Assembly: GCA_003280095.1 (NCBI GenBank)
Contig: QCGA01000004.1
Location: 151 to 64,150 of the forward strand
DNA length: 64,000 bases
From: Prochlorococcus sp. AG-363-O16
GTDB taxonomy: Bacteria; Cyanobacteriota; Cyanobacteriia; PCC-6307; Cyanobiaceae
Direction: 5' to 3'
Within the stretch, counting starts at the first letter, position 1; the number at the start of each line of letters is the position of its first letter. Positions 1 to 64,000 of this stretch are shown one piece after another. A program made the translations under genes and the position numbers. The notes beneath the pieces are model-generated. The model worked only from the letters and a program-made list of their open reading frames with translations. It made no database searches and was not told the DNA's origin.

Positions 1-1
1 G

Positions 2-169
2 ATTTCAGTCAAACGGTCCAAGACAGTTGCTCAGAAAAAGAGGGAAGGACGCAATGAGTTGATAAAGATTTCCGTTTATCTAGATACGCCGAAAATCCTT
101 GGCATTGCCTCCATCGGAGTAATTGCAGCGTCAGGCTTGATTACTTTCTTTGCCTTCATTGCAGGTTAA
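2..169 (+). CDS. 3' end of a CDS entering from upstream of the window; hydrophobic C-terminal tail (..GIASIGVIAASGLITFFAFIAG*)
   Basis: Frame is open from position 2 to TAA at 167-169. It is absent from the ORF track because it has no start in the window. Function unknown. Confidence 0.3.
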   Translation: MSVKRSKTVAQKKREGRNELIKISVYLDTPKILGIASIGVIAASGLITFFAFIAG

Positions 170-278
170 TCAAAGAGGATCTCTACAAATTCCTTCCTTT
201 CTATGTATGACCCGTTGATATTCAGATAAAGGCTCTTTCGCGATGCTTGAATAGTGTCATATCCATAGAGGGGAATCA

Positions 279-851
279 GTGCTAAGAGAAAGAGTTAAAG
301 AGATTGTAGATTTTGCTACGAGCGAATCCCCTTATCGGTCTGCCAATAAAGGGTGGCTAAGTAACGACGTCTATTTGCAATGGGGAGGAGACATTAAGCA
401 AAAACAACCCTCCAAGGAATTAGATCAATTTGTAAAAGCTTCTATTTATTGGAAACCAATACTGCAAATAGCTTCATTTGCTTTTCTAGTTATTTGTATT
501 GGTACAACTTTGGCATTTGCACCTGTTTATTTGTCTAGTAACAGGATTAGTTCTCTTGGTTTATTAAGTCAACCCTCAACTCCTCTTGAACAAATTAGAG
601 ATTCTGATGAGATTAAGCTTGAAAGAGTTGACGTTGCTGTCGAATCAATTCCTCCTGAGCAAATTAGAGATTCTGATGAGATAAAGCTTGAAAGAGTTGA
701 CGTTGCTGTCGAATCAACTTCTCTCCAGCAAACAAGAGATGCCGGCGCACCAAGTAATGAAAGGTTGCTGGTTGTGCGTAAACAGCCTAATAATTCCCCA
801 AGTCTTAAAAAGACTGTTACCGCTACAGACCTTTTTCAATCTAGACAATGA
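279..851 (+). CDS. hypothetical protein with one central TM helix and an internal 23-aa tandem duplication
   Basis: 190-aa ORF. Hydrophobic stretch ILQIASFAFLVICIGTTLAFAPVYL. Duplicated EQIRDSDEIKLERVDVAVES segment. Confidence 0.45.
   Translation: MLRERVKEIVDFATSESPYRSANKGWLSNDVYLQWGGDIKQKQPSKELDQFVKASIYWKPILQIASFAFLVICIGTTLAFAPVYLSSNRISSLGLLSQPSTPLEQIRDSDEIKLERVDVAVESIPPEQIRDSDEIKLERVDVAVESTSLQQTRDAGAPSNERLLVVRKQPNNSPSLKKTVTATDLFQSRQ
588..725. repeat. 69-bp tandem direct repeat, 2 copies, in frame inside ORF 279..851
   Basis: The core at 591-648 is repeated at 660-717 with a single mismatch. The period is 69 nt. Confidence 0.9.
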
Positions 852-984
852 TAAGGATGCAAATAGTGCCTGTTCAGAATCCCTTGAACCAATCATCTGA
901 CTTCTTAAGCTATTCTAATAGGTACAAGTGCCTACACTGAAACTGCTGAATGGTTGAGGGGTCTTAGAGAGGGTACTGCTGGAT

Positions 985-1371
985 TTGTTCTTCAGGAGGT
1001 TGTTTGTGACTACTTTTTTTTTACCAATGGGAACAAAGGTTGGAATTGATCTTGATGAAGTTCGTGATCACCTCCCGATTGAATTGATGAATAAGCTTGG
1101 GGATGATCCTTGGGGAGTAGTAGTTGGATACAAAATCACAGATGGACAGAGTTTTGGAATGGTTCTAGAACTTAGTGATGGCTCGAAAAATTGGTTTTTT
1201 AATGATGAATTGCAAATTGAATCAATTGAGGATCCAAGTCCTCAAGCAATTGCCCAGCCTAAAAAACAAGATTTTATCGATTTATCAATCGCAGGCAGTT
1301 CAATTCTGGAGCTTCTAAACCCTTTATATTTTTGGAGATGGCTCAACTATTCTCTTAAAGATGTTTTTTGA
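985..1371 (+). CDS. hypothetical small protein; the ATG at 1027 is the more likely start
   Basis: ORF track entry. The segment GVVVGYKITDGQSFGMVLELSDGSKNWFFNDEL resembles small conserved cyanobacterial proteins, but I cannot name the family with confidence. Confidence 0.5.
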   Translation: MFFRRLFVTTFFLPMGTKVGIDLDEVRDHLPIELMNKLGDDPWGVVVGYKITDGQSFGMVLELSDGSKNWFFNDELQIESIEDPSPQAIAQPKKQDFIDLSIAGSSILELLNPLYFWRWLNYSLKDVF

Positions 1372-1608
1372 GTAAATTTCTTATAAACAATTAATCCATA
1401 AGACTTAATTAGTGGTGAAAGCTATACGCAACTTTGATTTTTTCTTGTCCTTAGTTATTTTTTTGTTCTTTACAATAAGGAATTATACTTAAAGTGACAA
1501 AATAAGTTATCTAGCTATAGGACTGGTTGGATACATTCAAATTAATAAAACTATTGGAAAAAGAGACTTTCCTCGGTACTATTTAATTAAGTAGTCAATG
1601 TAATTAAG

Positions 1609-1782
1609 ATGCGGATGCTTTCAACTGACACTCGTCGTAGGCTTGAAGAGATCATCGATCGACTTGGAAGTGGTGAATCTGTTAGCTTGGAGGAGCGAAT
1701 TCAGCTTAAGAAATATTCAACTCATATCCCATTTATTGCGGGTAAGGTTGCTCAAGCTCATCGCAGGAGAGAGGCTCTTTAA
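1609..1782 (+). CDS. 57-aa charged helical protein (MRMLSTDTRRRLEEIIDRLGSGESVSLEERIQLKKYSTHIPFIAGKVAQAHRRREAL)
   Basis: ATG at 1609 and TAA at 1780-1782. It falls below the 60-aa track cut-off. Its composition looks protein-like, unlike the overlapping track ORF 1643..1831 in another frame. Confidence 0.45.
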   Translation: MRMLSTDTRRRLEEIIDRLGSGESVSLEERIQLKKYSTHIPFIAGKVAQAHRRREAL

Positions 1783-2070
1783 TCAAGGTTTACAGTCATT
1801 GACTTTTTTATCTTATTCGTCTCTGCCTTAGATCCTCGTGATTAAATAAAGATCAGTTTTCAGACCTCAAGTCAATTCTTGTTTATGTTTGCGAGAAAAA
1901 GTACTTACAATAGTTCAAATTGCTTGTAATCCTCGAGATTAGAGCAAATAACTAACAAGTTAAAAAAATCCAGAGAATGAATTGATTGCTATGATTTATT
2001 CTATTTACAACAACTATTTAATTAGCACTTTTCTACTTATAAAGTAGATCAATCTCACTCCTGTTATTTT

Positions 2071-2568
2071 ATGGATGATATCTTTTCATTGCCTAGCTTC
2101 CAGCAGCTTTTAGAGTTAGAAAAAACTGCAAAAGAAAAAGGAAGTAAGATTGAAATAGAATCGCTTATCGGATCTTGGAAATTCTACTCTGTTTGGCAGA
2201 AAGGCAAAGACAATCAAGACTCTCTTTCTAGCTTAATACTGCGATTGATCTCTGCAAATTTGGATCTTCTTCTAGACAAGAAAGACGAGGAAAGTATGCC
2301 TTTAGTAATTATAAATTCTGTGAAATTTATTTTGATTTCAATTAAATTTTTAGGGCGAGCAGAATTGATTGGTGATCAGCCTAGGTTGTCTTTTTTCTTT
2401 GATTTTCTGGAAGTAAGATTTGGGAAAATACCTTTGTTCAATAGTTCAATTGATGTCCCTCAGAAGAAAGATAGACCTTTCTTCTCCCTTATAGCGTTAG
2501 ATGAGGAAGGGAAATGGCTTGCATCTAGAGGGCGTGGAGGAGGCATGGCTGTTTGGCTAAAAGAATAA
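2071..2568 (+). CDS. hypothetical protein, possibly fibrillin/PAP-like
   Basis: 165-aa ORF. The C-terminal pattern LDEEGKWLASRGRGGGMAVWLKE recalls the ..LD..lRisRG..G..fVL end of fibrillin-type domains. The functional call is weak. Confidence 0.5.
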   Translation: MDDIFSLPSFQQLLELEKTAKEKGSKIEIESLIGSWKFYSVWQKGKDNQDSLSSLILRLISANLDLLLDKKDEESMPLVIINSVKFILISIKFLGRAELIGDQPRLSFFFDFLEVRFGKIPLFNSSIDVPQKKDRPFFSLIALDEEGKWLASRGRGGGMAVWLKE

Positions 2569-2965
2569 GAGCACCTAGAATACTTTGTAGAGAATTGCAA
2601 GATTGAATGCTAGGATTTTTTGGGATTTATACTATGTTAGATTTTTGAAGTTTAATCTGGAATATAAGTTATTATTTTTGCTGTCTATCCTAGGTAATTT
2701 GAAAATTTATGGATAAGAAAAGAGCTGTTACTTTGTTGATGATTTCTTCATATTTTCTGCTGCTATCATTTTTCACAGGCTTTTTTTTTATCTAGATAAG
2801 CTTAGGAAGTCGTATATTATTCCGGATGAATCGCGTCTTGTCACTCCCAATCAAAATAAAGTTCTAGAAAGAAAAGAAGAAGCCAAACAGTATCCTGATG
2901 ATCTTAAGAGATATAATGAGTTAAAGCATAATATAATTCAATTAGAAAATGAAACATTATTTTTT

Positions 2966-3322
2966 TTGATTTTCAATGGGAATACTCTTATAAATCAAAC
3001 TTCTCGTTTGAAAATAAATTATCCAAAATATATGAATTTCGTAGCTAATGAAATAAAGATTTGTTCGGCAGATCATCAGAATAATGAATACACTTGGAAT
3101 TGCGAACAAAATAAATTTCGTCAAAGTGAAATTACAATTGATAATCTATTTATAGAAATTCTAACTTCTGGCCCACTTGTAAAAGAAGAAGATTATGCAA
3201 TTTTAATCAGATCTCAAGCTGTTTTTATGCCTGGGACATATCAAATTAATTTATTTTCGGCTGATAAATCTCAGAACCTCGAAGACAATTATCTAGGTAG
3301 CTGGAGAATCCAAATGCTCTGA
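2966..3322 (+). CDS. hypothetical protein; probably the 3' part of a longer gene interrupted at a T9 tract (see findings)
   Basis: The frame is open from 2717, but there is no ATG, GTG or TTG before 2966. A 28-codon signal-anchor ORF at 2709..2795 lies one frame away, across T9 at 2781-2789. Confidence 0.4.
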   Translation: MIFNGNTLINQTSRLKINYPKYMNFVANEIKICSADHQNNEYTWNCEQNKFRQSEITIDNLFIEILTSGPLVKEEDYAILIRSQAVFMPGTYQINLFSADKSQNLEDNYLGSWRIQML

Positions 3323-3401
3323 AGGAACTTGTCAATGCATTCCGAATTAGATGAATCAATCTAATGAAGAGTAATAGGATTAAAAAGAAATAATTTAATT
3401 A

Positions 3402-4745
3402 GTGATTAATTTTCGAGCCTTTAAGCCTAAAAGAGATAAAATTGAAGGAGAGATTTTTTTGTCAGTGTCAATAGCAAATGATTTACTTGTAAGGGCTGAC
3501 CTGGCAGAACACACTGTAAATAATCTAATTGGTGGAGATGAAGAGACGCTAACCTATTATATTCATGATGTATATGGATATGTTACTCCTCTTGGTGGTG
3601 GTTATGCTAATACTTTGATTCACAATAATACAGAAGAGTCATATATAGAGTCAGTATTTAATTTAATAGATTCTAAAATTGATTTAGATTTCCAGAGAAT
3701 GTACCATTACTATGGTTCAGATATAGATATTTATTCTGTTTCTTCTCATAGTAATTGGGATCATTTGGTTGTAGGCACAGCATGGGCTATGACCGCTGAT
3801 AGATATTATTGGTGGGATGTTGCATGGACAGATTCAGGTAATTGGAATTTCGATAAAAATACAATCATTCATGAGATTGGTCACACACTTGGTTTGGGGC
3901 ATCCAGGTGGTGAGGGACATAATCCCGATTACAATTCTCAAGATACCGTGATGTCTTACAACGAAGGTATTAATGGATGGTCGCATATTTGGACCGATTT
4001 AGATATAGAGGCACTTGTGAGTATTTGGGGAGTTGAAAATGATTCTCATGGAGAAAATGATTTAAGAGTTGGTAGTGATAGTAATGATGTGATATTTGCG
4101 GGAGTTGGGAATGACACTATTTATGGTTATGAAGGTTTAGATACTCTTATCGGAGGATCTGGTTCCGACTATGTTTACGGTGGCGATGGTAATGACAGCA
4201 TTAGAGGAGGTTCCGGTAGTGATTACTTAAATGGAGGTAGATGGAGCTACTCTGACCGAATTGTCGCTGGAGAGGGTGACGACTTTCTCGGAGGAGGAGG
4301 AGGACCCGATTTCCTTTTTGGAAATAATGGAATTGATGAAATAAGGGCTGGACATGGTAAGGATTATTTAGATGGTGGGGATGGGGCAGACATCCTTTAT
4401 GGAGGCGGCGGAGGCAATACCTTTGCTTCAGAATTAGATAAATCCATAGATAAGTTATATGTTATGAGCGATTTTCGAGGTCATGCTTACTCTTGGGGGC
4501 GAAATCATGGTGGTATTAATGCAGATGTTATTACTGAGTTAGATGTTGATGACAGAATCACTATTCTTGGTACAAGTGATTCTGACCTTTCTTTTAAAGC
4601 TGTTGCAGGAGGAACTTTTAATCAATCCACTGACGGCATAGGGATTTTTGATGGTGATTCGTTAGAAGCCATTTATATAGGAGCAAACCTCTCTGTTCAT
4701 CAGATAGATGGCATTACAGATGCTGATCCATCAAGATTTTGGTAA
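3402..4745 (+). CDS. secreted zinc metalloprotease of the metzincin/serralysin type with C-terminal RTX (GGxGxD) calcium-binding repeats
   Basis: HEIGHTLGLGH motif (nt ~3870-3902). Met-turn DTVMSY. About 10 nonapeptide repeats follow (GVGNDTIYG, GGSGSDYVYGGDGNDSIRGGSGSDYLNGG, GGDGADILYGGGGGNTF; nt ~4065-4422). No N-terminal signal peptide, which fits C-terminal type I secretion. Confidence 0.85.
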   Translation: MINFRAFKPKRDKIEGEIFLSVSIANDLLVRADLAEHTVNNLIGGDEETLTYYIHDVYGYVTPLGGGYANTLIHNNTEESYIESVFNLIDSKIDLDFQRMYHYYGSDIDIYSVSSHSNWDHLVVGTAWAMTADRYYWWDVAWTDSGNWNFDKNTIIHEIGHTLGLGHPGGEGHNPDYNSQDTVMSYNEGINGWSHIWTDLDIEALVSIWGVENDSHGENDLRVGSDSNDVIFAGVGNDTIYGYEGLDTLIGGSGSDYVYGGDGNDSIRGGSGSDYLNGGRWSYSDRIVAGEGDDFLGGGGGPDFLFGNNGIDEIRAGHGKDYLDGGDGADILYGGGGGNTFASELDKSIDKLYVMSDFRGHAYSWGRNHGGINADVITELDVDDRITILGTSDSDLSFKAVAGGTFNQSTDGIGIFDGDSLEAIYIGANLSVHQIDGITDADPSRFW

Positions 4746-4828
4746 AGAAGCTTTCTTATTAGCTTCAATATCAGAATCTATGGCTGGTTTTAACATAAGT
4801 TAAATGCTATTTCGTCTGTTTGATGATC

Positions 4829-4957
4829 ATGGCAAATCTTAAAACTGAGAATTCTCAAGAGGCGAAATCCTGGAAATTGTGGTTGTTTGTTTTGGGCTTA
4901 AATTTGCTGGGATGGATAGGTTGGTATTTTGTTCATAATGCCCCATCGAAATGGTGA
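4829..4957 (+). CDS. 42-aa single-TM peptide (MANLKTENSQEAKSWKLWLFVLGLNLLGWIGWYFVHNAPSKW)
   Basis: ATG at 4829 and TGA at 4955-4957. It falls below the track cut-off. One clear hydrophobic helix. Confidence 0.3.
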   Translation: MANLKTENSQEAKSWKLWLFVLGLNLLGWIGWYFVHNAPSKW

Positions 4958-5431
4958 AATTAAAAAATCTATTTATTTTATTTTTAACGAATTCATTTAT
5001 AATCACCGTTATTAGTATAACTAATGAATTTGCACTCTCTCGTGGTTTGTTTTTAACAACATACTAGATTGATTAGGAATCTACTTTTTTTAAATTAGAT
5101 TTAACCACTAGTATTATCTAAGTGATAATTAAATTATATATATGTTCTGAAGAATTTTTTTGATATATCTAGTTAAAGTTGATTCGAGTATTTACCATCA
5201 TTTCCCTATAAGAGAAATGATGTTTCTAGGTTATTTCTCTAGGTTTGATACAGGGAAAAACACTTAGGTCTAATCGCTAGGGGCGAAACACTCGAGCGTT
5301 AACACGCATTTACAGATCCAGCCAGTATTGGTTAAACCAGAAAAAGGAAGATAGTTGAGCTTTCAAAGCTCGACAATCATAAGGCTTGATACAGCCTTTA
5401 TGACCTACAGCCTTGCCTGCATAGAAAAACC

Positions 5432-5698
5432 TTGGAGTTTAATGAAATGAACAGTCAATTTTCAAAAGAAAAGCAGGCGAAGAGTTCAAGTGAAAACTTA
5501 GTTAGACCCATACATAGGAATGATTTTCATCGTAGACGTTTTGTAGAGATGAAACGAAGGTCTCTAAGCTTGCAATCTAGAAGAAGTCAGTTACAGAAAG
5601 AATTAAAATCCATTGAAAATTGTATTTTCTCTCTAGATAAGCAATTACAAAACTATTCAGACTTTGAAAAGTATTCAATTGGTGGCCGAAGAGAATGA
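5432..5698 (+). CDS. hypothetical basic coiled-coil protein
   Basis: 88-aa ORF rich in R, K, E and Q. An alternative ATG lies at 5444. Confidence 0.4.
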   Translation: MEFNEMNSQFSKEKQAKSSSENLVRPIHRNDFHRRRFVEMKRRSLSLQSRRSQLQKELKSIENCIFSLDKQLQNYSDFEKYSIGGRRE

Positions 5699-5906
5699 GT
5701 TTCTATTTTGCTAATTCAATCTTTACTTGATTTTGTCGAAAACCTTGGTTAAGTCTAATATCATTATTTTCTGAGCTTTAGCAAATAAATATTTAAAAGG
5801 TAGCTTTACAAAAAAATAGATTGTGAACGATATTGTCTGTAATCCTCACAAGAGGATCTTTATTATTTCCTCAATTGGAGTTTGCTAGATTTTATAGTAG
5901 GTTTTA

Positions 5907-6368
5907 TTGGAAAGTGTGCTAAAAGAGCTTATAGAAGAGTTTGGAAGAGATGTCATGAGTCATCTTTTTACAATTAGGCCACGGCCTAAGACTCCTTTGA
6001 AAGCTTTTGAAAAGGCATTGAAACAAGCGAATCTTTCCAAGAGTGAGGAAGAGTTGATTGAGTACATTAGATATACAGGCTGTTTTACTCAGGTTAGTTT
6101 GACTCAAGCTCTAAAATTGAGGACAAAACCTCCAGCTCTTTCGATACTTTGTCGGATTTGTAGCAAGATCGGTGCAAATTTCCCTGAGCACTTTGCTGCA
6201 GTGCGTCAATGGTCTATGGAAGTTAATGAATATGGGATCTCATGGGATGGTGATCTTATTTGCAGTACGGCATTGAATATTGATGGTAAAAGATTAACCC
6301 CAGAAGCTGGAACAACCCAGTACCACACTTTTGTTGTGCATCAAGAGCTATTTCAAGGGTTAAATTAA
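5907..6368 (+). CDS. hypothetical protein
   Basis: 153-aa ORF with balanced composition. No motif recognised. Confidence 0.5.
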   Translation: MESVLKELIEEFGRDVMSHLFTIRPRPKTPLKAFEKALKQANLSKSEEELIEYIRYTGCFTQVSLTQALKLRTKPPALSILCRICSKIGANFPEHFAAVRQWSMEVNEYGISWDGDLICSTALNIDGKRLTPEAGTTQYHTFVVHQELFQGLN

Positions 6369-6479
6369 TTATTTTTCAAAGCCATATATTTTTATGGGTG
6401 TTAACTTGAATAATATCCTTTTCGAACTTTATTTTTATGTTATTATTTTAGATCTAATTAATGTTAGAGATTGTTTAAC

Positions 6480-7040
6480 CTATTTTTCGTGAATTTTTTC
6501 ACTCCGAACCTTAAGAAGGAGTTTCAATACTAACTCAGCATGATCTTGATATGTATAGGCTTCAGCTTCTTGGGGGCTTCCAAAATAGTTCAATGATTCC
6601 GATGAAACTGGCCAACCTAGTGGTTCCATTCCCTTTAGATTTTCATTGATATGTTGAAGTACATGAATATATTCGTGTGTTATTAATTTACATCTTACCA
6701 GTTGATTCATTGGCCTTGTCCCCAAGGTGAGTATGCCTAGTTGTCCGTGTAAAGCTTTATAAGTCGCGTCTTTGTTTGGCAATTCTGGTTCTCCAATAAA
6801 AGTTTTCACCCCTAGTTGATACCCCACTTTCATGATTTCGTCAGACAGCCATGGGTCATCAGTGCAACGTCTTTTTGCTGTTTGTTGTATAGAGTCAGAA
6901 TATTTTATGAGGTTAATTTTGGAATTCGAAGACTTAATCCTTTCTACATTTCTAGAACCGTTGCAACTGGTTGTTAAAACAATGGTTAGAGAGCTACTTA
7001 GGGTGAGGGCAAAAAAACATAAGATTTTAGAGCTAAACAT
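6480..7040 (-). CDS. putative lipoprotein with HExxH zinc-peptidase motif
   Basis: N-terminal signal peptide with lipobox-like LTTSC. HEYIH motif in ..LITHEYIHVLQH.. . Confidence 0.6.
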   Translation of the reverse strand: MFSSKILCFFALTLSSSLTIVLTTSCNGSRNVERIKSSNSKINLIKYSDSIQQTAKRRCTDDPWLSDEIMKVGYQLGVKTFIGEPELPNKDATYKALHGQLGILTLGTRPMNQLVRCKLITHEYIHVLQHINENLKGMEPLGWPVSSESLNYFGSPQEAEAYTYQDHAELVLKLLLKVRSEKIHEK

Positions 7041-7265
7041 TTGTTGAATCGGTCTTCTTTAATTGTAAAAAAGAAGTTTTTGTAGTTGTAGGTCTAAAAG
7101 CTTTCACAATTAGTCATCGTTGATTATTTGTATCAAATGAAACTATTCGATTTGATAAGCGTCGAAATGAGTATCAGAGGAAGGGAGAACACGGAAAAGA
7201 TGAAATAATTCTCACGTTTAGGTGGATTAACACCTATAACTAACCATGATTAGAACCTTTGGACT

Positions 7266-7586
7266 ATGTTTCGCAAAGAGGAAAAACAAGCATTGACTCG
7301 CCTTGCTGTTTTGTCAGTAGGTTGGGGGTTGGGGCTTGACCGATTTTATGAAGGGAAGATACGGGATGGATTCCTTTCTCTTATTGGTTGGGGATTGATC
7401 TTTGGAAGCCTAATGATCCTTTCTCCCTGTCATGGTTATGACTATGCAGCGGGAGGGAAGGACATGGCAACTATAACCGTGGATCGTCTAATTGTTGTGC
7501 CTTTGAGCTTAGGAATTTATGGAGCCATTTTGGTTCTTCGCAAGGGATTTCGTCTCTTACGTCAGTTTGAAACTGCTGAAGATTAA
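7266..7586 (+). CDS. TM2-domain-like small membrane protein
   Basis: 106 aa with two hydrophobic helices. GLGLDRFYEGK resembles the TM2-domain G.D.FY.G signature. Confidence 0.55.
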   Translation: MFRKEEKQALTRLAVLSVGWGLGLDRFYEGKIRDGFLSLIGWGLIFGSLMILSPCHGYDYAAGGKDMATITVDRLIVVPLSLGIYGAILVLRKGFRLLRQFETAED

Positions 7587-7683
7587 ACTTATTAAACAAA
7601 AATAAAAATTTCTTTAATGAAGTGCTGTGGGTAGTAGGAAACTAGTCTGAAGCAAAGCTTTAAGAGTCAACAAGAGCCTTGCA

Positions 7684-7708
7684 AAGGGAGTGAAACTTAC
7701 GCTCCCTT
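7684..7708. terminator. 7-bp GC-containing hairpin between convergent genes
   Basis: AAGGGAG (7684-7690) pairs with CTCCCTT (7702-7708). It lies between the end of ORF 7266..7586 (+) and rpsU (-). No clean U-run follows. Confidence 0.35.
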
Positions 7709-7791
7709 CTATTAATGTTCTCTTGATTTCAACCAATGAGATTGTCTTACCGCGTCTAAGGCTTTATCTTTAGGAGTTTTTGTAGTATTCC

Positions 7792-7968
7792 TCAGCGCCT
7801 ACGGCTTCTTCGCCGTTGCTGCAATTTGCGCTTGTATTTCTCTACAGGAGTCTCGTGATGCCGAATGCGCTTTAAATCAGAAAAAATTCCGGCTTTCGAG
7901 ACCTGACGCTTAAATCGCCGAAGAGCTGATTCAATCCCTTCGTTCTCTCCAACAGTGACTTGAGTCAA
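7792..7968 (-). CDS. rpsU: 30S ribosomal protein S21
   Basis: [40 protein letters not shown].. is a typical S21 sequence. The TTG at 7968 is preceded by GGAGG (7981-7977) at about 8 nt. The track ORF extends to 7983. Confidence 0.9.
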
Positions 7969-8233
7969 AAGCAAAACCTCCAATCGTCTAACTTACATAA
8001 TTGGGTAAACCAAAGCTCGTTTTAGGCCAATTTTTTGTGATTTCAAAGCAATTACACCAAGAGTTCAGAAATTTTGAAGCCATAGTTCGGCGCAAAACGA
8101 TACCCTTAAAAAAACCTAGAAAAAGATCCTAAGAGTTATTTAGGGCTTGAGCTCATATATGGAATCCCCAAGCTTGAAGAGCCTCTGCAGAAATACAATC
8201 TGAGCTCACACCTCCAAATCCAGGGTCAAACAT

Positions 8234-8878
8234 ATGGTGGAGCTGCTAGCACGTTATAAGAACAGCGGATTTGAGGCTGTTGCCGAAGGGGTTATGGAGT
8301 TCTTCGATCGACGACCTGACTTGCATCGGAGAGGCCAGGCATTTGGTGATGATCAATTTTCAAATTTAACTGAACCTGCCAAGGTTTCCACGGACATTAG
8401 TCTTGTGGCAATTGATAGGTCTGACCCTGAGGCATTTGCTTTGGCTGAGGTGATAATTCGAGGAGTTACAGCTGCATTGAGTCGATACCTTCTGGAACGC
8501 CCGCTTTTTAAAGAATGTTCCCCAAAGCAGTCCTTGTTTGTAAATCCAATTTTTAACATCCAGCGTTATGGACCTGGTGAAGGGTTCAAACGTTGGCATT
8601 GTGACTGGACTATAAGTAATGAGTTAACAGAACCGACTCATAGAGTTTTAGCTTGGATTCTTTATTGCAATGACATTGACTCTGCGGGAACCGAGTTCCA
8701 TTGGCAGGAACATTATGAATCTGCAGAGAAGGGGAAGCTAATTATTTTCCCCTCAGGTCTGTCTCATATTCATCGTGGGCGAGTTAATCATCAATGTACC
8801 AAAACCATTGCAACAGGTTGGATTAATGCAGGCAACCAAAATGAATATATTTCTCGTTTGGGTAGCGCTCAAGATTGA
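8234..8878 (+). CDS. putative 2OG-Fe(II) oxygenase superfamily protein
   Basis: HxD-like WHCDW, then a downstream H (SHIHRGR) and an R in a beta-rich C-terminal half. Call is by motif only. Confidence 0.55.
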   Translation: MVELLARYKNSGFEAVAEGVMEFFDRRPDLHRRGQAFGDDQFSNLTEPAKVSTDISLVAIDRSDPEAFALAEVIIRGVTAALSRYLLERPLFKECSPKQSLFVNPIFNIQRYGPGEGFKRWHCDWTISNELTEPTHRVLAWILYCNDIDSAGTEFHWQEHYESAEKGKLIIFPSGLSHIHRGRVNHQCTKTIATGWINAGNQNEYISRLGSAQD

Positions 8879-8910
8879 ATGAAAGATTTAAATAGTAGAG
8901 ATCATTACAG

Positions 8911-9840
8911 TTGTTTTTCAAATCATTAATGCAAATATTGAGACTATTTAGCGAGTTAATTCCCTGTTTATTTCTTGGATATCTGATTGGTCGTTCTAAA
9001 CCAGGGCTTGCGTCGCATATCTCTCGACCATTGGTAAGCGTTGGAGTGCCATTGAGTTTGATAGGTCTTCTTTTGAAGAGTGGGCTAGATGGGCGAGTAG
9101 TTGGAGCCCTGTCACTGACCGTATTAGTTATTAGTTTGCTCATTTTTCTAATTCGTATCACCCCAAACCTCAGAGGTCTTATTGAGACCAGAACTATGCT
9201 TTTAGGTAGTGCTTTTGGTAATTCTGGTTATTTCGGGATTCCAGTTTCCCTTGCTCTCCTCCCTAGTGAATCACTTAGTTTCAGTATTGGATATGATCTC
9301 GCCACGACATTGTTGGTGTGGACTTTAGGACCATTGTTGATGGCCCGAAGCCCTATGGAATCGCAGTTGAAATTTAAGGGAAATAATCTTTTTCTTATTT
9401 TGATTAGTAGCCCTGCTTGTAAAGGATTGGTTGGTGCTTTTTTGATTCAGTTGACCCCTTGGAGTGATCAAATTGGCTCTTTTCTTTGGTTCCCATCAAG
9501 AATTGTCATTGTTTTAGCTCTATTGATTGTTGGTATGAGTCTAGGTAGGTTGTCCTCTGTTGAACATCCGGTCCCAGGAAGTTTCAACGCCTTATTGTGG
9601 CAAAGTTTATCAATAAAGCTTGTAGCTTTACCATTCTTAATGCTGGTGGTTTCAAGAATTTTCGGCCTTTCAAACCTGATTTGTAAGGCATTGGTTTTGC
9701 AATCGGCAACTCCTACTGCAATCTCTGTATTGTTGTTAGCTCAAGTCACTGGAGAAGATCAGGAAATAGCAGCGACTTTGGTGGTTTGGAGCACATTGAT
9801 TGCGATAGTAACAGTTCCATTATGGTCATTAATTCTTTAA
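8911..9840 (+). CDS. auxin-efflux-carrier (AEC) family-like permease
   Basis: 309 aa with about 9-10 TM helices. Overall organisation resembles a predicted AEC-type permease. Confidence 0.6.
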   Translation: MFFKSLMQILRLFSELIPCLFLGYLIGRSKPGLASHISRPLVSVGVPLSLIGLLLKSGLDGRVVGALSLTVLVISLLIFLIRITPNLRGLIETRTMLLGSAFGNSGYFGIPVSLALLPSESLSFSIGYDLATTLLVWTLGPLLMARSPMESQLKFKGNNLFLILISSPACKGLVGAFLIQLTPWSDQIGSFLWFPSRIVIVLALLIVGMSLGRLSSVEHPVPGSFNALLWQSLSIKLVALPFLMLVVSRIFGLSNLICKALVLQSATPTAISVLLLAQVTGEDQEIAATLVVWSTLIAIVTVPLWSLIL

Positions 9841-9920
9841 TGATTTCTCTATATAATACCTACTATATTATTTCCTGGCTGCTTATATTGGGGTGGAATT
9901 GATTCTATACTAAGTTTTAA

Positions 9921-11084
9921 ATGCAAGCAGTTAACTGGAAGGCTCCCATTGCTGTTTGGTCTGTTTATGCAATAAGTTGTTTAATATATGAATCATTCTT
10001 TAATGTGCCAGGAAATATCTCCGTTGGTGCTTTGAGTGTTTTCATGATGCCATATTTAGGAAGTTCTCTAGCACTTTATCTGAATTCCAAGAGAAAACTA
10101 TTTTTTGACTTTCAGGCAAATTCAAATACTAATAATAGTACTGGTTTCCTGGACAAAGTAGTCACGTTTCTTGTGCCTCTGATATTGGTATTGCAAGTTA
10201 TCTCTTGGATTTATATTTTCTATCATGTCGATGTTACTGGAAACTCGAAAGAATTTTTCATGTCCCTAAGGAATTACTCAATTAATATGACAAGTGTTGT
10301 TCCTACATTTCTTAGTTATCCAAATGGAATTTGTTTTGCAGCTTTCTGTATTGCATTTGCCAGTTATCGATGTAAGAAGAAGAACAGACAATTATTTCTT
10401 TTGTCAATTTCTATATTAAACATCTTCTTGAATGACCTTCAAACTTCTGGCAGGGCTGGAATGGCTTTTGTGGTTTTTGTATTATTTTCTTCGACTTGTT
10501 GGGATTGGCGAGTTAACAGAATTAACCCATCTGGATTTTTATTGTCTATTTTCAGTATAACTATTTTTACGCAATTACCAAAGGTCTTAAGAGAAGGCTA
10601 TGGCTCCATATTTGAGTTGGGGGATTTAATTCAGGAGGTGATGCGTTATTGTTTTTCATACCTTAATACCTTGACCGAACTATTGATGAGGTTGCCAGAT
10701 CCAAATTGGATTGGGCAAAGAAGCTTCTTGCCTATTTATAATATTCTTTCAAGATTTGACTCTTCGATAACAAGACAGGCTATCCACTCCGTTGAAAATA
10801 GTAATGTATGGGGTTACAATAATTATACAATAGCAGGTGAGTTGATCAGGGATTTTTCATATATTGGATGCTTTATAATACCATTCTTTATTACACTGTT
10901 TATCATTTACTTTGCAAGTATTTCATCTGTACCCCTAAATATTGCAATTACAAGTTATTTTTATGGGTGGCTAATTTACGGTTCCATTACCAATATTCTG
11001 ATGATGGGTGGCTTCTTAATCTCTTTGGTTTGTCTCTTCGCTTTATCTTGTATTGAGGTTCACTATTCCGTTAGTAATAAATGA
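9921..11084 (+). CDS. polytopic membrane protein, possibly O-antigen/oligosaccharide polymerase (Wzy)-like
   Basis: 387 aa with at least 10 hydrophobic helices. Very AT-rich codons. The function is a guess from topology only. Confidence 0.5.
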   Translation: MQAVNWKAPIAVWSVYAISCLIYESFFNVPGNISVGALSVFMMPYLGSSLALYLNSKRKLFFDFQANSNTNNSTGFLDKVVTFLVPLILVLQVISWIYIFYHVDVTGNSKEFFMSLRNYSINMTSVVPTFLSYPNGICFAAFCIAFASYRCKKKNRQLFLLSISILNIFLNDLQTSGRAGMAFVVFVLFSSTCWDWRVNRINPSGFLLSIFSITIFTQLPKVLREGYGSIFELGDLIQEVMRYCFSYLNTLTELLMRLPDPNWIGQRSFLPIYNILSRFDSSITRQAIHSVENSNVWGYNNYTIAGELIRDFSYIGCFIIPFFITLFIIYFASISSVPLNIAITSYFYGWLIYGSITNILMMGGFLISLVCLFALSCIEVHYSVSNK

Positions 11085-11101
11085 ATAAACTAATAATCAA
11101 A

Positions 11102-11917
11102 TTATAATTTGATTATTAGTTTCAACCAGAATTCATTACCGAAGAACCAAACCAAGTATCCAGCAGATGCGAGGAATGGGGCAAAAGGAAAAACCCGGGT
11201 TATTGGAAATCGACCTGTAATGAATCCCAAAAAAGAAAATAACCCAGCAGTTATAAATGCAATTGATATTGATATTAAAAGGCCATTAATACCAAGCCAG
11301 GAACCTAAAAATGATGAGAGTTTTGCATCGCCAAAACCTAAGGCTTCTTTTCTAAGGATTTTTTTCGAAATTAGGCTTAGAGATATGAATAGTATAAACC
11401 CTAAAAATGAAGCTAGCGAATGATTAAGTAGAAGCAGGATTCCATCTCCAAGATTAGTTTGTAACCCAAAGAATAATGTAACCATTAATCCTGAGATGAT
11501 TCCTGCAAAACATATAGATTTAGGTAACCAAAGAAATTCTAAGTCGATTATGATTAAAGGCAATAATAGGGAAATGAGTAAGCATCCTGAAACCGTAGAA
11601 AGTAATTTAGAATCTATAAATAGATTTGTTGGTTGAGCGAAGTTAGAGCTTACAAATAATCCCGCACAAAGTATTTCTGTAAAAGGATACCTTATACTTA
11701 GATTTTGATTGGATAATTTTCTGTCAAGGGTAATTAAAATCCAACGAATTAATGAGATATTCTTATACCATTTAATATTGAAATCATTTTGATCATGACA
11801 AATTGAATTATCAGTAATTGTTTTTTTTCGGGTAACTCGAAAGCATATCATGTTGATTAGATTCCCGATATATAAACCTATGAGAAATAAATATGAATTA
11901 ATTGAAGCTAGATTCAT
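11102..11917 (-). CDS. prepilin (type IV leader) peptidase, A24 family
   Basis: ALGFGDAKLSSFLGSWLG and FPFAPFLASAGYLVWF match the conserved GxGDxKL and PFGP-like blocks of PilD-type peptidases. Confidence 0.8.
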   Translation of the reverse strand: MNLASINSYLFLIGLYIGNLINMICFRVTRKKTITDNSICHDQNDFNIKWYKNISLIRWILITLDRKLSNQNLSIRYPFTEILCAGLFVSSNFAQPTNLFIDSKLLSTVSGCLLISLLLPLIIIDLEFLWLPKSICFAGIISGLMVTLFFGLQTNLGDGILLLLNHSLASFLGFILFISLSLISKKILRKEALGFGDAKLSSFLGSWLGINGLLISISIAFITAGLFSFLGFITGRFPITRVFPFAPFLASAGYLVWFFGNEFWLKLIIKL

Positions 11918-11937
11918 GTTTTGCTTAATTATTATTA

Positions 11938-12711
11938 TTATTTAGTCAAGTGGTTGAAGTTTTCTGTAGTCTTCTTGACTTCTTCTGTTAGAACTAGGAA
12001 TCTATATTGTTGCTTTAGTTGTTTGTGGCTCATGGCCTTAAGTGGACCAATTGGTAGCTCTTGCCTCAGAGCAATCAATTCGTTTTGACTATGAATAGTA
12101 CCAATACATCCTAAGGCTAACAATGCTGATTTTGAAACAACTTCTGGACCTTTTCTAGCTAAGACAGCAATTTTAGATGAAATAATAGCACTGTTTCTTC
12201 TTTGAAGAATTTGAATAGCTTTCAATACAACTTCGTTTCTGAAGTCCTTTAATGGTTCATTTAAAATTTCAAGTAGAACTTCGTCACTTAATAGGTGAGC
12301 CTTGAAACTTAATAATTCCAAGCCAGCCAATCGAAATGCTTTAGATTTTTCATTGAGGATAGTATTTAATAGAGTTACCGGAATTTCAGCCCCCCAACAT
12401 GCAAGAGCTTGTATTATTTCAATTCTCATCTCTTGTGATTCATAAAGTAACTTGATTAGCCAGTTTTTAGCTTCATGTTGATGACTTAGACCTGCAGCAA
12501 GAATCAGTTCGGGTTGAATTCCTTCTCTTTGGATAATTAATTTCAAATGACTCCAACCTTTATCTCCCATCCACCCCAAATGATCGGCTATTGCCATTCG
12601 AAGACTTGTGCTCAGGTTGAGTGAGTAGATATTCATTAGCCAAGAGGCGCTTAAAGGCGCCACCCTTGCATGATTTAGCTTTTCCCAGATAGTAGCCTCT
12701 TGATCCTTCAT
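11938..12711 (-). CDS. HEAT-repeat-like helical protein
   Basis: 257 aa of repeated helical hairpins. It starts 12 nt downstream of the transporter gene, so it is probably co-transcribed. Confidence 0.5.
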   Translation of the reverse strand: MKDQEATIWEKLNHARVAPLSASWLMNIYSLNLSTSLRMAIADHLGWMGDKGWSHLKLIIQREGIQPELILAAGLSHQHEAKNWLIKLLYESQEMRIEIIQALACWGAEIPVTLLNTILNEKSKAFRLAGLELLSFKAHLLSDEVLLEILNEPLKDFRNEVVLKAIQILQRRNSAIISSKIAVLARKGPEVVSKSALLALGCIGTIHSQNELIALRQELPIGPLKAMSHKQLKQQYRFLVLTEEVKKTTENFNHLTK

Positions 12712-12723
12712 TGATATTCTCCC

Positions 12724-13635
12724 TTAACGAGCTCCTAGTTCTGCTGCTAACTCTCTTTCTAATTTCTCATCATGAACTGTTGGTAAGACGTTAGGCATCT
12801 TGGTTCGATGGGTGCTATAGAAGAGCATGCCAATAAATACCATTCCACCAATAATGTTTCCTAATGTGACTGGGATGAAATTCCAGAAGATAACTTTGTA
12901 GAAGGCAACTCCAGATCCTAAAAGAGGACCTGCTGTATGCAAAAACATATTCACTACAATATGTTCCATTCCCATAGTTTGGAAGGCTGTAATTGGTAAC
13001 CAGCATGCAAGTAGTTTGCCTGGGACACTTTTACTTACTAGTGCCATTGTCACGCCCAAACAAACAAGCCAGTTTGCAATTACACCTCTTAAAAATGCCA
13101 AAAATAAACCAGTAGTTCCTAATGCTTCATATTTATTAAGAACATTTGATTGGTTTATAGAAATTATTTTCGATGCTACAACTGCCCAACCTTTACCTCC
13201 CTCCGCAACTGATAACGGCTCAATTGTTCCGGCACTTGTTAAGCTTATCGATAGTAAAATTGCAACTAAAAATGTTCCAAGAAAATTCCCTATCCAAACC
13301 CAGCTCCAGTTACGAATAGTTGCCCTCCACGATGATCTTCCTGCCCAAGTCGCCATGGGTAATAGAGCAAAATTACCAGTAACTAATTCCATGCCGAAAA
13401 GAACAATACTGGCAAATCCAAATGGGAAAATAACTGATCCCAGAAAAGGCATCCCAGATTGAATCCCTACAGTTATAGCTAAGCAAGTTGCAAGGCCAAG
13501 AATTGCTCCTGAGTAAAATCCCCGAACCAATAAATTTTTAACACTTACGGTTGATTTCTTCCCCCCGGCGGCAATCATTCCATCAACTAATTCATTTGGG
13601 AGGACATAGTCCATTTGTGATGCGATTTGGTCCAT
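12724..13635 (-). CDS. focA: formate/nitrite transporter (FNT) family protein, probable nitrite transporter
   Basis: Six-TM FNT-like sequence (..LLVRGFYSGAILGLA.., ..FGMELVTGNFALLP..). It lies next to nirA. Confidence 0.9.
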   Translation of the reverse strand: MDQIASQMDYVLPNELVDGMIAAGGKKSTVSVKNLLVRGFYSGAILGLATCLAITVGIQSGMPFLGSVIFPFGFASIVLFGMELVTGNFALLPMATWAGRSSWRATIRNWSWVWIGNFLGTFLVAILLSISLTSAGTIEPLSVAEGGKGWAVVASKIISINQSNVLNKYEALGTTGLFLAFLRGVIANWLVCLGVTMALVSKSVPGKLLACWLPITAFQTMGMEHIVVNMFLHTAGPLLGSGVAFYKVIFWNFIPVTLGNIIGGMVFIGMLFYSTHRTKMPNVLPTVHDEKLERELAAELGAR

Positions 13636-13668
13636 GATGGTTACTTTGTTTGATTTTACGGGATACTT

Positions 13669-13812
13669 TTAATCACTAATATGATTCATTATCCGTGAGA
13701 ATAAATCTTGACTTCCACCCTTTCTGTAGATCTCTGGATGCTCATTGTCAGCATTATTGATCCAATTAATAATGCGATGAAGAGCAACTTTGGTTTTGAT
13801 TTTGAATTTCAT
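13669..13812 (-). CDS. 47-aa ORF between nirA and the transporter gene (MKFKIKTKVALHRIINWINNADNEHPEIYRKGGSQDLFSRIMNHISD)
   Basis: ATG at 13812 and TAA at 13669-13671. It falls below the track cut-off. No Shine-Dalgarno sequence and no known motif. Confidence 0.2.
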   Translation of the reverse strand: MKFKIKTKVALHRIINWINNADNEHPEIYRKGGSQDLFSRIMNHISD

Positions 13813-13853
13813 TGAAATAAAGAGGAGTTTTTCTTAATAAAGGTCAAGGTAGA

Positions 13854-15461
13854 TTATGGAAAAGTACTACCTTGACCTTTAGAAATAAGTCTATTAATCA
13901 ATCTTTTAATAGGCTTAAGTCCTCTATAAATATCTTTCCCTTTTGGTATTGCAGAGTATTCATTTATTAGTATTCTCTTCAGTACAACTTTTAATTCACT
14001 GGTAGGGATTGATTTGTATTTTAACTCGCCAATCCTCTTGTTTATTCCTTGATCACCACCAACACTTATGTGATAAGCTTCAACCATACTACCGTCAGCA
14101 TTTTTAGCTTTTGTTCCAGTAAGGCCTATAGCCCCCATATAGGCTTGACCACAACTATTTGGGCATCCAGTCCAATGAATTTTGAGTTCTTCAGGTAAGT
14201 GTATCTCTGAGTCCAATTCTTTGGAAATTTTGAGTGCTTGGTCCTTTGTGTTGGTCAGAGCAAAACTACAATATGTGTTACCTGTGCATGAGACAGTTCC
14301 AGCAGCAATTGGATTAGGATTTAAAGGAAAAGATTGTAATAAGGGGTCTAATTTCAATCTTTCTATTTTTTCGTCAGGTATATTAATCATTATTATATTT
14401 TGATCTTCGGTAAGACGGATTTCTCCAGAGCCATAATTGATGCTTGCCAAAGCTAAATCTTGGATATTCTCAGCACTTAGCCTCCCCACAGGGACATGAA
14501 GACCAGCGAATGAAAATCCTGATTGTTTTTGTTTGTGCAATCCCAATAATGAACGTGGTTTTTGAGAAAAATTCGAGCCTGGATCAGGACTTAGAGGGCC
14601 TAATTTCTCTTCCAGCATCTCTCGAAATTTTTCTACACCAACTTTGTTTAAGTAAAATCTAAATCTTCCTTTTGGCCGCTTGTCTCTTTCTCCATGGTCT
14701 CTCCAAATAGATATCACAACCCCTGTGAATTCTGTTATTGAATCTGGCTTAATCCATACGTTTAGTGGAATCGCATAATCATTAAGCTGGGAAGAGAGAA
14801 TTCCTCCAACCCAAACTCCAAAGCCTAGAATTCCATTTCTTTTAACTGGATGAAAAACAATGTCATTGTGAAGAAGGAAGTTGTCATATGAACCTGCTAC
14901 AGCAGTATTCCATTTTCTGGGTAAGTTCGAGAATTCTGGATTACCCTCTCCATCGTTTGTGAGGAATTTTTCTAATTTTTTTGTATATGGCCTTGTATCA
15001 ATAATTTCCGAATGATCGATTCCTGCTAGAGGGTTGCCAGTTACGTTTCTTGGATTATCAAATCCTGATTGAATTGTTCTAAGTCCTGCTTCATTTAAAC
15101 GGTTGAGTATTTCAGGAAGGTCACTAATAAGTACCCCACGAAGCTGAAGATTCTGTCTTGTAGTTATGTCGCAACTTCCATTCTCACCATATCTAGCGAC
15201 AATAGAACCAATAACTTTCAATTGGTGTGAGTTTAGAGCTCCGTTTGGAATTCTTAAACGCAACATGAATTTCCCTGGTGATTTTGGTCGCCAAAACATT
15301 CCATACCATTTAAGACGTAGTTCTAAATCAGATTTGTCAATATTTTCCCAACCTATTTTTGAGAAATCTTCAAGTTGCTTTCCCACCAAGAGTCCATCTT
15401 TTTCTGACTTTTGTTGCTCTATTTTATTTAGTTTTTTATCCTTCAGAAAATAATTATTCAT
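13854..15461 (-). CDS. nirA: ferredoxin-nitrite reductase
   Basis: 535 aa. Siroheme/4Fe-4S cysteine clusters CTGNTYCSFAL and GCPNSCGQ. Duplicated nitrite/sulfite reductase fold. Confidence 0.92.
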   Translation of the reverse strand: MNNYFLKDKKLNKIEQQKSEKDGLLVGKQLEDFSKIGWENIDKSDLELRLKWYGMFWRPKSPGKFMLRLRIPNGALNSHQLKVIGSIVARYGENGSCDITTRQNLQLRGVLISDLPEILNRLNEAGLRTIQSGFDNPRNVTGNPLAGIDHSEIIDTRPYTKKLEKFLTNDGEGNPEFSNLPRKWNTAVAGSYDNFLLHNDIVFHPVKRNGILGFGVWVGGILSSQLNDYAIPLNVWIKPDSITEFTGVVISIWRDHGERDKRPKGRFRFYLNKVGVEKFREMLEEKLGPLSPDPGSNFSQKPRSLLGLHKQKQSGFSFAGLHVPVGRLSAENIQDLALASINYGSGEIRLTEDQNIIMINIPDEKIERLKLDPLLQSFPLNPNPIAAGTVSCTGNTYCSFALTNTKDQALKISKELDSEIHLPEELKIHWTGCPNSCGQAYMGAIGLTGTKAKNADGSMVEAYHISVGGDQGINKRIGELKYKSIPTSELKVVLKRILINEYSAIPKGKDIYRGLKPIKRLINRLISKGQGSTFP

Positions 15462-15592
15462 TTCTAAAATTAAAAATGGTAACTGCTTTGGTAGTGAAGG
15501 CTGTTTGTTGTTTGTAGTAGAGAAAATCTTGATTTATCAAGCAATTAAGATTTAACTCTGAAGCTATTTAACGCTTTAGCGTGCCCAAGGTG

Positions 15593-15608
15593 TGTATCTG
15601 AAATTACA
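15593..15608 (-). promoter_or_regulatory. perfect NtcA-type box TGTA-N8-TACA upstream of nirA
   Basis: TGTATCTGAAATTACA lies about 132-147 nt upstream of the nirA ATG. On the nirA strand a TTAAAT -10-like hexamer follows about 22 nt after the TAC. Confidence 0.6.
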
Positions 15609-15638
15609 AAAATAGAATTTCATTTTATTTAATAAACT

Positions 15639-15652
15639 GTGTAATCTGTTAC
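15639..15652 (-). promoter_or_regulatory. second, imperfect NtcA-like box (GTG-N8-TAC)
   Basis: GTGTAATCTGTTAC has one mismatch to GTA-N8-TAC. It lies 45 nt upstream of the perfect box. Confidence 0.3.
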
Positions 15653-15772
15653 AGACTTTTGATGTGGATTTTAATATAGATTTTTCATTAAAAGGATACC
15701 TTCTTATGTGTTTTGATCGAGATGTGAAGTATTTGTTGAATTTAGTCCTAGAAACTCCAAGATCCTTTGCTA

Positions 15773-15970
15773 TCAGTATTTTCGACCTATTTCACCAATC
15801 CAGTTAATTGTACCTGACTTAAGTATTTGCCAAACTTTCATCATTGCATTCAAGTCTCTGCCTAAGACGTTTGTGTATCTATTTGGCATTCTTGTCTTTC
15901 TTCTCATACGTGAGTGTTTTCTCTTTCTGAAATTCGATTCAGATCGGGATCGATAGTGTTGATATGACAA
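15773..15970 (-). CDS. hypothetical very basic small protein
   Basis: 65-aa track ORF with a TTG start, rich in R and K. No other support. Confidence 0.2.
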   Translation of the reverse strand: MSYQHYRSRSESNFRKRKHSRMRRKTRMPNRYTNVLGRDLNAMMKVWQILKSGTINWIGEIGRKY

Positions 15971-16829
15971 TTATTTTTCTTCGCTTAAAATTACTTGTTC
16001 TCATCAAACAAGATCTAATGTTCAAATTCTGTAACTTTTGATACAAAAAAAACTATTTGATGCGAATTATTGCTTGGAAATTATGGGCCTCTATATGTAG
16101 TCTTATTCCGTTATTTGGATCGTATGAAGGAGTTATTTGAAGATTAGCCTTTTGTTGAGTTCAAGCATGCTAGATCAGCTTCCTCCATGCTCTTGTTGTC
16201 AACTATCGTCTTTTACCTGTAGATAAGATGAATAATTCGTTCAGGGTTCATATTTGGGTCTGCGACTTCTTGCGATGAACGTCGACTGAGTTTATTGTCT
16301 CCAAGAATGAATTGTGATTTAACATTCTCTCGTGTTAGTTGGAAAAATTTTCTTTTCTCATTTTGATCTATCTGGTATTTCTTGATGTCTTTTAGCTTGC
16401 TAGAAAGGTAGTAATTTCCACGATAAATTAATTAATATTTTTGAATAAAATCCCCTTGTCTTTTTTTTTCTTTAAATATATTTTTTGTAATTTAATTGAG
16501 CAGATTTTGTTGGCTTGATTTCTCTTTAGTAAAACATGTCTGTCCACCATATAAAAGTGATTGCATCATGGTTTGATGTTTAAACTTAGGATGGCTCCAT
16601 CTAGAGATTTAAGGAATGGACTTTTTATAGTCTATTGATAGTACTTTAGTATTTATTGCAAAATAAATATGAGATCTATACAGATGAAATAAAATGATAA
16701 TTGCATGATCTTCCCTTGAAAATTAAGACTCTGTAGACCTTTATTCGCAGATAGGCAAGTCAGGTAATGGGGTTTGGAGTCGTAAAGAACAGAAAATTTT
16801 ACTCAAAGTCTCTTTAACCTAAATCAAAT

Positions 16830-17186
16830 TTAGATTCTTCCAAGTAACGCAGATAGCTTTAAAATTTCTAAATATAGTATTGCACTAATAGAAGTCATAA
16901 TAACTATAATTGCTCCTCCAAGTTTAAGGACTTTTTGATTTGTGTTTAGTTGACATGATTTGATGGTGGTTTCTGTGGCGCCAAATGGTAAAAAGATGAC
17001 CCCCAGGATTGTTACTGCAAGAATCCCAATCACTATTTGGTCACTGCCAGTACCAAAGTTGAAGCCATCAATCGGAATGTCTACTAGTTCTCTAGCTGAA
17101 TCAGCAAGCTGTTTAAAAGCTTCTTCTTGACTAAGTTCCCACAAGGTTTTGAATTCAGCAGTCATTTCACATATTTGATACCTCAT
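16830..17186 (-). CDS. hypothetical membrane protein
   Basis: 118 aa with two hydrophobic helices in the C-terminal half. Confidence 0.45.
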   Translation of the reverse strand: MRYQICEMTAEFKTLWELSQEEAFKQLADSARELVDIPIDGFNFGTGSDQIVIGILAVTILGVIFLPFGATETTIKSCQLNTNQKVLKLGGAIIVIMTSISAILYLEILKLSALLGRI

Positions 17187-17408
17187 CGAGCATAATTTGA
17201 TATAAACACTATGCTTTTAAACGTTGTATACTGGTTAAATAAATCAATGCTTTTTTAGGGCTTTATACCTAGTCTTGCCGGCTTCGGTTCTCCATGGTGG
17301 TAGCTTGTTGGAGACTTGTTATTTGGGCTCAGGAAGTGATAATCCTTTTGTAAGATTTTATTTAGGAGATTATTTCTTAGGGCCTATAACACCACCAGGT
17401 ATGAATTT

Positions 17409-17648
17409 ATGATGAGATTTTTAGTTATTTTATTGATTGTTTTTATCGCTTTCGACCTTCCTGCCAATGCCTATCCCAATCAAAGGCTTCAAGAATGTAT
17501 GCTTGGAGTTAAACAATCTTCTATTTTGGTAGGCGTCCCTCAGGAAGAAGTGAATGATTGGTGTGATTGTGTGCTGCAATTGATACTTGACGAAGGTAAA
17601 GATGATAAGGCATCAGCCAGTTACTGTGGCCATAAATATTTTAAATAA
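17409..17648 (+). CDS. small secreted cysteine-containing protein
   Basis: Signal peptide MMRFLVILLIVFIAFDLPANA. Four Cys in the mature part. Confidence 0.5.
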   Translation: MMRFLVILLIVFIAFDLPANAYPNQRLQECMLGVKQSSILVGVPQEEVNDWCDCVLQLILDEGKDDKASASYCGHKYFK

Positions 17649-18447
17649 ATTTTTTGGATATTAATTTCATATCCCTTGCAATCTTTTTGATAATTATGGA
17701 TTATCTATATTAGACTGCGTTCTTTATGCAATCTATATAAGAAGAGGAAGGTGCATTCGTGAATAGAATTAATTGTTAAAGCGCATTCAAATCTATTTCC
17801 TTTAAGCTTGCTTTTGCTTGTATTCAGATGGTATCTTCGAAATCTATAATCGACTTTGAAAGTGCAGACTCAACTTGCAGTAATATATAATCTGCCATTA
17901 TCAACCTAAATGGAATACATTTGTTGTTGATGAGAGTTTTGTCAGCTTTTAGTGGCAACAGTTTCCTGCTTTGTCTTGGATTCAGAGAAATTCACTTTAA
18001 TAAAAAGGCAACTCTGTCTACTTTTATATTTGAAGATCTCTGTTTTTGATTTTTCGGTTAGAGGAGGGATTAATTGAAATAGATAAAGAAGTAAGACTTG
18101 CTTGACTTTGTCTGGTTTCAGTGATAACTGTCTTTAAACTTAAGAACTGAGGTTTTGATGGATTCAAAGTAAAGATAAAATTTGCCTTTAGTCAAAATAA
18201 TATGGAAGTTATGAATATTCGGCTTAGATTTTTATTGGTGTTATTCTTTGGCTATTTTGCATATACTTCAAGTAAGGGACTTATTTTATTAGAAAAATCA
18301 AAATAACCCTTGCTCAAAGAGCTTTCAATTTTGGAAAGCTGACTTAGAATTTTTTATGAGTAACTATGGACAAAAATCAATTACAATACAAGAAATAGGA
18401 ATCTATCCCCTATTATCTTATTTGACATCCAATCTCCCACTATTTAG

Positions 18448-18630
18448 ATGGACTTCCAACAATTAACTGAAGAAGAACTTACGGAGATCTGTGAAGATGC
18501 TTTCGTGAATGTGAAAGAGGCTTGCATGAGACTCCAAGAGAAAACCAAATGCTCTAATGAGGTGGTTATAGATATGCTAAATAACGTAGCTGAATATTAT
18601 GTTTCTAAAGTTGTTGAAGATGAGGAATAG
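18448..18630 (+). CDS. hypothetical small acidic protein
   Basis: 60-aa ORF rich in E and D. Confidence 0.35.
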   Translation: MDFQQLTEEELTEICEDAFVNVKEACMRLQEKTKCSNEVVIDMLNNVAEYYVSKVVEDEE

Positions 18631-18871
18631 TGGACTTTGGTTTTGACCTTGTATTTTTGGAAAGCTTTTTCCCGAATGCAAATATAATTCCCGCGTAATT
18701 CTTAAGTACATTATAAAAAAACGACTCCTCAAAACTAATTACAGAGGAAGCCAAGTAAGGAAATTGCATTTTCAGTGCTTGGTCAGAAGGAATGGCCGAT
18801 GCAGAAGAATTTCGATTATCTCATTTTTTAGCATTGTCCCGCCGAAAGCTTGATTTGCTATTTGTGTAAGC

Positions 18872-19282
18872 GTGGATGGAACGCTTAATAGTTCAGGGAA
18901 ATTCTTTATTGTTTACTATTATTCGGTAAACGATTTTACGAAGTTAATGGGTAAACAGGTTTGGCAAGCGAACGATGGTGCGCTATTCGATACAGAGGAA
19001 GAATGTCTTCGGCATGAAAGGGCAAGTGTTTTTTGGGTTGATATGAATAACAGTGAGCAATATGCGATGAATGAGGAGCGTTGGGGGCTCCAGAAAAATT
19101 TCAGCAGGCATTTCCTGGGAGGGTTTCAAGGGGTAGAAACTTTTTGGAATTATGCACAAAGTTTCAGAACATTAGCTGATGTTTTGGATGGCAAGCTTCC
19201 TGGCCTCCCGAAGGCTGCCCCTGCCGAAGCAAAAGGCAAAAGAAAGCTTTTGCCTGCCGCTTCTCGAAAAAGATCCAAGTGA
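18872..19282 (+). CDS. hypothetical protein with a Lys/Ala/Pro-rich tail
   Basis: 136-aa ORF. An internal ATG (MGKQVW..) is a plausible true start. Confidence 0.45.
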   Translation: MDGTLNSSGKFFIVYYYSVNDFTKLMGKQVWQANDGALFDTEEECLRHERASVFWVDMNNSEQYAMNEERWGLQKNFSRHFLGGFQGVETFWNYAQSFRTLADVLDGKLPGLPKAAPAEAKGKRKLLPAASRKRSK

Positions 19283-19331
19283 ACTCGATCTGTTAGAAGA
19301 CAATAGATTTTTTTTCTCTTGCCCATTGACT

Positions 19332-19549
19332 AGGCAAAAAAAAAGACCCTTGCTAAGACGCGGGGCCTGGGTGATGGGGAATCTTTTTTCTAAGAGCAAA
19401 TCCCAATAAAAGCAACCCAAGTACTACTGGTGGTGTATTAACTTAAAATTAGGTAAAGGCAAATCTGTATCTAGTGTTATGGAAGGCATGGTTGCTTCAG
19501 ACTCTCATTAAAATCTCTACAGGTTGGGTGATGGGGTAATTGTTCGGCC
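19332..19549 (+). repeat. GGTGATGGGG-box module, copy A (two boxes: 19369-19378 and 19527-19536)
   Basis: It aligns along its length with copy B. Box 2 is flanked by the pairing arms GGTTG (19522-19526) and CGGCC (19545-19549). Confidence 0.75.
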
Positions 19550-19575
19550 TTTATTCCTTCTCTCCATAAATTGCT

Positions 19576-19977
19576 TTAGTCACTTTTTTTCTCTTTGTAC
19601 GCATGTCCTAAAAGTGGTTCAAGTCCAGTAACTCTTAAAGCTCCTACTCCTGTCGCCTCTAAGCGCACTAAAGGGGCAATACCATCTTCATAGGCTTGTT
19701 TCCACCTTGGGGCGCATAAACACCAGTGGTCACCTGGTCTTAGCCCTGAGAATTCATATTCAGGCATTGGTGTGGTCAGGTCATTGCCTTGTGCCTTGCT
19801 GTAAGTCAGAAAGGATTTCGTCATTACGCAACAGACAGTATGTTGTCCTAAATCTGTGGCGTCGGTTTTACAGAATCCATCCCTATACCATCCGGTCAAT
19901 GGCTCACAACTGCAAAGTTGTAGTGGCTCTCCTAATACGTTGAGAATGTCTGTTGATTTTGGGTTGCTTTTTGTCAT
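19576..19977 (-). CDS. conserved DUF2237-like protein
   Basis: ..NVLGEPLQLCSCEPLTGWYRDGFCKTD..GQHTVCCVMT..FL.YSKAQGNDLTTP..GLRPGDHWCLCAPRW.. matches my recollection of that family. Confidence 0.8.
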   Translation of the reverse strand: MTKSNPKSTDILNVLGEPLQLCSCEPLTGWYRDGFCKTDATDLGQHTVCCVMTKSFLTYSKAQGNDLTTPMPEYEFSGLRPGDHWCLCAPRWKQAYEDGIAPLVRLEATGVGALRVTGLEPLLGHAYKEKKSD

Positions 19978-20441
19978 GGACCTTTGAAGAGCGGTGATTC
20001 ATTCCTATTCGAATATAAATTAATTAATAGATGTTTTTTGGATCGTTTCAAGGATTGGTTTGGTTCCGTTCTTATATGTAGCCAAATTATCTTGGTAGAT
20101 AGGCATCCTTTCTGCATTTTAAGTGAATTTTTTGATTACACCTTTCTCTGGTTTTTTCTAATACTGCTTCTCGGTTAAGAGTATTGTTTATTGAATTTAT
20201 TTTAATTAAATTATCTTAGATGTTGGGTCGAAATATCCCTTATTTATTTATATTCTATTGACCGAATTCTCTTGTAAGAAAATTATTCAATAGAATCGAA
20301 TAACAAGTGTTTAATTGCTTAATAGCTTGAAAAAGAAAGTTTTACTTGACGGTAATATTGAAAATCTAATCACTATATATCTAGTAGATTTTGCCGAGTC
20401 AAAAATATATGCTATAAATATAGAACTAATCAAGTTTAAGC

Positions 20442-20597
20442 ATGATCAGTGAACCTCGGATTCAGGACTTAAAGCTAGAAGAGAAAGATTCTATTGATGA
20501 TTATTTTGAATGTGTGAATGAGTGTTCTCTTGATAGTCAAGGAGTTGAATGCGTAACTCAATGTATTGAAGTTCACCTTAAGGATGAGATGGAATAA
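20442..20597 (+). CDS. 51-aa acidic protein with twin CX3C motifs
   Basis: ATG at 20442 and TAA at 20595-20597. Motifs ECVNEC and ECVTQC. It falls below the track cut-off. Confidence 0.4.
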   Translation: MISEPRIQDLKLEEKDSIDDYFECVNECSLDSQGVECVTQCIEVHLKDEME

Positions 20598-20727
20598 AGA
20601 GATTGCCACGGCTATTTATTTGATCATTGCGGATTTTCCTTGGATTGATTTCTTTAATCCGTGCTCATATCTAGATGATTTTTGTACTGATCTAAGTCCT
20701 CCTTTAGTTCGATTCAATTCTGATTAA
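20584..20727 (+). CDS. 47-aa ORF overlapping the previous one by 14 nt
   Basis: ATG at 20584 and TAA at 20725-20727. Sequence MRWNKEIATAIYLIIADFPWIDFFNPCSYLDDFCTDLSPPLVRFNSD. Confidence 0.25.
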   Translation: MRWNKEIATAIYLIIADFPWIDFFNPCSYLDDFCTDLSPPLVRFNSD

Positions 20728-20921
20728 TTTCAAGAAAATAATATCAATACCTTGAAAACAATGAGAACCCTTTCCTTAATCTTTTCTGATTAGATTTGTA
20801 ATTAATATCTCTTCTGTATGTTTACTCTTGAATCGTCTCGTTTTAGATGAGAGGTTATGAGATATTCACGGTTCTGCGATCCGTCCTTTAGATTTATGTG
20901 GTTCAGTGGAGACTTTTCGGC

Positions 20922-21044
20922 ATGAGTGAAGAAGGAGGTGGAATGGTTCCAGGCCTTGTGGCCATTGCAGTATCTGTGGTTTTTGCAGCTGGTGTTGGTC
21001 TTCTTATACTTAAATTTGTTTCTTTTGACGTCCCTTCATTTTGA
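20922..21044 (+). CDS. 40-aa single-TM peptide
   Basis: ATG at 20922 and TGA at 21042-21044. Sequence MSEEGGGMVPGLVAIAVSVVFAAGVGLLILKFVSFDVPSF. The GAAGGAGG run within its first codons would suit a start at the internal Met8 instead. Confidence 0.35.
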   Translation: MSEEGGGMVPGLVAIAVSVVFAAGVGLLILKFVSFDVPSF

Positions 21045-21222
21045 TTAAAGGGCTTTAATTTCACTTCTCCATCAATTCAGGAGTGGTTTTTGGAGCGATG
21101 TAACACCTTTTTTAATTTAGGCCAGCATTTTCTATCCCTATGCTTGGCAAGAGGTGCATCAGCTTCTTTTTCCTTAATCTTTGAAGAATTATTTTCGGGA
21201 ATTTTACGTGAAATTTGTTCCT

Positions 21223-21603
21223 TTACCAGTCCCCATCAGTTAGCTTGGGCCGGGTTAAGGCAATGGTTAGCCCCCCAATTAATCCCAAATTCATAAAAAC
21301 AGCTTTTGGCTGGAATGGAAAGATATGGAAGATAATTGTGGTTGGGATGAGGAAGATGAGGAGGAGTGAGGCCCCGATCTTTTGATCTTTGCTAAAGATC
21401 AGCAGGGCTGATCCAGCAATTACACATGAAATTGCACAAAGCAATAGGAAGGCGGCTAGTGGCTCTGGGATCCCTCTACCGGCGATTGCTTCGACTACTG
21501 AAGAGAATTTAGTGATTTTGACTGGTATGGCAATTACAAATACTGCTGCCAAACAAATCCGACCTATCACATCAATTGATTTATGAAGAAGTGGGCGATG
21601 CAT
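21223..21603 (-). CDS. DoxX-family-like membrane protein
   Basis: 126 aa with four TM helices. The N-terminal pattern ..IGRICLAAVFVIAIPVKI.. is typical of DoxX-like proteins. Confidence 0.55.
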   Translation of the reverse strand: MHRPLLHKSIDVIGRICLAAVFVIAIPVKITKFSSVVEAIAGRGIPEPLAAFLLLCAISCVIAGSALLIFSKDQKIGASLLLIFLIPTTIIFHIFPFQPKAVFMNLGLIGGLTIALTRPKLTDGDW

Positions 21604-21971
21604 TAGAAGTGAGAATTATGACCAAATTTAGTCCAGCAAGGCTCGCTAGTTAATGAGGATGTCTAATTTTCTATACCTTGAAATTGCGATTTTTATTGGT
21701 TTGCGGTACTTATTTCTTTTGAAAGTTCTGATTTTTGGCTGCTTTATGATCTAATTCCCTCTTGGAAGAAGTCTTTGCATTGCTGCTTTATATCATTGCG
21801 TTTGATACTCATATGGTTGGGGAATGGGAAGAGATATATGAATTACTTCAATAAATCGATCTTTCTGGTGCCTTGGTTGTCGTGAACATACATACACTTT
21901 CTCTCTGCTTCGTGTTATGTGAACCATGTTTTGGATGAGGCTGGATATTGCCATATCTGATTTAATAGGAA

Positions 21972-22463
21972 ATGTTGATCATTGGATTCACCTTGATTTC
22001 TGATGTTGCTGCTAATGCTTTGGCGGCCTATGTTCATTACTTAAGTTTCATGCTTTGTTTTGGTGCGCTCGTATTTGAGCGTATTCGGATCAAAGCCGAT
22101 CCCAACCGGTCAGAAGCTATCGCAATCCTTGTGGCTGATGTTGTTTACGGTTTGGCTGGAATTGCACTTTTAGTTAGTGGGATACTAAGACTGATCTATT
22201 TCGGTCAAGGAGGAGGTTTCTATACTCAAAACCCTTTGTTCTGGGTAAAGATTGGTATATTTGTTGTAGTTGGTTTGCTATCACTTTATCCTACTATTAC
22301 ATATGTTTTATGGGCTATACCCTTGAGTAAGGGTGATTTGCCTCAGGTGACTAATCAGTTAGCTGAAAGGTTTAGATTGATCATTAATATTGAACTATTA
22401 GGTTTCGCTTCAATACCATTGTTCGCAGCTTTCATGGCTAGAGGAGTTGGTTTGCCTTCTTGA
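21972..22463 (+). CDS. conserved cyanobacterial membrane protein (DUF2214-like)
   Basis: 163 aa with 4-5 TM helices. Confidence 0.55.
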   Translation: MLIIGFTLISDVAANALAAYVHYLSFMLCFGALVFERIRIKADPNRSEAIAILVADVVYGLAGIALLVSGILRLIYFGQGGGFYTQNPLFWVKIGIFVVVGLLSLYPTITYVLWAIPLSKGDLPQVTNQLAERFRLIINIELLGFASIPLFAAFMARGVGLPS

Positions 22464-22607
22464 ATATAATTGATTTGTTTAATTTCTGATTATCCATAGA
22501 TTGAGGATTCTAGTTTCATATGACTATGGAAAATTAAAGTTCTTTCAAAGTATTTCTGTTCTTATTCGCTGTATTGCTTTTATTAAAGATTCCTCGATCG
22601 ATCTTTT

Positions 22608-22672
22608 TGATGCTTGATGCTTGATGCTTGATGCTTGATGCTTGATGCTTGATGCTTGATGCTTAATGCTTG
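22608..22672. repeat. heptanucleotide microsatellite (TGATGCT)x8 plus one degenerate unit
   Basis: Eight perfect units run from 22608 to 22663, followed by TAATGCT. The tract is intergenic. Confidence 0.95.
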
Positions 22673-22779
22673 TCAAAGTGCATTTGGCTTCTTTTATAGA
22701 GTTATTGTGTTGTAGATCAATTGATCTATTTTAAGAGGTTAATAGCATTACCTGGCAATTAATTATCAGCAAATAATAA

Positions 22780-23250
22780 ATGAAATTAGTTATGCAATGT
22801 AGTCATTGTGATAAATTTTGTACTTGTTTTCAAATACTCTTCGGAAAGCCATCTTTGCTTATGTCTGAGCTTCCATATCTAGTTGCCTTAGCTTTAATAG
22901 AGCAAGAAGGCATAAGGGCAATGCCTCTTGGTGGTAAGTCAATTAGGCATCCGATTACTAAAGACAGTGATCCTGGTGAATTAGGACAAACGCTTGCAAA
23001 AGAATTACTTCTTAGAGTCTTTCAGAGAAGTGAGGATGGACCCTTAAGAAGAGTAGAGGGGGATAGAAGTCTTTTATTGATTCAGGTTCAAATGGAAGCT
23101 ATGCAAGAAAGTATTCCTTTGATCAAGGCGGAATGGATAGCAACAGGCAATGGAGAAGCGTTTTTAGAGAAATTGGAAAAACTTTGTGATGGTGTATGGA
23201 GCTTAAATTTTACTAGGGATAATGGTATTCAGTTCTCAACTTTCCAATAA
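22780..23250 (+). CDS. hypothetical protein
   Basis: 156-aa ORF. The ATG at about 22861 (MSELPYLV..) is a plausible start. Confidence 0.45.
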   Translation: MKLVMQCSHCDKFCTCFQILFGKPSLLMSELPYLVALALIEQEGIRAMPLGGKSIRHPITKDSDPGELGQTLAKELLLRVFQRSEDGPLRRVEGDRSLLLIQVQMEAMQESIPLIKAEWIATGNGEAFLEKLEKLCDGVWSLNFTRDNGIQFSTFQ

Positions 23251-23479
23251 GTAACTATGGTTTCAGGAATTGTATTTTTTCGTAGAAACGATTATAAGAA
23301 CTTTCTTTGAGTTCAACTAACTAATTGGTTGCTGAAATTACAAGTGAACAGCATTTTTCAAACCTCTTATGATGGGATAAACCCGGCTTTGGAGGGAAGG
23401 TGACAAATCTCAAGATTTCTGATCAGTGATCTCGGTGTCTCCATAATGGATTTTGTGGTTGAAGTTTTGGATTACTTGA

Positions 23480-23731
23480 ATGACTGAAGATTTTTTTTCT
23501 AGACGCCTTAAGGGGAAAGAGCTTTTAGACTATGTTGAAACACACCTAGAAGAATTCCAAGGTGATGGAGATGCCCTTTGTCTTGCTGCAGGTTATGGGC
23601 AGGACAATGGACAGGGAACTACTAAATGCAACCTTTCTGAATTTGTTCGTGAGTTGGCTGAAGTTGCTGATCCCATTAAGTTAGAAGCGAGTGAGAAACA
23701 CGACGCTGAAGAAAGAGACCAAAAGCTTTAG
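23480..23731 (+). CDS. hypothetical acidic protein
   Basis: 83-aa ORF. Confidence 0.45.
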   Translation: MTEDFFSRRLKGKELLDYVETHLEEFQGDGDALCLAAGYGQDNGQGTTKCNLSEFVRELAEVADPIKLEASEKHDAEERDQKL

Positions 23732-23979
23732 TTGTTTTATTAAATTGCCATGACTAACTTATAGGTCTTGTAGATCTCTATTTCCATTCGCATACTGTGT
23801 CTTCTCTGATGGTTTAATCATGCTATTGATCTTTATCTATTAAACATATTTTTAACATTCAACTTGTTGGTTATGTTTCTATATGACTTTATGTATTCAA
23901 GAGTATTATGCTTATAATTCTACTAGCGTCATTATGATTTTTTTGAATTTTCAATAATCTATCTAATAAGGTTTTCAAT

Positions 23980-25365
23980 ATGAATACGGAAGAACAGGAA
24001 CAAAGGGCACGCGAATTAATTCAACAGGGAAAATTTCAAGATGCCGAATTAATTTATCGAACATTAGTTGCGTTAGGAACGAATAACTGTGTTTCTTATA
24101 GCAATCTTGCAGCCCTTCTTTGGAAGACTGGAAGGTATCGAGAAATGATAGATCTTCTTGAAAAATCTTTAGCAATTAATCCAAGATATTCAAAAGCTCA
24201 TCTCAATCTTGGGCTCGCCTTCCAGGCTGAAGGTGACCTTAAAGCTGCTATCACATCTTATTCTAAAGCTATAGAGTTTGAGCCAAAATATGCAGCAGCC
24301 TATAGCAACCTGGGATCTGCATACGTGGAAGTAGGGAGTTTTGATTTCGCAATAGATGCTTATAATAAAGCGATAGAGTTAAACCCTAACCATGAAGAAG
24401 CTCATGTCAATCTTGCGCAAGTTTTACTTCTTTTAGGGCACTATGAAAGAGGTTGGAAGGAATATGAGTGGAGATTGAAAGCTGGAAATAAGCGAGTCTT
24501 AAGTTTTGGGAATCTTAAGAGTTTAATAGATTCAAGATTGTCAGAAAAACGGAAAAAAATAACTGTATTTAGTGAACAGGGCTTGGGAGATAGCCTTCAA
24601 TTTTTACGTTATGTACCTTGTCTTTTTGAGAAGGGATTAGATGTTTCTTTGTGTGTTCAGACTAAGCTACATGATTTAGTTAAAGTTTCCAGGATCCACT
24701 CGAACCCTATGGATCCATCAGTTGTAAATAATGTTCCCAGTGACGAATTAATTCCTCTTCTTTCTTTGCCAAAAATATTAAATATTAGTAAGAAAAATCC
24801 ACTTACAACTTCAGCATATATATCAACAGATGATCAGTTGATATCTAAGTGGAGAGGTATTCTAGTTAAAGACAAAAGGCCCATTATTGCAATCAACTGG
24901 CAAGGGAATCCAAAGCATGAAAAGGCTTATTCTAGAGGTAGATCTTTACCTTTAGAGACCTTTTCTATTCTTGCGAAACAAACATCAATCAGGCTTCTTT
25001 CCTTGCAGAAAGGTTTTGGATCTGAACAATTGATAAATTGTTCATTTAGGGACCGTTTTGTTTCATGTCAGGAAGAGATAAGTCAAACATGGGACTTTCT
25101 TAATACAGCTGCAATAATTGCCAATTGTGATCTGGTGATTACTTGTGATACTGCTATGGCACATTTGTCGGGAGGGATGGGAAGGACCACTTGGACATTG
25201 CTGAAGAATGTGCCAGATTGGCGTTGGGGTAATGATAGTCAAATGGTATTTTGGTACCCATCAATGAGATTATTCCGTCAAAGAAAGAATGGAGATTGGC
25301 CTGAAGTTATGCAGAGGGTTTCTGAAAGTCTTCGGGAAAAGTTTACCTTGAACCTTTTAAGTTGA
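23980..25365 (+). CDS. TPR-repeat protein fused to a glycosyltransferase family 9 (heptosyltransferase)-like domain
   Basis: The N-terminus has about 5 TPR units (..AHLNLGLAFQAEGDLKAAI..YSKAIE..P..). The C-terminus carries ..EQGLGDSLQFLRYVP.. and ..CDLVITCDTAMAHLSGGMGRTTWTLL.. . Confidence 0.75.
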   Translation: MNTEEQEQRARELIQQGKFQDAELIYRTLVALGTNNCVSYSNLAALLWKTGRYREMIDLLEKSLAINPRYSKAHLNLGLAFQAEGDLKAAITSYSKAIEFEPKYAAAYSNLGSAYVEVGSFDFAIDAYNKAIELNPNHEEAHVNLAQVLLLLGHYERGWKEYEWRLKAGNKRVLSFGNLKSLIDSRLSEKRKKITVFSEQGLGDSLQFLRYVPCLFEKGLDVSLCVQTKLHDLVKVSRIHSNPMDPSVVNNVPSDELIPLLSLPKILNISKKNPLTTSAYISTDDQLISKWRGILVKDKRPIIAINWQGNPKHEKAYSRGRSLPLETFSILAKQTSIRLLSLQKGFGSEQLINCSFRDRFVSCQEEISQTWDFLNTAAIIANCDLVITCDTAMAHLSGGMGRTTWTLLKNVPDWRWGNDSQMVFWYPSMRLFRQRKNGDWPEVMQRVSESLREKFTLNLLS

Positions 25366-25490
25366 ATTGAATAATGGGTTGACTATATTCAAAATAGTTT
25401 TTTCTACTTATTAGATTATAATGTGGGTTGTTAAACTTACATTTCAAGTATTCCATTTGAGTATTTTATGGTTTTAGTTTAGGCATTTTG

Positions 25491-25534
25491 TCTGACACTA
25501 AAAAACCCTCACAAGAGGGTTTTTTAGTGTCAGA
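25491..25534. terminator. bidirectional intrinsic terminator with a 20-bp perfect stem
   Basis: TCTGACACTAAAAAACCCTC, loop ACAA, then GAGGGTTTTTTAGTGTCAGA. The GC core CCCTC/GAGGG is followed by a T-run on both strands. It lies between convergent genes. Confidence 0.8.
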
Positions 25535-25548
25535 AATTTAGTAAAGCC

Positions 25549-25722
25549 TTACTTGACGTAGCTAACACCTCTATAAGTAAGTTCGGAATTTACATTGCTT
25601 CGGGTTCTGGCTCTGCATGTGTTGTAGTGCTCTCGACGATAAGTGAGTTCAACACATTGTTGCTGCGCTTGAGCCTCTTTGTGCTGGACATAGTCATGTC
25701 CACGGTATAAAAGTGTAGTCAT
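25549..25722 (-). CDS. 57-aa YRG-repeat protein (DUF4278-like), candidate glutamine-riboswitch-controlled peptide
   Basis: ATG at 25722 and TAA at 25549-25551. Sequence MTTLLYRGHDYVQHKEAQAQQQCVELTYRREHYNTCRARTRSNVNSELTYRGVSYVK, with three L.YRG/R..Y repeats. It falls below the track cut-off. Confidence 0.6.
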   Translation of the reverse strand: MTTLLYRGHDYVQHKEAQAQQQCVELTYRREHYNTCRARTRSNVNSELTYRGVSYVK

Positions 25723-25740
25723 AATTCAGAGTCCGAAATT

Positions 25741-25804
25741 GGCCCAAGTCCCCGTTCCTTGGCTTGGGTCGAACTGCGCCTCGCCCATCAACGAGGTGAA
25801 CGCT
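25741..25804 (-). promoter_or_regulatory. glutamine riboswitch-like aptamer (glnA / Downstream-peptide type)
   Basis: Minus-strand RNA: AGCGUUCACCUCGUUGAUGGGCGAGGCGCAGUUCGACCCAAGCCAAGGAACGGGGACUUGGGCC. P1 is CGUUC/GAACG, the hairpin is CCUCG/CGAGG, and the pseudoknot helix is CCCAAG/CUUGGG. It ends 18 nt before the ATG of a short ORF. Confidence 0.65.
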
Positions 25805-25807
25805 TTG

Positions 25808-25821
25808 GTAGCCATTGCTAC
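25808..25821 (-). promoter_or_regulatory. perfect NtcA-type box GTA-N8-TAC beside the riboswitch
   Basis: GTAGCCATTGCTAC is palindromic. It lies 4 nt upstream of the 5' end of the aptamer. Confidence 0.5.
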
Positions 25822-26225
25822 AAAATCAGGTCTAGCACTGGTTGGCCGGCTTTTGCAAGACTTTTATAAAGAAAACAGGTTTTAGGTATTTGTTGATGAC
25901 TGCCCTTCTTAAAAAAAAGGTGGGGTGGGGGGAGTATTTTGAAGCCGAAGCTAGGTTTGCTAGTAATTGTCTCAACTTATAGAGCTATTTCGAAAAAAAA
26001 TTGGAAGATTGGGGTAGTTATCTTTTTGATGTGCCAGAAGTAGAAATATAGATAGGAAAGAGTTGATTCTGATGCCAATTAAACCCAAGAGGTTTTGGAT
26101 CCTTCCATATTTTAAGACTCAAACGATTAGACTTTCTTCTCTTGAGAACTATTCGTTAGTCAGAACGGATCAAAACATTTTCTAAGTACCAGAGCCCTCA
26201 ACAATTATTTAATCGCAAATCACAA

Positions 26226-26477
26226 ATGTTGAAGAGAGCAAAATCTCGAGGTTCCTCAAAGTTCCTTTCTGGAGAGACCAAAATCCGCAAGCGAGAGGTT
26301 TTCCCTGATGGGGATTGGTTAACTATTGACGATGATTTGGCCATGAGCGGTTGGGACACAGTTCAGAGAGAGGATATTCATGCTTGCTTAAGGAGAGGCA
26401 TGCCTCTGCCTTTTGCTGTTAGGCAAGTCGCGATCAAACTGGGTAGATGCCCTATTCGTTCGAAGTCATTTTTCTAG
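26226..26477 (+). CDS. hypothetical protein
   Basis: 83-aa ORF. Confidence 0.4.
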   Translation: MLKRAKSRGSSKFLSGETKIRKREVFPDGDWLTIDDDLAMSGWDTVQREDIHACLRRGMPLPFAVRQVAIKLGRCPIRSKSFF

Positions 26478-26572
26478 GGTTTGCTTTTGTCCAGCCTGCT
26501 GGCTCTTTGGTTAAGTGAGAATTCGAGAGTCAGCCTTTACCGGAAAATAACCTTGGTAACTATGGCTTCTCA

Positions 26573-26793
26573 AGGCAAGAAAAAAGACCCTTGCGAAATC
26601 CGCTGGGCCTTGGTGATGGGGTGACCTGTTTTTAAGGCAACTGATCACAAAATCAACCCCCACCATAAGTAGTGTTTGAACTTGAAGATAAGTAAAGCCA
26701 AATCTATATATGGTGTTACGAATACATGGGTAGCCCTTGACATTGATTATTATTTTCCACGTGGCCGGGTGATGGGGATCAGTCGGTCTGCCC
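26573..26793 (+). repeat. GGTGATGGGG-box module, copy B (two boxes: 26613-26622 and 26769-26778)
   Basis: It aligns with copy A. Box 1 is closed by GCCTT (26608-26612) and AAGGC (26635-26639). Box 2 is closed by GGCCG (26764-26768) and CGGTC (26785-26789). Confidence 0.8.
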
Positions 26794-26860
26794 AATGGGG
26801 GATATAGCCTTTAGATCCTGTCTTGAGGCTTCCTCCTGGTTCTTTATTGATCGAATGCCA

Positions 26861-27034
26861 TGAATCTTGGTTTACTTTTCCTTAATTCCATTTCTACAGG
26901 TGTAATAACCAAAGAGGAGATGGATTGGATTACTAGACATCAACGTGAGTTCTCAAGGATAGAAGAAGCTACAGCACTAAAACTTGGAAGGCTTTTAGAT
27001 AAGGGCTTGATCCATCTAGGCTGTCGAATTTGAG
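26861..27034 (+). CDS. 57-aa hypothetical protein (..EEMDWITRHQREFSRIEEATALKLGRLLDKGLIHLGCRI)
   Basis: ATG at 26861 and TGA at 27032-27034. It falls below the track cut-off. It starts 83 nt after box B2. Confidence 0.4.
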
Positions 27035-27102
27035 TATGAGCTCGATATCTCGAAGTCAATAGAGGTTGGATTTTTCAAGTCGGCTATAAATTTCCAAAGG
27101 AA

Positions 27103-27303
27103 CTAGGCCACTTTTTCCTTCTCTAGAGATCGGAGATAGCGTTTACGCTGCCCACTTCCTTCAATTTCAACCTGCCAGTTGCAGGTCAATCTTCGATGAG
27201 GTTTCTGAGTATTTAGAACTGATTGGAGCTTGGTGCGTTTTTTTGTTGGTTTATCCATGTGTCTTATTAAACACCATTGCTGAATTCCAGGGCCTAGAGC
27301 CAT
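27103..27303 (-). CDS. hypothetical basic small protein
   Basis: 66-aa track ORF. An internal start (MDKPTKKR..) is possible. Confidence 0.25.
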   Translation of the reverse strand: MALGPGIQQWCLIRHMDKPTKKRTKLQSVLNTQKPHRRLTCNWQVEIEGSGQRKRYLRSLEKEKVA

Positions 27304-27593
27304 TCAAGATTTCTTGAAAAAACCTTGAAAAAATAAAGCTTTCCCTTAGGCGTTTACACCTGCAGCTTCGTTCATTTAAATAGCTTTCAAATTATATATT
27401 TTTTAGATGTGCCCTCAAGATCGCTAATAATTGTTTAAAGAATCAATCTGACAACGCACCCCTACCTAGGAGTTTTTACTTTGATTATGGTTTATATAAA
27501 TGTTTGATAAATAATTTTTCAGATTCGTTTAATTACCAGGCAAAACAAGCTTTACTCTCTACTATTTTAATGAAAAGAATTTAAATTTTTGGT

Positions 27594-28175
27594 TTGATTG
27601 CTTTTTTTCTCTTTCTGATCATCTTCTTGGTTGTTCTTTTAGGGGTTGCAACCTGGCTTTTGATGACTAATAAAAGTTCAGAGGCAGTGGAGGTTAAAGA
27701 GCTCTTAGGGACTGTATGGAATAACCTGAAGGAGCTTTCAACCAATCTAATAAAGCTTTACGGTGCAATTCAGAGCTTTGTAAAGGAGTTGACGGACAAG
27801 TCAGAAGAGACTGAAGTCCTTTCAGAGACTCTTATAGGTAAGGATTCTGCAGATATTACCCAGCAAAAAAATGAACTTATAGCAGTTGAAGCTTCAGCGG
27901 GTTCTGATCAAGTAAAAGACTCTGCACCCGACAATAAAACTGAAGAAGTTTTACACGCATCAGAATCAATTCGAAAACAGGATTTTCCTTCGGGTATGGA
28001 ACCTGAAGAGAAAGAGGATTCTTTAGATCTTAACCAATCATTTGAAATCTCGGATTTTTCCGCTGAAAGCAGTGAAGCTGAAATTACTAGTCAATCTGAT
28101 TCACCTGCGGAACCCTTTAAGTCTTCAGATGTCAAAGAAAGTCAACAATCCGTTCCAGGAGAAGACAATTTCTAG
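27594..28175 (+). CDS. N-terminally anchored acidic Ser/Glu-rich protein
   Basis: TM helix IAFFLFLIIFLVVLLGVATWLLM followed by a low-complexity acidic tail. Confidence 0.5.
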   Translation: MIAFFLFLIIFLVVLLGVATWLLMTNKSSEAVEVKELLGTVWNNLKELSTNLIKLYGAIQSFVKELTDKSEETEVLSETLIGKDSADITQQKNELIAVEASAGSDQVKDSAPDNKTEEVLHASESIRKQDFPSGMEPEEKEDSLDLNQSFEISDFSAESSEAEITSQSDSPAEPFKSSDVKESQQSVPGEDNF

Positions 28176-28351
28176 CAATGAATTTAGAAGAGCTTTATTG
28201 AATGTACAAATAATTGGCTAAGTATATTAACTTTGTAATAGGTTAAGCCGGAGAAAAAAAGTTTTCTTACCTTGATTGATTTCTTAAGTTAGAAAAGATC
28301 TGAAGAGTATCTCCATCTAATTATTGAGTTGACATCAACAAACGATCTGCT

Positions 28352-28552
28352 GTGATAAGAAGATATGAAATCATTTGTAAAATGGCAAAAAAACACTCTG
28401 CATTTGATGATTTTGTTGATCACTGCTTTATTGACAAACATCCGATTTGCAATGAAAGGAGAGAAAGGAGAGGAGAATCAATAGACCTGATATCTTCACA
28501 AATTATTTCTGAGTTGGTCGAATGTAATTTCGAAGATTTGCCTCTAGCTTGA
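28352..28552 (+). CDS. hypothetical small protein
   Basis: 66-aa track ORF. An ATG (MAKKHS..) lies 30 nt in. Confidence 0.3.
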   Translation: MIRRYEIICKMAKKHSAFDDFVDHCFIDKHPICNERRERRGESIDLISSQIISELVECNFEDLPLA

Positions 28553-28746
28553 AGATCAAACACAATCCACTTTTTGTATCCTCTTTGTTTCTTTAGTGAA
28601 GGAGTAAAGGGAATCTAAGGTCAAAACTCCTTAAATTAGTTGCTTTTACTCTTGATTCCTAACGACTTACAAAAAAGGTACAAATGCTCTATTGATTTAC
28701 GGATAATTAAGTGTGATCTTGAAATTGTAAATTCTTTACTGATTAA

Positions 28747-28986
28747 ATGAATAGCTTTTGGAGCGCTTTCCTTTCAAGTTACCTTCTTGAACTAGGGCAA
28801 GACACTTCTAATGAACAGAGAGATTTGAATAAGACCACTGCCTGGAAAACTGTTGTTGGCTCCTTGGAAGAAGACGCAACAGTAGGAGAAACCATTTCTA
28901 AGATAGGGGTTAAAGAGTCTGAAAAAATATACTCAATTTCAAGTCCTCTTTCTGAAGAAGATGAAAAAATAGACCTTGCAGCCTAG
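28747..28986 (+). CDS. hypothetical small acidic protein
   Basis: 79-aa ORF. Confidence 0.35.
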   Translation: MNSFWSAFLSSYLLELGQDTSNEQRDLNKTTAWKTVVGSLEEDATVGETISKIGVKESEKIYSISSPLSEEDEKIDLAA

Positions 28987-29548
28987 CTAAAACCTGATCA
29001 GATTTTAAATTAGAGACTATTAGTTTCTCATTCTTTCTGGAAAAAATTATTCTATTTTTTCAGGCTTTTTGTTAACTTTTGTTTTGATATTGCTACTTTA
29101 AATACCCTAACGTTTATCTATTTATAGATACAAGAAATTTTTATGTCTAGAGTGTTTTTTTTTAATGTATTTTTGCTATAAAAGCCAAATAAATAAAAAT
29201 CTAATTTCACTTTTTTTGTTCTATTTAATTTTGGCTTTAGTATGGTGTTTCATGATCCCCTAATTGTATTTTTTAATTGGTGGATTGATTCTTGATGAGA
29301 CTTTATACGCTTAAGCAAGATTAGTAGAAAGAAATGAACGCATAGAGCTTCTCTTCACAGTCCTCCAAAGATTGAATATGAAATAACTATGAATATGGAT
29401 ATCGCGCTAATGGCGGCCGGAGCAAAATACTTTTTTGATTCAGTCTGATGAATGTTGGTTTGTTCTTAACTTTATTTAGGATTTTCCTATTTTTTGTGGC
29501 TGCTTTGGGAGTAATTCCATAAATAGTGTCTATGAACCGTACCTTGTG

Positions 29549-29637
29549 CCCTATATATAGTGGTTACTACTCATGACGAGTGTGGATGCTGACGTTAACT
29601 TTGGCTCGATGGTCGGGTGATGGGGGTCAGTCGGCCT
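29549..29637 (+). repeat. GGTGATGGGG-box element, copy C (one box: 29616-29625)
   Basis: It matches the second half of modules A and B (CTATATATAGTGGTTAC..CATG..). The box is closed by GGTCG (29611-29615) and CGGCC (29632-29636). Confidence 0.75.
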
Positions 29638-29705
29638 AAAATGAAAGGGCAACTCCATGGTGGATAACTAAGGAGTTCCTCTGAAATTCTTTAGGGGGTA
29701 GTGCA

Positions 29706-29813
29706 ATGCTAACTTTCGACCGACTCAGCCGTTCCGAAATCGTTCACGGAAGGGTCGCTATGGCAGCCTTTCTGGTGATTGCTTTGTTTGAATTAATCAA
29801 GTTACAGATGTAA
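29706..29813 (+). CDS. hli: 35-aa one-helix high-light-inducible protein (HLIP)
   Basis: ATG at 29706 and TAA at 29811-29813. SEIVHGRVAMAAFLVIALFE carries the ExxHGRxAM chlorophyll-binding motif of the CAB/ELIP/HLIP family. It falls below the track cut-off. Confidence 0.6.
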   Translation: MLTFDRLSRSEIVHGRVAMAAFLVIALFELIKLQM

Positions 29814-30074
29814 GGAAATATAGGCTTCACGGCTTTTCTCTGAAGCAAATCCCTCGGGTTTTGTAGGCCATTTAATTTAAGGTTTTCTTTTAAGACCAAA
29901 TTAGATCACCTTGACATGGAGATGGCTAGGTATAAAGGCCTAGGTTCGTTGCGATTTTTGGCCTAATAAACTGTTCCTCGGGCAATTAAATAAAGACCTT
30001 TAACTATTTTGCTCAGATGAATTCAGTCGCATGTAGGGTTCATGGCGTATTTACGCCTTCAGCTCTTAAAAGTT

Positions 30075-31169
30075 ATGCAGACGTATGGAAATCCAAACCT
30101 CACGTACCCGTGGTGGGTTGGTAATTCTGTAGTCACCAGCAAGTCAAGCCGATTCATTGGTTCGCATGTTGGTCATACAGGTTTGATTGCTTTCAATGCT
30201 GGTGCCATCACTCTTTTTGAGCTAGCACGCTTTGATCCTTCATTGCCCATGGGCCATCAGGGATTGATCTTTTTGCCTCATTTGGCTTCTATCGGAATTG
30301 GTTTCGACGAAGCTGGTGTCTGGACAGGTGTAGGAGTTGCCTTCATTGGTGTTTTCCACTTGATCTGTTCAATGGTTTATGCAGGTGCAGCACTTTTGCA
30401 TTCACTTGTGTTTAGTGAGGACACTCAGAACAGTTCAGGTCTATTTGCTGATGATCGCCCTGAGCACCGTCAAGCCGCTAGGTACAAGCTTGAATGGGAA
30501 AATCCAGACAACCAGACTTTCATTCTTGGACACCATTTACTTTTCTTTGGTGTAGCAAACATCTGGTTTGTTGAATGGGCAAGAGTTCACGGAATCTATG
30601 ACCCATCGATCGAGGCAGTAAGACAAGTTGCTTACAACCTCGACTTAACCCAAATTTGGAACCATCAGTTTGACTTCCTTGGCATTAGTAGCCTTGAGGA
30701 TGTTATGGGTGGTCATGCATTCTTAGCCTTTTTCCAAATAGGTGGTGGTGCATTCCATATCGCTACTAAGCAAATTGGTGAGTACACCGAGTTCAAGGGT
30801 TCAAATGTTCTTTCAGCAGAAGCAATCCTTTCTTGGTCACTTGCAGGCATAGGTTGGATGGCAATCATTGCTGCTTTCTGGTGCGCCACTAATACCACTG
30901 TTTATCCTGAGGCTTGGTACGGAGAGACTCTCCAGCTTAAGTTTGGGATTTCACCATATTGGATAGATACAGTTTCCATTACGGATGGACCTAGTGCTGC
31001 ATTTGGTCATACCAATCGTGCTTGGCTGACCAATGTTCACTATTACCTAGGGTTCTTCTTTATCCAAGGTCATCTGTGGCATGCTATCCGCGCTTTAGGT
31101 TTTGACTTTAAGCGTGTTGTTGGAGCAGTAAGGAACTTGGACAATGCATCAATCAAACTTCAAGATTGA
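30075..31169 (+). CDS. pcb: divinyl-chlorophyll a/b light-harvesting protein Pcb (CP43/IsiA family)
   Basis: MQTYGNPNLTYPWWVGNSVVTSKSSRFIGSHVGHTGLIAFNAGAITLFELARFDP.. is a canonical Pcb N-terminus. Six TM helices. The track ORF starts 33 nt earlier. Confidence 0.95.
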   Translation: MQTYGNPNLTYPWWVGNSVVTSKSSRFIGSHVGHTGLIAFNAGAITLFELARFDPSLPMGHQGLIFLPHLASIGIGFDEAGVWTGVGVAFIGVFHLICSMVYAGAALLHSLVFSEDTQNSSGLFADDRPEHRQAARYKLEWENPDNQTFILGHHLLFFGVANIWFVEWARVHGIYDPSIEAVRQVAYNLDLTQIWNHQFDFLGISSLEDVMGGHAFLAFFQIGGGAFHIATKQIGEYTEFKGSNVLSAEAILSWSLAGIGWMAIIAAFWCATNTTVYPEAWYGETLQLKFGISPYWIDTVSITDGPSAAFGHTNRAWLTNVHYYLGFFFIQGHLWHAIRALGFDFKRVVGAVRNLDNASIKLQD

Positions 31170-31216
31170 TTCGTCTCAGGTTTCTATTAGGGTAGCTTGA
31201 ACCCTTGAATTTGAGG

Positions 31217-31250
31217 AAAAGCCTCGTCATTTGACGGGGCTTTTCTTGTT
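31217..31250 (+). terminator. intrinsic terminator of pcb
   Basis: GCCTCGTCA..TGACGGGGC stem (31221-31240) followed by the T-rich run TTTTCTTGTTTTCTGGTTTTTTT. Confidence 0.7.
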
Positions 31251-31273
31251 TTCTGGTTTTTTTTAATACAGAT

Positions 31274-31459
31274 ATGAACAACAACAGCAGATTTATTGTA
31301 AAAGCCTTTCCAGTCATGGTCGGATTAGGAGTCACATGGTTGGCAGTAAATCTTATAAGGAAGGAAAGAAACTTGTTGCTACGAAGTATCGAGCTTAAGC
31401 AGGCTTTAGATTCGAAATCCAAGAAGGAGAGAAGAAAGCATCTGCTCGGTAATCATTGA
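31274..31459 (+). CDS. small single-TM protein
   Basis: 61-aa ORF with one hydrophobic helix followed by a basic tail. Confidence 0.35.
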   Translation: MNNNSRFIVKAFPVMVGLGVTWLAVNLIRKERNLLLRSIELKQALDSKSKKERRKHLLGNH

Positions 31460-31956
31460 TTTGAACTAGTGATTTACGAGGGTTCTATCACCTGGTTCCA
31501 AGATTTTTTAGGAATTATATTCCTACTGGTGTTGAGCCTATCTATCTCTTATGGGTGGAAATTAGTTTCTTAATGACACTTTAGCGTTTATTTTTTATAA
31601 AAATTACTTATAGGTAGAAGTTTTAAGTCTGATCTTTCTTTAACAAGTTCTGACAAACACTTTTGTTGATTTTGCCACGATTTTAAATTCAATTTGTCAA
31701 AAAAGATAATCGAGTGGTTTCCTTCTAAGAAAAATCCATTCATCTTTTAGAACTTTGAGATGGAAGGAGATTTTGATAGGGCTAGATTGGATTCTTGAAT
31801 TAGATTGCGGAAAGTTCTACTGAAGACAGGATCTTAATAATTCCCAGACGAATTACCTCACTCAAAGCATGAACGTGCTCCCTATCTTCACATTGGATTG
31901 TTGTTCCTTTACCTGTGCGCGACATTGATGATTGCATTGCCAAGTCCTGGAGGCGC

Positions 31957-31994
31957 TTTCCCCCTATTGGTTCATGTAAACCAATAGGGGGAAA
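31957..31994 (-). terminator. 16-bp perfect hairpin 23 nt downstream of the pstS stop
   Basis: TTTCCCCCTATTGGTT, loop CATGTA, then AACCAATAGGGGGAAA. No U-run follows. Confidence 0.55.
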
Positions 31995-32016
31995 GATTAC
32001 AGCTAAAACAATTAAG

Positions 32017-33012
32017 TCACTTTCCAATTCTTTCTATAGCAGCAAGTGATTCGCTACGGATATTTTCCCCTAATGGGACGAATCCCAGTTTGGATGCCTT
32101 GGCTTGGTATTGGTCACTAAGTAATGTAATTAAGGTTTCCTTGATGGCAGTGGTTTTGGTTCCATTGCCTGACTGATAGGCCAAGATCCAAGTGAGTGTG
32201 GCAATTGGATAAGCGTCTCTACCTTTTGGATTAGGGTTTGTCCCGGCCAGGTTGTTGTCTAATTTGATCCCATTTAGTGCCGCAGTGCCTGTTGTAGTAG
32301 AAGGTTTCAAAAATTCGCCAGAGAGATTTTGTAATGCAGCTGCTTTAATTTCGCCTTTTATATAGGACTGGTTTAAATAGCCAATGGCACCAGGAGTATT
32401 TCTAATAATCACAGCCACTCCAGCATTGCCTTTCCCTCCTACGCCTCTTGGCCAGCTAAGTGACTTGCCAGTCCCCAAGGTCCATTCCCTTGAGAAGGCT
32501 TGCATTGAATTGGTGAATGTTTTGGTGGTACCAGAGCCATCTGATCTGTATACCCAAGTGAGTTTCTGTGCAGAACAGCCCAGTTCTTTCCAGTTTTTTA
32601 TTTTCCCCATTGCGATCCTAACTGCCTCGGTTTGGGTCAATTTGAGTTCACAATTTGGTTTGTTGTAACCAAAGGCGATGGTGCCTCCAACCATAGGAAT
32701 CTGGATTAAGCCACGAGTAACTTTGGCAATATCTTTAGCTTTCATTGGGTCGTCTGATGCCCCGAAGTCTACGGTCTGGTCGATAAAGGCTTTGCGACCA
32801 GAACCAGAACCTATAGCTTGGTAGTTCACCTTAGGTCCACCGGACTTGGCTAGATCAGAGAACCAACGCGTATAGATATTTGCAGGGAAGGTTGCTCCAG
32901 CACCACTGAGGCGGAGACTAGAAGTTTTGCTTGAAGAGCTGCATGAGGCAGTAATACCTGCCCCAAACGTAAGGAGGGAAAATAGGACAAAGGCCTTTTT
33001 CGATAAGGACAT
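32017..33012 (-). CDS. pstS: phosphate ABC transporter substrate-binding protein
   Basis: Lipoprotein signal (..GITASC). LSGAGATFP and later PstS-type blocks. Confidence 0.92.
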   Translation of the reverse strand: MSLSKKAFVLFSLLTFGAGITASCSSSSKTSSLRLSGAGATFPANIYTRWFSDLAKSGGPKVNYQAIGSGSGRKAFIDQTVDFGASDDPMKAKDIAKVTRGLIQIPMVGGTIAFGYNKPNCELKLTQTEAVRIAMGKIKNWKELGCSAQKLTWVYRSDGSGTTKTFTNSMQAFSREWTLGTGKSLSWPRGVGGKGNAGVAVIIRNTPGAIGYLNQSYIKGEIKAAALQNLSGEFLKPSTTTGTAALNGIKLDNNLAGTNPNPKGRDAYPIATLTWILAYQSGNGTKTTAIKETLITLLSDQYQAKASKLGFVPLGENIRSESLAAIERIGK

Positions 33013-33290
33013 TGGCAGTCCAGGGAAAATTGGCTCTCTTAGATTAAGTGAGATGTATATGCATTTTTTGATTTGATCATGACCTGATAACCATATGGCT
33101 AAATTTTGGGCTCATTGATTTTGTTTTATTGAGATTTAACTTTATAAGGGGTTTCGAAAATTGGTTGTTTGATGATTAAATTAAATGCATATCTGAATGG
33201 AAGGTTCCTTTATAATTTAACTTTTTGGGAATATTTTTGTATTTTAATCTCTTCTTCTCTTCAAAAATGTCTTTATTAGTTCGATTTGGA

Positions 33291-33683
33291 TTAGCCTGGA
33301 TCCAAAGGAATACCTTTAATTTTTAGTGCTAAACGTCTTGCTTGCAAAAGTAAAGGGTAAAGAAGACGTGACCTCTTTTGATTGGCCATTAAAGGGGCAA
33401 GTATTTTAAGCAGATTTGCAGAAGGTCTCATGCGACTACAGATCCAGTTTATGGCGTCTGCACCATGCAAAATATTTTCACCATCGATCAGTATTGCTCC
33501 ATAACTGAGGTTAAAGCCTTTGGCAGCAAGTTTATTTCTCAGTAGTTTGTCGGATCTCCCATCTCTTATCTGTAAGGAGTTAATTCCACTTCTTAACTCA
33601 CTTAATTCCGCAAAGTGACGACAAAATGGACAACCTCCGTCGAAAACGAGAATTGGTCCTTTCATGGCAATTAAAAAAACCAT
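33291..33683 (-). CDS. DCC-family thiol-disulfide oxidoreductase-like protein (DUF393-like)
   Basis: N-terminal VFDGGCPFCRHF motif. Confidence 0.6.
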   Translation of the reverse strand: MVFLIAMKGPILVFDGGCPFCRHFAELSELRSGINSLQIRDGRSDKLLRNKLAAKGFNLSYGAILIDGENILHGADAINWICSRMRPSANLLKILAPLMANQKRSRLLYPLLLQARRLALKIKGIPLDPG

Positions 33684-33835
33684 GATCTAACCATAACTGG
33701 ATAATCCCGAAAAAAAATATTTCTTAGTATTTCTGACGATACTGATCAATAGTTGAAATTATCTAATCATTGTTATTTCTATGACATTCGCTTGGATCAG
33801 TTTGTAGTATATTTGTAAGACTTTATGATTATATT

Positions 33836-34063
33836 TTAACCATCAATAAGTTTGAATGAGGGCAGCTTTATCAAAGAAAGGGAACTTCTATCCTTATCCT
33901 TTAGCTCCTGTTCAAAAGTGTTAAGACTTGGATTCAGCCTAATCAAAATTCTAACTATTTTCTTTGCCTTGTATTCATAGTTAAAGGCCTTTTCGCATAC
34001 CCTGTTACCAATAAAACACAATCGTTTAGCCAAAGCCCTCTCGGTGAGAAAGTCTTTGATCAA
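33836..34063 (-). CDS. hypothetical protein
   Basis: 75-aa ORF. Confidence 0.3.
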   Translation of the reverse strand: MIKDFLTERALAKRLCFIGNRVCEKAFNYEYKAKKIVRILIRLNPSLNTFEQELKDKDRSSLSLIKLPSFKLIDG

Positions 34064-34072
34064 AGAATAATA

Positions 34073-34366
34073 ATGTCTTACCAGGAATTTAGTTATCAGG
34101 TAGTGAAAACCCTCTTCACAGAATTCTCAAATACTATTAGTGTCCTAATAAGTAAAGATAAGTTTTTCATGGCTATTGATCCGGAGGTTATTCCTTCATC
34201 GAGTGATGCGGGGAGTAAAGCTATTAGTTTTATCCCTAAGTGGGCTATCTATTCTGCTATTGCTTTGGGGATCTTTGTCTTGATAGGGGTTCTAAGAACT
34301 TTGCTCCCTCTAATTGTTATGGCATTGTTGGTAGGTCTTATTTGGAGGCAGTCTACAAAGTCCTGA
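34073..34366 (+). CDS. hypothetical membrane protein
   Basis: 97-aa ORF. C-terminal TM helices (..AIYSAIALGIFVLIGVLRTLLPLIVMALLVGLIW). Confidence 0.35.
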   Translation: MSYQEFSYQVVKTLFTEFSNTISVLISKDKFFMAIDPEVIPSSSDAGSKAISFIPKWAIYSAIALGIFVLIGVLRTLLPLIVMALLVGLIWRQSTKS

Positions 34367-34461
34367 ACTAGATTTTCTAGGCTTAATTTTAAAAAAAAAT
34401 CTTATTTTAATCATTGTTTGTATGTCTTAATTGTTGGAATCTTTCTGTAAATGAAATTCTG

Positions 34462-35691
34462 TTAAGGGGATTCCTCGATGAGTTTATTTAACAAATCCTG
34501 CCACTTTGCCAAGCATTGTTGAAGTTTAAACTCTTCTTTGATTACACCTTTGACTCGACTTTTGGGATCAAGAGCCTGCTTGATTGAACTATTTATTTCG
34601 TCTTGATTCTCAAGATTTGTCAGCAGTAAACTGTTTTCGTAAGCAATATTTTCTGTGGCAGGACTTTTGTTTGTTAATACAGTTGCACCACAGGCAATTG
34701 CCTCGAAAAGGCTCCAACTCGTAATATAAGGCTTTGTGAAATAACAGTGTAAATCGCTTCTCCATAGTAGATTTCTGTACTCAGGATAATCTAAATTCCC
34801 TGTAAAGTTAATGCTTCCTTTTGGTACTTTTTCTTTGATATTTTCCATCATATACTCTTTCCAGCTTCCACTTTTATTGGGTGCTGAATAGCTATATTGT
34901 TGATAGTCAGTGCCTGCGATTATAACTTTAAGATCTTCATACTCTTTGAATAAGTATGGTAGGGAAAGCATGAATTCTGGAAACCCTCTTATTGGCTCCA
35001 ACCCTCTAGTCGCAAACGTCAGAACTCTTTCTTCTTTGGAGATGAAATAGGTTTTGTTTTTTAGGCTTGATCTAAGTTCTAAATCAAGTGCCTTAAAATT
35101 TTGTGGTGCAGGGTGGAAAAAACTTGTATCTATCCCATCAAAAATGACTTGTAGTTTATTTTGATAAGCATTTGGGAACTGTTTCTTTTGCCAATGGGTA
35201 GGAACGATTGCTGCATCGCATATTTCTAGTTCTTGCAAGATAATCATATTCCGAGTGTTCACTTTCATTCGTTCTTCAAAGTTTATTGTTCCTTTTAGAT
35301 GCTTTAAAGTTCCTTCTTTTAGCCACCACTCAAAATAAGTTACTATTTTTGCATTAGGAAACACAGTATTAATATATAAGCCGTAACCTCTTCCACCATA
35401 GACTATTATTAGTTTTGGGGAAAACCCCTCTCCTTTTAGTTCTCTCAAAACACTTATTGTTGCTTCAGCATTGATGAAACCTCCTTCTATGTATTGCATC
35501 TGACCATATATTTTGGTATTAACCTTTCTCACAAGTCCAAGCCTTTTTATTGTTATTCCTGGAATATTTTCTCTGCTTGAGTAGCCGGAACCTGTGATAA
35601 ATATTATTCTATGAGATCCTTTGGCTGCAATGGAATTGCAGAGATTCCTGAATTGGGCAGGGTAATTATTGTGGATAAAGATTATGTCCAA
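34462..35691 (-). CDS. glycosyltransferase, GT-B fold (family 4-like)
   Basis: 409 aa. The C-terminal ..SWSLFEAIACGATVLT.. resembles the E..G....EA.A.G.P block of GT4 enzymes. Confidence 0.7.
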   Translation of the reverse strand: MDIIFIHNNYPAQFRNLCNSIAAKGSHRIIFITGSGYSSRENIPGITIKRLGLVRKVNTKIYGQMQYIEGGFINAEATISVLRELKGEGFSPKLIIVYGGRGYGLYINTVFPNAKIVTYFEWWLKEGTLKHLKGTINFEERMKVNTRNMIILQELEICDAAIVPTHWQKKQFPNAYQNKLQVIFDGIDTSFFHPAPQNFKALDLELRSSLKNKTYFISKEERVLTFATRGLEPIRGFPEFMLSLPYLFKEYEDLKVIIAGTDYQQYSYSAPNKSGSWKEYMMENIKEKVPKGSINFTGNLDYPEYRNLLWRSDLHCYFTKPYITSWSLFEAIACGATVLTNKSPATENIAYENSLLLTNLENQDEINSSIKQALDPKSRVKGVIKEEFKLQQCLAKWQDLLNKLIEESP

Positions 35692-35797
35692 TTTAACCTC
35701 TATATGAAATACTTTCTTTTTGGTTCTGGTGACCTAATTAAGGTTTCAGAAAGTACCTCTCTCCATTGATCGCAACGAAAGCAATTCTGAGGGTATT

Positions 35798-36082
35798 TCA
35801 TATCGCAACCTCGTCTTTTCTATCAAAGATAAACTTTAGTATTAGTATTGTTAATCCTAGTATGAATGTGATTACATTGAATAATATAACTGGCATAGAA
35901 TGTATTCCCCATCCATATACTTCCCACAAGATAATTCCTGTAATGAAGAGAATGAACATCACATATGAGATGTCCTTTGCTGATTTTGTTCTCCATACTT
36001 TTATTAATTGTGGTACGAAGGCAATGGTGGTAAGTGTTCCGGCAAATAGACCTAAAACATCCATTTGGGTTAGAGATTCCAT
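35798..36082 (-). CDS. SemiSWEET / PQ-loop family small transporter
   Basis: 94 aa with three TM helices. PQ motif in TTIAFVPQLIKVWRTKSAKDIS. Confidence 0.75.
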   Translation of the reverse strand: MESLTQMDVLGLFAGTLTTIAFVPQLIKVWRTKSAKDISYVMFILFITGIILWEVYGWGIHSMPVILFNVITFILGLTILILKFIFDRKDEVAI

Positions 36083-36175
36083 TAATAGCTCCGGTTAAAT
36101 CTGAGTTGATTTGGTTACACCTTTTATCTTATGCGATTCGCTTGAATTAAACATTCTTTAAGTCTTTAATGAAAA

Positions 36176-37567
36176 CTATTTATTTAGAAGAGGCTTGATT
36201 AACTTTCGGAAGTGTTCTCCCCTTTCCTCAAAGTTTGAATATTGGTCAAAACTGGCGCATGCAGGTGAGAGTAAAATATTTTTAGCTTTTAGGTTATGCG
36301 CAATTAAAACAGCTAATTTGACCGCTTTATCAAGTTCTTTACAAGATTCCACCCTCCCAAGGAAACCAGATGTTTTTATAAGTTTGTTGAGTTCCTTTGC
36401 ACCTAGTCCAAAAAGTACTATTCCGCAAGCACTTTTATGTAGTTGTTCTAGCCATTCAGTAGCATTACCTTCCTTTGTTTGCCCTCCAGCAAGGACTACA
36501 ATCTTGCCAGAAAGAGCCTTTAGTCCCATTGTGGCTGCAATGTAATTAGTTGCTTTGCTGTCATTGAAAACTTTTATATTTTTAATCTCTCCAAGTTCTT
36601 CGAGTCGATGTGGGATGCCTGTAAATGTTTTAAAGCTATTTGCAATAGATTTCGGAGATAAACCAACTTGGCGTGCTGCTGCTGTCGCAAGAAGTAGATT
36701 TTGAAGATTGTGCTCACCTGGCATTTTCAATACAGATGATTCGAATAGTTTCTTGTTTTTTTCCATAACTGTTCCTTCTTGATCTATCCAGAATTCGAAT
36801 GAATGATTAGTAAATTTTTCATGATTCTTGGTGCTTATCCAAATACCTTTTTTGAGAATGGCTTTGTGATTTGTTAAATCAGGGTCGTCTCCATTGAAAA
36901 TACGTATTTCTGATCGATCAAGAAGACTCCTTTTGATTTTTCGATAAGCATCAAGAGTTCCATGTCGATCTAAATGGTCTGCTGTGAGGTTGGTCCAGAT
37001 GCCAATTCGAGGTTTGATTTCGGGGGATGCTTCGATTTGATAACTGCTCAATTCCATGACTATCCAGTCAGGCTTATTGATTTTTCTTTGAATTAGTTTC
37101 AGTGCCAATTCCGACGCGGAATTGCCTACGTTACCCCCCATTGGTGCTTGCTTGCCGTTTGTCTCGAGTAAATGGTTTAGAAGATAAGTAACAGTAGTTT
37201 TACCATTGGTTCCTGTTATTCCGATCCAGGGAAGATCTTTTAAGTTTTTCCAAGCCAGATTTATTTCTCCATAAATAGGGATCGATTGTTTTCGTAGTTG
37301 ATTGAGTGTTGGGTGATTCCATGGAATTCCAGGACTAATTACTACAGCTTTAATATCCTCACCGTACTTATCGAAATTGCTTATTTCGAGAGAATGATCT
37401 AGGTGTACTATGATCCCTTCTTTTTCTAAATCTGAGGCTAGTTGTTCTAATTTTTTATTTTTGTATTGCTCTTGAATAATGACACGTGTCCCTTGAGCAT
37501 TTAGTAAGCGGGCTGCACCTATGCCAGAACGTCCTAGGCCAACCACAATAACTTTCGAATTTTTCAA
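36176..37567 (-). CDS. murD: UDP-N-acetylmuramoylalanine--D-glutamate ligase
   Basis: VVGLGRSGIGAARLL Rossmann start. GITGTNGKTT P-loop. Mur ligase architecture. Confidence 0.93.
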   Translation of the reverse strand: MKNSKVIVVGLGRSGIGAARLLNAQGTRVIIQEQYKNKKLEQLASDLEKEGIIVHLDHSLEISNFDKYGEDIKAVVISPGIPWNHPTLNQLRKQSIPIYGEINLAWKNLKDLPWIGITGTNGKTTVTYLLNHLLETNGKQAPMGGNVGNSASELALKLIQRKINKPDWIVMELSSYQIEASPEIKPRIGIWTNLTADHLDRHGTLDAYRKIKRSLLDRSEIRIFNGDDPDLTNHKAILKKGIWISTKNHEKFTNHSFEFWIDQEGTVMEKNKKLFESSVLKMPGEHNLQNLLLATAAARQVGLSPKSIANSFKTFTGIPHRLEELGEIKNIKVFNDSKATNYIAATMGLKALSGKIVVLAGGQTKEGNATEWLEQLHKSACGIVLFGLGAKELNKLIKTSGFLGRVESCKELDKAVKLAVLIAHNLKAKNILLSPACASFDQYSNFEERGEHFRKLIKPLLNK

Positions 37568-37589
37568 AGTATCTTCTGCTGAATGTTTA

Positions 37590-37661
37590 TGGGCGATACT
37601 GGAATCGAACCAGTGACTCCTACCGTGTCAAGGTAGTGCTCTACCTCTGAGCTAATCGCCC
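37590..37661 (-). tRNA. tRNA-Val (anticodon GAC)
   Basis: A full 72-nt cloverleaf was folded by hand: acceptor GGGCGAU/AUCGCCC, D stem GCUC/GAGC, anticodon stem CUACC/GGUAG with loop UUGACAC, and T arm ACUGG-UUCGAUU-CCAGU. CCA is not encoded. Confidence 0.93.
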
Positions 37662-37683
37662 TTGGGTTGGGTTGACAAGAAAC

Positions 37684-37703
37684 GAGGGGCTCTTGTTCCC
37701 CTC
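37684..37703 (-). terminator. hairpin terminator downstream of the S4-domain gene
   Basis: GAGGGG/CCCCTC 6-bp stem, followed on the minus strand by GUUUCUUGUC. Confidence 0.5.
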
Positions 37704-37739
37704 AAGAGAAGCTAGCAGTTGATGGAGGATCTTTAATAA

Positions 37740-38528
37740 CTAGTACCTAAGGATTTCAATTCTCCATCGACTTCTTTTGGTCAGCTGAATACTCAAGACT
37801 TCTACAGTACCTCGATCTTGTAAGTGAAGGCGGTCACCAACGATCAGTTCTTTGCTTGCTTGCTTTATTGTTTCCCAGTTCAGTCGAAGTCGCCCTTGCT
37901 TGATTTGACCGATAATTTTTGCTCTCGATAGTCCGAAACCTGCTGATGCAATTGCGTCGAGCCTGGAAGAGGCTTCTACGCTATGAAATTTTTTTGGAAC
38001 ACGTTGAGTCGGGAGTTGGAGTTTAGAAAGGTTGACCGATTCGCAAAAGATATCTACATCTCTGAAGTTGCTTGTCTGACCATCAAGTTTTGCTGATCCT
38101 TCTGGGGTGCAAATGGCTTGAGCACCTCTATCTCCGCAAATCCATATATCACCTAATTCTTCTGGTTCAATCCCTGCAGATTCAAGAGCAATGCGGATGT
38201 CTCGTGGGCTAGGTGCATCGAAAAGAAAATTGCCAGTGACATTTAGCCCCGTCAATGGTGCAGGCTCAGTAGTTGTAATCGCTTCATCAAAGTAACGAGT
38301 GCAATGAAGTCTTGTCCTTTCTGCTCCTGGATATCCTCCATCTGAATGCCATGTTAAATCGCTTATGAGAGACATTGTTTTTAGTACTTCTTCTTTTAGG
38401 GGCGCAGAAACAAATGAGCTCCATGAAGGTTGCCAAGTCTTAAGTACTTTGTCTGCTTGAACAAGAATGGATTCCATTCCTTCAATGTTTGAAGAGTCTT
38501 TGAGGAGCTTTCCTCTCGGTAATCTCAT
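37740..38528 (-). CDS. S4 RNA-binding-domain protein (cyanobacterial photosystem II S4-domain / YlmH-like)
   Basis: 262 aa. C-terminal S4-like segment RLDAIASAGFGLSRAKIIGQIKQGRLRLNW. Confidence 0.7.
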   Translation of the reverse strand: MRLPRGKLLKDSSNIEGMESILVQADKVLKTWQPSWSSFVSAPLKEEVLKTMSLISDLTWHSDGGYPGAERTRLHCTRYFDEAITTTEPAPLTGLNVTGNFLFDAPSPRDIRIALESAGIEPEELGDIWICGDRGAQAICTPEGSAKLDGQTSNFRDVDIFCESVNLSKLQLPTQRVPKKFHSVEASSRLDAIASAGFGLSRAKIIGQIKQGRLRLNWETIKQASKELIVGDRLHLQDRGTVEVLSIQLTKRSRWRIEILRY

Positions 38529-39073
38529 AAATCGCTGAGTCTTAGCACTTCTTTGGGTTTTGCTTCTTGGAGGATTTGCCAGGGCAATTCAATTTCAATT
38601 GGGGTTTCAATCATTAGTAGCCAGAGGCCTTCATTAAGTCGTTTTCTAAGGCTTCTGAGGTCATCTTCATTGGTATTACTGCTTACACTTCTGGATGCGG
38701 CATAGCTGCCAAGCCATCCAGATCCCATTCCAAGTAGACCTCCCATTAATGGTTCGCCTAATTGGCCTAGACCAATTTGAGAGAAAGTTTGAAGTCCTGT
38801 CATTTGAGCGAAAACTAGTCCTGCTGTAAAGCCAAAAGGCATCAGCCAAAATGCCATTGCCTTTTGCCTTTGTTGTCTGTCCAGTTTGGGGTTCAGTAGA
38901 GGAACACTATCGATTTCACAGGATTTAATGATGTTTTCCTCTTCTTGACGGCTATCAAACTTTGAAGGCCTTATGAGTTTGTATTTAGAAACTGGCGTGG
39001 CACTGGCTTGTAGCTGTTCCAACAAGTGATTGGCAGCTTCACGTTGATCGAAAAGGACTACGCAGATTGGCAC
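38525..39073 (-). CDS. conserved hypothetical membrane protein
   Basis: 182 aa with a GTG start. Gly-rich TM pair (..GGLLGMGSGWLGSYAA..). It overlaps the downstream gene by 4 nt. Confidence 0.55.
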   Translation of the reverse strand: MPICVVLFDQREAANHLLEQLQASATPVSKYKLIRPSKFDSRQEEENIIKSCEIDSVPLLNPKLDRQQRQKAMAFWLMPFGFTAGLVFAQMTGLQTFSQIGLGQLGEPLMGGLLGMGSGWLGSYAASRSVSSNTNEDDLRSLRKRLNEGLWLLMIETPIEIELPWQILQEAKPKEVLRLSDL

Positions 39074-39177
39074 TAATTTAGTTCCTCAATTTTTTGAATT
39101 CTGAACCCAGGAGGGGGTAACCCAATTCAACAACACTTTGCTCTCTAGAGTTTAGTAAGGCAAATCTCCGCCAATTA

Positions 39178-40764
39178 ATGACAAAAGTTCTGGTTTCCGA
39201 TCCAATTGATAAAGCAGGAATCGACATCCTTAGTCAAGTTGCCCAAGTGGATCAACAGACGGGCTTGTCACCTGAGCAGCTCATGTCAGTCATCTCTGAA
39301 TATGACGCCTTGATGATTCGTTCTGGGACTCTTGTGAGTTCTCAGATTATTGAATCAGCAACAAAACTGCGAATTATTGGTCGAGCTGGTGTTGGTGTTG
39401 ACAACGTAGATGTCACCGCTGCCACAAGGAAAGGAGTCCTTGTGGTTAATTCCCCTGAGGGAAACACCATTGCTGCTGCTGAACATTCATTGGCGATGCT
39501 TTTGTCCCTTTCTCGCCATGTGCCTCAGGCGCATGGAAGTACAATGGCGGGAGGTTGGGAACGTAAGAAATATGTTGGCAATGAGTTATATAAGAAAAAA
39601 CTGGGCGTGGTTGGACTTGGCAAGATTGGCTCTCATGTGGCCAGAGTGGCGAAAACAATGGGAATGGATGTTTTTGCATATGACCCATTTATTTCAGCTG
39701 AGAGAGCTCAGCAAATGCAGGTTCAATTAACTTCGATTGAATTACTTTTTCAGCAATCTGATTACGTCACTCTTCATTTGCCTAGAACTCCTGAAACTGA
39801 AAATCTAGTTAATTCATCATTATTGAACACAATGAAGTCAACAGCTCGATTGGTTAATTGTGCTCGCGGGGGAATCGTAGATGAGGCGGCTTTAGCGGAA
39901 GCTGTGAAGAATGGAGTAATTGCTGGAGCAGCATTGGATGTTTATGCCAGTGAGCCACTTGCTTCAGATTCTCCACTGCTTAATGTAAAAGAGAGATTAA
40001 TACTCACTCCCCATCTTGGAGCTTCCACAGAAGAGGCTCAAGAGAATGTTGCCATTGATGTGGCAGAGCAAATTCGTGATGTTCTCCTTGGCTTACCTGC
40101 ACGGAGCGCAGTGAACATTCCAGGCTTAAGTGCGGAGATCATGGAGCAATTAAAGCCCCATTTGCAGTTGGCCGAAACTCTTGGTTTGTTGATCAGCCAA
40201 TTATCTGGAGGTCAAGTTCAAGAATTAGAGGTTCGCCTGCAAGGTGAATTTTCGAAACACCCATCTCAACCCTTGGTTATTGCAGCATTAAAAGGCCTCC
40301 TAACAAGTGCACTTGGGGATCGAATTAATTATGTAAATGCTTCTTTAGAGGCAAAAGGGAGGGGGATTCACGTGCTCGAAGTTAAGGATGGTGCAAGCAA
40401 AGATTTTGCAGGTGGTTCTTTGCAATTAACCACTCGTGGTGATAACGGTGGACATAGCGTTATTGGTGCTGTTTTCGCTGATGGAGATTTGCGAATCACG
40501 ATGATTGATGAGTTTCCTGTAAATGTTTCACCTAGTAGTCACATGCTGTTCACTCGCCATCGTGATATGCCAGGGATTATTGGTCAATTGGGATCTTTAT
40601 TGGGTGAGCACAATGTCAATATTGCTTCTATGCAGGTGGGACGGCGGATTGTTAGGGGTGATGCAGTGATGGTTTTGAGTATTGATGATCCGATACCTTC
40701 TGAGCTTCTCGATCGTATTCATTCTATAGCTGGCATCCAAGAGGCTTATCCGGTAATTCTTTAG
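39178..40764 (+). CDS. serA: D-3-phosphoglycerate dehydrogenase (long form with ACT domain)
   Basis: 528 aa. NAD-binding motif GVVGLGKIGSHVA. Catalytic R/E/H blocks. C-terminal ASB and ACT regions. Confidence 0.95.
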   Translation: MTKVLVSDPIDKAGIDILSQVAQVDQQTGLSPEQLMSVISEYDALMIRSGTLVSSQIIESATKLRIIGRAGVGVDNVDVTAATRKGVLVVNSPEGNTIAAAEHSLAMLLSLSRHVPQAHGSTMAGGWERKKYVGNELYKKKLGVVGLGKIGSHVARVAKTMGMDVFAYDPFISAERAQQMQVQLTSIELLFQQSDYVTLHLPRTPETENLVNSSLLNTMKSTARLVNCARGGIVDEAALAEAVKNGVIAGAALDVYASEPLASDSPLLNVKERLILTPHLGASTEEAQENVAIDVAEQIRDVLLGLPARSAVNIPGLSAEIMEQLKPHLQLAETLGLLISQLSGGQVQELEVRLQGEFSKHPSQPLVIAALKGLLTSALGDRINYVNASLEAKGRGIHVLEVKDGASKDFAGGSLQLTTRGDNGGHSVIGAVFADGDLRITMIDEFPVNVSPSSHMLFTRHRDMPGIIGQLGSLLGEHNVNIASMQVGRRIVRGDAVMVLSIDDPIPSELLDRIHSIAGIQEAYPVIL

Positions 40765-40814
40765 GCAAAGCCGTTGTTGTTAATCAATCATTTTGTTCTT
40801 ATGAGTGGTAGGAG

Positions 40815-41723
40815 ATGACCTCCGATTTAAAGGCTTCGTGGTGGCAGTTAAAGCTTCTTTTCCCTGTTGATTTGGAAGAGTCATTTGTATGGAAATTCGC
40901 GACGCTTGGTCACAATGCTTTCTCAGTTGAGTATCCCCTAGAAGACACCTCCAGAGGGCTGTTGTATTTGTGGCTGCCTTCTAATGAGTGGGGAGCTGTT
41001 GAACGTGAGGCCCTTTTTACTGACTTGATTCAGTTAGCTAATACATTTGGGACTTACTTGGATCAGCCCGTTTGGGAAGAAGTATTCGATGAGGATTGGA
41101 ATAATAATTGGAAAAAGCATTGGCAGCCTGATCCAGTTGGTAATAGCCTTTTAATTCTGCCTGTTTGGTTAGATCTCCCAAAGGAACATTCTCATAGATT
41201 GATTCTCCGACTTGATCCAGGTTGTGCCTTTGGAACAGGAAGTCATCCCTCAACACGCCTTTGCTTGGAGGCTCTCGATAGAAAACCTCCAGTTGCCTTA
41301 AAAGTTGCTGACCTTGGTTGTGGTAGCGGATTGTTGGGCTTGGCAGCGTTGAGATTGGGGGCCTGTCACGTATGGGCAGTAGATATAGATTCCTTGGCAG
41401 TTCGCTCAACAACTCATAATGCGCAAATCAACTCTTTGGGCAGTGGAGAAATAGAAGTTGAACTTGGCTCAATAGAAGCATTGAAATTCAAGTTGAATGG
41501 TAATCATGTTGACTTATTGCTTTGCAATATCTTGGCTCCTGTTATTGAGTCTTTAGTTTCTCAATTCCAAGACCTTTTGGGTGTGAATGGACGTGCCTTG
41601 CTAAGCGGCATTCTTATTACTCAGGTCCCTTCTCTGACCTTGGTTCTGGAGGAGTTTGGGTGGTGTGTTATTTCGCTGGAAGACCAGGGAAAATGGGCTC
41701 TTTTAGAAGTCGGAAGACCATAA
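40815..41723 (+). CDS. prmA: ribosomal protein L11 methyltransferase
   Basis: ..FGTGSHPSTRLCLE.. and the SAM motif DLGCGSGLLGLAA. Confidence 0.9.
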   Translation: MTSDLKASWWQLKLLFPVDLEESFVWKFATLGHNAFSVEYPLEDTSRGLLYLWLPSNEWGAVEREALFTDLIQLANTFGTYLDQPVWEEVFDEDWNNNWKKHWQPDPVGNSLLILPVWLDLPKEHSHRLILRLDPGCAFGTGSHPSTRLCLEALDRKPPVALKVADLGCGSGLLGLAALRLGACHVWAVDIDSLAVRSTTHNAQINSLGSGEIEVELGSIEALKFKLNGNHVDLLLCNILAPVIESLVSQFQDLLGVNGRALLSGILITQVPSLTLVLEEFGWCVISLEDQGKWALLEVGRP

Positions 41724-41891
41724 CTTCTAACGCCGTCAATTCATAAGTCTGGCTTATGGATTGACGGCGTTAGATTGGGTTTGGATGTGTGAATGACAAG
41801 AATTGGGCATTAAGTGCCCTCTGCCGATGTAAGAAGGATCGATCCTGAGGTTTTTGTTGCCTCTGGTTTTCCGTGTGCTTCCACCCATCTC

Positions 41892-42191
41892 ATGGCTTCT
41901 TACAAAGTAACCCTCGTTAACGAAGGCGAGGGCTTGAACAAGACCATTGATGTCCCTGATGATCAGTACATCCTTGATGCTGCTGAAGAGCAGGGCATTG
42001 ATCTCCCTTATTCATGTAGAGCAGGTGCATGCTCTACATGTGCTGGGAAAATCACATCCGGCACCGTTGACCAATCTGATCAGAGTTTTCTGGATGATGA
42101 TCAGCTTGAAGCTGGTTTCGTGTTGACCTGTGTCGCTTACCCAACCTCAAATTGCACTATTACAACTCATTCTGAGGAAGAGCTTTATTGA
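41892..42191 (+). CDS. petF: plant-type [2Fe-2S] ferredoxin
   Basis: MASYKVTL.. start and the [12 protein letters not shown] cluster motif. The track ORF begins 78 nt upstream. Confidence 0.95.
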
Positions 42192-42245
42192 GGTAAAGGA
42201 GAGTATCTCCTTTGTGGATTGGTCTTGCTAATCCTGGTTCTATTG

Positions 42246-42270
42246 GCCACCCTCAGTGGGTGGCTTTTTG
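42246..42270 (+). terminator. intrinsic terminator of petF
   Basis: GCCACCC, loop TCAGT, GGGTGGC, then TTTTT. Confidence 0.8.
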
Positions 42271-42349
42271 CTTTTTTAAGGCGGCTCCTAATTGCTCTAA
42301 TTTGCTTGTGAAATCATCCCCAGTTCTTTTGACAGATGATGATGTTCTT

Positions 42350-42700
42350 ATGGGACATGGAAGTATTCATCCGAGCAGCGGTGGTCAGTACAGTTTTAGG
42401 GTTGTAGGACCTTGTTGCCGATTATTTGATCGAGAGGAGCTCCCTTGGCCTTGTTCCAGATTGGCATGGAGGAGTAAAGAGCCCAGCTGGAGACGCGTAG
42501 GAAGTCGTTTCGTTGCCGACATTGCGTCTAGGCGCTGTCCTTCTTATTCCGTGGAGCTATTGCAGCCTGGATCGAAGCCAACACCAACTGTACTTACACT
42601 TTTCTCTGAAAGGTTTAGTCCGTTAATGCAGGAGTGGTGGTACAGCCGTCATCCTCGCTCAAAAGATAAGAGAAATTCTTCCCCTGGCCTGCCTCTTTGA
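42350..42700 (+). CDS. doubtful ORF in a G+C-rich patch (W/R/C/P/S-rich product)
   Basis: The 162-codon open frame 42212..42700 runs through the petF terminator, so any real start must lie downstream, for example the ATG at 42350. The composition is atypical for this genome. Confidence 0.3.
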   Translation: MGHGSIHPSSGGQYSFRVVGPCCRLFDREELPWPCSRLAWRSKEPSWRRVGSRFVADIASRRCPSYSVELLQPGSKPTPTVLTLFSERFSPLMQEWWYSRHPRSKDKRNSSPGLPL

Positions 42701-42754
42701 TTAAAAGTGCTTCTTGGTCAGGCAAGGAGGCTGCAATTCATTGGAAGGTAAATA

Positions 42755-43927
42755 TTAATTCCCCCCAATTATTGAGCTTTCGGGAATACATATATACCTG
42801 ATTGCAGCTCTATTCCCCCATGAGTAAGCAATATGAAGTTCGCCAGGTAGACCTTCGATCATCGTTGGATATGCAAGCTGTCCATTTAGATGCCAATTGG
42901 CTGATCCACAAAAGCCAAGGCCTGAATCGATATCTCGGCACCATGGCCAACTCTCTCCGTCATCCTCGCTGATAGCAACAGTAAGAGGCCATCTTGTTCG
43001 TGGCCAGATAGCTTCTCCCCAAGAATCTTTTTGTATTGGTGGATCTTCGTAGCAAAATCTATTGAAGACCATTGCGAGAAGTCCGCTAGACAAACGGCAG
43101 GCTTGAATTGAGCTGTTGTTATTAGGGAGATTTGTTGCTTTGGGGGGGGTCCAGGAATCCCCCTCTAGTGTCCCTATTGAGCAATAGATTCGATCTGCTA
43201 GTCGTGAACGGAAAAATTGTAAAAGTTTTTGCTTGTCTGCGCTGTAAACGATAGAGCCGTGAACTCTGCCTGTGCTTTCAGGGATGTCATATGGCTCGCC
43301 TGCGGGGGACCCATCGGGCTGTAGTAGAAGGACTTGAGAATAGTCGTGTCCAAATGCTCCGCCAGTCTCAAGACTTCTATAGATAGGCAGTAACAATGCT
43401 CCATCTGCACGGGAAAGGGGAGGGTGTCTGCAAAAAGCAGGTGTATCTAATAAATCTTGAGTGTTTGACCACTTCCCCGTAAGTAAATTTCTTTTTTGTT
43501 GGCGAAGAGCTGCGGTCCATTGCATAGAAAAACTACTGCCAATTTCTTGCCAGCTCGTATCGTTTGGGTCTCGAGAGCATTGAGCTGTATGTATAAGTAG
43601 AAGTTGTTTTTCAGAATTCACAAAAAGTAGAGGGTTCTGTTCAGAGCGTTTGCTGTCTTGGGAAATCATTTTTGGCTTTGTCCAGCGACCTTTCCCTTTA
43701 CGCAATTCACTTAAGTAGATACTCATTCCTGATGTGCCTTCTTGACTTCCCGCCATCCAGGCACATGCCAGCCTGTTCTGGTTTAGCCAGCAGAGTTGTG
43801 GTGCGTGGTTTTGCTCTCCTGCTGGCTCAAGGAGTGTCCATGTGCCTTCTAACAGAGGGGATTGAACTAGACGACCTGTCTTAAGTCGTTTTTCCAGGTT
43901 GAGGGCATCGAGTGATGGGGAAAACAT
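42755..43927 (-). CDS. BNR/Asp-box repeat (sialidase-fold) protein
   Basis: 390 aa. Asp-box SEDDGESW plus further S.D.G..W-like repeats. Confidence 0.7.
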   Translation of the reverse strand: MFSPSLDALNLEKRLKTGRLVQSPLLEGTWTLLEPAGEQNHAPQLCWLNQNRLACAWMAGSQEGTSGMSIYLSELRKGKGRWTKPKMISQDSKRSEQNPLLFVNSEKQLLLIHTAQCSRDPNDTSWQEIGSSFSMQWTAALRQQKRNLLTGKWSNTQDLLDTPAFCRHPPLSRADGALLLPIYRSLETGGAFGHDYSQVLLLQPDGSPAGEPYDIPESTGRVHGSIVYSADKQKLLQFFRSRLADRIYCSIGTLEGDSWTPPKATNLPNNNSSIQACRLSSGLLAMVFNRFCYEDPPIQKDSWGEAIWPRTRWPLTVAISEDDGESWPWCRDIDSGLGFCGSANWHLNGQLAYPTMIEGLPGELHIAYSWGNRAAIRYICIPESSIIGGN

Positions 43928-44247
43928 GGAGATGAAGGTAATTGAATCTAAATGGTTGGTCGAAAATATTTGCTATGGATAGGCTTGTAAGATTTCATTC
44001 AATAAAGTTGTATAGATTGTTCATTTGTGAATAGAAGGGATAAGTTATTGATTCTAGTTGTAATGCGTTATTATATCAATTTGAATTAAATAATTATTAT
44101 TTTATATGAAGAATAGCTGGTCAAGACTCTTATATGTTTAATTGTTTCTTTGAGGGTTTTAGTGTGGTCGCCATCTGGAATATATGTTCTTTAGCTGCCA
44201 GAAATGAATTAATATTAAAGATTTAAACTTTACATCTTTAAATCAAA

Positions 44248-45213
44248 TTAGTTGCAGCGATTTTTCCCTGATATAGGTTTAACTTCTATGTCTAGGAAAT
44301 CTTTGGCTAAGAGTGTATTTGGAAATATGCACTTAGCTTCATTGAGTAGATCTTCAGGAGTGACTGAATTGCCTTTTACGTATCGCGGACTTAAGTGAGT
44401 TAACACTAATGTTCCTACACAAGCTTCGGCGGCGGTTTGCGCTGCCATAGTGCTAGTTGAGTGCTTTCGTTGAATTGCCATTTCGGCTTCCTTATGAGAA
44501 TAAGTTGCCTCGTGTATGAGTAGGTCTGCTCCTTTTGCAAGCTTTACTGCTGCTTCAGAAAAAATTGTATCTGTGCAGTAAACAATGCTGACCCCAGGTC
44601 TTTCGGGACCGCAAAATTTTCTTCCATTAATAATTCGACCATCATCGAGGGTTATTTGTTCGCCTCGTTTGAGTGCCGCATAGATGGGACCAGGAGGTAT
44701 AGATAATGATCTGGCAAGATCAAGATTGAATCGACCAGGTTTGGGCTTTTGATCAACTCTGTAGGCATAAGCAGGAACTCGGTGGGTCAGGCGTGTGCAC
44801 CGCACCAACAAATCATCATCTTCGTAAAGCACTTTGTTGCTCTCGGCTGCTTCCTTTACTTGGTGGATTCTTAGAGAGTATCCGACCCTGCTACAGCTGT
44901 TATGAAAAGCTCCGGTTAGAAACTTTTCTAGTTGTTCTGGTCCATATAGCTCTACCCCTTTACTGTTTCCAGAGAGACCAAGACTTGCTAGTAGCCCAGG
45001 AAGACCGAAGATATGATCTCCATGCATGTGAGTGATGAATATCCGACTTAGCTGTGATAACCGAAGATTACTGCGAAGAAATTGATGCTGAGTTCCCTCT
45101 CCGCAGTCAAATAGCCATAGCTCTGAGCGTTGAGGGACCCGAAGAGCTACCGCTGACACATTTCGTGAGCGAGTAGGGACTCCTGAACTTGTGCCTAGAA
45201 AAGTTACCAGCAA
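44248..45213 (-). CDS. rnz: ribonuclease Z
   Basis: [12 protein letters not shown] start. HMHGDH metallo-beta-lactamase motif. TTG start. Confidence 0.9.
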
Positions 45214-45310
45214 GGCATTGTGCTATCCATATCTATGCTCCCATGCCTGAGATCAATATTGGTTTTGTGTTGTAGAGAAGGCAGACTGTCTATTAATACT
45301 TAGATCGCTT

Positions 45311-46639
45311 GTGACCGTGCCTAGACCTTTATTGGTTTTAGGAATAGTGGGTGGCTTGATGGTGACTATTAACCTTAGGCCGGCCAACGTCATGGCTGCT
45401 CAACAGCCTTTGATGAGAGTTTTGGTTTTCGAGGGATTTAAAGCAAGAATTCGTGCGGATAGTAATAAACCTCTACTTTTGATAGGTGTTGGGGTTGTCA
45501 ATAAAAAGGTTTCTGGGTTAACGATTCGATCAGATCAAGGTCAGTTGAAGATATCAATTGATGGACGGACTGAAGATGAGATGACTCTTGACAAAAAAAC
45601 TCAATTGAGAATCGAAACTAATGACAAAAGAGGAATATGGCTTGGGAATCGTCGTTACAGAGGCGAACTAAAGGTTTTCCATGGAACCTCTGGTTTGGCT
45701 GTGGTTAATCATTTAGCTATAGAGGATTACCTCAAAAGCGTTGTAGGAAGTGAAATGCCTAAATCGTGGCCTATTGAGGCACTGAAGGCACAAGCAGTTG
45801 CTGCTCGTACGTATGCTTTAAAACAGTATGGAAAAAAACCACATTTTGACGTTAGGGCGACTGTTGTGAATCAGAAATATTTGGGAATCGAGTCAGAGAC
45901 TAAGAGTACGCGTAGAGCTGTTAATAGCACTCGTTCATTAGTCCTGCTCCATCAAGGAAGACTTATTGACGCCGTTTTTCATAGCAGTTCGGGTGGCTTG
46001 ACAGCCGCAAGCAGTGAAGTGTGGGATAGGCATTTTCCCTATTTGGTAAGTGTGGTTGACCATGATCAACACAGCCCGAAATATCGCTGGTACATTTGGT
46101 TTACACCTCGGCAATTGAAGGAGATTTTCAATGAGTCTGGAGGTTTGAATGAGATCAGAATTCTCCGGAAGAGTCCAACGGAGCGAATCTTGGGTGTACA
46201 GGTTCAGGGACCTGAAGGTTCTTTGTCCCTTTCTGGCAAGCAATTACGAAGACGTATGGGTTTAGAAAGTACTCGCGTCAGTTTTGAGAAGCTTGTTGTA
46301 GGCGATCTACCTAATTACATTCCTCAATGGCAATATGAGAATAATGAGCAAGTAGGAGTTACCTCGGCATTTCTACAAGTTCCATTAGGTAGTTTAAATA
46401 ATGAATCAAATCCAAAAGTCTTAGAATTTAAATCTGATCAGAAGTCTTCGCTTGTTTTGGCACCACCACCACTTCCATCTGATGATAAGTATTTTGTTTT
46501 GCTAGCAAGAGGTTTTGGTTCTGGACATGGTGTAGGCATGAGTCAATGGGGTGCTCATGGAATGGCACTTAAAGGTGCGAAATTTCGTCAAATTCTCACT
46601 TACTACTACAAAGGTGTGACAATCAGTTCATACAAATGA
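45311..46639 (+). CDS. SpoIID/LytB-domain protein
   Basis: ..EALKAQAVAARTYAL.., ..HSSSGG.. and ..GHGVGMSQWGA.. blocks. N-terminal signal-anchor helix. Confidence 0.85.
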   Translation: MTVPRPLLVLGIVGGLMVTINLRPANVMAAQQPLMRVLVFEGFKARIRADSNKPLLLIGVGVVNKKVSGLTIRSDQGQLKISIDGRTEDEMTLDKKTQLRIETNDKRGIWLGNRRYRGELKVFHGTSGLAVVNHLAIEDYLKSVVGSEMPKSWPIEALKAQAVAARTYALKQYGKKPHFDVRATVVNQKYLGIESETKSTRRAVNSTRSLVLLHQGRLIDAVFHSSSGGLTAASSEVWDRHFPYLVSVVDHDQHSPKYRWYIWFTPRQLKEIFNESGGLNEIRILRKSPTERILGVQVQGPEGSLSLSGKQLRRRMGLESTRVSFEKLVVGDLPNYIPQWQYENNEQVGVTSAFLQVPLGSLNNESNPKVLEFKSDQKSSLVLAPPPLPSDDKYFVLLARGFGSGHGVGMSQWGAHGMALKGAKFRQILTYYYKGVTISSYK

Positions 46640-46714
46640 GAAAGGACGATGTGCTCTTTTGAAAGAGGTGGATGTTGTATTTCGAAAATTTGTTTTTCTT
46701 AGGAGGCTCTTGAC

Positions 46715-47542
46715 TTGGACAAGTTCAAATCTCCTTCATCTTTTTCGCATTTATTCCCTTACAGCATCCATGTTTTAGATAATCAAAAATGCCTTGTCGA
46801 TAATTTCATAGATGTATTGGAAGATCGATTAAAGAAACGATTGATAGTCAAGACGCCTCGTCCTCTAGGCCTTGCAACCGGAAGAACCATGGAGCCTATA
46901 TATAAGACTCTTGTAGCACGGTTACAACAGTGGCCAACTTCTGAGTTAGATGTTTTATGCAAAGATTGGTGCAGTTTTAATCTTGATGAATACATTGGGT
47001 TGTCGTGCGGTGATGCCAGAAGCTATGTCAGCTATATGGCCCGATATCTTGGGAATCCCTTGAGACTTTCGAAGAGGCAACTACATATTCCTAATGGGAT
47101 GGCCCCTGACCTTGATAAAGAAGCCAGTAGATATTCTGATCATATACGCCGACTAGGCGGTATAGGTGTCCAAATTTTAGGGCTTGGAGCTAATGGTCAT
47201 GTTGGGTTCAATGAACCTCCTTGCGAACCAGATGCTTCGTGTCGGATTGTTCATTTATCTGAAAGCACACGAAAACAAAATGCCTACGCATTCGGAGGGA
47301 ATGTTAAGAGTGTTCCTCCTCTTGCAATTACCCTTGGACTTAGGGAAATTCTTCTAGCAGAAGAGATTCATTTAATTGTTTGTGGTTCTGACAAGGTAGA
47401 GATCCTTAAATCTCTAATGAATTCGAGATGCTCCAAACATTTACCAGCAAGTTGGTTGAGGATGCATGGACGTGTTTCACTTTGGTTAGACAAGCCTGCA
47501 GTTGAGGGTAACGAATCTTTTGCTTTGCGATTTTTAAAATAA
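46715..47542 (+). CDS. glucosamine-6-phosphate deaminase / 6-phosphogluconolactonase family protein
   Basis: LGLGANGHVGFNEP motif and ..FNLDEY.. block. Confidence 0.8.
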   Translation: MDKFKSPSSFSHLFPYSIHVLDNQKCLVDNFIDVLEDRLKKRLIVKTPRPLGLATGRTMEPIYKTLVARLQQWPTSELDVLCKDWCSFNLDEYIGLSCGDARSYVSYMARYLGNPLRLSKRQLHIPNGMAPDLDKEASRYSDHIRRLGGIGVQILGLGANGHVGFNEPPCEPDASCRIVHLSESTRKQNAYAFGGNVKSVPPLAITLGLREILLAEEIHLIVCGSDKVEILKSLMNSRCSKHLPASWLRMHGRVSLWLDKPAVEGNESFALRFLK

Positions 47543-47717
47543 GACCCTTTAGTTAGAGTCGTTTTTCTTGAGGCCATAAACTCTTTAGGAATTAGAAGAG
47601 TAATTAATAAGTTAACTAATTTTCCGTGAAAATAAGTATGAGAATAAAAGATTTTTTCGCCCAAATTATATTGTTGTGGTGTAATGGAATTTTTTACAAA
47701 TCTTGGAGGTTCGTTCG

Positions 47718-48647
47718 CTAGCCTTTAGCGTTGAAAACCACTTTAGGCTTTATATTTGATGTATTATGCCAGGTAGCTATTCCTGCTATTGCCCCTTCAC
47801 TATCTATTACTAAAAGGTATTGCTCCAATTTTGTTTGTTTTAAAGAATCAATATTTTCAGGAGGCTTACATCTAGATGCGGTGATGTTAACTAGACGACC
47901 AGTTCTCCAGAGTTCCTGTTCTGCTTTGGTTAATTCTAACTGAACTAAATGTCCTAAAGCTTTTGATGGGTAAATCACTGGGAGAATTCCTTCTTTGCCC
48001 TCTATTTGATTTGGGAGAGGAAATGCTTCTGAGATATGGAACCCTAGAGCTTGGGTTCGTCGAAGCTGTGCTAAGCATGCTCCACACCCAAGTTGATTGC
48101 CCAGATCACGAGCGAGTGAACGTATATATGTTCCAGCAGAACAATGAACCTCGATTTCGATCTGCCCCAGTTCTTGTGACCAGTTCAATAGTTGCAACTG
48201 ATGGATAGTTATCGATTTCGATGGCATGTCCAGTAACTCTCCACGTCTTGCACGTTTGTATGCGCGTTCTCCATTTACGTGAACGCTTGAGAACTGTGGA
48301 GGTTTTTGCTCGATTACTCCATGAAATTTTTTTAGTTGTTGCTTTATCAGTTCTTTATTTAGTTCTGGCCATGGATTGGTAATGGTGACTTCGCCTTGCA
48401 GATCGTCTGTCTTTGTTTGTTTGCCTAGCTGGATAGTCCCTTTATAAGTTTTGTCCCCAGGGAGATAAGGGAGTAGTCGAGTGGCATTGCCTAGAGCGAT
48501 TGGCAGGACTCCAGTCACTGATGGGTCAAGGGTCCCACCATGTCCTACGCGCTTTATTCCAAAAAATCGACGAACTCTGATTACACAATCATGAGATGTA
48601 AGCCCGCGTGGCTTATCAATGATTACGAATCCAAATGGACTTCTCAC
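47718..48647 (-). CDS. truB: tRNA pseudouridine(55) synthase
   Basis: ..GHGGTLDPSVTGVLPI.. catalytic Asp block. Confidence 0.92.
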   Translation of the reverse strand: MRSPFGFVIIDKPRGLTSHDCVIRVRRFFGIKRVGHGGTLDPSVTGVLPIALGNATRLLPYLPGDKTYKGTIQLGKQTKTDDLQGEVTITNPWPELNKELIKQQLKKFHGVIEQKPPQFSSVHVNGERAYKRARRGELLDMPSKSITIHQLQLLNWSQELGQIEIEVHCSAGTYIRSLARDLGNQLGCGACLAQLRRTQALGFHISEAFPLPNQIEGKEGILPVIYPSKALGHLVQLELTKAEQELWRTGRLVNITASRCKPPENIDSLKQTKLEQYLLVIDSEGAIAGIATWHNTSNIKPKVVFNAKG

Positions 48648-48740
48648 TCGAAGAGCTCCATTGAATGTTTTACTTTTATATATTCATGTTCCACTAGAAG
48701 TTGCTCATGAACATTTAGGTTGATCTTGCTAGTTTTGTAG

Positions 48741-49505
48741 ATGATGCAAAAAGCCATAGAAAGAGTGGACTTTAATTTGAATGGTTTTCTAGAAAACTGT
48801 TTTGATGTCAAGTCTCATTTGGCAAGGTATCTCCAGTTGACTATGGATGAGGTGGAGAGATCAATAATCGAACATTCAGATGATTTAGCTGCAATGCACC
48901 CACGCTCTTTCGAAGCTGATGAGGTGACGAATTTTTATGAAAAAACTGTTGGCATTTCACATCTATTTGAATTGGCCTCGTGGCATCTTTCTAGTTCTGA
49001 ATACATAGCAGATACTTTACGACTGCAGAAGATGTTTGCTCAGGGACAAGTCCTTGATTTCGGCGGTGGCATAGGTACTCATTCTTTGGCTGCAGCCTTT
49101 TTGCCAGATGTAGACCATGTGTATTTTGTGGATCTAAATCCTTGCAATCGTGAGTTCGTTAAACAACGCATCGAAACGGTTGGGTTGGATAAAAAAATTT
49201 CAATTCATAGAGACTTGCAAAGTATTGGTTCAGTCACTTTTGATTCACTTATATGTCTTGATGTCCTTGAGCATCTTCCTGATCCAGCGGAGCAACTGCT
49301 TACATTCCTTGGACGACTTTCCCCTAATGCAACTGCTTTATTAAATTGGTATTTTTTTAAGGGTTTCAAAGGGGAATACCCTTTCCACATTGATGAACCG
49401 GAGATTATCGATAGTTTTTTTCTGACACTCCAAGAAAACTTTATTGAAATATTTCATCCTTATTTGATTACTACTCGAGCGTACCGGCCCAGGAGAATCA
49501 ACTGA
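48741..49505 (+). CDS. class I SAM-dependent methyltransferase
   Basis: Motif I VLDFGGGIGTHS and post-I DLN. Confidence 0.7.
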   Translation: MMQKAIERVDFNLNGFLENCFDVKSHLARYLQLTMDEVERSIIEHSDDLAAMHPRSFEADEVTNFYEKTVGISHLFELASWHLSSSEYIADTLRLQKMFAQGQVLDFGGGIGTHSLAAAFLPDVDHVYFVDLNPCNREFVKQRIETVGLDKKISIHRDLQSIGSVTFDSLICLDVLEHLPDPAEQLLTFLGRLSPNATALLNWYFFKGFKGEYPFHIDEPEIIDSFFLTLQENFIEIFHPYLITTRAYRPRRIN

Positions 49506-49592
49506 AAGATTGGAGCAGATCGATCATATATTTAGGGATATTTTTCTCCAATTAAAAGCTAACAAGAGCAAACTTTTTTAAAAATAATATTG

Positions 49593-49862
49593 TTACTGAG
49601 GAAGCGCCGCAATGTTAATTCGTTTTCTATTTCGTAACCCGCGTCTAATGCTTTCGAAGTTAACTACTCCATCTATTAGTGCAAAAAGAGTGTCATCTTT
49701 TCCTTTCCCAACATTGACTCCAGGGAGAACAGAAGTGCCCCTTTGCCTGATCAGAATGGAGCCTGCGGTGACTTTCTCCCCTCCATAAGCCTTTACTCCC
49801 AGCCTTTTGGAGTTAGAATCCCGCCCGTTTCTGGTAGAGCCTGTGCCTTTTTTATGAGCCAT
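49593..49862 (-). CDS. rpmA: 50S ribosomal protein L27
   Basis: [24 protein letters not shown].. . Confidence 0.97.
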
Positions 49863-49903
49863 TTGATTTAGATGATGATAAATAGAATGGGAGTTTTATC
49901 TCC

Positions 49904-50380
49904 TTAGGTGGACTTCCCACCGGATGAAATGGATTGAACCATGACTCTGGTCAGTTCCTGACGATGACCATTTTTGCGTCTAGTTTTTTTCTTTGGACGC
50001 ATTTTATACACAATTAGCTTTGGACCCCTTCTGTGCTCCATAACCTTTAACTCAACGCTAGCTCCTTTTACATAAGGCTGGCCTATTGATGTTGTCGCTC
50101 CATCATTTACTAAAAGAACATTCTTTAGCGTGACGGTTTTATCGACTTCTTCATTAAGTCGGTCAAGGTCGTAATAGCGATGTTCTTTTAACCAAAGTTG
50201 GGTGCCACAGGCCTCAACGATGGCATACCCATCTTCGTTTCGGGTTCTCTTTGGAGTAGTGGCTTTCGTTGCAACAGGCTTTTTCGAAGCTGAACTACTA
50301 GAGCTTTGCTGCTTCTCTTCCTGTTTGCTTTTAGTGGGTTTGGCAGCGGAAGGCTTTGAAGTGGTTGGGTTTTCGTCCAT
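49904..50380 (-). CDS. rplU: 50S ribosomal protein L21 with a ~50-aa Lys/Ser/Thr/Pro-rich N-terminal extension
   Basis: YAIVEACGTQLWLKE.. core and ..RRKNGHRQELTRV.. . It lies upstream of rpmA. Confidence 0.93.
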   Translation of the reverse strand: MDENPTTSKPSAAKPTKSKQEEKQQSSSSSASKKPVATKATTPKRTRNEDGYAIVEACGTQLWLKEHRYYDLDRLNEEVDKTVTLKNVLLVNDGATTSIGQPYVKGASVELKVMEHRRGPKLIVYKMRPKKKTRRKNGHRQELTRVMVQSISSGGKST

Positions 50381-50936
50381 TATTCTATTGGACGCGTTCA
50401 GGCTCGTGAGTTATCTGAAGGAACTTTCAAAGGGCCTTAGATATGTCTCTCGATTAGGCCTGAGACGCAATCTGTTGATGGACTGATATTTTCTCGCTTT
50501 AAGTGCCATTTAGTCAAGATTTAATCCATTTCCTCCTCAATAATTTTTTTTATAGCTTGTAAGTCTTAATCGATTATGGTGTTTGTGCTCGAGAATGTGC
50601 AAAAGATTTTAGTTACCTTTGTCAGTAGGCAAGTGTTTGAGCTATTATAATTTAGACTTATTACTCTTTATTGATACTTGCAATTCTCCAAGGAAATTAA
50701 GACTTTTTAGTGCCATTTTTTTATTATTGGAGTGAGCTTTAATTTCTTTTTTGATACTCTAATTATAAAGTAATTATCTTGGATCTCGTTCTCTCTTCAG
50801 TCGAATATAAATGATCTAAAATTTGACAATTAAGGGATTTTCTCTAGGCTAAAAAAGATCCTTTCGGCATTTGCTTGCTTTAAAACGGACCAATACTCTC
50901 AATACATCTCTAAATTATTGAAATGGATTTTTCCCG

Positions 50937-51284
50937 ATGAGCCCCAGAAAGACCTACATCCTCAAGCTTTATGTCGCTGGCAATACTCCAAATTCGATGC
51001 GAGCATTGAAAACACTTCACAACATCCTTGAGACAGAATTTAAAGGTGTTTACGCATTAAAGGTAATTGATGTATTAAAGAATCCTCAACTGGCCGAAGA
51101 AGATAAGATCCTTGCCACTCCAACTCTTTCTAAGATTCTGCCCCCACCTGTTCGTAGAATTATTGGAGATTTGTCTGATAGAGAAAGAGTTTTGATTGGT
51201 CTTGACTTGCTTTATGATGAATTAACTGAGAGGACCATCGCTCATACGTTGGGAGATGAAGACATTACTAAAGAAGATTCTTAA
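50937..51284 (+). CDS. kaiB: circadian clock protein KaiB
   Basis: [44 protein letters not shown].. . Confidence 0.96.
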
Positions 51285-51349
51285 GTCACACTGATAAATT
51301 TCCCTTTGGATGTTTGTTGTCACTAGCGTCTGGTAGGAAGAACATTTAC

Positions 51350-52867
51350 ATGAGTTCCGAGAATGTAATGGGGGTAATGCAGCAACGGGTTCGCAAGCTC
51401 CCAACAGGGATAGAAGGGTTTGATGACGTTTGTCATGGGGGCCTGCCCGTAGGAAGAAGCACCCTGATAAGTGGCACTTCAGGTACTGGAAAGACAGTTT
51501 TTTCTCTTCACTTCTTACACAATGGGATTTCGAAGTTTGATGAACCTGGAATTTTTGTCACCTTTGAGGAATCCCCTGCAGACATTTTGAACAATGCAGC
51601 CAGCTTTGGTTGGGATTTGGAGAAGATGGTCCAACAAGACAAGCTTTTTATCCTTGATGCATCTCCTGATCCTGATGGGCAAGATGTAGTGGGAAGCTTC
51701 GATCTCTCAGGCTTGATTGAGAGGATTAATTATGCAATTACAAAGTACAAGGCAAAGCGAGTTGCAATTGATTCAATAACTGCTGTTTTTCAACAGTATG
51801 ACGCTGTTTTCATGGTTCGACGAGAGATCTTTAGATTAATTGCTCGACTTAAGGATCTAGGTGTCACAAGTGTTATGACAACTGAACGGATCGATGAATA
51901 TGGCCCAATAGCGAGGTATGGAGTTGAAGAGTTTGTTTCTGACAATGTGGTGATTTTAAGGAATGTTCTTGAGGCAGAAAAACGACGTCGAACTGTAGAG
52001 ATCCTTAAGCTGCGAGGTACTACTCATATGAAGGGAGAATTCCCATTCACTATGGGTGTTCAAGGTGTAAGTGTTTTCCCTTTGGGGGCAATGCGGCTAA
52101 CCCAAAGGTCTTCCAACGTGAGGATCAGTTCTGGGGTGCCAGATTTGGACGAGATGTGTGGCGGAGGTTTTTTTCAGGATTCAATCATCCTTGCTACTGG
52201 TGCAACTGGAACAGGGAAAACAATGTTGGTATCCAAGTTCATTGAGGATGCTTATCGCAATAAAGAACGTGCAATTCTTTTTGCTTATGAAGAATCTCGT
52301 GCTCAATTACTTCGTAATGCAACCAGTTGGGGAATAGAATTTGAGCGAATGGAGAGTGAAGGACTTCTAAAAATAATTTGTGCTTACCCTGAATCTACAG
52401 GTTTGGAAGATCATCTTCAGATCATCAAGACTCAGATAAGTCAGTTCAAACCTTCAAGAATGGCTATTGATTCATTGTCTGCTTTAGCAAGAGGTGTGAG
52501 CTTAAATGCTTTTAGACAGTTTGTGATTGGCGTCACAGGATATGCAAAACAAGAAGAAATTGCTGGATTTTTTACTAATACTGCTGAAGAATTTATGGGC
52601 AGTCATTCGATTACAGATTCACATATATCTACTATCACAGATACAATTCTTCTCCTTCAATATGTTGAGATTCGAGGGGAAATGGCCAGAGCTGTTAATG
52701 TCTTCAAGATGCGTGGTTCGTGGCATGATAAGCGCATACGCGAATTCATTATTACCGACAAGGGCCCTCAAATTAAAGACTCTTTTTCTAACTTTGAACA
52801 GATTTTCAGTGGTGCTCCACACAGAATCAATGGTGATGACTTAACTAGATCCTTGAAAAAGGGTTGA
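51350..52867 (+). CDS. kaiC: circadian clock protein KaiC
   Basis: KLPTGIEGFDD. Duplicated Walker A motifs GTSGTGKT and GATGTGKT. The ATG at 51350 is preceded by GGTAGGAAG. The track ORF starts at 51314. Confidence 0.96.
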   Translation: MSSENVMGVMQQRVRKLPTGIEGFDDVCHGGLPVGRSTLISGTSGTGKTVFSLHFLHNGISKFDEPGIFVTFEESPADILNNAASFGWDLEKMVQQDKLFILDASPDPDGQDVVGSFDLSGLIERINYAITKYKAKRVAIDSITAVFQQYDAVFMVRREIFRLIARLKDLGVTSVMTTERIDEYGPIARYGVEEFVSDNVVILRNVLEAEKRRRTVEILKLRGTTHMKGEFPFTMGVQGVSVFPLGAMRLTQRSSNVRISSGVPDLDEMCGGGFFQDSIILATGATGTGKTMLVSKFIEDAYRNKERAILFAYEESRAQLLRNATSWGIEFERMESEGLLKIICAYPESTGLEDHLQIIKTQISQFKPSRMAIDSLSALARGVSLNAFRQFVIGVTGYAKQEEIAGFFTNTAEEFMGSHSITDSHISTITDTILLLQYVEIRGEMARAVNVFKMRGSWHDKRIREFIITDKGPQIKDSFSNFEQIFSGAPHRINGDDLTRSLKKG

Positions 52868-52881
52868 GGTTATTTAGTAGG

Positions 52882-54960
52882 TCAATCTGATGAGAATCTC
52901 TCATCATTTTGATAATTATTTTTCTCTGCTTGAACAAATAATTCATCGGCATCTGCATTTTCAAGAGGTAAATCAAACCAGAATGTTGTCCCCAGATTTA
53001 CTTCGCTAGCCATTGAAATCTTGCCGCCATGTTTTTCTATAATTCCTTTGACTATTGAAAGTCCTAAGCCTGTTCCTACTTCAGTGTGAACTGTGTTCTC
53101 TACACGATAGAACCTATCAAAGATACGTTGTTGATCAGAATCATTTATTCCACAACCGGTGTCTGAGATTTCTATTCGAACTTTTGGTAGAGGTGTGATC
53201 AATTCGCAGCTAGGGGCTACCTGGTTCTCGTTTATAGGTGATGCCATACAACTGTCAGGCCAGGTGTATGCTCTGACCATTAAAGACCCTCCCTTGCTGC
53301 TAAATTTCAGGCCATTCCCTATTAAATTATCTAATACCTGAAGCAGAAGATCCCAATTCCCAAGAATTCTAGGAAGGTCTTTCTCCATGTTGAGTTTGAG
53401 TTCAACCTCTTTTTCCTCTGCATTCAGTCGGTAGTTGCGAAGAGTTTGTTCCATAGCAGGGCAAAGGTCTATGGATTCAACCTGCATAGTTCTTCCTGAC
53501 TCCAGTTTAGAAAGATCTAAAACATCATTTACTAGTCGTGTAAGTCTGTCAGTTTCTGCATTCGCTACACCAAGGAACTCTTTCTTTTCTTCTTCTGAAA
53601 GTTTGTCACCTAAATCGTGCAATGTTTCAACGTAACTTTTGATATTGAAAAGAGGTGTTCTTAATTCATGAGAGACATTACTTATGAAACGACTTTGTGC
53701 AGCATTTAATTCGACTTCTCTTGTTAGATCTTGAACAGTAACTGCAACACCTTTAATGGTTTCACCACTTTGATCGCTGACTGATTGCAGCACGATACGG
53801 AGAGTTCTTGGCGGCTCTTTAAGGCTGGAGCGGAGGTCTGAGTTCTCACCAGAATTTTTGAGAATTGCTAACAGTGGTTCATGTAATTCTAATGCAAGTA
53901 ATTCAGGTAACTCATTAATCAATTCTTGTCCTTCTAATTTTCTACCCTCCCAACGAAATAAACGACGAGCTGTTGGATTTACTAAGACGATTTTTCCTTT
54001 TTCATCAAGTAGTATTGCACCGTCAGCCATTGTTGCTATTAAAGATTGTTGTTTGACTTGTGCCGCAGTCAACTCTTCAATATTTGCATCATCATAATCT
54101 TCAAGTTGAGATGCCATTGCGTTAAATCCATTTAACAGTTCTCCTAGTTCTCCTCCCATTGGGAATGAAATTCTTGCTTCAAAATTACCATCTGCAATTG
54201 CTCTTACTCCTCGTAATAATTCTTTTACTGGACGTGTGATTGTTAGTGCATTGAAAACGGCACCTAATATGACGAGGATCCAAATAGATATAAAAACAGC
54301 AACGGTTACTTCTCTCGTAAGTGCTGCATTTGCGAGTGTACTTTCATTGGGTTTGACACCTAATGCAAGCGTTCCTAATTGTTCACCCTTCCAAATCATT
54401 GGGACAAAGACATCATTAATTTTTCCTTGAGGTGTTAGATGCTGTCTTACAAGAGGATTTTTCGGCCGCTTTACTATTTCAGTTGGTAGTTCTAGTCTTC
54501 TTGTAAGAAGTAATTCATTCCCATCACTGTCTGGAGTCGCACTAATTGGGATCCCAAGATATATCAATCCATCTGGATCAGCAAAAAAGATATATTTAAT
54601 ACTTTGGCTAGATCGCCAGAATTGTTCAGCAACATTTGCGACTTCCTTTTCTCTACCTTGAGCGATTAATTCGGTGACATTGCCTGAAAGAAGTAACCCT
54701 AAATCTCTGGCATATCTAGTGTCATTCATGCCCGCATCTCTTTGGATGCCATTTAGGACGAAAAAGGTGATGCCTGTCATCATGAGGCTCACCACAAGTG
54801 TTGTTATTGCAAGTAGTTTGGTTTGAAGACTGAATTCCGACCACCAAAGGAAAATTCGTCGCCACATGCTTTTAGGTTTAGGTGGAGCAGATCCGTCAAT
54901 AGATCCTTTTGTTTCTGGAATTGCCCCAGAAGAGTTTCTTGCTATCAAGTTACTCTTCAT
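52882..54960 (-). CDS. two-TM HAMP-PAS sensor histidine kinase, NblS/Hik33-like
   Basis: H-box SHELRTPL. The N, G1 and G2 boxes are present (..GTGLGLSIVKGIIEKHGG..). Two N-terminal TM helices flank a periplasmic loop. Confidence 0.85.
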   Translation of the reverse strand: MKSNLIARNSSGAIPETKGSIDGSAPPKPKSMWRRIFLWWSEFSLQTKLLAITTLVVSLMMTGITFFVLNGIQRDAGMNDTRYARDLGLLLSGNVTELIAQGREKEVANVAEQFWRSSQSIKYIFFADPDGLIYLGIPISATPDSDGNELLLTRRLELPTEIVKRPKNPLVRQHLTPQGKINDVFVPMIWKGEQLGTLALGVKPNESTLANAALTREVTVAVFISIWILVILGAVFNALTITRPVKELLRGVRAIADGNFEARISFPMGGELGELLNGFNAMASQLEDYDDANIEELTAAQVKQQSLIATMADGAILLDEKGKIVLVNPTARRLFRWEGRKLEGQELINELPELLALELHEPLLAILKNSGENSDLRSSLKEPPRTLRIVLQSVSDQSGETIKGVAVTVQDLTREVELNAAQSRFISNVSHELRTPLFNIKSYVETLHDLGDKLSEEEKKEFLGVANAETDRLTRLVNDVLDLSKLESGRTMQVESIDLCPAMEQTLRNYRLNAEEKEVELKLNMEKDLPRILGNWDLLLQVLDNLIGNGLKFSSKGGSLMVRAYTWPDSCMASPINENQVAPSCELITPLPKVRIEISDTGCGINDSDQQRIFDRFYRVENTVHTEVGTGLGLSIVKGIIEKHGGKISMASEVNLGTTFWFDLPLENADADELFVQAEKNNYQNDERFSSD

Positions 54961-54968
54961 AATTGAAT

Positions 54969-56288
54969 CTAGGACTTGCGAACTTGATGGCCAATGTCAG
55001 ATCTATAGGTGATACCTTTGAAACTAACTTTTTTCATACCTTGGTATACGACTTGGAATGCCTCGTCAAGGTTTGAGCCTTGACCAACTACTGAGAGCAC
55101 TCGCCCACCTGCAGTAACTAGTTGACCTTTGTCGTTCAAGCTCGTACCTGCATGGAAGACTTGTAAGGAATTTGATTTCTGTTGCAGTTCAATGGAAATT
55201 GGAACGCCTAGTTCTGGGGACTCTGGATAGCCTGCAGATGCAGCTACAACACAAGCACTATAAGAATCTTGTATTGAAAGATTGGGACTTTTTTCTAGAC
55301 AACCTAGGGAGCAGGCTTGTAGTACCTCTGCTAGTTCTGGACCCATAAGAGGCATTAAAGCTTGGCATTCAGGATCCCCAAAGCGACAATTGAATTCAAT
55401 AACTTTTGGACCTGCTTGGGTGAGCATTAAACCTGCATAAATAACTCCTCTGTAATCGATTCCCTTTCGGCATAGTGTTTCGAGGATTGGTTGAAGAACT
55501 AACGCTTTGATGTCTTGAAGACTGTTTTCGTCAAGTAAGGGTGCAGGTGCATATGCTCCCATTCCTCCAGTATTAGGACCCTTGTCTCCTTCGTACAGTC
55601 GTTTGTGGTCTTGTGCGGGAGGAAGGAGAACCATCTCTTTGCCATCACACAGAGCAAATACAGATATTTCAGGTCCAGATAATCGCTCTTCAAGTAACAC
55701 TTGCGTGCCAGCTTCTCCAAAACGACCTTTGAAAATTTCATGAATTGCCTGTTTGGTTTGTTCGAGTGTGTCAGAAACGATTACACCTTTCCCTGCTGCA
55801 AGGCCATCAGCTTTAACAACTAAGGCTTGATTGAATTGGTTGACGATTTTTATAGCTTCTTTTTCTTCTCTTGCTTCCCAATATTTTGCTGTGGGCACAC
55901 CAGCTTCCATCATGAGTTTTTTTGCCCAAGTTTTACTTGATTCAAGGCGGGCGCCGAGTTTCCCAGGTCCAAAAACAATCAAGCCATATTGACGTAGTTC
56001 ATCAGCCAGCCCATTTGCAAGCGGTGTTTCTGGACCTATGACAATTAGATCGATTTCCTTGAATTTGCAGACTTTAGCTAGTGCAATACCATCGGTTTCT
56101 TCTATTGAAAGTCTTTGACAGCCTGGAATATCCTCAGTGCCGGCATTGCCAGGAGTGACCAATACCTCTTCGATGGTTGTTGAGCGACTTAGTGCCCAGG
56201 CAAGAGAATTTTCTCTTCCACCACTTCCTATGACTAAAACTCTTTTTAATTTCTCAGGTATTTGTTTTGAAGTTGCTGTTGAGGACAT
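54969..56288 (-). CDS. purD: phosphoribosylamine--glycine ligase
   Basis: VLVIGSGGRENSLAWAL start. ATP-grasp blocks (..GGMGAYAP..). Confidence 0.95.
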   Translation of the reverse strand: MSSTATSKQIPEKLKRVLVIGSGGRENSLAWALSRSTTIEEVLVTPGNAGTEDIPGCQRLSIEETDGIALAKVCKFKEIDLIVIGPETPLANGLADELRQYGLIVFGPGKLGARLESSKTWAKKLMMEAGVPTAKYWEAREEKEAIKIVNQFNQALVVKADGLAAGKGVIVSDTLEQTKQAIHEIFKGRFGEAGTQVLLEERLSGPEISVFALCDGKEMVLLPPAQDHKRLYEGDKGPNTGGMGAYAPAPLLDENSLQDIKALVLQPILETLCRKGIDYRGVIYAGLMLTQAGPKVIEFNCRFGDPECQALMPLMGPELAEVLQACSLGCLEKSPNLSIQDSYSACVVAASAGYPESPELGVPISIELQQKSNSLQVFHAGTSLNDKGQLVTAGGRVLSVVGQGSNLDEAFQVVYQGMKKVSFKGITYRSDIGHQVRKS

Positions 56289-56321
56289 TTGATGACGGAA
56301 TAGCAGCGTGAACCCTTAACG

Positions 56322-57278
56322 TTGAGAGAAGGCTACATGGTTAGTTCAAACCGACTTCATACCTTGTTCATGAAGGATATCTTGTTGGGAGCTCAAGCAT
56401 CTTTGGTGTTTTTTCTGTGGTTGATTTCCGGTAGTCCAGTCATGGCATTTTCGGATGAACAGGATGGGTTAGCTATTGCTTCTGATCCAATGTCTGAAAT
56501 TGATTATCAGAACGTGCTGCAATCTGAATCATTGAAGGAACTCCGAAATGCTTGCCTTGATTCCGTACGGTTTTCACAAAATAACCGATTACATGAGCTT
56601 CGTGAACGGTTATTACTTCTGTCTAAGGAAAGGCAGAGTTTTGATTCCTTAGTAAGCAATGCTGATGCACTTATGAGTTGCAAGGCTCCTGATAGCGCTC
56701 AAAAGGTTCTTGAGAGTGTTATCCCAGCTTCTTCCTCTCAACGACGAGAACTGCTTATCCTCTTATGGCAGGCTGCAAATTCTGCACTTGACCATGAAAG
56801 TGCCTCTGCCTCTCTCATGAAACTTGTTAATGGTGAGATTCAACTTTTGGATGATGAGCAATTGAATATTGGCTTTGCGAGTGAAGGAGTATTGATTCGA
56901 AGGAGTGCTCTAGATCTTTTGGCTAGTCATGAGAACTCATTGGGTCGCCATTATTCGGCAGCTATGGTTTTGTTATCTGGTCGTATTGATGGGATATTAG
57001 GAGCTAGGAGGCTTGCCTTTGTTTCAGAACTGCTCAAATATTTAAATACTGACGAACAAAGCAAATTGCTGGAAGAGGCTCTAGAAAAATTAATTCTTAA
57101 GGGATCTTGGAGATCTGCAGAAGTCATTTCTAGACTTTGGTTGAAGTTGGGGTTGATTTCCAAAGAAGATAATGAATTAATTCTAAAGAGGTTGGAGAAT
57201 TTAAAATTTCAATCTCAAAAGCATCTCCCTCTTTTGGCCTATATAAAAGAAGCTTCGAAAAAGTCTTCTAGTAGCTAA
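56322..57278 (+). CDS. conserved hypothetical helical protein with N-terminal signal/anchor
   Basis: 318-aa ORF. No motif recognised. Confidence 0.55.
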   Translation: MREGYMVSSNRLHTLFMKDILLGAQASLVFFLWLISGSPVMAFSDEQDGLAIASDPMSEIDYQNVLQSESLKELRNACLDSVRFSQNNRLHELRERLLLLSKERQSFDSLVSNADALMSCKAPDSAQKVLESVIPASSSQRRELLILLWQAANSALDHESASASLMKLVNGEIQLLDDEQLNIGFASEGVLIRRSALDLLASHENSLGRHYSAAMVLLSGRIDGILGARRLAFVSELLKYLNTDEQSKLLEEALEKLILKGSWRSAEVISRLWLKLGLISKEDNELILKRLENLKFQSQKHLPLLAYIKEASKKSSSS

Positions 57279-57305
57279 TTGCCCCTTTTAGTTCTCTACT
57301 TCTAA

Positions 57306-58064
57306 ATGCAAATGACATCAGATCACGCAAACTTGCTTTATGAGGGAAAGGCAAAACGTGTCTTCAACTCAAACCATTCAGACAGAGTGCTAGTTGAGTT
57401 CAAAAATGATGCAACGGCCTTTAATGCCAGGAAGCATATGCAGTTAAGAAAAAAAGGATTTGTTAACTGTCAGATTTCTGCGTGTCTATTTGAAGTTTTA
57501 GAGGGGGAACAGGTCCCTAATCATTATTTAGGACTTATTGCTGATACTTGCATGATGGCTCAACGAGTACAGATAATTCCTTTGGAAGTGGTGGTTAGGA
57601 ATATTGCTGCTGGATCTCTTTGCCGTGAGACTCCTATTTCTTTTGGCCAGGAATTGCCTGCCCCATTAATTGACCTTTATTACAAAGACGATGAAATGGG
57701 AGATCCACTTCTTACAGAAGCAAGGCTTGAGTTGCTTGGGTTGTTAGATCGGGAGCAGCGCTTGGAAATCTCTAGGCTTGCTCTAAAAGTCAATTCAGTA
57801 CTAAGTACATTTCTTGATAAGTTGCAATTGACACTGGTCGATTTCAAATTGGAATTTGGCTGTAATGAATCGGGTCAACTCTTAGTTGCAGATGAGATCA
57901 GTCCAGATACATGCAGAGTGTGGGATCAACGCAATACTGATCTAGATGGAAGGATTTTAGACAAGGATCGTTTTCGTAAAGATTTAGGTGGAGTAGTTGA
58001 GGCCTACGAGGAGATTCTCAAACGTATACAAGGTGTCTGCTCTAAACCGCGCATCTACAGGTAA
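57306..58064 (+). CDS. purC: phosphoribosylaminoimidazole-succinocarboxamide synthase
   Basis: [11 protein letters not shown].., ..EVVVRN.. and ..LVDFKLEFG.. blocks. Confidence 0.95.
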
Positions 58065-58108
58065 GGTCAGCCCAAGTTCTTTAATATCTATCGGGTCCCT
58101 AAATCTCT

Positions 58109-60382
58109 ATGATTAGTTTTCTTCCTGGTGGATCCTCTTCTGCTCTTTGGAGATCAGCATATGGTTTCGCTGTAGCGATACCACTTTTTGCTGTATCTGC
58201 GGATTCCAAATCTGTCGAGTCTGAAAGATTCCTGAAGGCAATGGAGCTTAGGTATGAGGATGTCCATTTAGCTCAGGAGGGGAATCAGAAGAGTGATTCC
58301 AGTGGAGAGAAAATCTCTGGAGAGAAAAAGACGAGGAATGATCGCTCAGAGAATTCAGGAGGAAAGTCCCCTCAATCTAAGAGGGTTTTAATAACTGAGG
58401 TAATTATCGAAGGTACTTCTGATCACCCTGAAAAAGAGCGCCTTGAATTTGCTGCTTATGATGTGATGAGTATCCGTCCTGGTAGCAGGGTTACTCGGGA
58501 AGAAATTAAACTTGATTTAAACGCTATCTATTCAACTGGTTTGTTTAGAGGAGTAAAAATAGAGCCTGTAGATGCCCCTCTTGGTGTTCAGCTCGTAGTT
58601 AATGTACAGCCCAATCCTCTGTTAACCAAAGTTGAATTAGAATCAACTTTTTCTGAACTACCTAAAGAGGCATTGTCAGAAATATTTCGGAAAGATTTTG
58701 GTAAAACATTGAACTTAAATATCCTGCAAACTCGGATGAAACAACTAAAAGAATGGTATTTAAATAAGGGGTATTCTCTGGTTCGAATTACTGGTCCTAG
58801 TCGAGTTACTTCAAAGGGTGTTGTCAGCTTAAGAGTTATTGAAGGAACTGTTGCTGGGGTGGAAGTGCGGTTTTTAAATAAGGAAAGAGAGATAGTTGAT
58901 GAGAAAGGTAATTTGATTAAAGGCAAAACAAAACCATGGGTTATAAAAAGGGAAATATCAATTAAATCAGGAGAAACTTTTAATAGGAATCAACTGGAAG
59001 ATGATATTAAACGCCTTTATTCGACTTCGCTTTTTAGTGATATAAAGGTAACATTAAAACCTGTTCCAGGTGAACCTGGGAAGGTGATCATTGTTTTGGG
59101 AATCATTGAGCAATTTACCGGATCTCTTACTGGAGGAATTGGTTACAGTCAAAGTCAAGGGGTATTTGGTCAGGTAGGAGTTCAGGATAGTAATCTCTTC
59201 GGTCGGTCCTGGAATGCGTCTTTAAATGTTACTTATGGTCAGTATGGTGGACTCGCAGATTTGAGTTTCTATGATCCTTGGATTAGAGGTGATAGATACC
59301 GTACTTCTTTTCGGACTTCGTTGTTCTTAAGTAGAGAAGTTCCACAGATTTTTCAAAGTCAAGAAGGTGGGACAATTCGAACTGCTTCTGATTACCATGA
59401 GGCAATTTCATCTAACTATGTGTATGACGTAGGGTCGGATTCTCATGGACAGGGAAAATTTAATTCAGTAGATGAGGCAAAGAACAATTCTCCCGATAAA
59501 AGTTGGTTTGATTATGAAGGTGATGCAGTCGCATTGCAGAGGACAGGAGCAAGGTTCGTTTTCTCTAGGCCGTTAAATTCAGGTGATCCATATAAAAAGG
59601 TTCCCTGGCGCGTTGTAGCAGGAATGTCTATTCAAAAAGTAAAGCCAATAGATTTTGCAGGCTCTAGCCGACCATATGGTGTTTCTACTAATGAGTTAAA
59701 AGAAGGAAAGGTTAAAGATGGAGAGGTTATTTGCATTGCCTTTAACTGTGCACGAGAAAATAGTCTTTTAGGCGTCAGAGCTGCAGCTATTTATAACAAG
59801 TTGAATGATGCCAGGAATCCTACTTCTGGCAATTACATAAGTTTTGGTACTGAGCAATTTGTTTCTATTGGGGAAAATTCTCCTACTTTTAATAGGGCCA
59901 GGGCGAGTTATACACATTTTGTTCCAGTTAATTTGATAAAAATCGCCAAAGGTTGCCGTCCAAAACCAGGTGAAAAGTTTGATTGCCCTCAAGCGGTTGG
60001 GTTTCAAGTAAAGACAGGAACAATAATTGGAGAGTTGCCACCGTATGAAGCATTTTGTTTGGGTGGGGCAAATTCAGTGCGAGGTTGGAATTCTTGTGGA
60101 TTGTCAGTGGGACGTAGTTTTGCTGAAGCTTCTGTTGAGTATCGATTCCCAATTTGGAGAATAGTTTCTGGACAGTTATTTGTTGATGGTGGAACTGATT
60201 TGGGGTCCCAGTCAAGAGTCCCAGGGAAGCCTGGAAAATTATTAGATAAACCAGGTTCTGGGTATTCTTTGGGAACAGGTGTAATAGTTACTACTCCTGT
60301 TGGACCTCTTCGTCTTGAGGCGGCAAGTCAGGGACTTGAGGGTGAGTGGCGGTTTAACCTTGGTGTGGGCTGGAAGTTCTAG
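58109..60382 (+). CDS. bamA: Omp85/BamA (Toc75-like) outer-membrane protein assembly factor
   Basis: 757 aa. POTRA-like repeats (..I.V.G....) and a C-terminal beta-barrel ending in ..RFNLGVGWKF. Confidence 0.85.
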   Translation: MISFLPGGSSSALWRSAYGFAVAIPLFAVSADSKSVESERFLKAMELRYEDVHLAQEGNQKSDSSGEKISGEKKTRNDRSENSGGKSPQSKRVLITEVIIEGTSDHPEKERLEFAAYDVMSIRPGSRVTREEIKLDLNAIYSTGLFRGVKIEPVDAPLGVQLVVNVQPNPLLTKVELESTFSELPKEALSEIFRKDFGKTLNLNILQTRMKQLKEWYLNKGYSLVRITGPSRVTSKGVVSLRVIEGTVAGVEVRFLNKEREIVDEKGNLIKGKTKPWVIKREISIKSGETFNRNQLEDDIKRLYSTSLFSDIKVTLKPVPGEPGKVIIVLGIIEQFTGSLTGGIGYSQSQGVFGQVGVQDSNLFGRSWNASLNVTYGQYGGLADLSFYDPWIRGDRYRTSFRTSLFLSREVPQIFQSQEGGTIRTASDYHEAISSNYVYDVGSDSHGQGKFNSVDEAKNNSPDKSWFDYEGDAVALQRTGARFVFSRPLNSGDPYKKVPWRVVAGMSIQKVKPIDFAGSSRPYGVSTNELKEGKVKDGEVICIAFNCARENSLLGVRAAAIYNKLNDARNPTSGNYISFGTEQFVSIGENSPTFNRARASYTHFVPVNLIKIAKGCRPKPGEKFDCPQAVGFQVKTGTIIGELPPYEAFCLGGANSVRGWNSCGLSVGRSFAEASVEYRFPIWRIVSGQLFVDGGTDLGSQSRVPGKPGKLLDKPGSGYSLGTGVIVTTPVGPLRLEAASQGLEGEWRFNLGVGWKF

Positions 60383-61245
60383 TGGTCAATTGGCCTAGTA
60401 ATTATGATGACCCTTGGACTCTTGCGGGGTCTGTTTCAAGGACAGGTGTTTGTCTGCACAGTGGCCAGGTTACAGAAGTACATTTATGTCCTTCTAGAAA
60501 GCCTGGCATTCATCTTTCTTGGATGGATAGCAAAGATCCACCTATAACTCTTCACCCTTCCCAGGTAAGAGATACGCCGCTTTGCACTTCATTGGAAGTG
60601 GGTGGTCGAAGATTGTCTATGGTGGAGCATTTGCTTGCAGCCATAGCAGGTTGCGGGATAACACATGTTCAAATAGTGGCTTCAGGTGGTGAGGTCCCTT
60701 TACTTGATGGATCATCTATTGAATGGGTAGAAGCAATAGAAGAGGCTGGATTGCAGCATGCACCAACTCTTGCAAAAAAAACTTTGCCATTAGAAAAACC
60801 CTTGGTTTTGAATAGGGGAAGCAGCGTGGTGGCTGTGACACCCGCAGAAAAATTTAGCTTGGTTGGTTTAATTGATTTCCCGTACAGGCCGATTGGAAAG
60901 CAAATGTTTTCTGTCATTCTTACTCCTGAGGTGTTTGTAAAAGAAATTGCACCTGCAAGAACATTTGGTTTCCTGGACCAGGTCGAGGAATTGAGGGAAA
61001 CTGGGTTGATTCGTGGCGGGACACTTGATAATGCTTTGGTCTGCGATGGTGAGAAGTGGATCAATCCTCCGCTTCGCTTTGCTGATGAACCGATTCGCCA
61101 TAAACTTTTGGACTTAATAGGGGACTTGGCTCTTGTTGGGTTCCCCAAAGCACAGGTTCTTGTTTATAGAGGCTCTCATGGCCTTCATTCAGATTTGGCT
61201 TCTGAACTTCACAAACACTCCTCAAATTTTGCTAAAGACTCTTGA
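60382..61245 (+). CDS. lpxC: UDP-3-O-acyl-N-acetylglucosamine deacetylase
   Basis: ..[11 protein letters not shown].. and ..[12 protein letters not shown].. blocks. The GTG start shares 1 nt with the bamA stop. Confidence 0.92.
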
Positions 61246-61697
61246 CTGATTCTTCTTTACAACCTGCGGTGCTCAACAGTGAGCAGATTATGGGCCTACT
61301 TCCTCATAGATATCCATTCGCATTGGTTGATCGTGTTGTGGAACATGTTCCAGGTAAGAGGGCAGTAGCAATTAAGAATGTCACCTTAAATGAGCCTCAG
61401 TTCCAAGGACATTTTCCAGAAAGGCCTTTGATGCCTGGAGTGTTAATCGTTGAGGCAATGGCTCAAGTTGGCGGACTCATCGTTTCACAGATGCCAGACC
61501 TCCCTAAGGGGCTTTTTGTTTTTGCCGGGATTGATGGAGTTAGATTTCGTCGACCTGTTGTTCCTGGAGATCAACTAACAATTACATGCGAGTTGATCAG
61601 CTTAAAAAGACAACGATTTGGCAAGGTGCAAGCAGAGGCAAAAGTTTTAGATCAGCTTGTCTGCTCTGGTGAATTGATGTTCTCTTTGATGGTTTGA
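61242..61697 (+). CDS. fabZ: 3-hydroxyacyl-ACP dehydratase
   Basis: [13 protein letters not shown] and [15 protein letters not shown]. 4-nt TTGA overlap with lpxC. Confidence 0.95.
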
Positions 61698-61701
61698 TTG
61701 T

Positions 61702-62550
61702 ATGACTGAGTTGGCGAACCCTTTAAGGCAAAAAGAAGAGAGTCCTGCTCAGATTCATCCCTTGGCGGTTGTGGATACCAGAGCGGAACTCAAAGATGGT
61801 GTAGTTGTTGGACCTGGTGCAGTTATTGGTCCAGAGGTGTTTGTTGGAGCAAATACCTGGATAGGACCAAATGTTGTATTAGATGGCCGATTGACTATTG
61901 GTGAACGAAATAAAGTCTTCCCGGGTGCTTGCTTAGGTTTAGAACCTCAGGATCTAAAATATCGGGGAGCTTCTACAGAGGTTGTTATTGGTGATGGCAA
62001 CACAATTAGGGAATGCGTAACTATCAATAGGGCAACAGATGAAGGAGAAATAACACGGATTGGTGATAATAATCTTCTAATGGCTTATTGCCATTTGGGT
62101 CATAATTGTGAATTAGGCAACAGAATTGTTATGTCAAATGGTATTCAAGTTGCTGGTCATGTAGTAATCGAAGATAGAGCAGTTATCGGAGGATGTCTTG
62201 GAATTCATCAATTCGTGCATATTGGTGGATTAGCAATGGTTGGTGGAATGACAAGGGTTGATAGGGATGTCCCCCCTTATTGCTTAGTAGAAGGTCATCC
62301 TGGCAGGATTCGTGGGCTAAACAGAGTAGGTTTAAGAAGGTCTAGTAATCATTATCAGGAAGCTGAATTAAAACAACTTCAAGATATTTGGACCTTGCTT
62401 TTTAGATCAGATTTTGTGATTAAGGAAGGATTGGATATTGCTTTTAAGCAAAAGTTGATGCCAGCAGCGGAACATCTTTGTACCTTTATTCAGGCTTCGA
62501 CTCGGAAAGGGCGTAGAGGACCTATGCCTGTTAGGTCCTCTATGGATTAA
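61702..62550 (+). CDS. lpxA: acyl-ACP--UDP-N-acetylglucosamine O-acyltransferase
   Basis: Left-handed beta-helix hexapeptide repeats, then a helical C-terminal domain. Confidence 0.93.
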
Positions 62551-63728
62551 TGGTTCGTGTCTTAATTAGTACTGGTGAAGTCTCTGGCGATTTACAGGGA
62601 AGCTTGCTTGTCGCGGCCTTAAAAAAAGAAGCAGCAGAACGGAACATCTCGATTGAGATTTTGGCTATAGGAGGATCACGAATGGAAAATAAAGGTGCTG
62701 AATTAATCGCAAATACAGCACCTATGGGTGCTATTGGCCTTTGGGAAGCTCTACCTTTAATTTGGCCAACAGTGAGATTGCAGTCAAAGGTGGATTCTTG
62801 GTTAGCGAAGTACCCACCTGATGTAGTTGTTTTGATTGATTATATGGGACCAAATATTCGTCTTGGCAGAAAATTAAAAAAATCCCTTCCAGAGGTTCCA
62901 ATTATTTACTACATAGCTCCGCAAGAATGGGCTTGGCGTTTGGGTGATGGAGGAACAACAAAGTTAGTCACTTTTAGTGATAAGATTTTGGCTATTTTCC
63001 CTGCTGAAGCACAATTTTATGCATCACATGGTGCAAAGGTCTCTTGGGTTGGTCATCCATTACTTGACACAATAGATTCTTTGCCTGATCCCCAGTTGGC
63101 GAGGAAAGTCTTGGGGTTAGAGGTGAATCAAAAGCTTTTGTTACTTCTTCCAGCTTCAAGAAAACAAGAGATCAGGTATTTAATGCCTACTCTTGCCAAG
63201 GCCGCCGCATTAATTCAACAAAGTGATCCGTCAATTGAGGTTATTGTTCCTGCTGGTCTACAAGATTTTGAAGGATCTCTAGAGGATGCCCTAGTGGCTG
63301 CTGGAGTTAAAGGCAAGGTATTACCTGCGAGTCAAGTTGATAGACTTAAACCAATGTTGTTTGCATTGGCAGATCTTGCTTTGGGAAAGTCAGGAACTGT
63401 GAATATTGAGTTAGCTTTATATGGGGTTCCTCAAGTGGTTGGGTATCGATTGAGTAGAGTAACAGCATTTATTGCACGTAAAATTCTACGGTTTGAAGTT
63501 GATCATATCTCCCCGGTTAACTTACTCTTAAATGAGAGACTTTTGCCTGAACTCCTGCAAGATGAATTCTGCCCTAAAGCTATTGCCGACGTATCTATAC
63601 CGTTACTTCAAAATTCATATCAGCGAAGACGAATGCTCGATGGCTATTCACGACTACGTGAAGTCCTTGGGAAGCCTGGTGCAACATCCAGGGCTGCAAA
63701 ATTGATCCTTGATGAAATGAACAAATGA
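62550..63728 (+). CDS. lpxB: lipid-A-disaccharide synthase
   Basis: [13 protein letters not shown] start and ..[10 protein letters not shown].. block. TAATG overlap with lpxA. Confidence 0.92.
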
Positions 63729-64000
63729 TTAGAAAAAAAACTAGTGTCTTTTTATTTTTTATGGTTATGCTTCTAACTATAAATACTTTTTTCTCCCCCA
63801 CAAGAGTAAATGCTTTAGATGAAGAAGCCATACTCGCCGGAGGGTGTTTTTGGTGTCTAGAACATGATTTGGAAGGCGTACCTGGTGTCCTTTCAGTAGA
63901 GAGTGGTTATAGCGGAGGTTATGTTGATAGGCCGTCTTACGAACAAGTTAGTTCTCAAAGGACCGGTCATCAAGAATCAGTGAAAGTTAGTTTTGATAAT
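63725..64000 (+). CDS. msrA: peptide-methionine (S)-S-oxide reductase, 5' part (runs off the window)
   Basis: The ATG at 63725 forms an ATGA overlap with the lpxB stop. A signal-like N-terminus is followed by the GGCFWC active-site motif. The frame is open to position 64000. Confidence 0.85.

Follow-up and report, generated by a model that had tools for sequence, protein, structure and literature searches.

What kind of element is marked by the 10-nt box GGTGATGGGG that recurs in this Prochlorococcus genome, a single structured RNA, more than one RNA, or a repeat that acts as DNA? Across the whole window, i.e. the 64,000 nt of Prochlorococcus sp. AG-363-O16 analyzed here, the exact 10-mer occurs at 19370, 19527, 26612, 26768 and 29616, five of five times on the + strand. 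Shuffling gave an expected count of 0.10 and five copies were reached in 0 of 100 shuffles, which bears out the first-pass annotation on the single orientation and on a number beyond chance; its coordinates were in part exactly right and otherwise off by one. Six more boxes with one mismatch were found in the window, also on the + strand, and were rejected as module copies on context; the one at 4377 lies within a glycine/aspartate-rich repeat and the one at 23561 inside an ORF (23480-23731). An nhmmer profile built from 63 relatives matched the window three times in all, at module A (19330-19564, E = 1.6e-37), module B (26560-26830, E = 8.9e-52) and copy C (29548-29642, E = 7.7e-8), the last at profile positions 160-253, the second half only. 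Modules A and B had been described as alignable end to end and copy C as half a module, and alignment and profile agree with both. It is fairly probable that the cassette comprises two small-RNA genes of opposite direction, here called L (left, - strand) and R (right, + strand), each module being self-contained and its two products able to pair.

The family extends well beyond the window, as suspected. Copies were found in many marine picocyanobacterial genomes and metagenomes, with approximately 65 relatives from Prochlorococcus single-cell genomes, Synechococcus WH 8017 and marine metagenomes; because every retrieval pattern demanded an exact box twice, ascertainment accounts in part for how invariant the box looks. 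Element order is identical across relatives, and sequence comparison establishes how the cassette is built and on which strand each structural element lies, as well as the two terminators and the R promoter. The full cassette is about 270-290 bp long and both of its ends are outward-facing Rho-independent terminators, outside which sequence is not conserved, leaving sharp module boundaries. Neighboring genes differ from locus to locus, and in other loci Cyano-1 (Yfr2) and Cyano-2 sRNA genes adjoin the modules. No named family had been recognized initially, and a scan of Rfam 15 likewise found none matching the cassette, an earlier mention in transcriptome lists being possible.

Some of these features could reflect an element acting at the level of DNA, such as a miniature mobile element or a set of direct repeats recognized by a DNA-binding protein or a recombinase, with hairpins that act in single-stranded DNA and the one-box copy C arising as a recombination product. 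The element is multi-copy, sits in variable, island-like contexts among unrelated neighbors and has sharp boundaries; about 146 bp separate direct repeats of 12-16 bp, and the ends are similar to one another, as inverted sequences of an A-run plus a GC-stem. We regard this explanation as quite unlikely, because the distance from box 1 to box 2 ranges over 145-160 nt among copies, genes for an integrase or transposase are absent next to the copies in the window, transcription signals are present in the form of a conserved -10 and terminators with T-tails, and the opposite G-U asymmetry at the two ends fits two RNAs and not one active DNA strand. Mobility of the cassette by recombination is compatible with its encoding a pair of small RNAs.

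Evidence for R comes from the right third of the cassette. In 63 of 64 copies, box 2 is preceded at a distance of 17-25 nt by a + strand TAnnnT element, the putative -10, which takes the form of 22 different hexamers, compared with a background of 0.20 per scanned interval, and a -35-like ATGACA, GTGACA or TTGCGT lies 16-17 nt further upstream. The hairpin around box 2 has 89.8% of its cells paired, with 39 cells changed on both sides; these values were reached in 0 of 500 shuffles, and slid controls were 22-44% paired. The pair at columns 5-28 is AU in 13, GC in 12 and GU in 10, and that at columns 7-26 is CG in 17, UA in 16 and UG in 3. The + strand gives the better fold in every one of the 63 copies, with a mean advantage of 6.6 kcal/mol, and all five flanking nucleotides can pair in 49 of 63 relatives. 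The + strand RNA hairpin with G-U pairs proposed in the first-pass annotation is borne out for the box-2 type, for which covariation of the stem is supported family-wide and covariance model scores were 21.2 (A2), 42.2 (B2) and 37.4 bits (C). This hairpin displays GGGUGAUGGGGAUC, has GGGG as its apical loop (unpaired probability about 1) and is followed by the right end, where covarying + strand hairpins with T-runs are terminators in nearly all members; the predicted R has a median length of 62 nt. Solo R-type genes also occur, for example copy C and AGUGAU-GGGG-AUCRCU variants with their own terminators in three other loci (L062, L150, L172), whereas no solo L copy was seen among the loci.

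The left part of the cassette speaks for the opposite strand. A terminator on the minus strand at the left end had been raised initially as a caveat, which was correct and proves central. All 174 cells of the outer stem of the left hairpin are canonical on the - strand, 20 of the 174 being G-U or U-G there and consequently A.C on the + strand; a tail of U5-9 follows directly, and among 63 copies the - strand folds better in 49 versus 13. Similar preferences for the - strand were found for the segment between the boxes (48 copies versus 14) and for the segment with motif a (48 versus 11). UCCCCAUCACCC is read on the - strand 2-3 nt upstream of this terminator. RNAalifold supported the terminator alone, with no supported consensus fold in the rest of L, and a search across copies for a conserved, canonical - strand promoter inside the cassette found none. 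One idea is that L starts from TAnnnT firing in the opposite direction too, or by read-through from outside.

These data also bear on the original model, a single structured + strand ncRNA of about 220 nt with both boxes on the 5' side of hairpin loops. Every box is indeed on the + strand, hairpins of the box-2 type are genuine + strand hairpins, and GCCUU/AAGGC can be drawn around box 1 in module B. However, this pairing is no feature of the family, with all five nucleotides flanking box 1 pairable in 7 of 63 relatives compared with 49 of 63 for box 2; the left hairpin with its U-tail is functional on the - strand only, that strand also gives the better fold for the left two thirds of the module, a conserved -10 lies past box 1 and immediately before box 2, and whole-module folding energies are no better than those of shuffles. 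One continuous + strand RNA is therefore very unlikely. What survives of the earlier structured-RNA reading is conservation at the RNA level, as opposed to protein-coding conservation, and the + strand hairpin at box 2; the single RNA of some 220 nt and the box-1 hairpin do not.

In approximately 60% of copies L contains an ORF of 10-11 codons (MVGVA..KNS, MGVDFKLNFS, MQGLDF..) running from an AUG in motif a to UAG or UAA, its stop codon 12-13 nt before the box. Divergent type I toxin-antitoxin loci such as tisB/istR-1, zorO/orzO and shoB/ohsC have two divergent small transcripts that are complementary only over a short stretch derived from a direct DNA repeat, as is predicted for the cassette, and by analogy L could be the mRNA of a micro-peptide and R its divergent antisense regulator, which would account for the 12-16 nt complementarity. 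Such a locus is highly improbable here. Unlike those loci, the cassette has no conserved toxin ORF: the start codon is not conserved and is absent in many copies (among them window A and B, L090, L143, L168 and L209), substitutions are mostly non-synonymous and non-conservative, with no sign of purifying selection, the peptide is too short and insufficiently hydrophobic for a membrane toxin, and longer ORFs are in different reading frames between subfamilies.

Table 1. Features of modules A and B and copy C in the window
Feature	Position	Strand	Basis and remarks
L-A terminator	19336..19367	-	hairpin 19345-19367, GGCCC...GGGUC; U9 tail 19336-19344; sequence and family stem
Box A1	19370..19379	-	reads CCCCAUCACC in L-A, 2 nt upstream of terminator hairpin
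L-A body	19380..19500	-	predicted; nhmmer match and family - strand folding preference
R-A predicted -10, TAAAAT	19509..19514	+	family TAnnnT
R-A hairpin, GGUUG...CGGCC	19522..19549	+	box A2 19527-19536; covariance model 21.2 bits
L-B terminator	26580..26609	-	hairpin 26586-26609; U6 tail 26580-26585
Box B1	26612..26621	-	reads CCCCAUCACC in L-B
L-B body	26622..26740	-	predicted; A/U-rich stretch, G-run GGGGGUUGAUUUU, motif a, possibly motif b
R-B predicted -10, TATTAT	26748..26753	+	14 nt upstream of box B2
R-B hairpin	26763..26788	+	box B2 26768-26777; 42.2 bits, covariation, predicted fold
R-B terminator-like long hairpin, then UUCUUUAUUG	26792..26849	+	predicted fold; terminators of relatives at same position
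Copy C promoter	29573..29601	+	-35 ATGACG 29573-29578; 17-nt spacer; -10 TAACTT 29596-29601; sequence
Copy C hairpin, GGUCG/CGGCC	29611..29636	+	box C 29616-29625; 37.4 bits; solo R-type
Two hairpins past copy C	29651-29677, 29678-29697	+	predicted fold
hli gene, 35 codons	29706-29813	+	translation; Pfam Chloroa_b-bind, E = 4.6e-6

The copies in the window differ in their state of preservation (Table 1). In module B the outer stem of the R hairpin is GGCCG/CGGUC (5 bp) and the inner stem UGAU/AUCA (4 bp), with GGGG as the apical loop. Box A1 scores only 8.8 bits against the hairpin covariance model and has no conserved enclosing + strand hairpin. L-A looks decayed, having lost the G-run upstream of its box. 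The R-A hairpin is degenerate, with an enlarged loop, and together with a UUAUU tail it was flagged as terminator-like; R-A lacks a separate terminator because a DUF2237 gene (Pfam) on the - strand ends at 19576. The weak R hairpin and missing R terminator of this degenerate copy count against a small-RNA pair, as do the shuffle-like folding energies of whole modules, the lack of a supported fold in L beyond its terminator and the negative search for a conserved - strand promoter. Copy C consists of a lone hairpin of the R type within the leader of hli, with its own putative promoter whose geometry is that of the rest of the family. It lies 70 nt upstream of the hli ORF and has no strong terminator, and the second of the predicted hairpins beyond it sequesters AGGGGG, a Shine-Dalgarno-like stretch. 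This arrangement invites the explanation that the R hairpin and terminator form a cis-acting leader or attenuator controlling a downstream + strand gene; in addition, a + strand ORF of 57 codons is found within about 12 nt after module B, and one of 70 codons about 75 nt past high-light-type copies. It is nevertheless an unlikely explanation of the cassette, given that in many loci (among them window A, L029, L062 and L112) the following gene is distant or has the opposite orientation, downstream genes are mutually unrelated, and the terminators are strong and constitutive-looking with no alternative antiterminator pairing seen.

Other picocyanobacterial RNAs offer parallels for a pair of complementary sRNAs. 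Cyano-2 RNA (RF01702), which we take to be Yfr103, has the same host range as the cassette and is likewise multi-copy; in L174 some 60 nt separate it from the cassette, and its model did not match the cassette in any locus. Yfr103 is a very abundant multi-copy ncRNA of 290-328 nt in marine Synechococcus and low-light Prochlorococcus (Hou 2016, PMC5069720). An imperfect palindrome precedes its -10 and is comparable with motif b, which lies ahead of the R promoter. Yfr1 exposes a pyrimidine-rich ACUCCUCACAC and Yfr2 (Cyano-1) a complementary purine-rich loop motif, and sRNA-sRNA pairing has been proposed for the Yfr1/Yfr2 (Cyano-1)/Yfr10 crosstalk set (Steglich 2008, PMC2518516; Lambrecht 2019, PMC6778093). 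The RNAs predicted from the cassette resemble this set as short, terminator-ended picocyanobacterial sRNAs, often multi-copy and island-associated, and set a pyrimidine-rich CCCCAUCACC against a purine-rich loop GGUGAUGGGG, with pairing again proposed; Cyano-1 genes are directly beside the cassette in L228, L090 and L093. Unlike Yfr1/Yfr2, the partners have a different motif sequence, share one bounded cassette in which they lie back to back and are known here from sequence, and neither Yfr1, Cyano-1 nor other Rfam models matched the cassette. The Prochlorococcus MED4 island ncRNAs Yfr8/Yfr9 and Yfr6/Yfr14 are also opposite-strand pairs (Steglich 2008, PMC2518516), with a span of about 290 nt close to that of the cassette, but they overlap by about 225 nt. 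With as many as 4 mismatches allowed, the Yfr8/Yfr9 RACE primers matched neither the window nor any of the loci fetched, and none of the other primers in Table S7 of that study matched convincingly.

Under the favored small-RNA-pair explanation, L and R would be transcribed outward from a central promoter region. R, about 60 nt on the + strand, would start from a sigma-70-type promoter a few nucleotides upstream of box 2 and end at the strong terminator. Its 5' part would form a hairpin in which a small internal loop separates the outer stem of 5 bp from a GAU/AUC inner stem capped by the GGGG loop, thereby presenting GGGUGAUGGGGAUC. L, on the - strand and roughly 120-190 nt, would run leftward through the middle of the module and carry UCCCCAUCACCC directly before its terminator, within an A/U-rich stretch that is mostly unpaired. 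The boxes are direct repeats in DNA read off opposite strands, and L and R are therefore complementary, the matching stretch being 12 nt long in low-light and 16 nt in high-light types. We infer that both RNAs accumulate and pair in vivo, and the start of L and the regulatory targets are likewise inferred. Action would be by base pairing. L and R may form an sRNA/anti-sRNA (sponge) pair in which each titrates the other, or L may act on RNAs with the same hairpin, for example the hli leader downstream of copy C.

The feature is most likely a pair of divergent, mutually complementary small-RNA genes, not curated before, that form one portable unit: a right-hand RNA on the + strand (R) and a left and middle RNA on the - strand (L). 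The repeated 10-mer box that marks it (GGTGATGGGG) occurs exactly five times in the window (19370, 19527, 26612, 26768, and 29616), always on the + strand, against a shuffle expectation of 0.10, and none of 100 shuffles reached five. Modules A and B, the two copies with two boxes, align over their whole length, and a profile built from 63 relatives matched the window exactly three times, at A (19330-19564), at B (26560-26830), and at copy C (29548-29642), where the match covers the second half of the module only. The box counts, the A/B alignment, and the three profile matches therefore leave standing the observation of the first-pass annotation, which had described same-strand boxes beyond chance in two end-to-end homologous modules and one half copy. 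Its broader proposal of an undescribed structured-RNA family holds in part, in that the family is real, distinct from ordinary repeat noise, and absent from Rfam, but it is not a new class and would instead comprise two divergent RNAs.

Across an alignment of 63 non-identical copies, ten elements keep a constant order on the box strand (listed with other features in the table). Conservation ends past the A-run on the left and past the T-run on the right, and the genes next to the cassette vary between loci; the unit is therefore about 270–290 bp long, with two hairpins whose U-tails point outward. On sequence grounds, module B is complete and module A decayed. In A the loop of the R hairpin is enlarged, with a covariance model score of 21 bits only for box 2 compared with 42 for B2 and 37 for C, the G-run of L is lost, and a separate R terminator is missing because a - strand DUF2237 gene ends 27 nt away. 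Copy C is a solo R-type element with its own promoter (-35 ATGACG, 17 nt, -10 TAACTT). Motif b (CACACTATAAATAGTGTG in the relatives L029, L062, L104, and L112; 26700-26720 in module B) is an imperfect palindrome that directly precedes the -35 region of the R promoter, with arms that co-vary between subfamilies (ACACT/AGTGT, CACC/GGTG, CCA/TGG) and folding energies that show no strand preference (31 copies versus 24); it could serve as a binding site for a regulator or belong to L.

Features of the cassette, of the window, and of related loci (loci with L numbers carry cassette relatives in other genomes or metagenomes; elements 1–10 run in order on the box strand; among the nirA, pcb, pstS, and small hli ORFs only hli has a database match)
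Feature	Position	Strand	Remark
L terminator, module B	26580-26609		
Box B1	26612-26621		
-10 element, module B	26748-26753		
R hairpin, module B	26763-26788		
Long terminator-like hairpin, module B	26792-26839		predicted fold; U-rich tail follows
hli gene after copy C	29706-29813	+	35 codons; database match
nirA	13854-15461		ORF recognised by eye
pcb	30042-31169		ORF recognised by eye
pstS	32017-33012		ORF recognised by eye
Glutamine-II riboswitch aptamer	25743-25805	-	69.7 bits
Cyano-2 or Cyano-1 sRNA gene	L174 1-125	+	
Cyano-2 or Cyano-1 sRNA gene	L228 1286-1350	+	
Cyano-2 or Cyano-1 sRNA gene	L090 754-821	-	
Cyano-2 or Cyano-1 sRNA gene	L093 226-290	+	
Micro-ORF examples	L004, L029, L062, L150; window B around 26650-26690	-	
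Element 1			A6-9 run
Element 2			GC-rich hairpin
Element 3			box 1, 2-3 nt past left hairpin
Element 4			T-rich stretch (TTTTCTAAG)
Element 5			CAACCCC
Element 6			motifs a and b, two related short motifs, CCATAnnTAGTG-like
Element 7			conserved block with ATGACA, GTGACA or TTGCGT
Element 8			TAnnnT hexamer
Element 9			hairpin around box 2
Element 10			second GC-rich hairpin, then T4-9

At the right end, 89.8% of the alignment cells in the box-2 hairpin are paired on the + strand, and three pairs and 39 cells carry changes on both sides, although much of this covariation splits high-light from low-light subfamilies and so represents fewer independent events than the cell counts suggest. None of 500 shuffles reached the observed paired fraction, number of double-change cells, or covariation score, three of 500 reached three double-changed pairs, and sliding the partner by 1–3 columns lowered pairing to 22–44%. 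The 28 G-U cells would not pair if read on the - strand, and folding energy favored the + strand in 63 copies and the - strand in none (mean gain 6.6 kcal/mol), which bears out the earlier suggestion of a + strand RNA hairpin for the box-2 type. In 63 of 64 copies a + strand TAnnnT precedes box 2 by 17–25 nt, compared with a background of 0.20 per window of that size, in 22 hexamer forms that all keep T1, A2, and T6, and a -35-like hexamer is found 16–17 nt upstream of it. The right-end hairpins vary in sequence with compensatory changes and all are followed by T4–9; A and C in the window have a weak or atypical terminator. This promoter and right-hand terminator define R as a typical small-RNA gene, with a predicted product of about 60 nt (median 62) made up of a 5′ hairpin and then the terminator, and we consider R highly likely to be a + strand sRNA gene or leader.

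Solo R-like genes with a variant box were also present, at about 6410-6480 (-) in L062 and with the same sequence in L150 and L172. Their hairpin, AGUGAU-GGGG-AUCRCU, has a perfect 6-bp stem and a GGGG loop and is followed by a GGGGCC...GGCCCC terminator; in L062 the gene and the cassette are about 300 nt apart and on opposite strands. A terminator-ended element in L182 (about 2040-2130, +) and L232 (-), with a tandem CACCUGGUGAUG(G/A)G repeat, GCCCCCU...GAGGGGC, and U7, may likewise be related to the box family.

The left end has the opposite strandedness. Among 29 diverse copies, all 174 of 174 cells in the outer stem of the left hairpin are standard pairs on the - strand, 20 of the 174 being G-U or U-G there and A.C mismatches if read on the + strand (one pair is GU in 14 copies, GC in 9, and AU in 6), and a U5–9 tract follows directly on the - strand. 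By this pairing pattern the left hairpin is a Rho-independent terminator on the - strand only, a possibility that the first-pass annotation had entered as a caveat to its + strand reading. Folding energies agree with the pair counts on strandedness, the - strand being better for the left hairpin in 49 copies (+ in 13), for the segment between the boxes in 48 (+ in 14), and for the motif-a segment in 48 (+ in 11). The idea that box 1, too, sits in a conserved + strand hairpin loop fails here, as its five-nt flanks pair in 7 of 63 copies versus 49 of 63 for box 2 and the hairpin covariance model did not recognize box-1 sites. We think it likely that the left terminator ends a - strand RNA.

No conserved canonical - strand promoter for L was found inside the cassette, where - strand TAnnnT occurs at chance level only, and the sole candidate is the mirror image of the -10 elements of the + strand. 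Given the lack of conservation in the flanks, L would either have its start within the cassette or depend on transcription entering from outside. The simplest idea is that L would be fired from the mirror image of a TAnnnT element, which supplies, on the opposite strand, the A and T that are critical in a -10; such bidirectional promoters are known in bacteria. With a start close to motif b or to the R promoter, L would be 120–190 nt long. As for long-range structure in L, RNAalifold supported neither a pairing of the box with the upstream G-run nor a UUUUGAG/CUUAGAA helix, although some copies would allow each of them.

The frame in which longer ORFs across the cassette read the boxes changes from one subfamily to another. 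The earlier view that box conservation is non-coding is supported. About 60% of copies have a - strand micro-ORF of 10–11 codons (MVGVA..KNS, MGVDFKLNFS, MQGLDFKLNFA), which starts with an AUG in motif a and stops at a conserved UAG/UAA 12–13 nt before CCCCAUCACC. Its start codon is missing in many copies, both window modules included, its variable codons change non-conservatively, and it is probably not translated. The spacing between the G-run and the stop stays in frame even where the start codon is lacking. An alternative explanation could be a type I toxin-antitoxin locus such as tisB/istR-1, which is divergent with a short complementary stretch; the cassette is likewise divergent with short complementarity, but it lacks the conserved hydrophobic-toxin ORF that defines such loci, the micro-ORF being neither universal nor conservative in its changes, and this explanation is very unlikely.

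Relatives were retrieved by a two-box pattern scan of species-representative genomes, marine metagenomes, and IMG/VR. Marine picocyanobacteria carry the cassette widely: it was present in at least 12 Prochlorococcus single-cell genomes and in Synechococcus sp. WH 8017, and about 55 further copies came from marine metagenomes. The box appears invariant across the family, but this is partly built in because every retrieval pattern demanded exact boxes; nhmmer over about 340 kb of related loci revealed no diverged copies without them. The other rows of all pattern scans were chance matches, mostly to glycine/aspartate repeat proteins. In the window itself, GGGGATGGGG near 4377 (+) falls within coding sequence for glycine/aspartate-rich repeats (..DGGADILYGGGGGNT..) that resemble calcium-binding RTX-type repeats.

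The cassette is often multi-copy and lies inside variable islands with hli, PTOX, and phosphate genes. A cyanophage-borne element or phage origin was considered. The IMG/VR scan found the cassette on one contig only, L004, where it adjoins PTOX-like and hli-like ORFs (assigned by eye, without database search) and where a separate stretch (1900-2250) is 95% identical to cyanophage P-SSM2. This origin was rejected because the cassette had no blastn match among 50,697 phage records and was limited to that single contig; a viral scan for the hairpin alone yielded nothing but chance matches in high-GC contigs. The window comes from a Prochlorococcus-like genome and has a G+C content of 39%. A tRNA-Val (GAC) gene (37590-37661, -) lies about 8 kb from copy C, and tRNA genes often serve as integration points for islands in Prochlorococcus. 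Between modules A and B, the Glutamine-II riboswitch aptamer is immediately upstream of a 57-codon DUF4278 ORF (25549-25722, -), a pairing of riboswitch and small peptide ORF that we presume to be already known.

Rfam 15, including Yfr1, Cyano-1/Yfr2, Cyano-2 (which we take to be Yfr103), and glutamine riboswitches, gave nothing on the three window copies, either at the gathering threshold or with E as high as 10, and no match on related cassettes; the best chance matches had E above 1, and at these thresholds the cassette has no counterpart in Rfam 15. Genes of Cyano-1 (Yfr2-family) and Cyano-2 sRNAs occur about 35–150 nt from the cassette in four loci, Cyano-1 directly adjoining it in three (L228, L090, and L093) and Cyano-2 in one (L174). 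With such neighbors and no Rfam match, the cassette therefore lies in sRNA gene clusters yet is distinct from them. Searches of the literature for the box motif in either orientation returned nothing relevant, and the searchable supplements of Steglich 2008, Lott 2020, and Hou 2016 do not contain it; R or L may still have an earlier Yfr number. Yfr8 and Yfr9 of MED4 were excluded, as their RACE primers, with up to 4 mismatches allowed, matched neither the window nor any of the related loci retrieved, and a weak primer resemblance to IG0129r2 concerns the PMM0127 3′ UTR and is unrelated. Yfr103, with seven paralogues in Synechococcus CC9605, is longer (290–328 nt; PMC5069720) than the RNAs predicted here. 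A Prochlorococcus repeat by the name of PRE1 was not confirmed, and the tycheposon preprint contains no such repeat or sRNA. Integron attC sites or IS200/IS605-type hairpins were considered for the same-strand hairpins and rejected: inspection showed no GTTRRRY-type core, and mixed gene orientations and the opposite strand asymmetry of the two ends also argue against them.

Since the boxes are direct DNA repeats in oppositely transcribed parts, R has GGGUGAUGGGGA(UC) and L has (GA)UCCCCAUCACCC. Perfect complementarity between the two spans 12 nt in the low-light and Synechococcus types; in the high-light type, in which both repeats are CTGGGTGATGGGGATC, complementarity extends over 16 nt. Both motifs fall in predicted unpaired regions, the apical GGGG of R being unpaired with a probability of about 1 and AUCACC of L with a mean of 0.72; the CCCC of L reaches only 0.37 and is often paired with the upstream G-run. 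The complementarity and the unpaired AUCACC therefore make RNA-RNA pairing the best-supported mechanism, in which L would pair with R or with other RNAs bearing an R-type hairpin. Duplexfold output for full-length L and R was dominated by long interior loops. We put L-R pairing forward as the function only tentatively, at a little short of an even chance. The closest functional analogue is the set of Yfr1, Yfr2, and Yfr10, different sRNAs with complementary pyrimidine- and purine-rich conserved motifs for which crosstalk has been proposed (PMC2518516, PMC6778093); complementary motifs are common to both systems, L and R being predicted RNAs.

Two more hairpins lie 3′ of the copy C hairpin. The second, CCUCUGAAA-UUC-UUUAGGGGG (29678-29705, +), is predicted to mask a Shine-Dalgarno-like AGGGGG 8–10 nt before the hli start at 29706, which suggests translational control of this mini-hli gene. 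The R-type hairpin of copy C is probably part of the hli leader, and this leader is thus the sole concrete candidate target of L in the window. It is conceivable, if unlikely, that the cassette is an autonomous, horizontally shuffled sRNA/anti-sRNA unit in which R would be a dedicated decoy for L, or the reverse, and L would act on leaders. The L seed CCCCAUCACC has AUCACC in common with the 3′ end of 16S rRNA, and L would therefore target GGUGAU(G)-type translation-initiation or leader hairpins, for example the one ahead of hli at copy C.

Protein regulators are very few in Prochlorococcus, which depends to a great extent on small RNAs, of which, to our knowledge, only Yfr1 and Yfr2 are widely shared among marine picocyanobacteria. 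The practical gain is a precise annotation of strands, promoter, terminators, and a candidate target leader. If L and R are both produced and bind each other as predicted, the cassette would be a second case of built-in sRNA-sRNA crosstalk in marine picocyanobacteria, in this case a portable one, and an obvious choice for a new Rfam family. If the unlikely joint reading were also true, gain or loss of one cassette of about 280 bp would rewire light-stress gene expression in picocyanobacterial islands.

Follow-up and report, generated by a model that had tools for sequence, protein, structure and literature searches.

Two small-protein genes in a 64,000-nt stretch of the Prochlorococcus sp. AG-363-O16 genome (hereafter the window, meaning the whole of the stretch that was analysed) are each preceded by a hairpin of the Yfr23 family. 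We consider it somewhat better than an even bet (about 55%) that these two hairpins, B2 and C, serve as 5′ leaders of a PM-15 gene and a high-light-inducible protein (HLIP) gene, respectively, and that the conserved box they carry is targeted by the small RNA Yfr22. Most probably the arrangement is a module in which one RNA controls another, and not a leader that senses a ligand. Linkage of the box to small open reading frames (ORFs) recurs in relatives, canonical terminators are mostly missing from the ORF-linked copies, and the Yfr22 seed and the box are complementary; pairing of the two RNAs in the cell, and the effect of such pairing, are predictions from these sequences. In their proposed role as leaders, B2 and C are Yfr23-family hairpins that depart from the terminated 67-nt sRNA.

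The window has a G+C content of 39.7% and carries a pcb gene (30042–31169); the assembly to which it belongs comprises 1.35 Mb in 45 contigs, at 64% completeness. Five copies of the box core (GGTGATGGGG) are present in the window, all of them on the plus strand (19370, 19527, 26612, 26768 and 29616), and these are the only element-type copies in the entire 1.35-Mb assembly, two other exact 10-mers on contigs C12 and C18 lying in unrelated contexts. B2 and C have a 21-mer in common, for which the number of matches expected from shuffled sequences is zero. Box types were told apart by aligning modules A and B and copy C with 19 loci from relatives, and the five core copies proved to represent two different elements, type 1 (A1 and B1) and type 2 (A2, B2 and C):

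19333–19418, minus strand: A1, second Yfr22-type sRNA gene; seed is the complement of 19370–19379
19522–19549, plus strand: A2, degenerate Yfr23-type hairpin with a 2-nt loop insertion; core 19527–19536
26574–26661, minus strand: B1, Yfr22-type sRNA gene; seed CCCCAUCACC is the complement of 26612–26621
26586–26609 (complement), minus strand: terminator hairpin of B1, followed by a U-run (complement of 26580–26585)
26763–26788, plus strand: B2, Yfr23-type hairpin GGCCG-GG-UGAU-GGGG-AUCA-GU-CGGUC; core GGTGATGGGG at 26768–26777
29611–29636, plus strand: C, Yfr23-type hairpin; core 29616–29625

Several general explanations for a repeated sequence were rejected. A genome-wide mobile repeat was ruled out by the presence of only five copies in the genome, all of them local, and a phage origin by 0 matches among 50,697 phage records. 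Rfam scans of the window and ten related loci, with both gathering and E-value thresholds, returned no family for either box type. Identity with Yfr2 (Cyano-1, RF01701) was also ruled out, as hits to that family lie elsewhere in G000, SS120, G019 and G005 and none falls in the window region. An exact 15-mer scan of all GTDB genomes gave nearly exclusively chance matches in unrelated phyla, three Cyanobium/Aphanothece loci being useful; counts of the 10-mer in high-GC Synechococcus are inflated by coding-sequence matches and are not evidence of copy number. A search of the literature by sequence string yielded nothing relevant on the box sequences.

The type-2 hairpin exists and lies on the plus strand. 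Across 24 sequences, 95.4% of cells in the stem are paired and three pairs are changed on both sides, and the 28 G·U cells would become A·C on the opposite strand. The loop, GGGUGAUGGGG(A/G)U, is invariant and the stem covaries; in an RNAalifold consensus running from the upstream motif to the box, this single 26-nt hairpin is the only structure. With a covariance model built from 24 copies (R1), B2 scores 45.4 bits (26758–26793) and C 43.3 bits (29606–29641), the C stem GGUCG/CGGCC keeping its pairing through a U·G wobble. A2, the most degenerate of the three, scores 33.5 bits (19517–19554). No ORF lies 3′ of A2; instead, a convergent DUF2237 gene (19576–19977, minus strand) ends at 19576. 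An earlier reading of the window made without database searches (the sequence-only reading) had described A2 as sharing the upstream layout of B2 and C and adjoining the 3′ end of a convergent gene, and this description is borne out; that A2 has lost its cargo is plausible. Seven of the nine copies of one subfamily keep a possible micro-ORF ending at the TGA of the box (ATGACA...GGGTGA) in frame, but the distance from TTGACA to GGGTGA varies by non-multiples of three in the other subfamily and we rejected it as coding.

The type-1 unit is on the minus strand in the window. Its RNA ends with AAGUU, the seed CCCCAUCACCC, an A, the terminator hairpin and UUUUUU, and only the minus strand provides the G+C-rich hairpin followed by a U-run. 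On the plus strand the segments GACCC/GGGCC and GGCCC/GGACC contain mismatches, which become wobble pairs on the minus strand, where about 20 cells are G·U. Such a layout, with its seed single-stranded, is that of the classic 3′ half of a trans-acting sRNA. With the corresponding model, R2, B1 scores 66.4 bits (26574–26630) and A1 71.8 bits (19333–19388), both on the minus strand; the 5′ end of B1 is placed, by analogy, near 26657–26661. Among 151 sampled genomes of the family, R1 matches 66 (40 of 64 genera; 1–7 copies per genome) and R2 matches 132 (60 of 64 genera; 1–10 copies each), including all 66 that are R1-positive, although these counts are descriptive only, the genomes being related rather than independent samples. 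In Cyanobium and Aphanothece the Yfr22 unit is found on the strand of the box RNA itself, about 120 nt upstream of the type-2 box, and this same-strand layout indicates that Yfr22 is a separate transcription unit that travels with its partner.

Both elements coincide with named RNAs. For the MED4 sRNAs Yfr22 (80 nt) and Yfr23 (67 nt), transcribed homologues are tabulated in the supplement of Lott et al. 2020 (PMC7368042; Yfr22 in Tables S2 and S5), and in MED4 itself Yfr22 is located upstream of PMM0981 (PMC6778093 supplement). Matches to the two models fall on loci in PMC7368042 as follows:

R2, MIT9301: match 915203–915254; published Yfr22 915176–915251
R2, MIT9312: match 918769–918821; published Yfr22 918740–918827
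R2, MIT9312: match 1131104–1131149; published Yfr22 1131103–1131215
R2, NATL2A: match 997377–997435, plus strand; published yfr22 997364–997487, plus strand
R2, NATL2A: match 1083673–1083730, minus strand; published yfr22 1083548–1083768, minus strand
R1, MIT9301: match 1082056–1082091; Yfr23 contig 1082054–1082185 (Table S5)
R1, MIT9312: match 1131234–1131268; Yfr23 contig 1131235–1131381 (Table S5)
R1, NATL2A: match 1084233–1084266; unnamed 71-nt plus-strand contig 1084228–1084299

The NATL2A region 1083548–1083768 has 613 minus-strand reads, and the plus-strand contig there has 13; the 71-nt NATL2A contig (environmental) begins 15 nt 5′ of the box core (PMC7368042). Judged by their sequences, A1 and B1 are Yfr22 genes and ordinary members of that family: the identical seed CCCCAUCACCC is single-stranded and immediately precedes a G+C-rich terminator and U-run, on the strand reported to be transcribed, and we found no structural difference. 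A2, B2 and C are, on the same grounds, Yfr23-type units, with the Yfr23 loop, a covarying stem and an R1 model that falls on the published loci. Yfr23 and B2/C have in common both the hairpin with loop GGGUGAUGGGGAU and a promoter-like motif (..TAGTGY..). They differ in what follows, because the terminated RNA of about 67 nt is not found in the window: B2 and C have a hairpin at the appropriate place without a U-tract, and A2 has no hairpin there. Lacking the intrinsic terminator of Yfr23, B2 and C would run on into the PM-15 and HLIP ORFs. The window lineage also differs from Yfr23 in having about 40 extra nucleotides (CTTGACA-N5-TAnnnT) between the upstream motif and the hairpin.

The names Yfr22 and Yfr23 reportedly originate from Voigt et al. 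2014 (ISME J). In the literature searched, which that study lies outside, we found no published function for either RNA and no statement of the seed–loop complementarity, of the link to HLIP and PM-15 genes or of the box at the start of a sigma-factor gene (below); Voigt et al. 2014 may mention any of the latter three.

Downstream of B2 and C, the window contains the following features:

26797–26836, plus strand: second hairpin of the B2 leader, GGGGGA..AGCCU-loop-AGGCU..UCCUCC, from folding
26860–27033, plus strand: 57-aa ORF, hypothetical protein of the conserved Prochlorococcus small-protein family PM-15 (MNLGLLFLES..GVIT.EEM.W...)
29647–29680, plus strand: second hairpin of the C leader, GGG-AACUCC-loop-GGAGUU-CCU, from folding
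29706–29813, plus strand: 35-aa one-helix HLIP gene (Pfam Chloroa_b-bind, E = 4.6e-6)

The 57-aa ORF has 296 homologues at E ≤ 0.001, one of them named 'Protein family PM-15' in UniRef, and is matched by no Pfam or NCBIfam model. Its start (26860) follows the end of the B2 core (26777) after 82 nt, and the HLIP ORF start (29706) follows the end of the C core (29625) after 80 nt; counted from the 3′ feet of the hairpins (26788 and 29636), the spacings come to 71 and 69 nt. The sequence-only reading had the two core-to-ORF gaps right, with a start for the 57-aa ORF (26861) that was one base off. The second hairpin of B2 occupies the terminator position of the stand-alone copies and aligns with the terminators found in relatives, but the U-tract behind it is interrupted (UGGUUCUUUAUU). 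The sequence after the hairpin is UCCUCCUGGUUCUUUAUU in B2 and, in C, CUGAAAUUCUUUAGG, which is no proper U-tract; a terminator scan calls neither hairpin. Similarity between the two leaders downstream of the box is weak, with 30 matching positions among 69 and a score that 23 of 1,000 shuffles also reach, so the equal length of the leaders reflects shared architecture more than recent duplication.

Recurrence was assessed in about 115 type-2 loci from marine picocyanobacteria, sorted by what follows the box. PM-15 homologues follow it in 24 loci, including those of SS120, MIT9211 and NATL2A, with the ATG 49–98 nt after the start of the box core and peaks in the distances near 65 and 90 nt. 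In at least nine loci the box precedes an HLIP gene, at 73–94 nt; inspection by eye adds another four, including one with a distance of 133 nt. A third small ORF (MGEAKRRKEQ...) is present in four loci at 125–130 nt, each time behind a complete terminator. The remaining copies are for the most part stand-alone and closed by an intrinsic terminator. Box–leader–ORF cassettes, whose presence in other genomes had been put forward as a check, do recur (24 PM-15 and at least nine HLIP loci), and the proposal that the leader and not the cargo is the shared unit is supported. The accompanying expectation of a maintained spacing did not survive, the distance varying within the range given above for PM-15 and representing a mode only.

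A canonical terminator, consisting of a hairpin and a U-tract, was found in 54 of the 78 unclassed loci, 4 of the 24 PM-15-linked loci and 3 of the 9 HLIP-linked loci; a Yfr22 gene lies about 155 nt upstream in 49, 3 and 2 of these, respectively. In several PM-15 loci, the distance from the hairpin to the ATG is about 25–45 nt, which leaves no room for a separate promoter and leader. Given the 4 of 24 terminators and gaps of only about 25 nt in some copies, the PM-15 ORF would have to be transcribed through the box. In several ORF-linked copies the second hairpin still has a U-rich tail, and some of these may terminate efficiently, with the ORF having a start of its own. Because only 3 of the 24 PM-15 copies adjoin a Yfr22 gene, control of PM-15 leaders by Yfr22 would act mostly in trans.

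These loci could also reflect plain adjacency, with B2 and C being stand-alone Yfr23 genes that end at the second hairpin, the ORFs having promoters of their own or being leaderless, and the recurrence resulting from co-inheritance within an island. The predominance of stand-alone, terminated copies (the 54 of 78 unclassed loci) is in keeping with this view, as are the complete terminators ahead of all four MGEAKRRKEQ ORFs (at +125 to +130), the hairpin that B2 and C do have at the terminator position and the U-rich tail kept by several short-spacing PM-15 copies. Adjacency nevertheless seems unlikely to us, as 20 of the 24 PM-15 loci are without a canonical terminator, the gaps of about 25–45 nt between hairpin and ATG are too short for a promoter plus leader, and the linkage is kept across many genera when the intervening sequence is not. 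Nor was a promoter-like site called in the interval from box to ATG of either B2 or C, by a simple sigma-70 promoter/terminator scan that also misses both the P1 and P2 motifs described next and the bulged Yfr22 terminator.

Upstream of the boxes, promoter-like elements were delimited as follows:

26682–26716, plus strand: P1 of B2, TTGAAG-N17-TATATA-TGGTGT (TTGAAG-N17-TATATC-TAGTGT in relatives, from an alignment of 22 modules)
26737–26753, plus strand: P2 of B2, CTTGACA-N5-TATTAT, with the hairpin-proximal −10-like hexamer at 26748–26753
29552–29563, plus strand: P1-type motif of C, TATATA-TAGTGG
29596–29601, plus strand: P2-type −10-like hexamer of C, TAACTT

Across 93 loci, the pattern TAnnnT peaks at −59 to −54 from the box core (80 loci) and again at −20 to −17 (90 loci), over a background of 0–5 per offset between and downstream of the two peaks. 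The suggestion that the TATATA element serves as a −10 hexamer is therefore only partly sustained, in that the element is present at 26705–26710 and 29552–29557 and is conserved in position (80/93) but the hairpin-proximal hexamer is more conserved (90/93). The box had likewise been placed inside a 5′ leader; a start at either element would keep it in the transcript, about 45–50 nt in or, from P2, with the hairpin at the extreme 5′ end. From the positions of these motifs, B2 and C are both probably transcribed from a start that precedes the box. The two hexamers fall together in high-light strains, which lack the CTTGACA-N5 insert of about 40 nt. The CTTGACA-N5-TAnnnT arrangement is not a normal −35/−10 geometry. 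As to known regulators, NtcA and CGRE1 (PMM1637) motifs do not fit the promoter region, and a reading of CTTGACA-N5-TAnnnT as an HLR1/RpaB site would be tentative, the second half-site being too weak.

The Yfr22 seed and the Yfr23 loop can form 12 contiguous Watson–Crick pairs, with four more past a one-base bulge. The seed-only duplex has a predicted energy of −26 to −35 kcal/mol versus −14.5 kcal/mol for the hairpin itself; seed-only duplexes were used because a comparison of full-length duplex energies with shuffles, which yields unrealistically long duplexes, was uninformative. The box core is invariant and hence offers no seed–target covariation in support of the pairing.

A conserved gene of the sigma-70 family, the neighbour of ppk, has the same box on its start codon, again within a similar hairpin (AGGAGGCCAGGGUGAUGGGGAUCCCUCUGGAAUCU). 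At this site the box is identical at synonymous positions in 15 of the 17 box-carrying genera, and the protein diverges straight after it. The sigma orthologue has no box-like start in G008, G010 and G023 and a degenerate one in G009, and R2 matches in these genomes are weak or none; in G011, the sigma-gene box has one mismatch and R2 is present. It is conceivable, if on balance doubtful, that the start-codon hairpin of this group-2-type sigma gene (AGGAGGCCAGGGUGAUGGGGAUCCCUCUGG) is the primary target of Yfr22, in which case Yfr23 RNAs and the HLIP and PM-15 leaders would be copies of the target site, functioning as decoys or as co-regulated targets. Synthesis of stress proteins would then be coupled to translation of the sigma factor through competition for one sRNA.

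Alternatively, the hairpin could be recognized by an RNA-binding protein or stabilize the 5′ end, for instance by protecting it against RNase E/J, and its complementarity to Yfr22 would be secondary. The proximal hexamer found in 90 of 93 loci would indeed bring the hairpin to the extreme 5′ end, an invariant loop on a covarying stem is also what sequence-specific recognition by a protein would produce, and a hairpin on the sigma-factor start codon is typical of translational repressor sites. However, such a role leaves unexplained why the exact complement should form the single-stranded seed of a separate sRNA, just ahead of the terminator, why Yfr22 is encoded about 155 nt away in 49 of 78 loci and why no genome with the hairpin lacks it; nor did a candidate protein emerge. 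We regard it as improbable, to much the same degree as simple adjacency.

In the reading that we favour, in which B2 and C are Yfr23-derived leaders of the PM-15 and HLIP genes, transcription would start at either of the two position-conserved promoter-like elements upstream of the box, and the RNA would fold into the 26-nt hairpin and display the invariant GGGUGAUGGGG in its loop. The second hairpin, an intrinsic terminator in stand-alone Yfr23, would have lost its U-tract here and permit read-through into the ORF. The box would act as a docking site for Yfr22-type sRNAs, two of which are encoded by A1 and B1 on the opposite strand of the window, and the single-stranded seed UCCCCAUCACCC, directly 5′ of the Yfr22 terminator, would pair with the hairpin loop. 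Such pairing could change how far the polymerase reads through, how stable the downstream message is or how it is translated; alternatively, the leader could itself titrate Yfr22.

A riboswitch-like leader, in which a metabolite or physical signal is sensed and the second hairpin is the expression platform, appears very unlikely. The order of a conserved 5′ element, a variable terminator-like hairpin and an ORF is that of a generic riboswitch, and a true riboswitch (Glutamine-II) lies 1 kb away. Yet RNAalifold and pair counts support one short hairpin, with no multi-helix junction or pocket, and Rfam gives no match. No alternative pairing that would join the box to the second hairpin proved to be conserved, and the second hairpin, always present, is not conserved in sequence. 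Most copies, moreover, have no gene to regulate, and the invariant nucleotides are exactly those complementary to Yfr22. Ligand sensing, which the sequence-only reading had raised as something to probe, is unsupported: the element folds into one 26-nt hairpin, and the invariant loop has its complement in an sRNA encoded nearby. Least probable of all, by a small step, is a type I toxin–antitoxin-like pair with the small hydrophobic ORF as toxin and the divergent Yfr22 as a short-complementarity antitoxin acting on its 5′ UTR. The geometry of module B does resemble tisB/istR and zor/orz, in that a divergent sRNA and the long, structured 5′ UTR ahead of a small ORF are complementary over 12–16 nt. 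Of the two cargos, however, the HLIP binds chlorophyll and is photoprotective, and PM-15 belongs to a conserved family that is present in single copy and in most cases has no adjoining Yfr22 (3 of 24 do). Yfr22 itself is near-universal and multi-copy with or without these ORFs, and the same box is found on a sigma-factor gene.

Among known systems, istR/tisB, zor/orz and the sRNA-controlled rpoS leader have a similar layout, with a divergent sRNA directed against a structured 5′ UTR well upstream of a small ORF; Yfr22 differs from short-complementarity antitoxins in being a widespread, multi-copy regulator with other likely targets, and any toxicity of the cargo is hypothetical. Yfr1/Yfr10 and Yfr2–5 are pairs of sRNAs with complementary, ultraconserved motifs (Steglich et al. 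2008, PMC2518516; Lambrecht et al. 2019, PMC6778093). The genes for Yfr10, 12 and 18 adjoin those for Yfr2, 4 and 5, and crosstalk or sponging between the partners has been proposed and partly shown (PMC2518516, PMC6778093). This is the closest working analogue, having complementary motifs, one of them single-stranded and the other exposed, and genes that are often adjacent. The motifs themselves differ (ACUCCUCACAC/GUGUGUAGGAG in the Yfr1–Yfr2 system versus CCCCAUCACCC/GGGUGAUGGGG in Yfr22–Yfr23). In contrast to Yfr2, the Yfr23-type partner would double as an mRNA leader, and the Cyano-1 (Yfr2) genes are elsewhere in these genomes.

Prochlorococcus has very few protein regulators and many sRNAs without a known function. 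Yfr22 and Yfr23, named but uncharacterised, here gain a concrete and testable wiring that consists of a perfectly complementary seed–loop pair, reuse as a leader and a site on a sigma-factor start codon. Dozens of lineages appear to have put the Yfr23 hairpin to use again, as a 5′ leader for high-light-inducible and PM-15 genes. Should the two RNAs indeed pair, the module would illustrate how sRNA genes and mRNA leaders can interconvert through loss or gain of the terminator U-tract, and a second network of RNA–RNA crosstalk would exist beside that of Yfr1 and Yfr2, tying light-stress proteins to sigma-factor control.

The box, a conserved 10-mer core, is also found at the start of a protein-coding gene. 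A conserved gene of the sigma-70 family that adjoins ppk begins inside a hairpin carrying the same box, AGGAGGCCAGGGTGATGGGGATCCCTCTGGAATCT, in SS120 and in further loci (L-numbers) fetched from other picocyanobacterial genomes:

L034:729-1751 (SS120 1,722,728-), sigma-70-family gene adjoining ppk; same arrangement at L159-L173 and L177

Among the 17 box-carrying genera, 15 have exactly the same codons 1-7 in this gene, and the proteins diverge immediately after these seven shared codons. AGTGCTAA is also present upstream of the gene, as it is in Yfr23 promoters. A further element lies next to the Yfr23-type (type 2) hairpin, which holds the box in its loop:

Window 26737-26753, CTTGACA-N5-TAnnnT, directly upstream of the hairpin; equivalent position in ~90 related loci

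This element combines a perfect -35 hexamer with a -10-like hexamer a mere 5 nt away, a spacing that does not fit a normal sigma-70 promoter; an HLR1 site was not a convincing reading either.

Two kinds of small frame accompany Yfr23-type copies:

L003:1800-2000, L015:1178-1300, L230 and L237, MGEAKRRKEQ... ORFs, 41-62 aa, very basic
L007, L011, L012, L013, L015, L018 and L020, frame ATGACA...GGCCGGGTGA, 14-15 codons, in the type-2 subfamily with ATGACAAA

The MGEAKRRKEQ... family, the third small-ORF family near Yfr23 copies, recurs in four genomes, its members lying 125-130 nt behind copies with full terminators. The shorter frame takes its stop from the TGA within the box, and 7 of the 9 copies in its subfamily keep it open, with lengths differing by 3 nt; among the copies compared, it is not conserved in the other type-2 subfamily.

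At SS120 1,409,512 (L024, minus strand), another variant of the box, GACCGGTGATGGGGGTCAC, makes a short hairpin that belongs to no recognised module. Within the window, an intergenic spacer (22607-22679) carries the heptamer TGATGCT approximately nine times in tandem, and a 69-nt unit is present in two tandem copies with 94% identity (576-713), probably a repeat inside coding sequence.

The remaining features concern the neighbourhood and orientation of Yfr22-type (type 1) units, in which a seed complementary to the box precedes a terminator:

Window 25549-25805, minus strand, Glutamine-II riboswitch (69.7 bits), preceding a 57-aa DUF4278 ORF
L065:4940-5090, L072 and L075 (Cyanobium, Aphanothece), Yfr22-type unit (CCCCATCACCC plus terminator) with a Yfr23-type hairpin

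The SS120 counterpart of the riboswitch and DUF4278 ORF is the published Yfr6, and a Yfr22 gene of that strain lies between the Yfr6 unit and the 6S RNA gene. In freshwater and brackish Cyanobium and Aphanothece, the Yfr22-type unit is located ~120 nt upstream of the Yfr23-type hairpin on the same strand, whereas in Prochlorococcus the two units occupy opposite strands.
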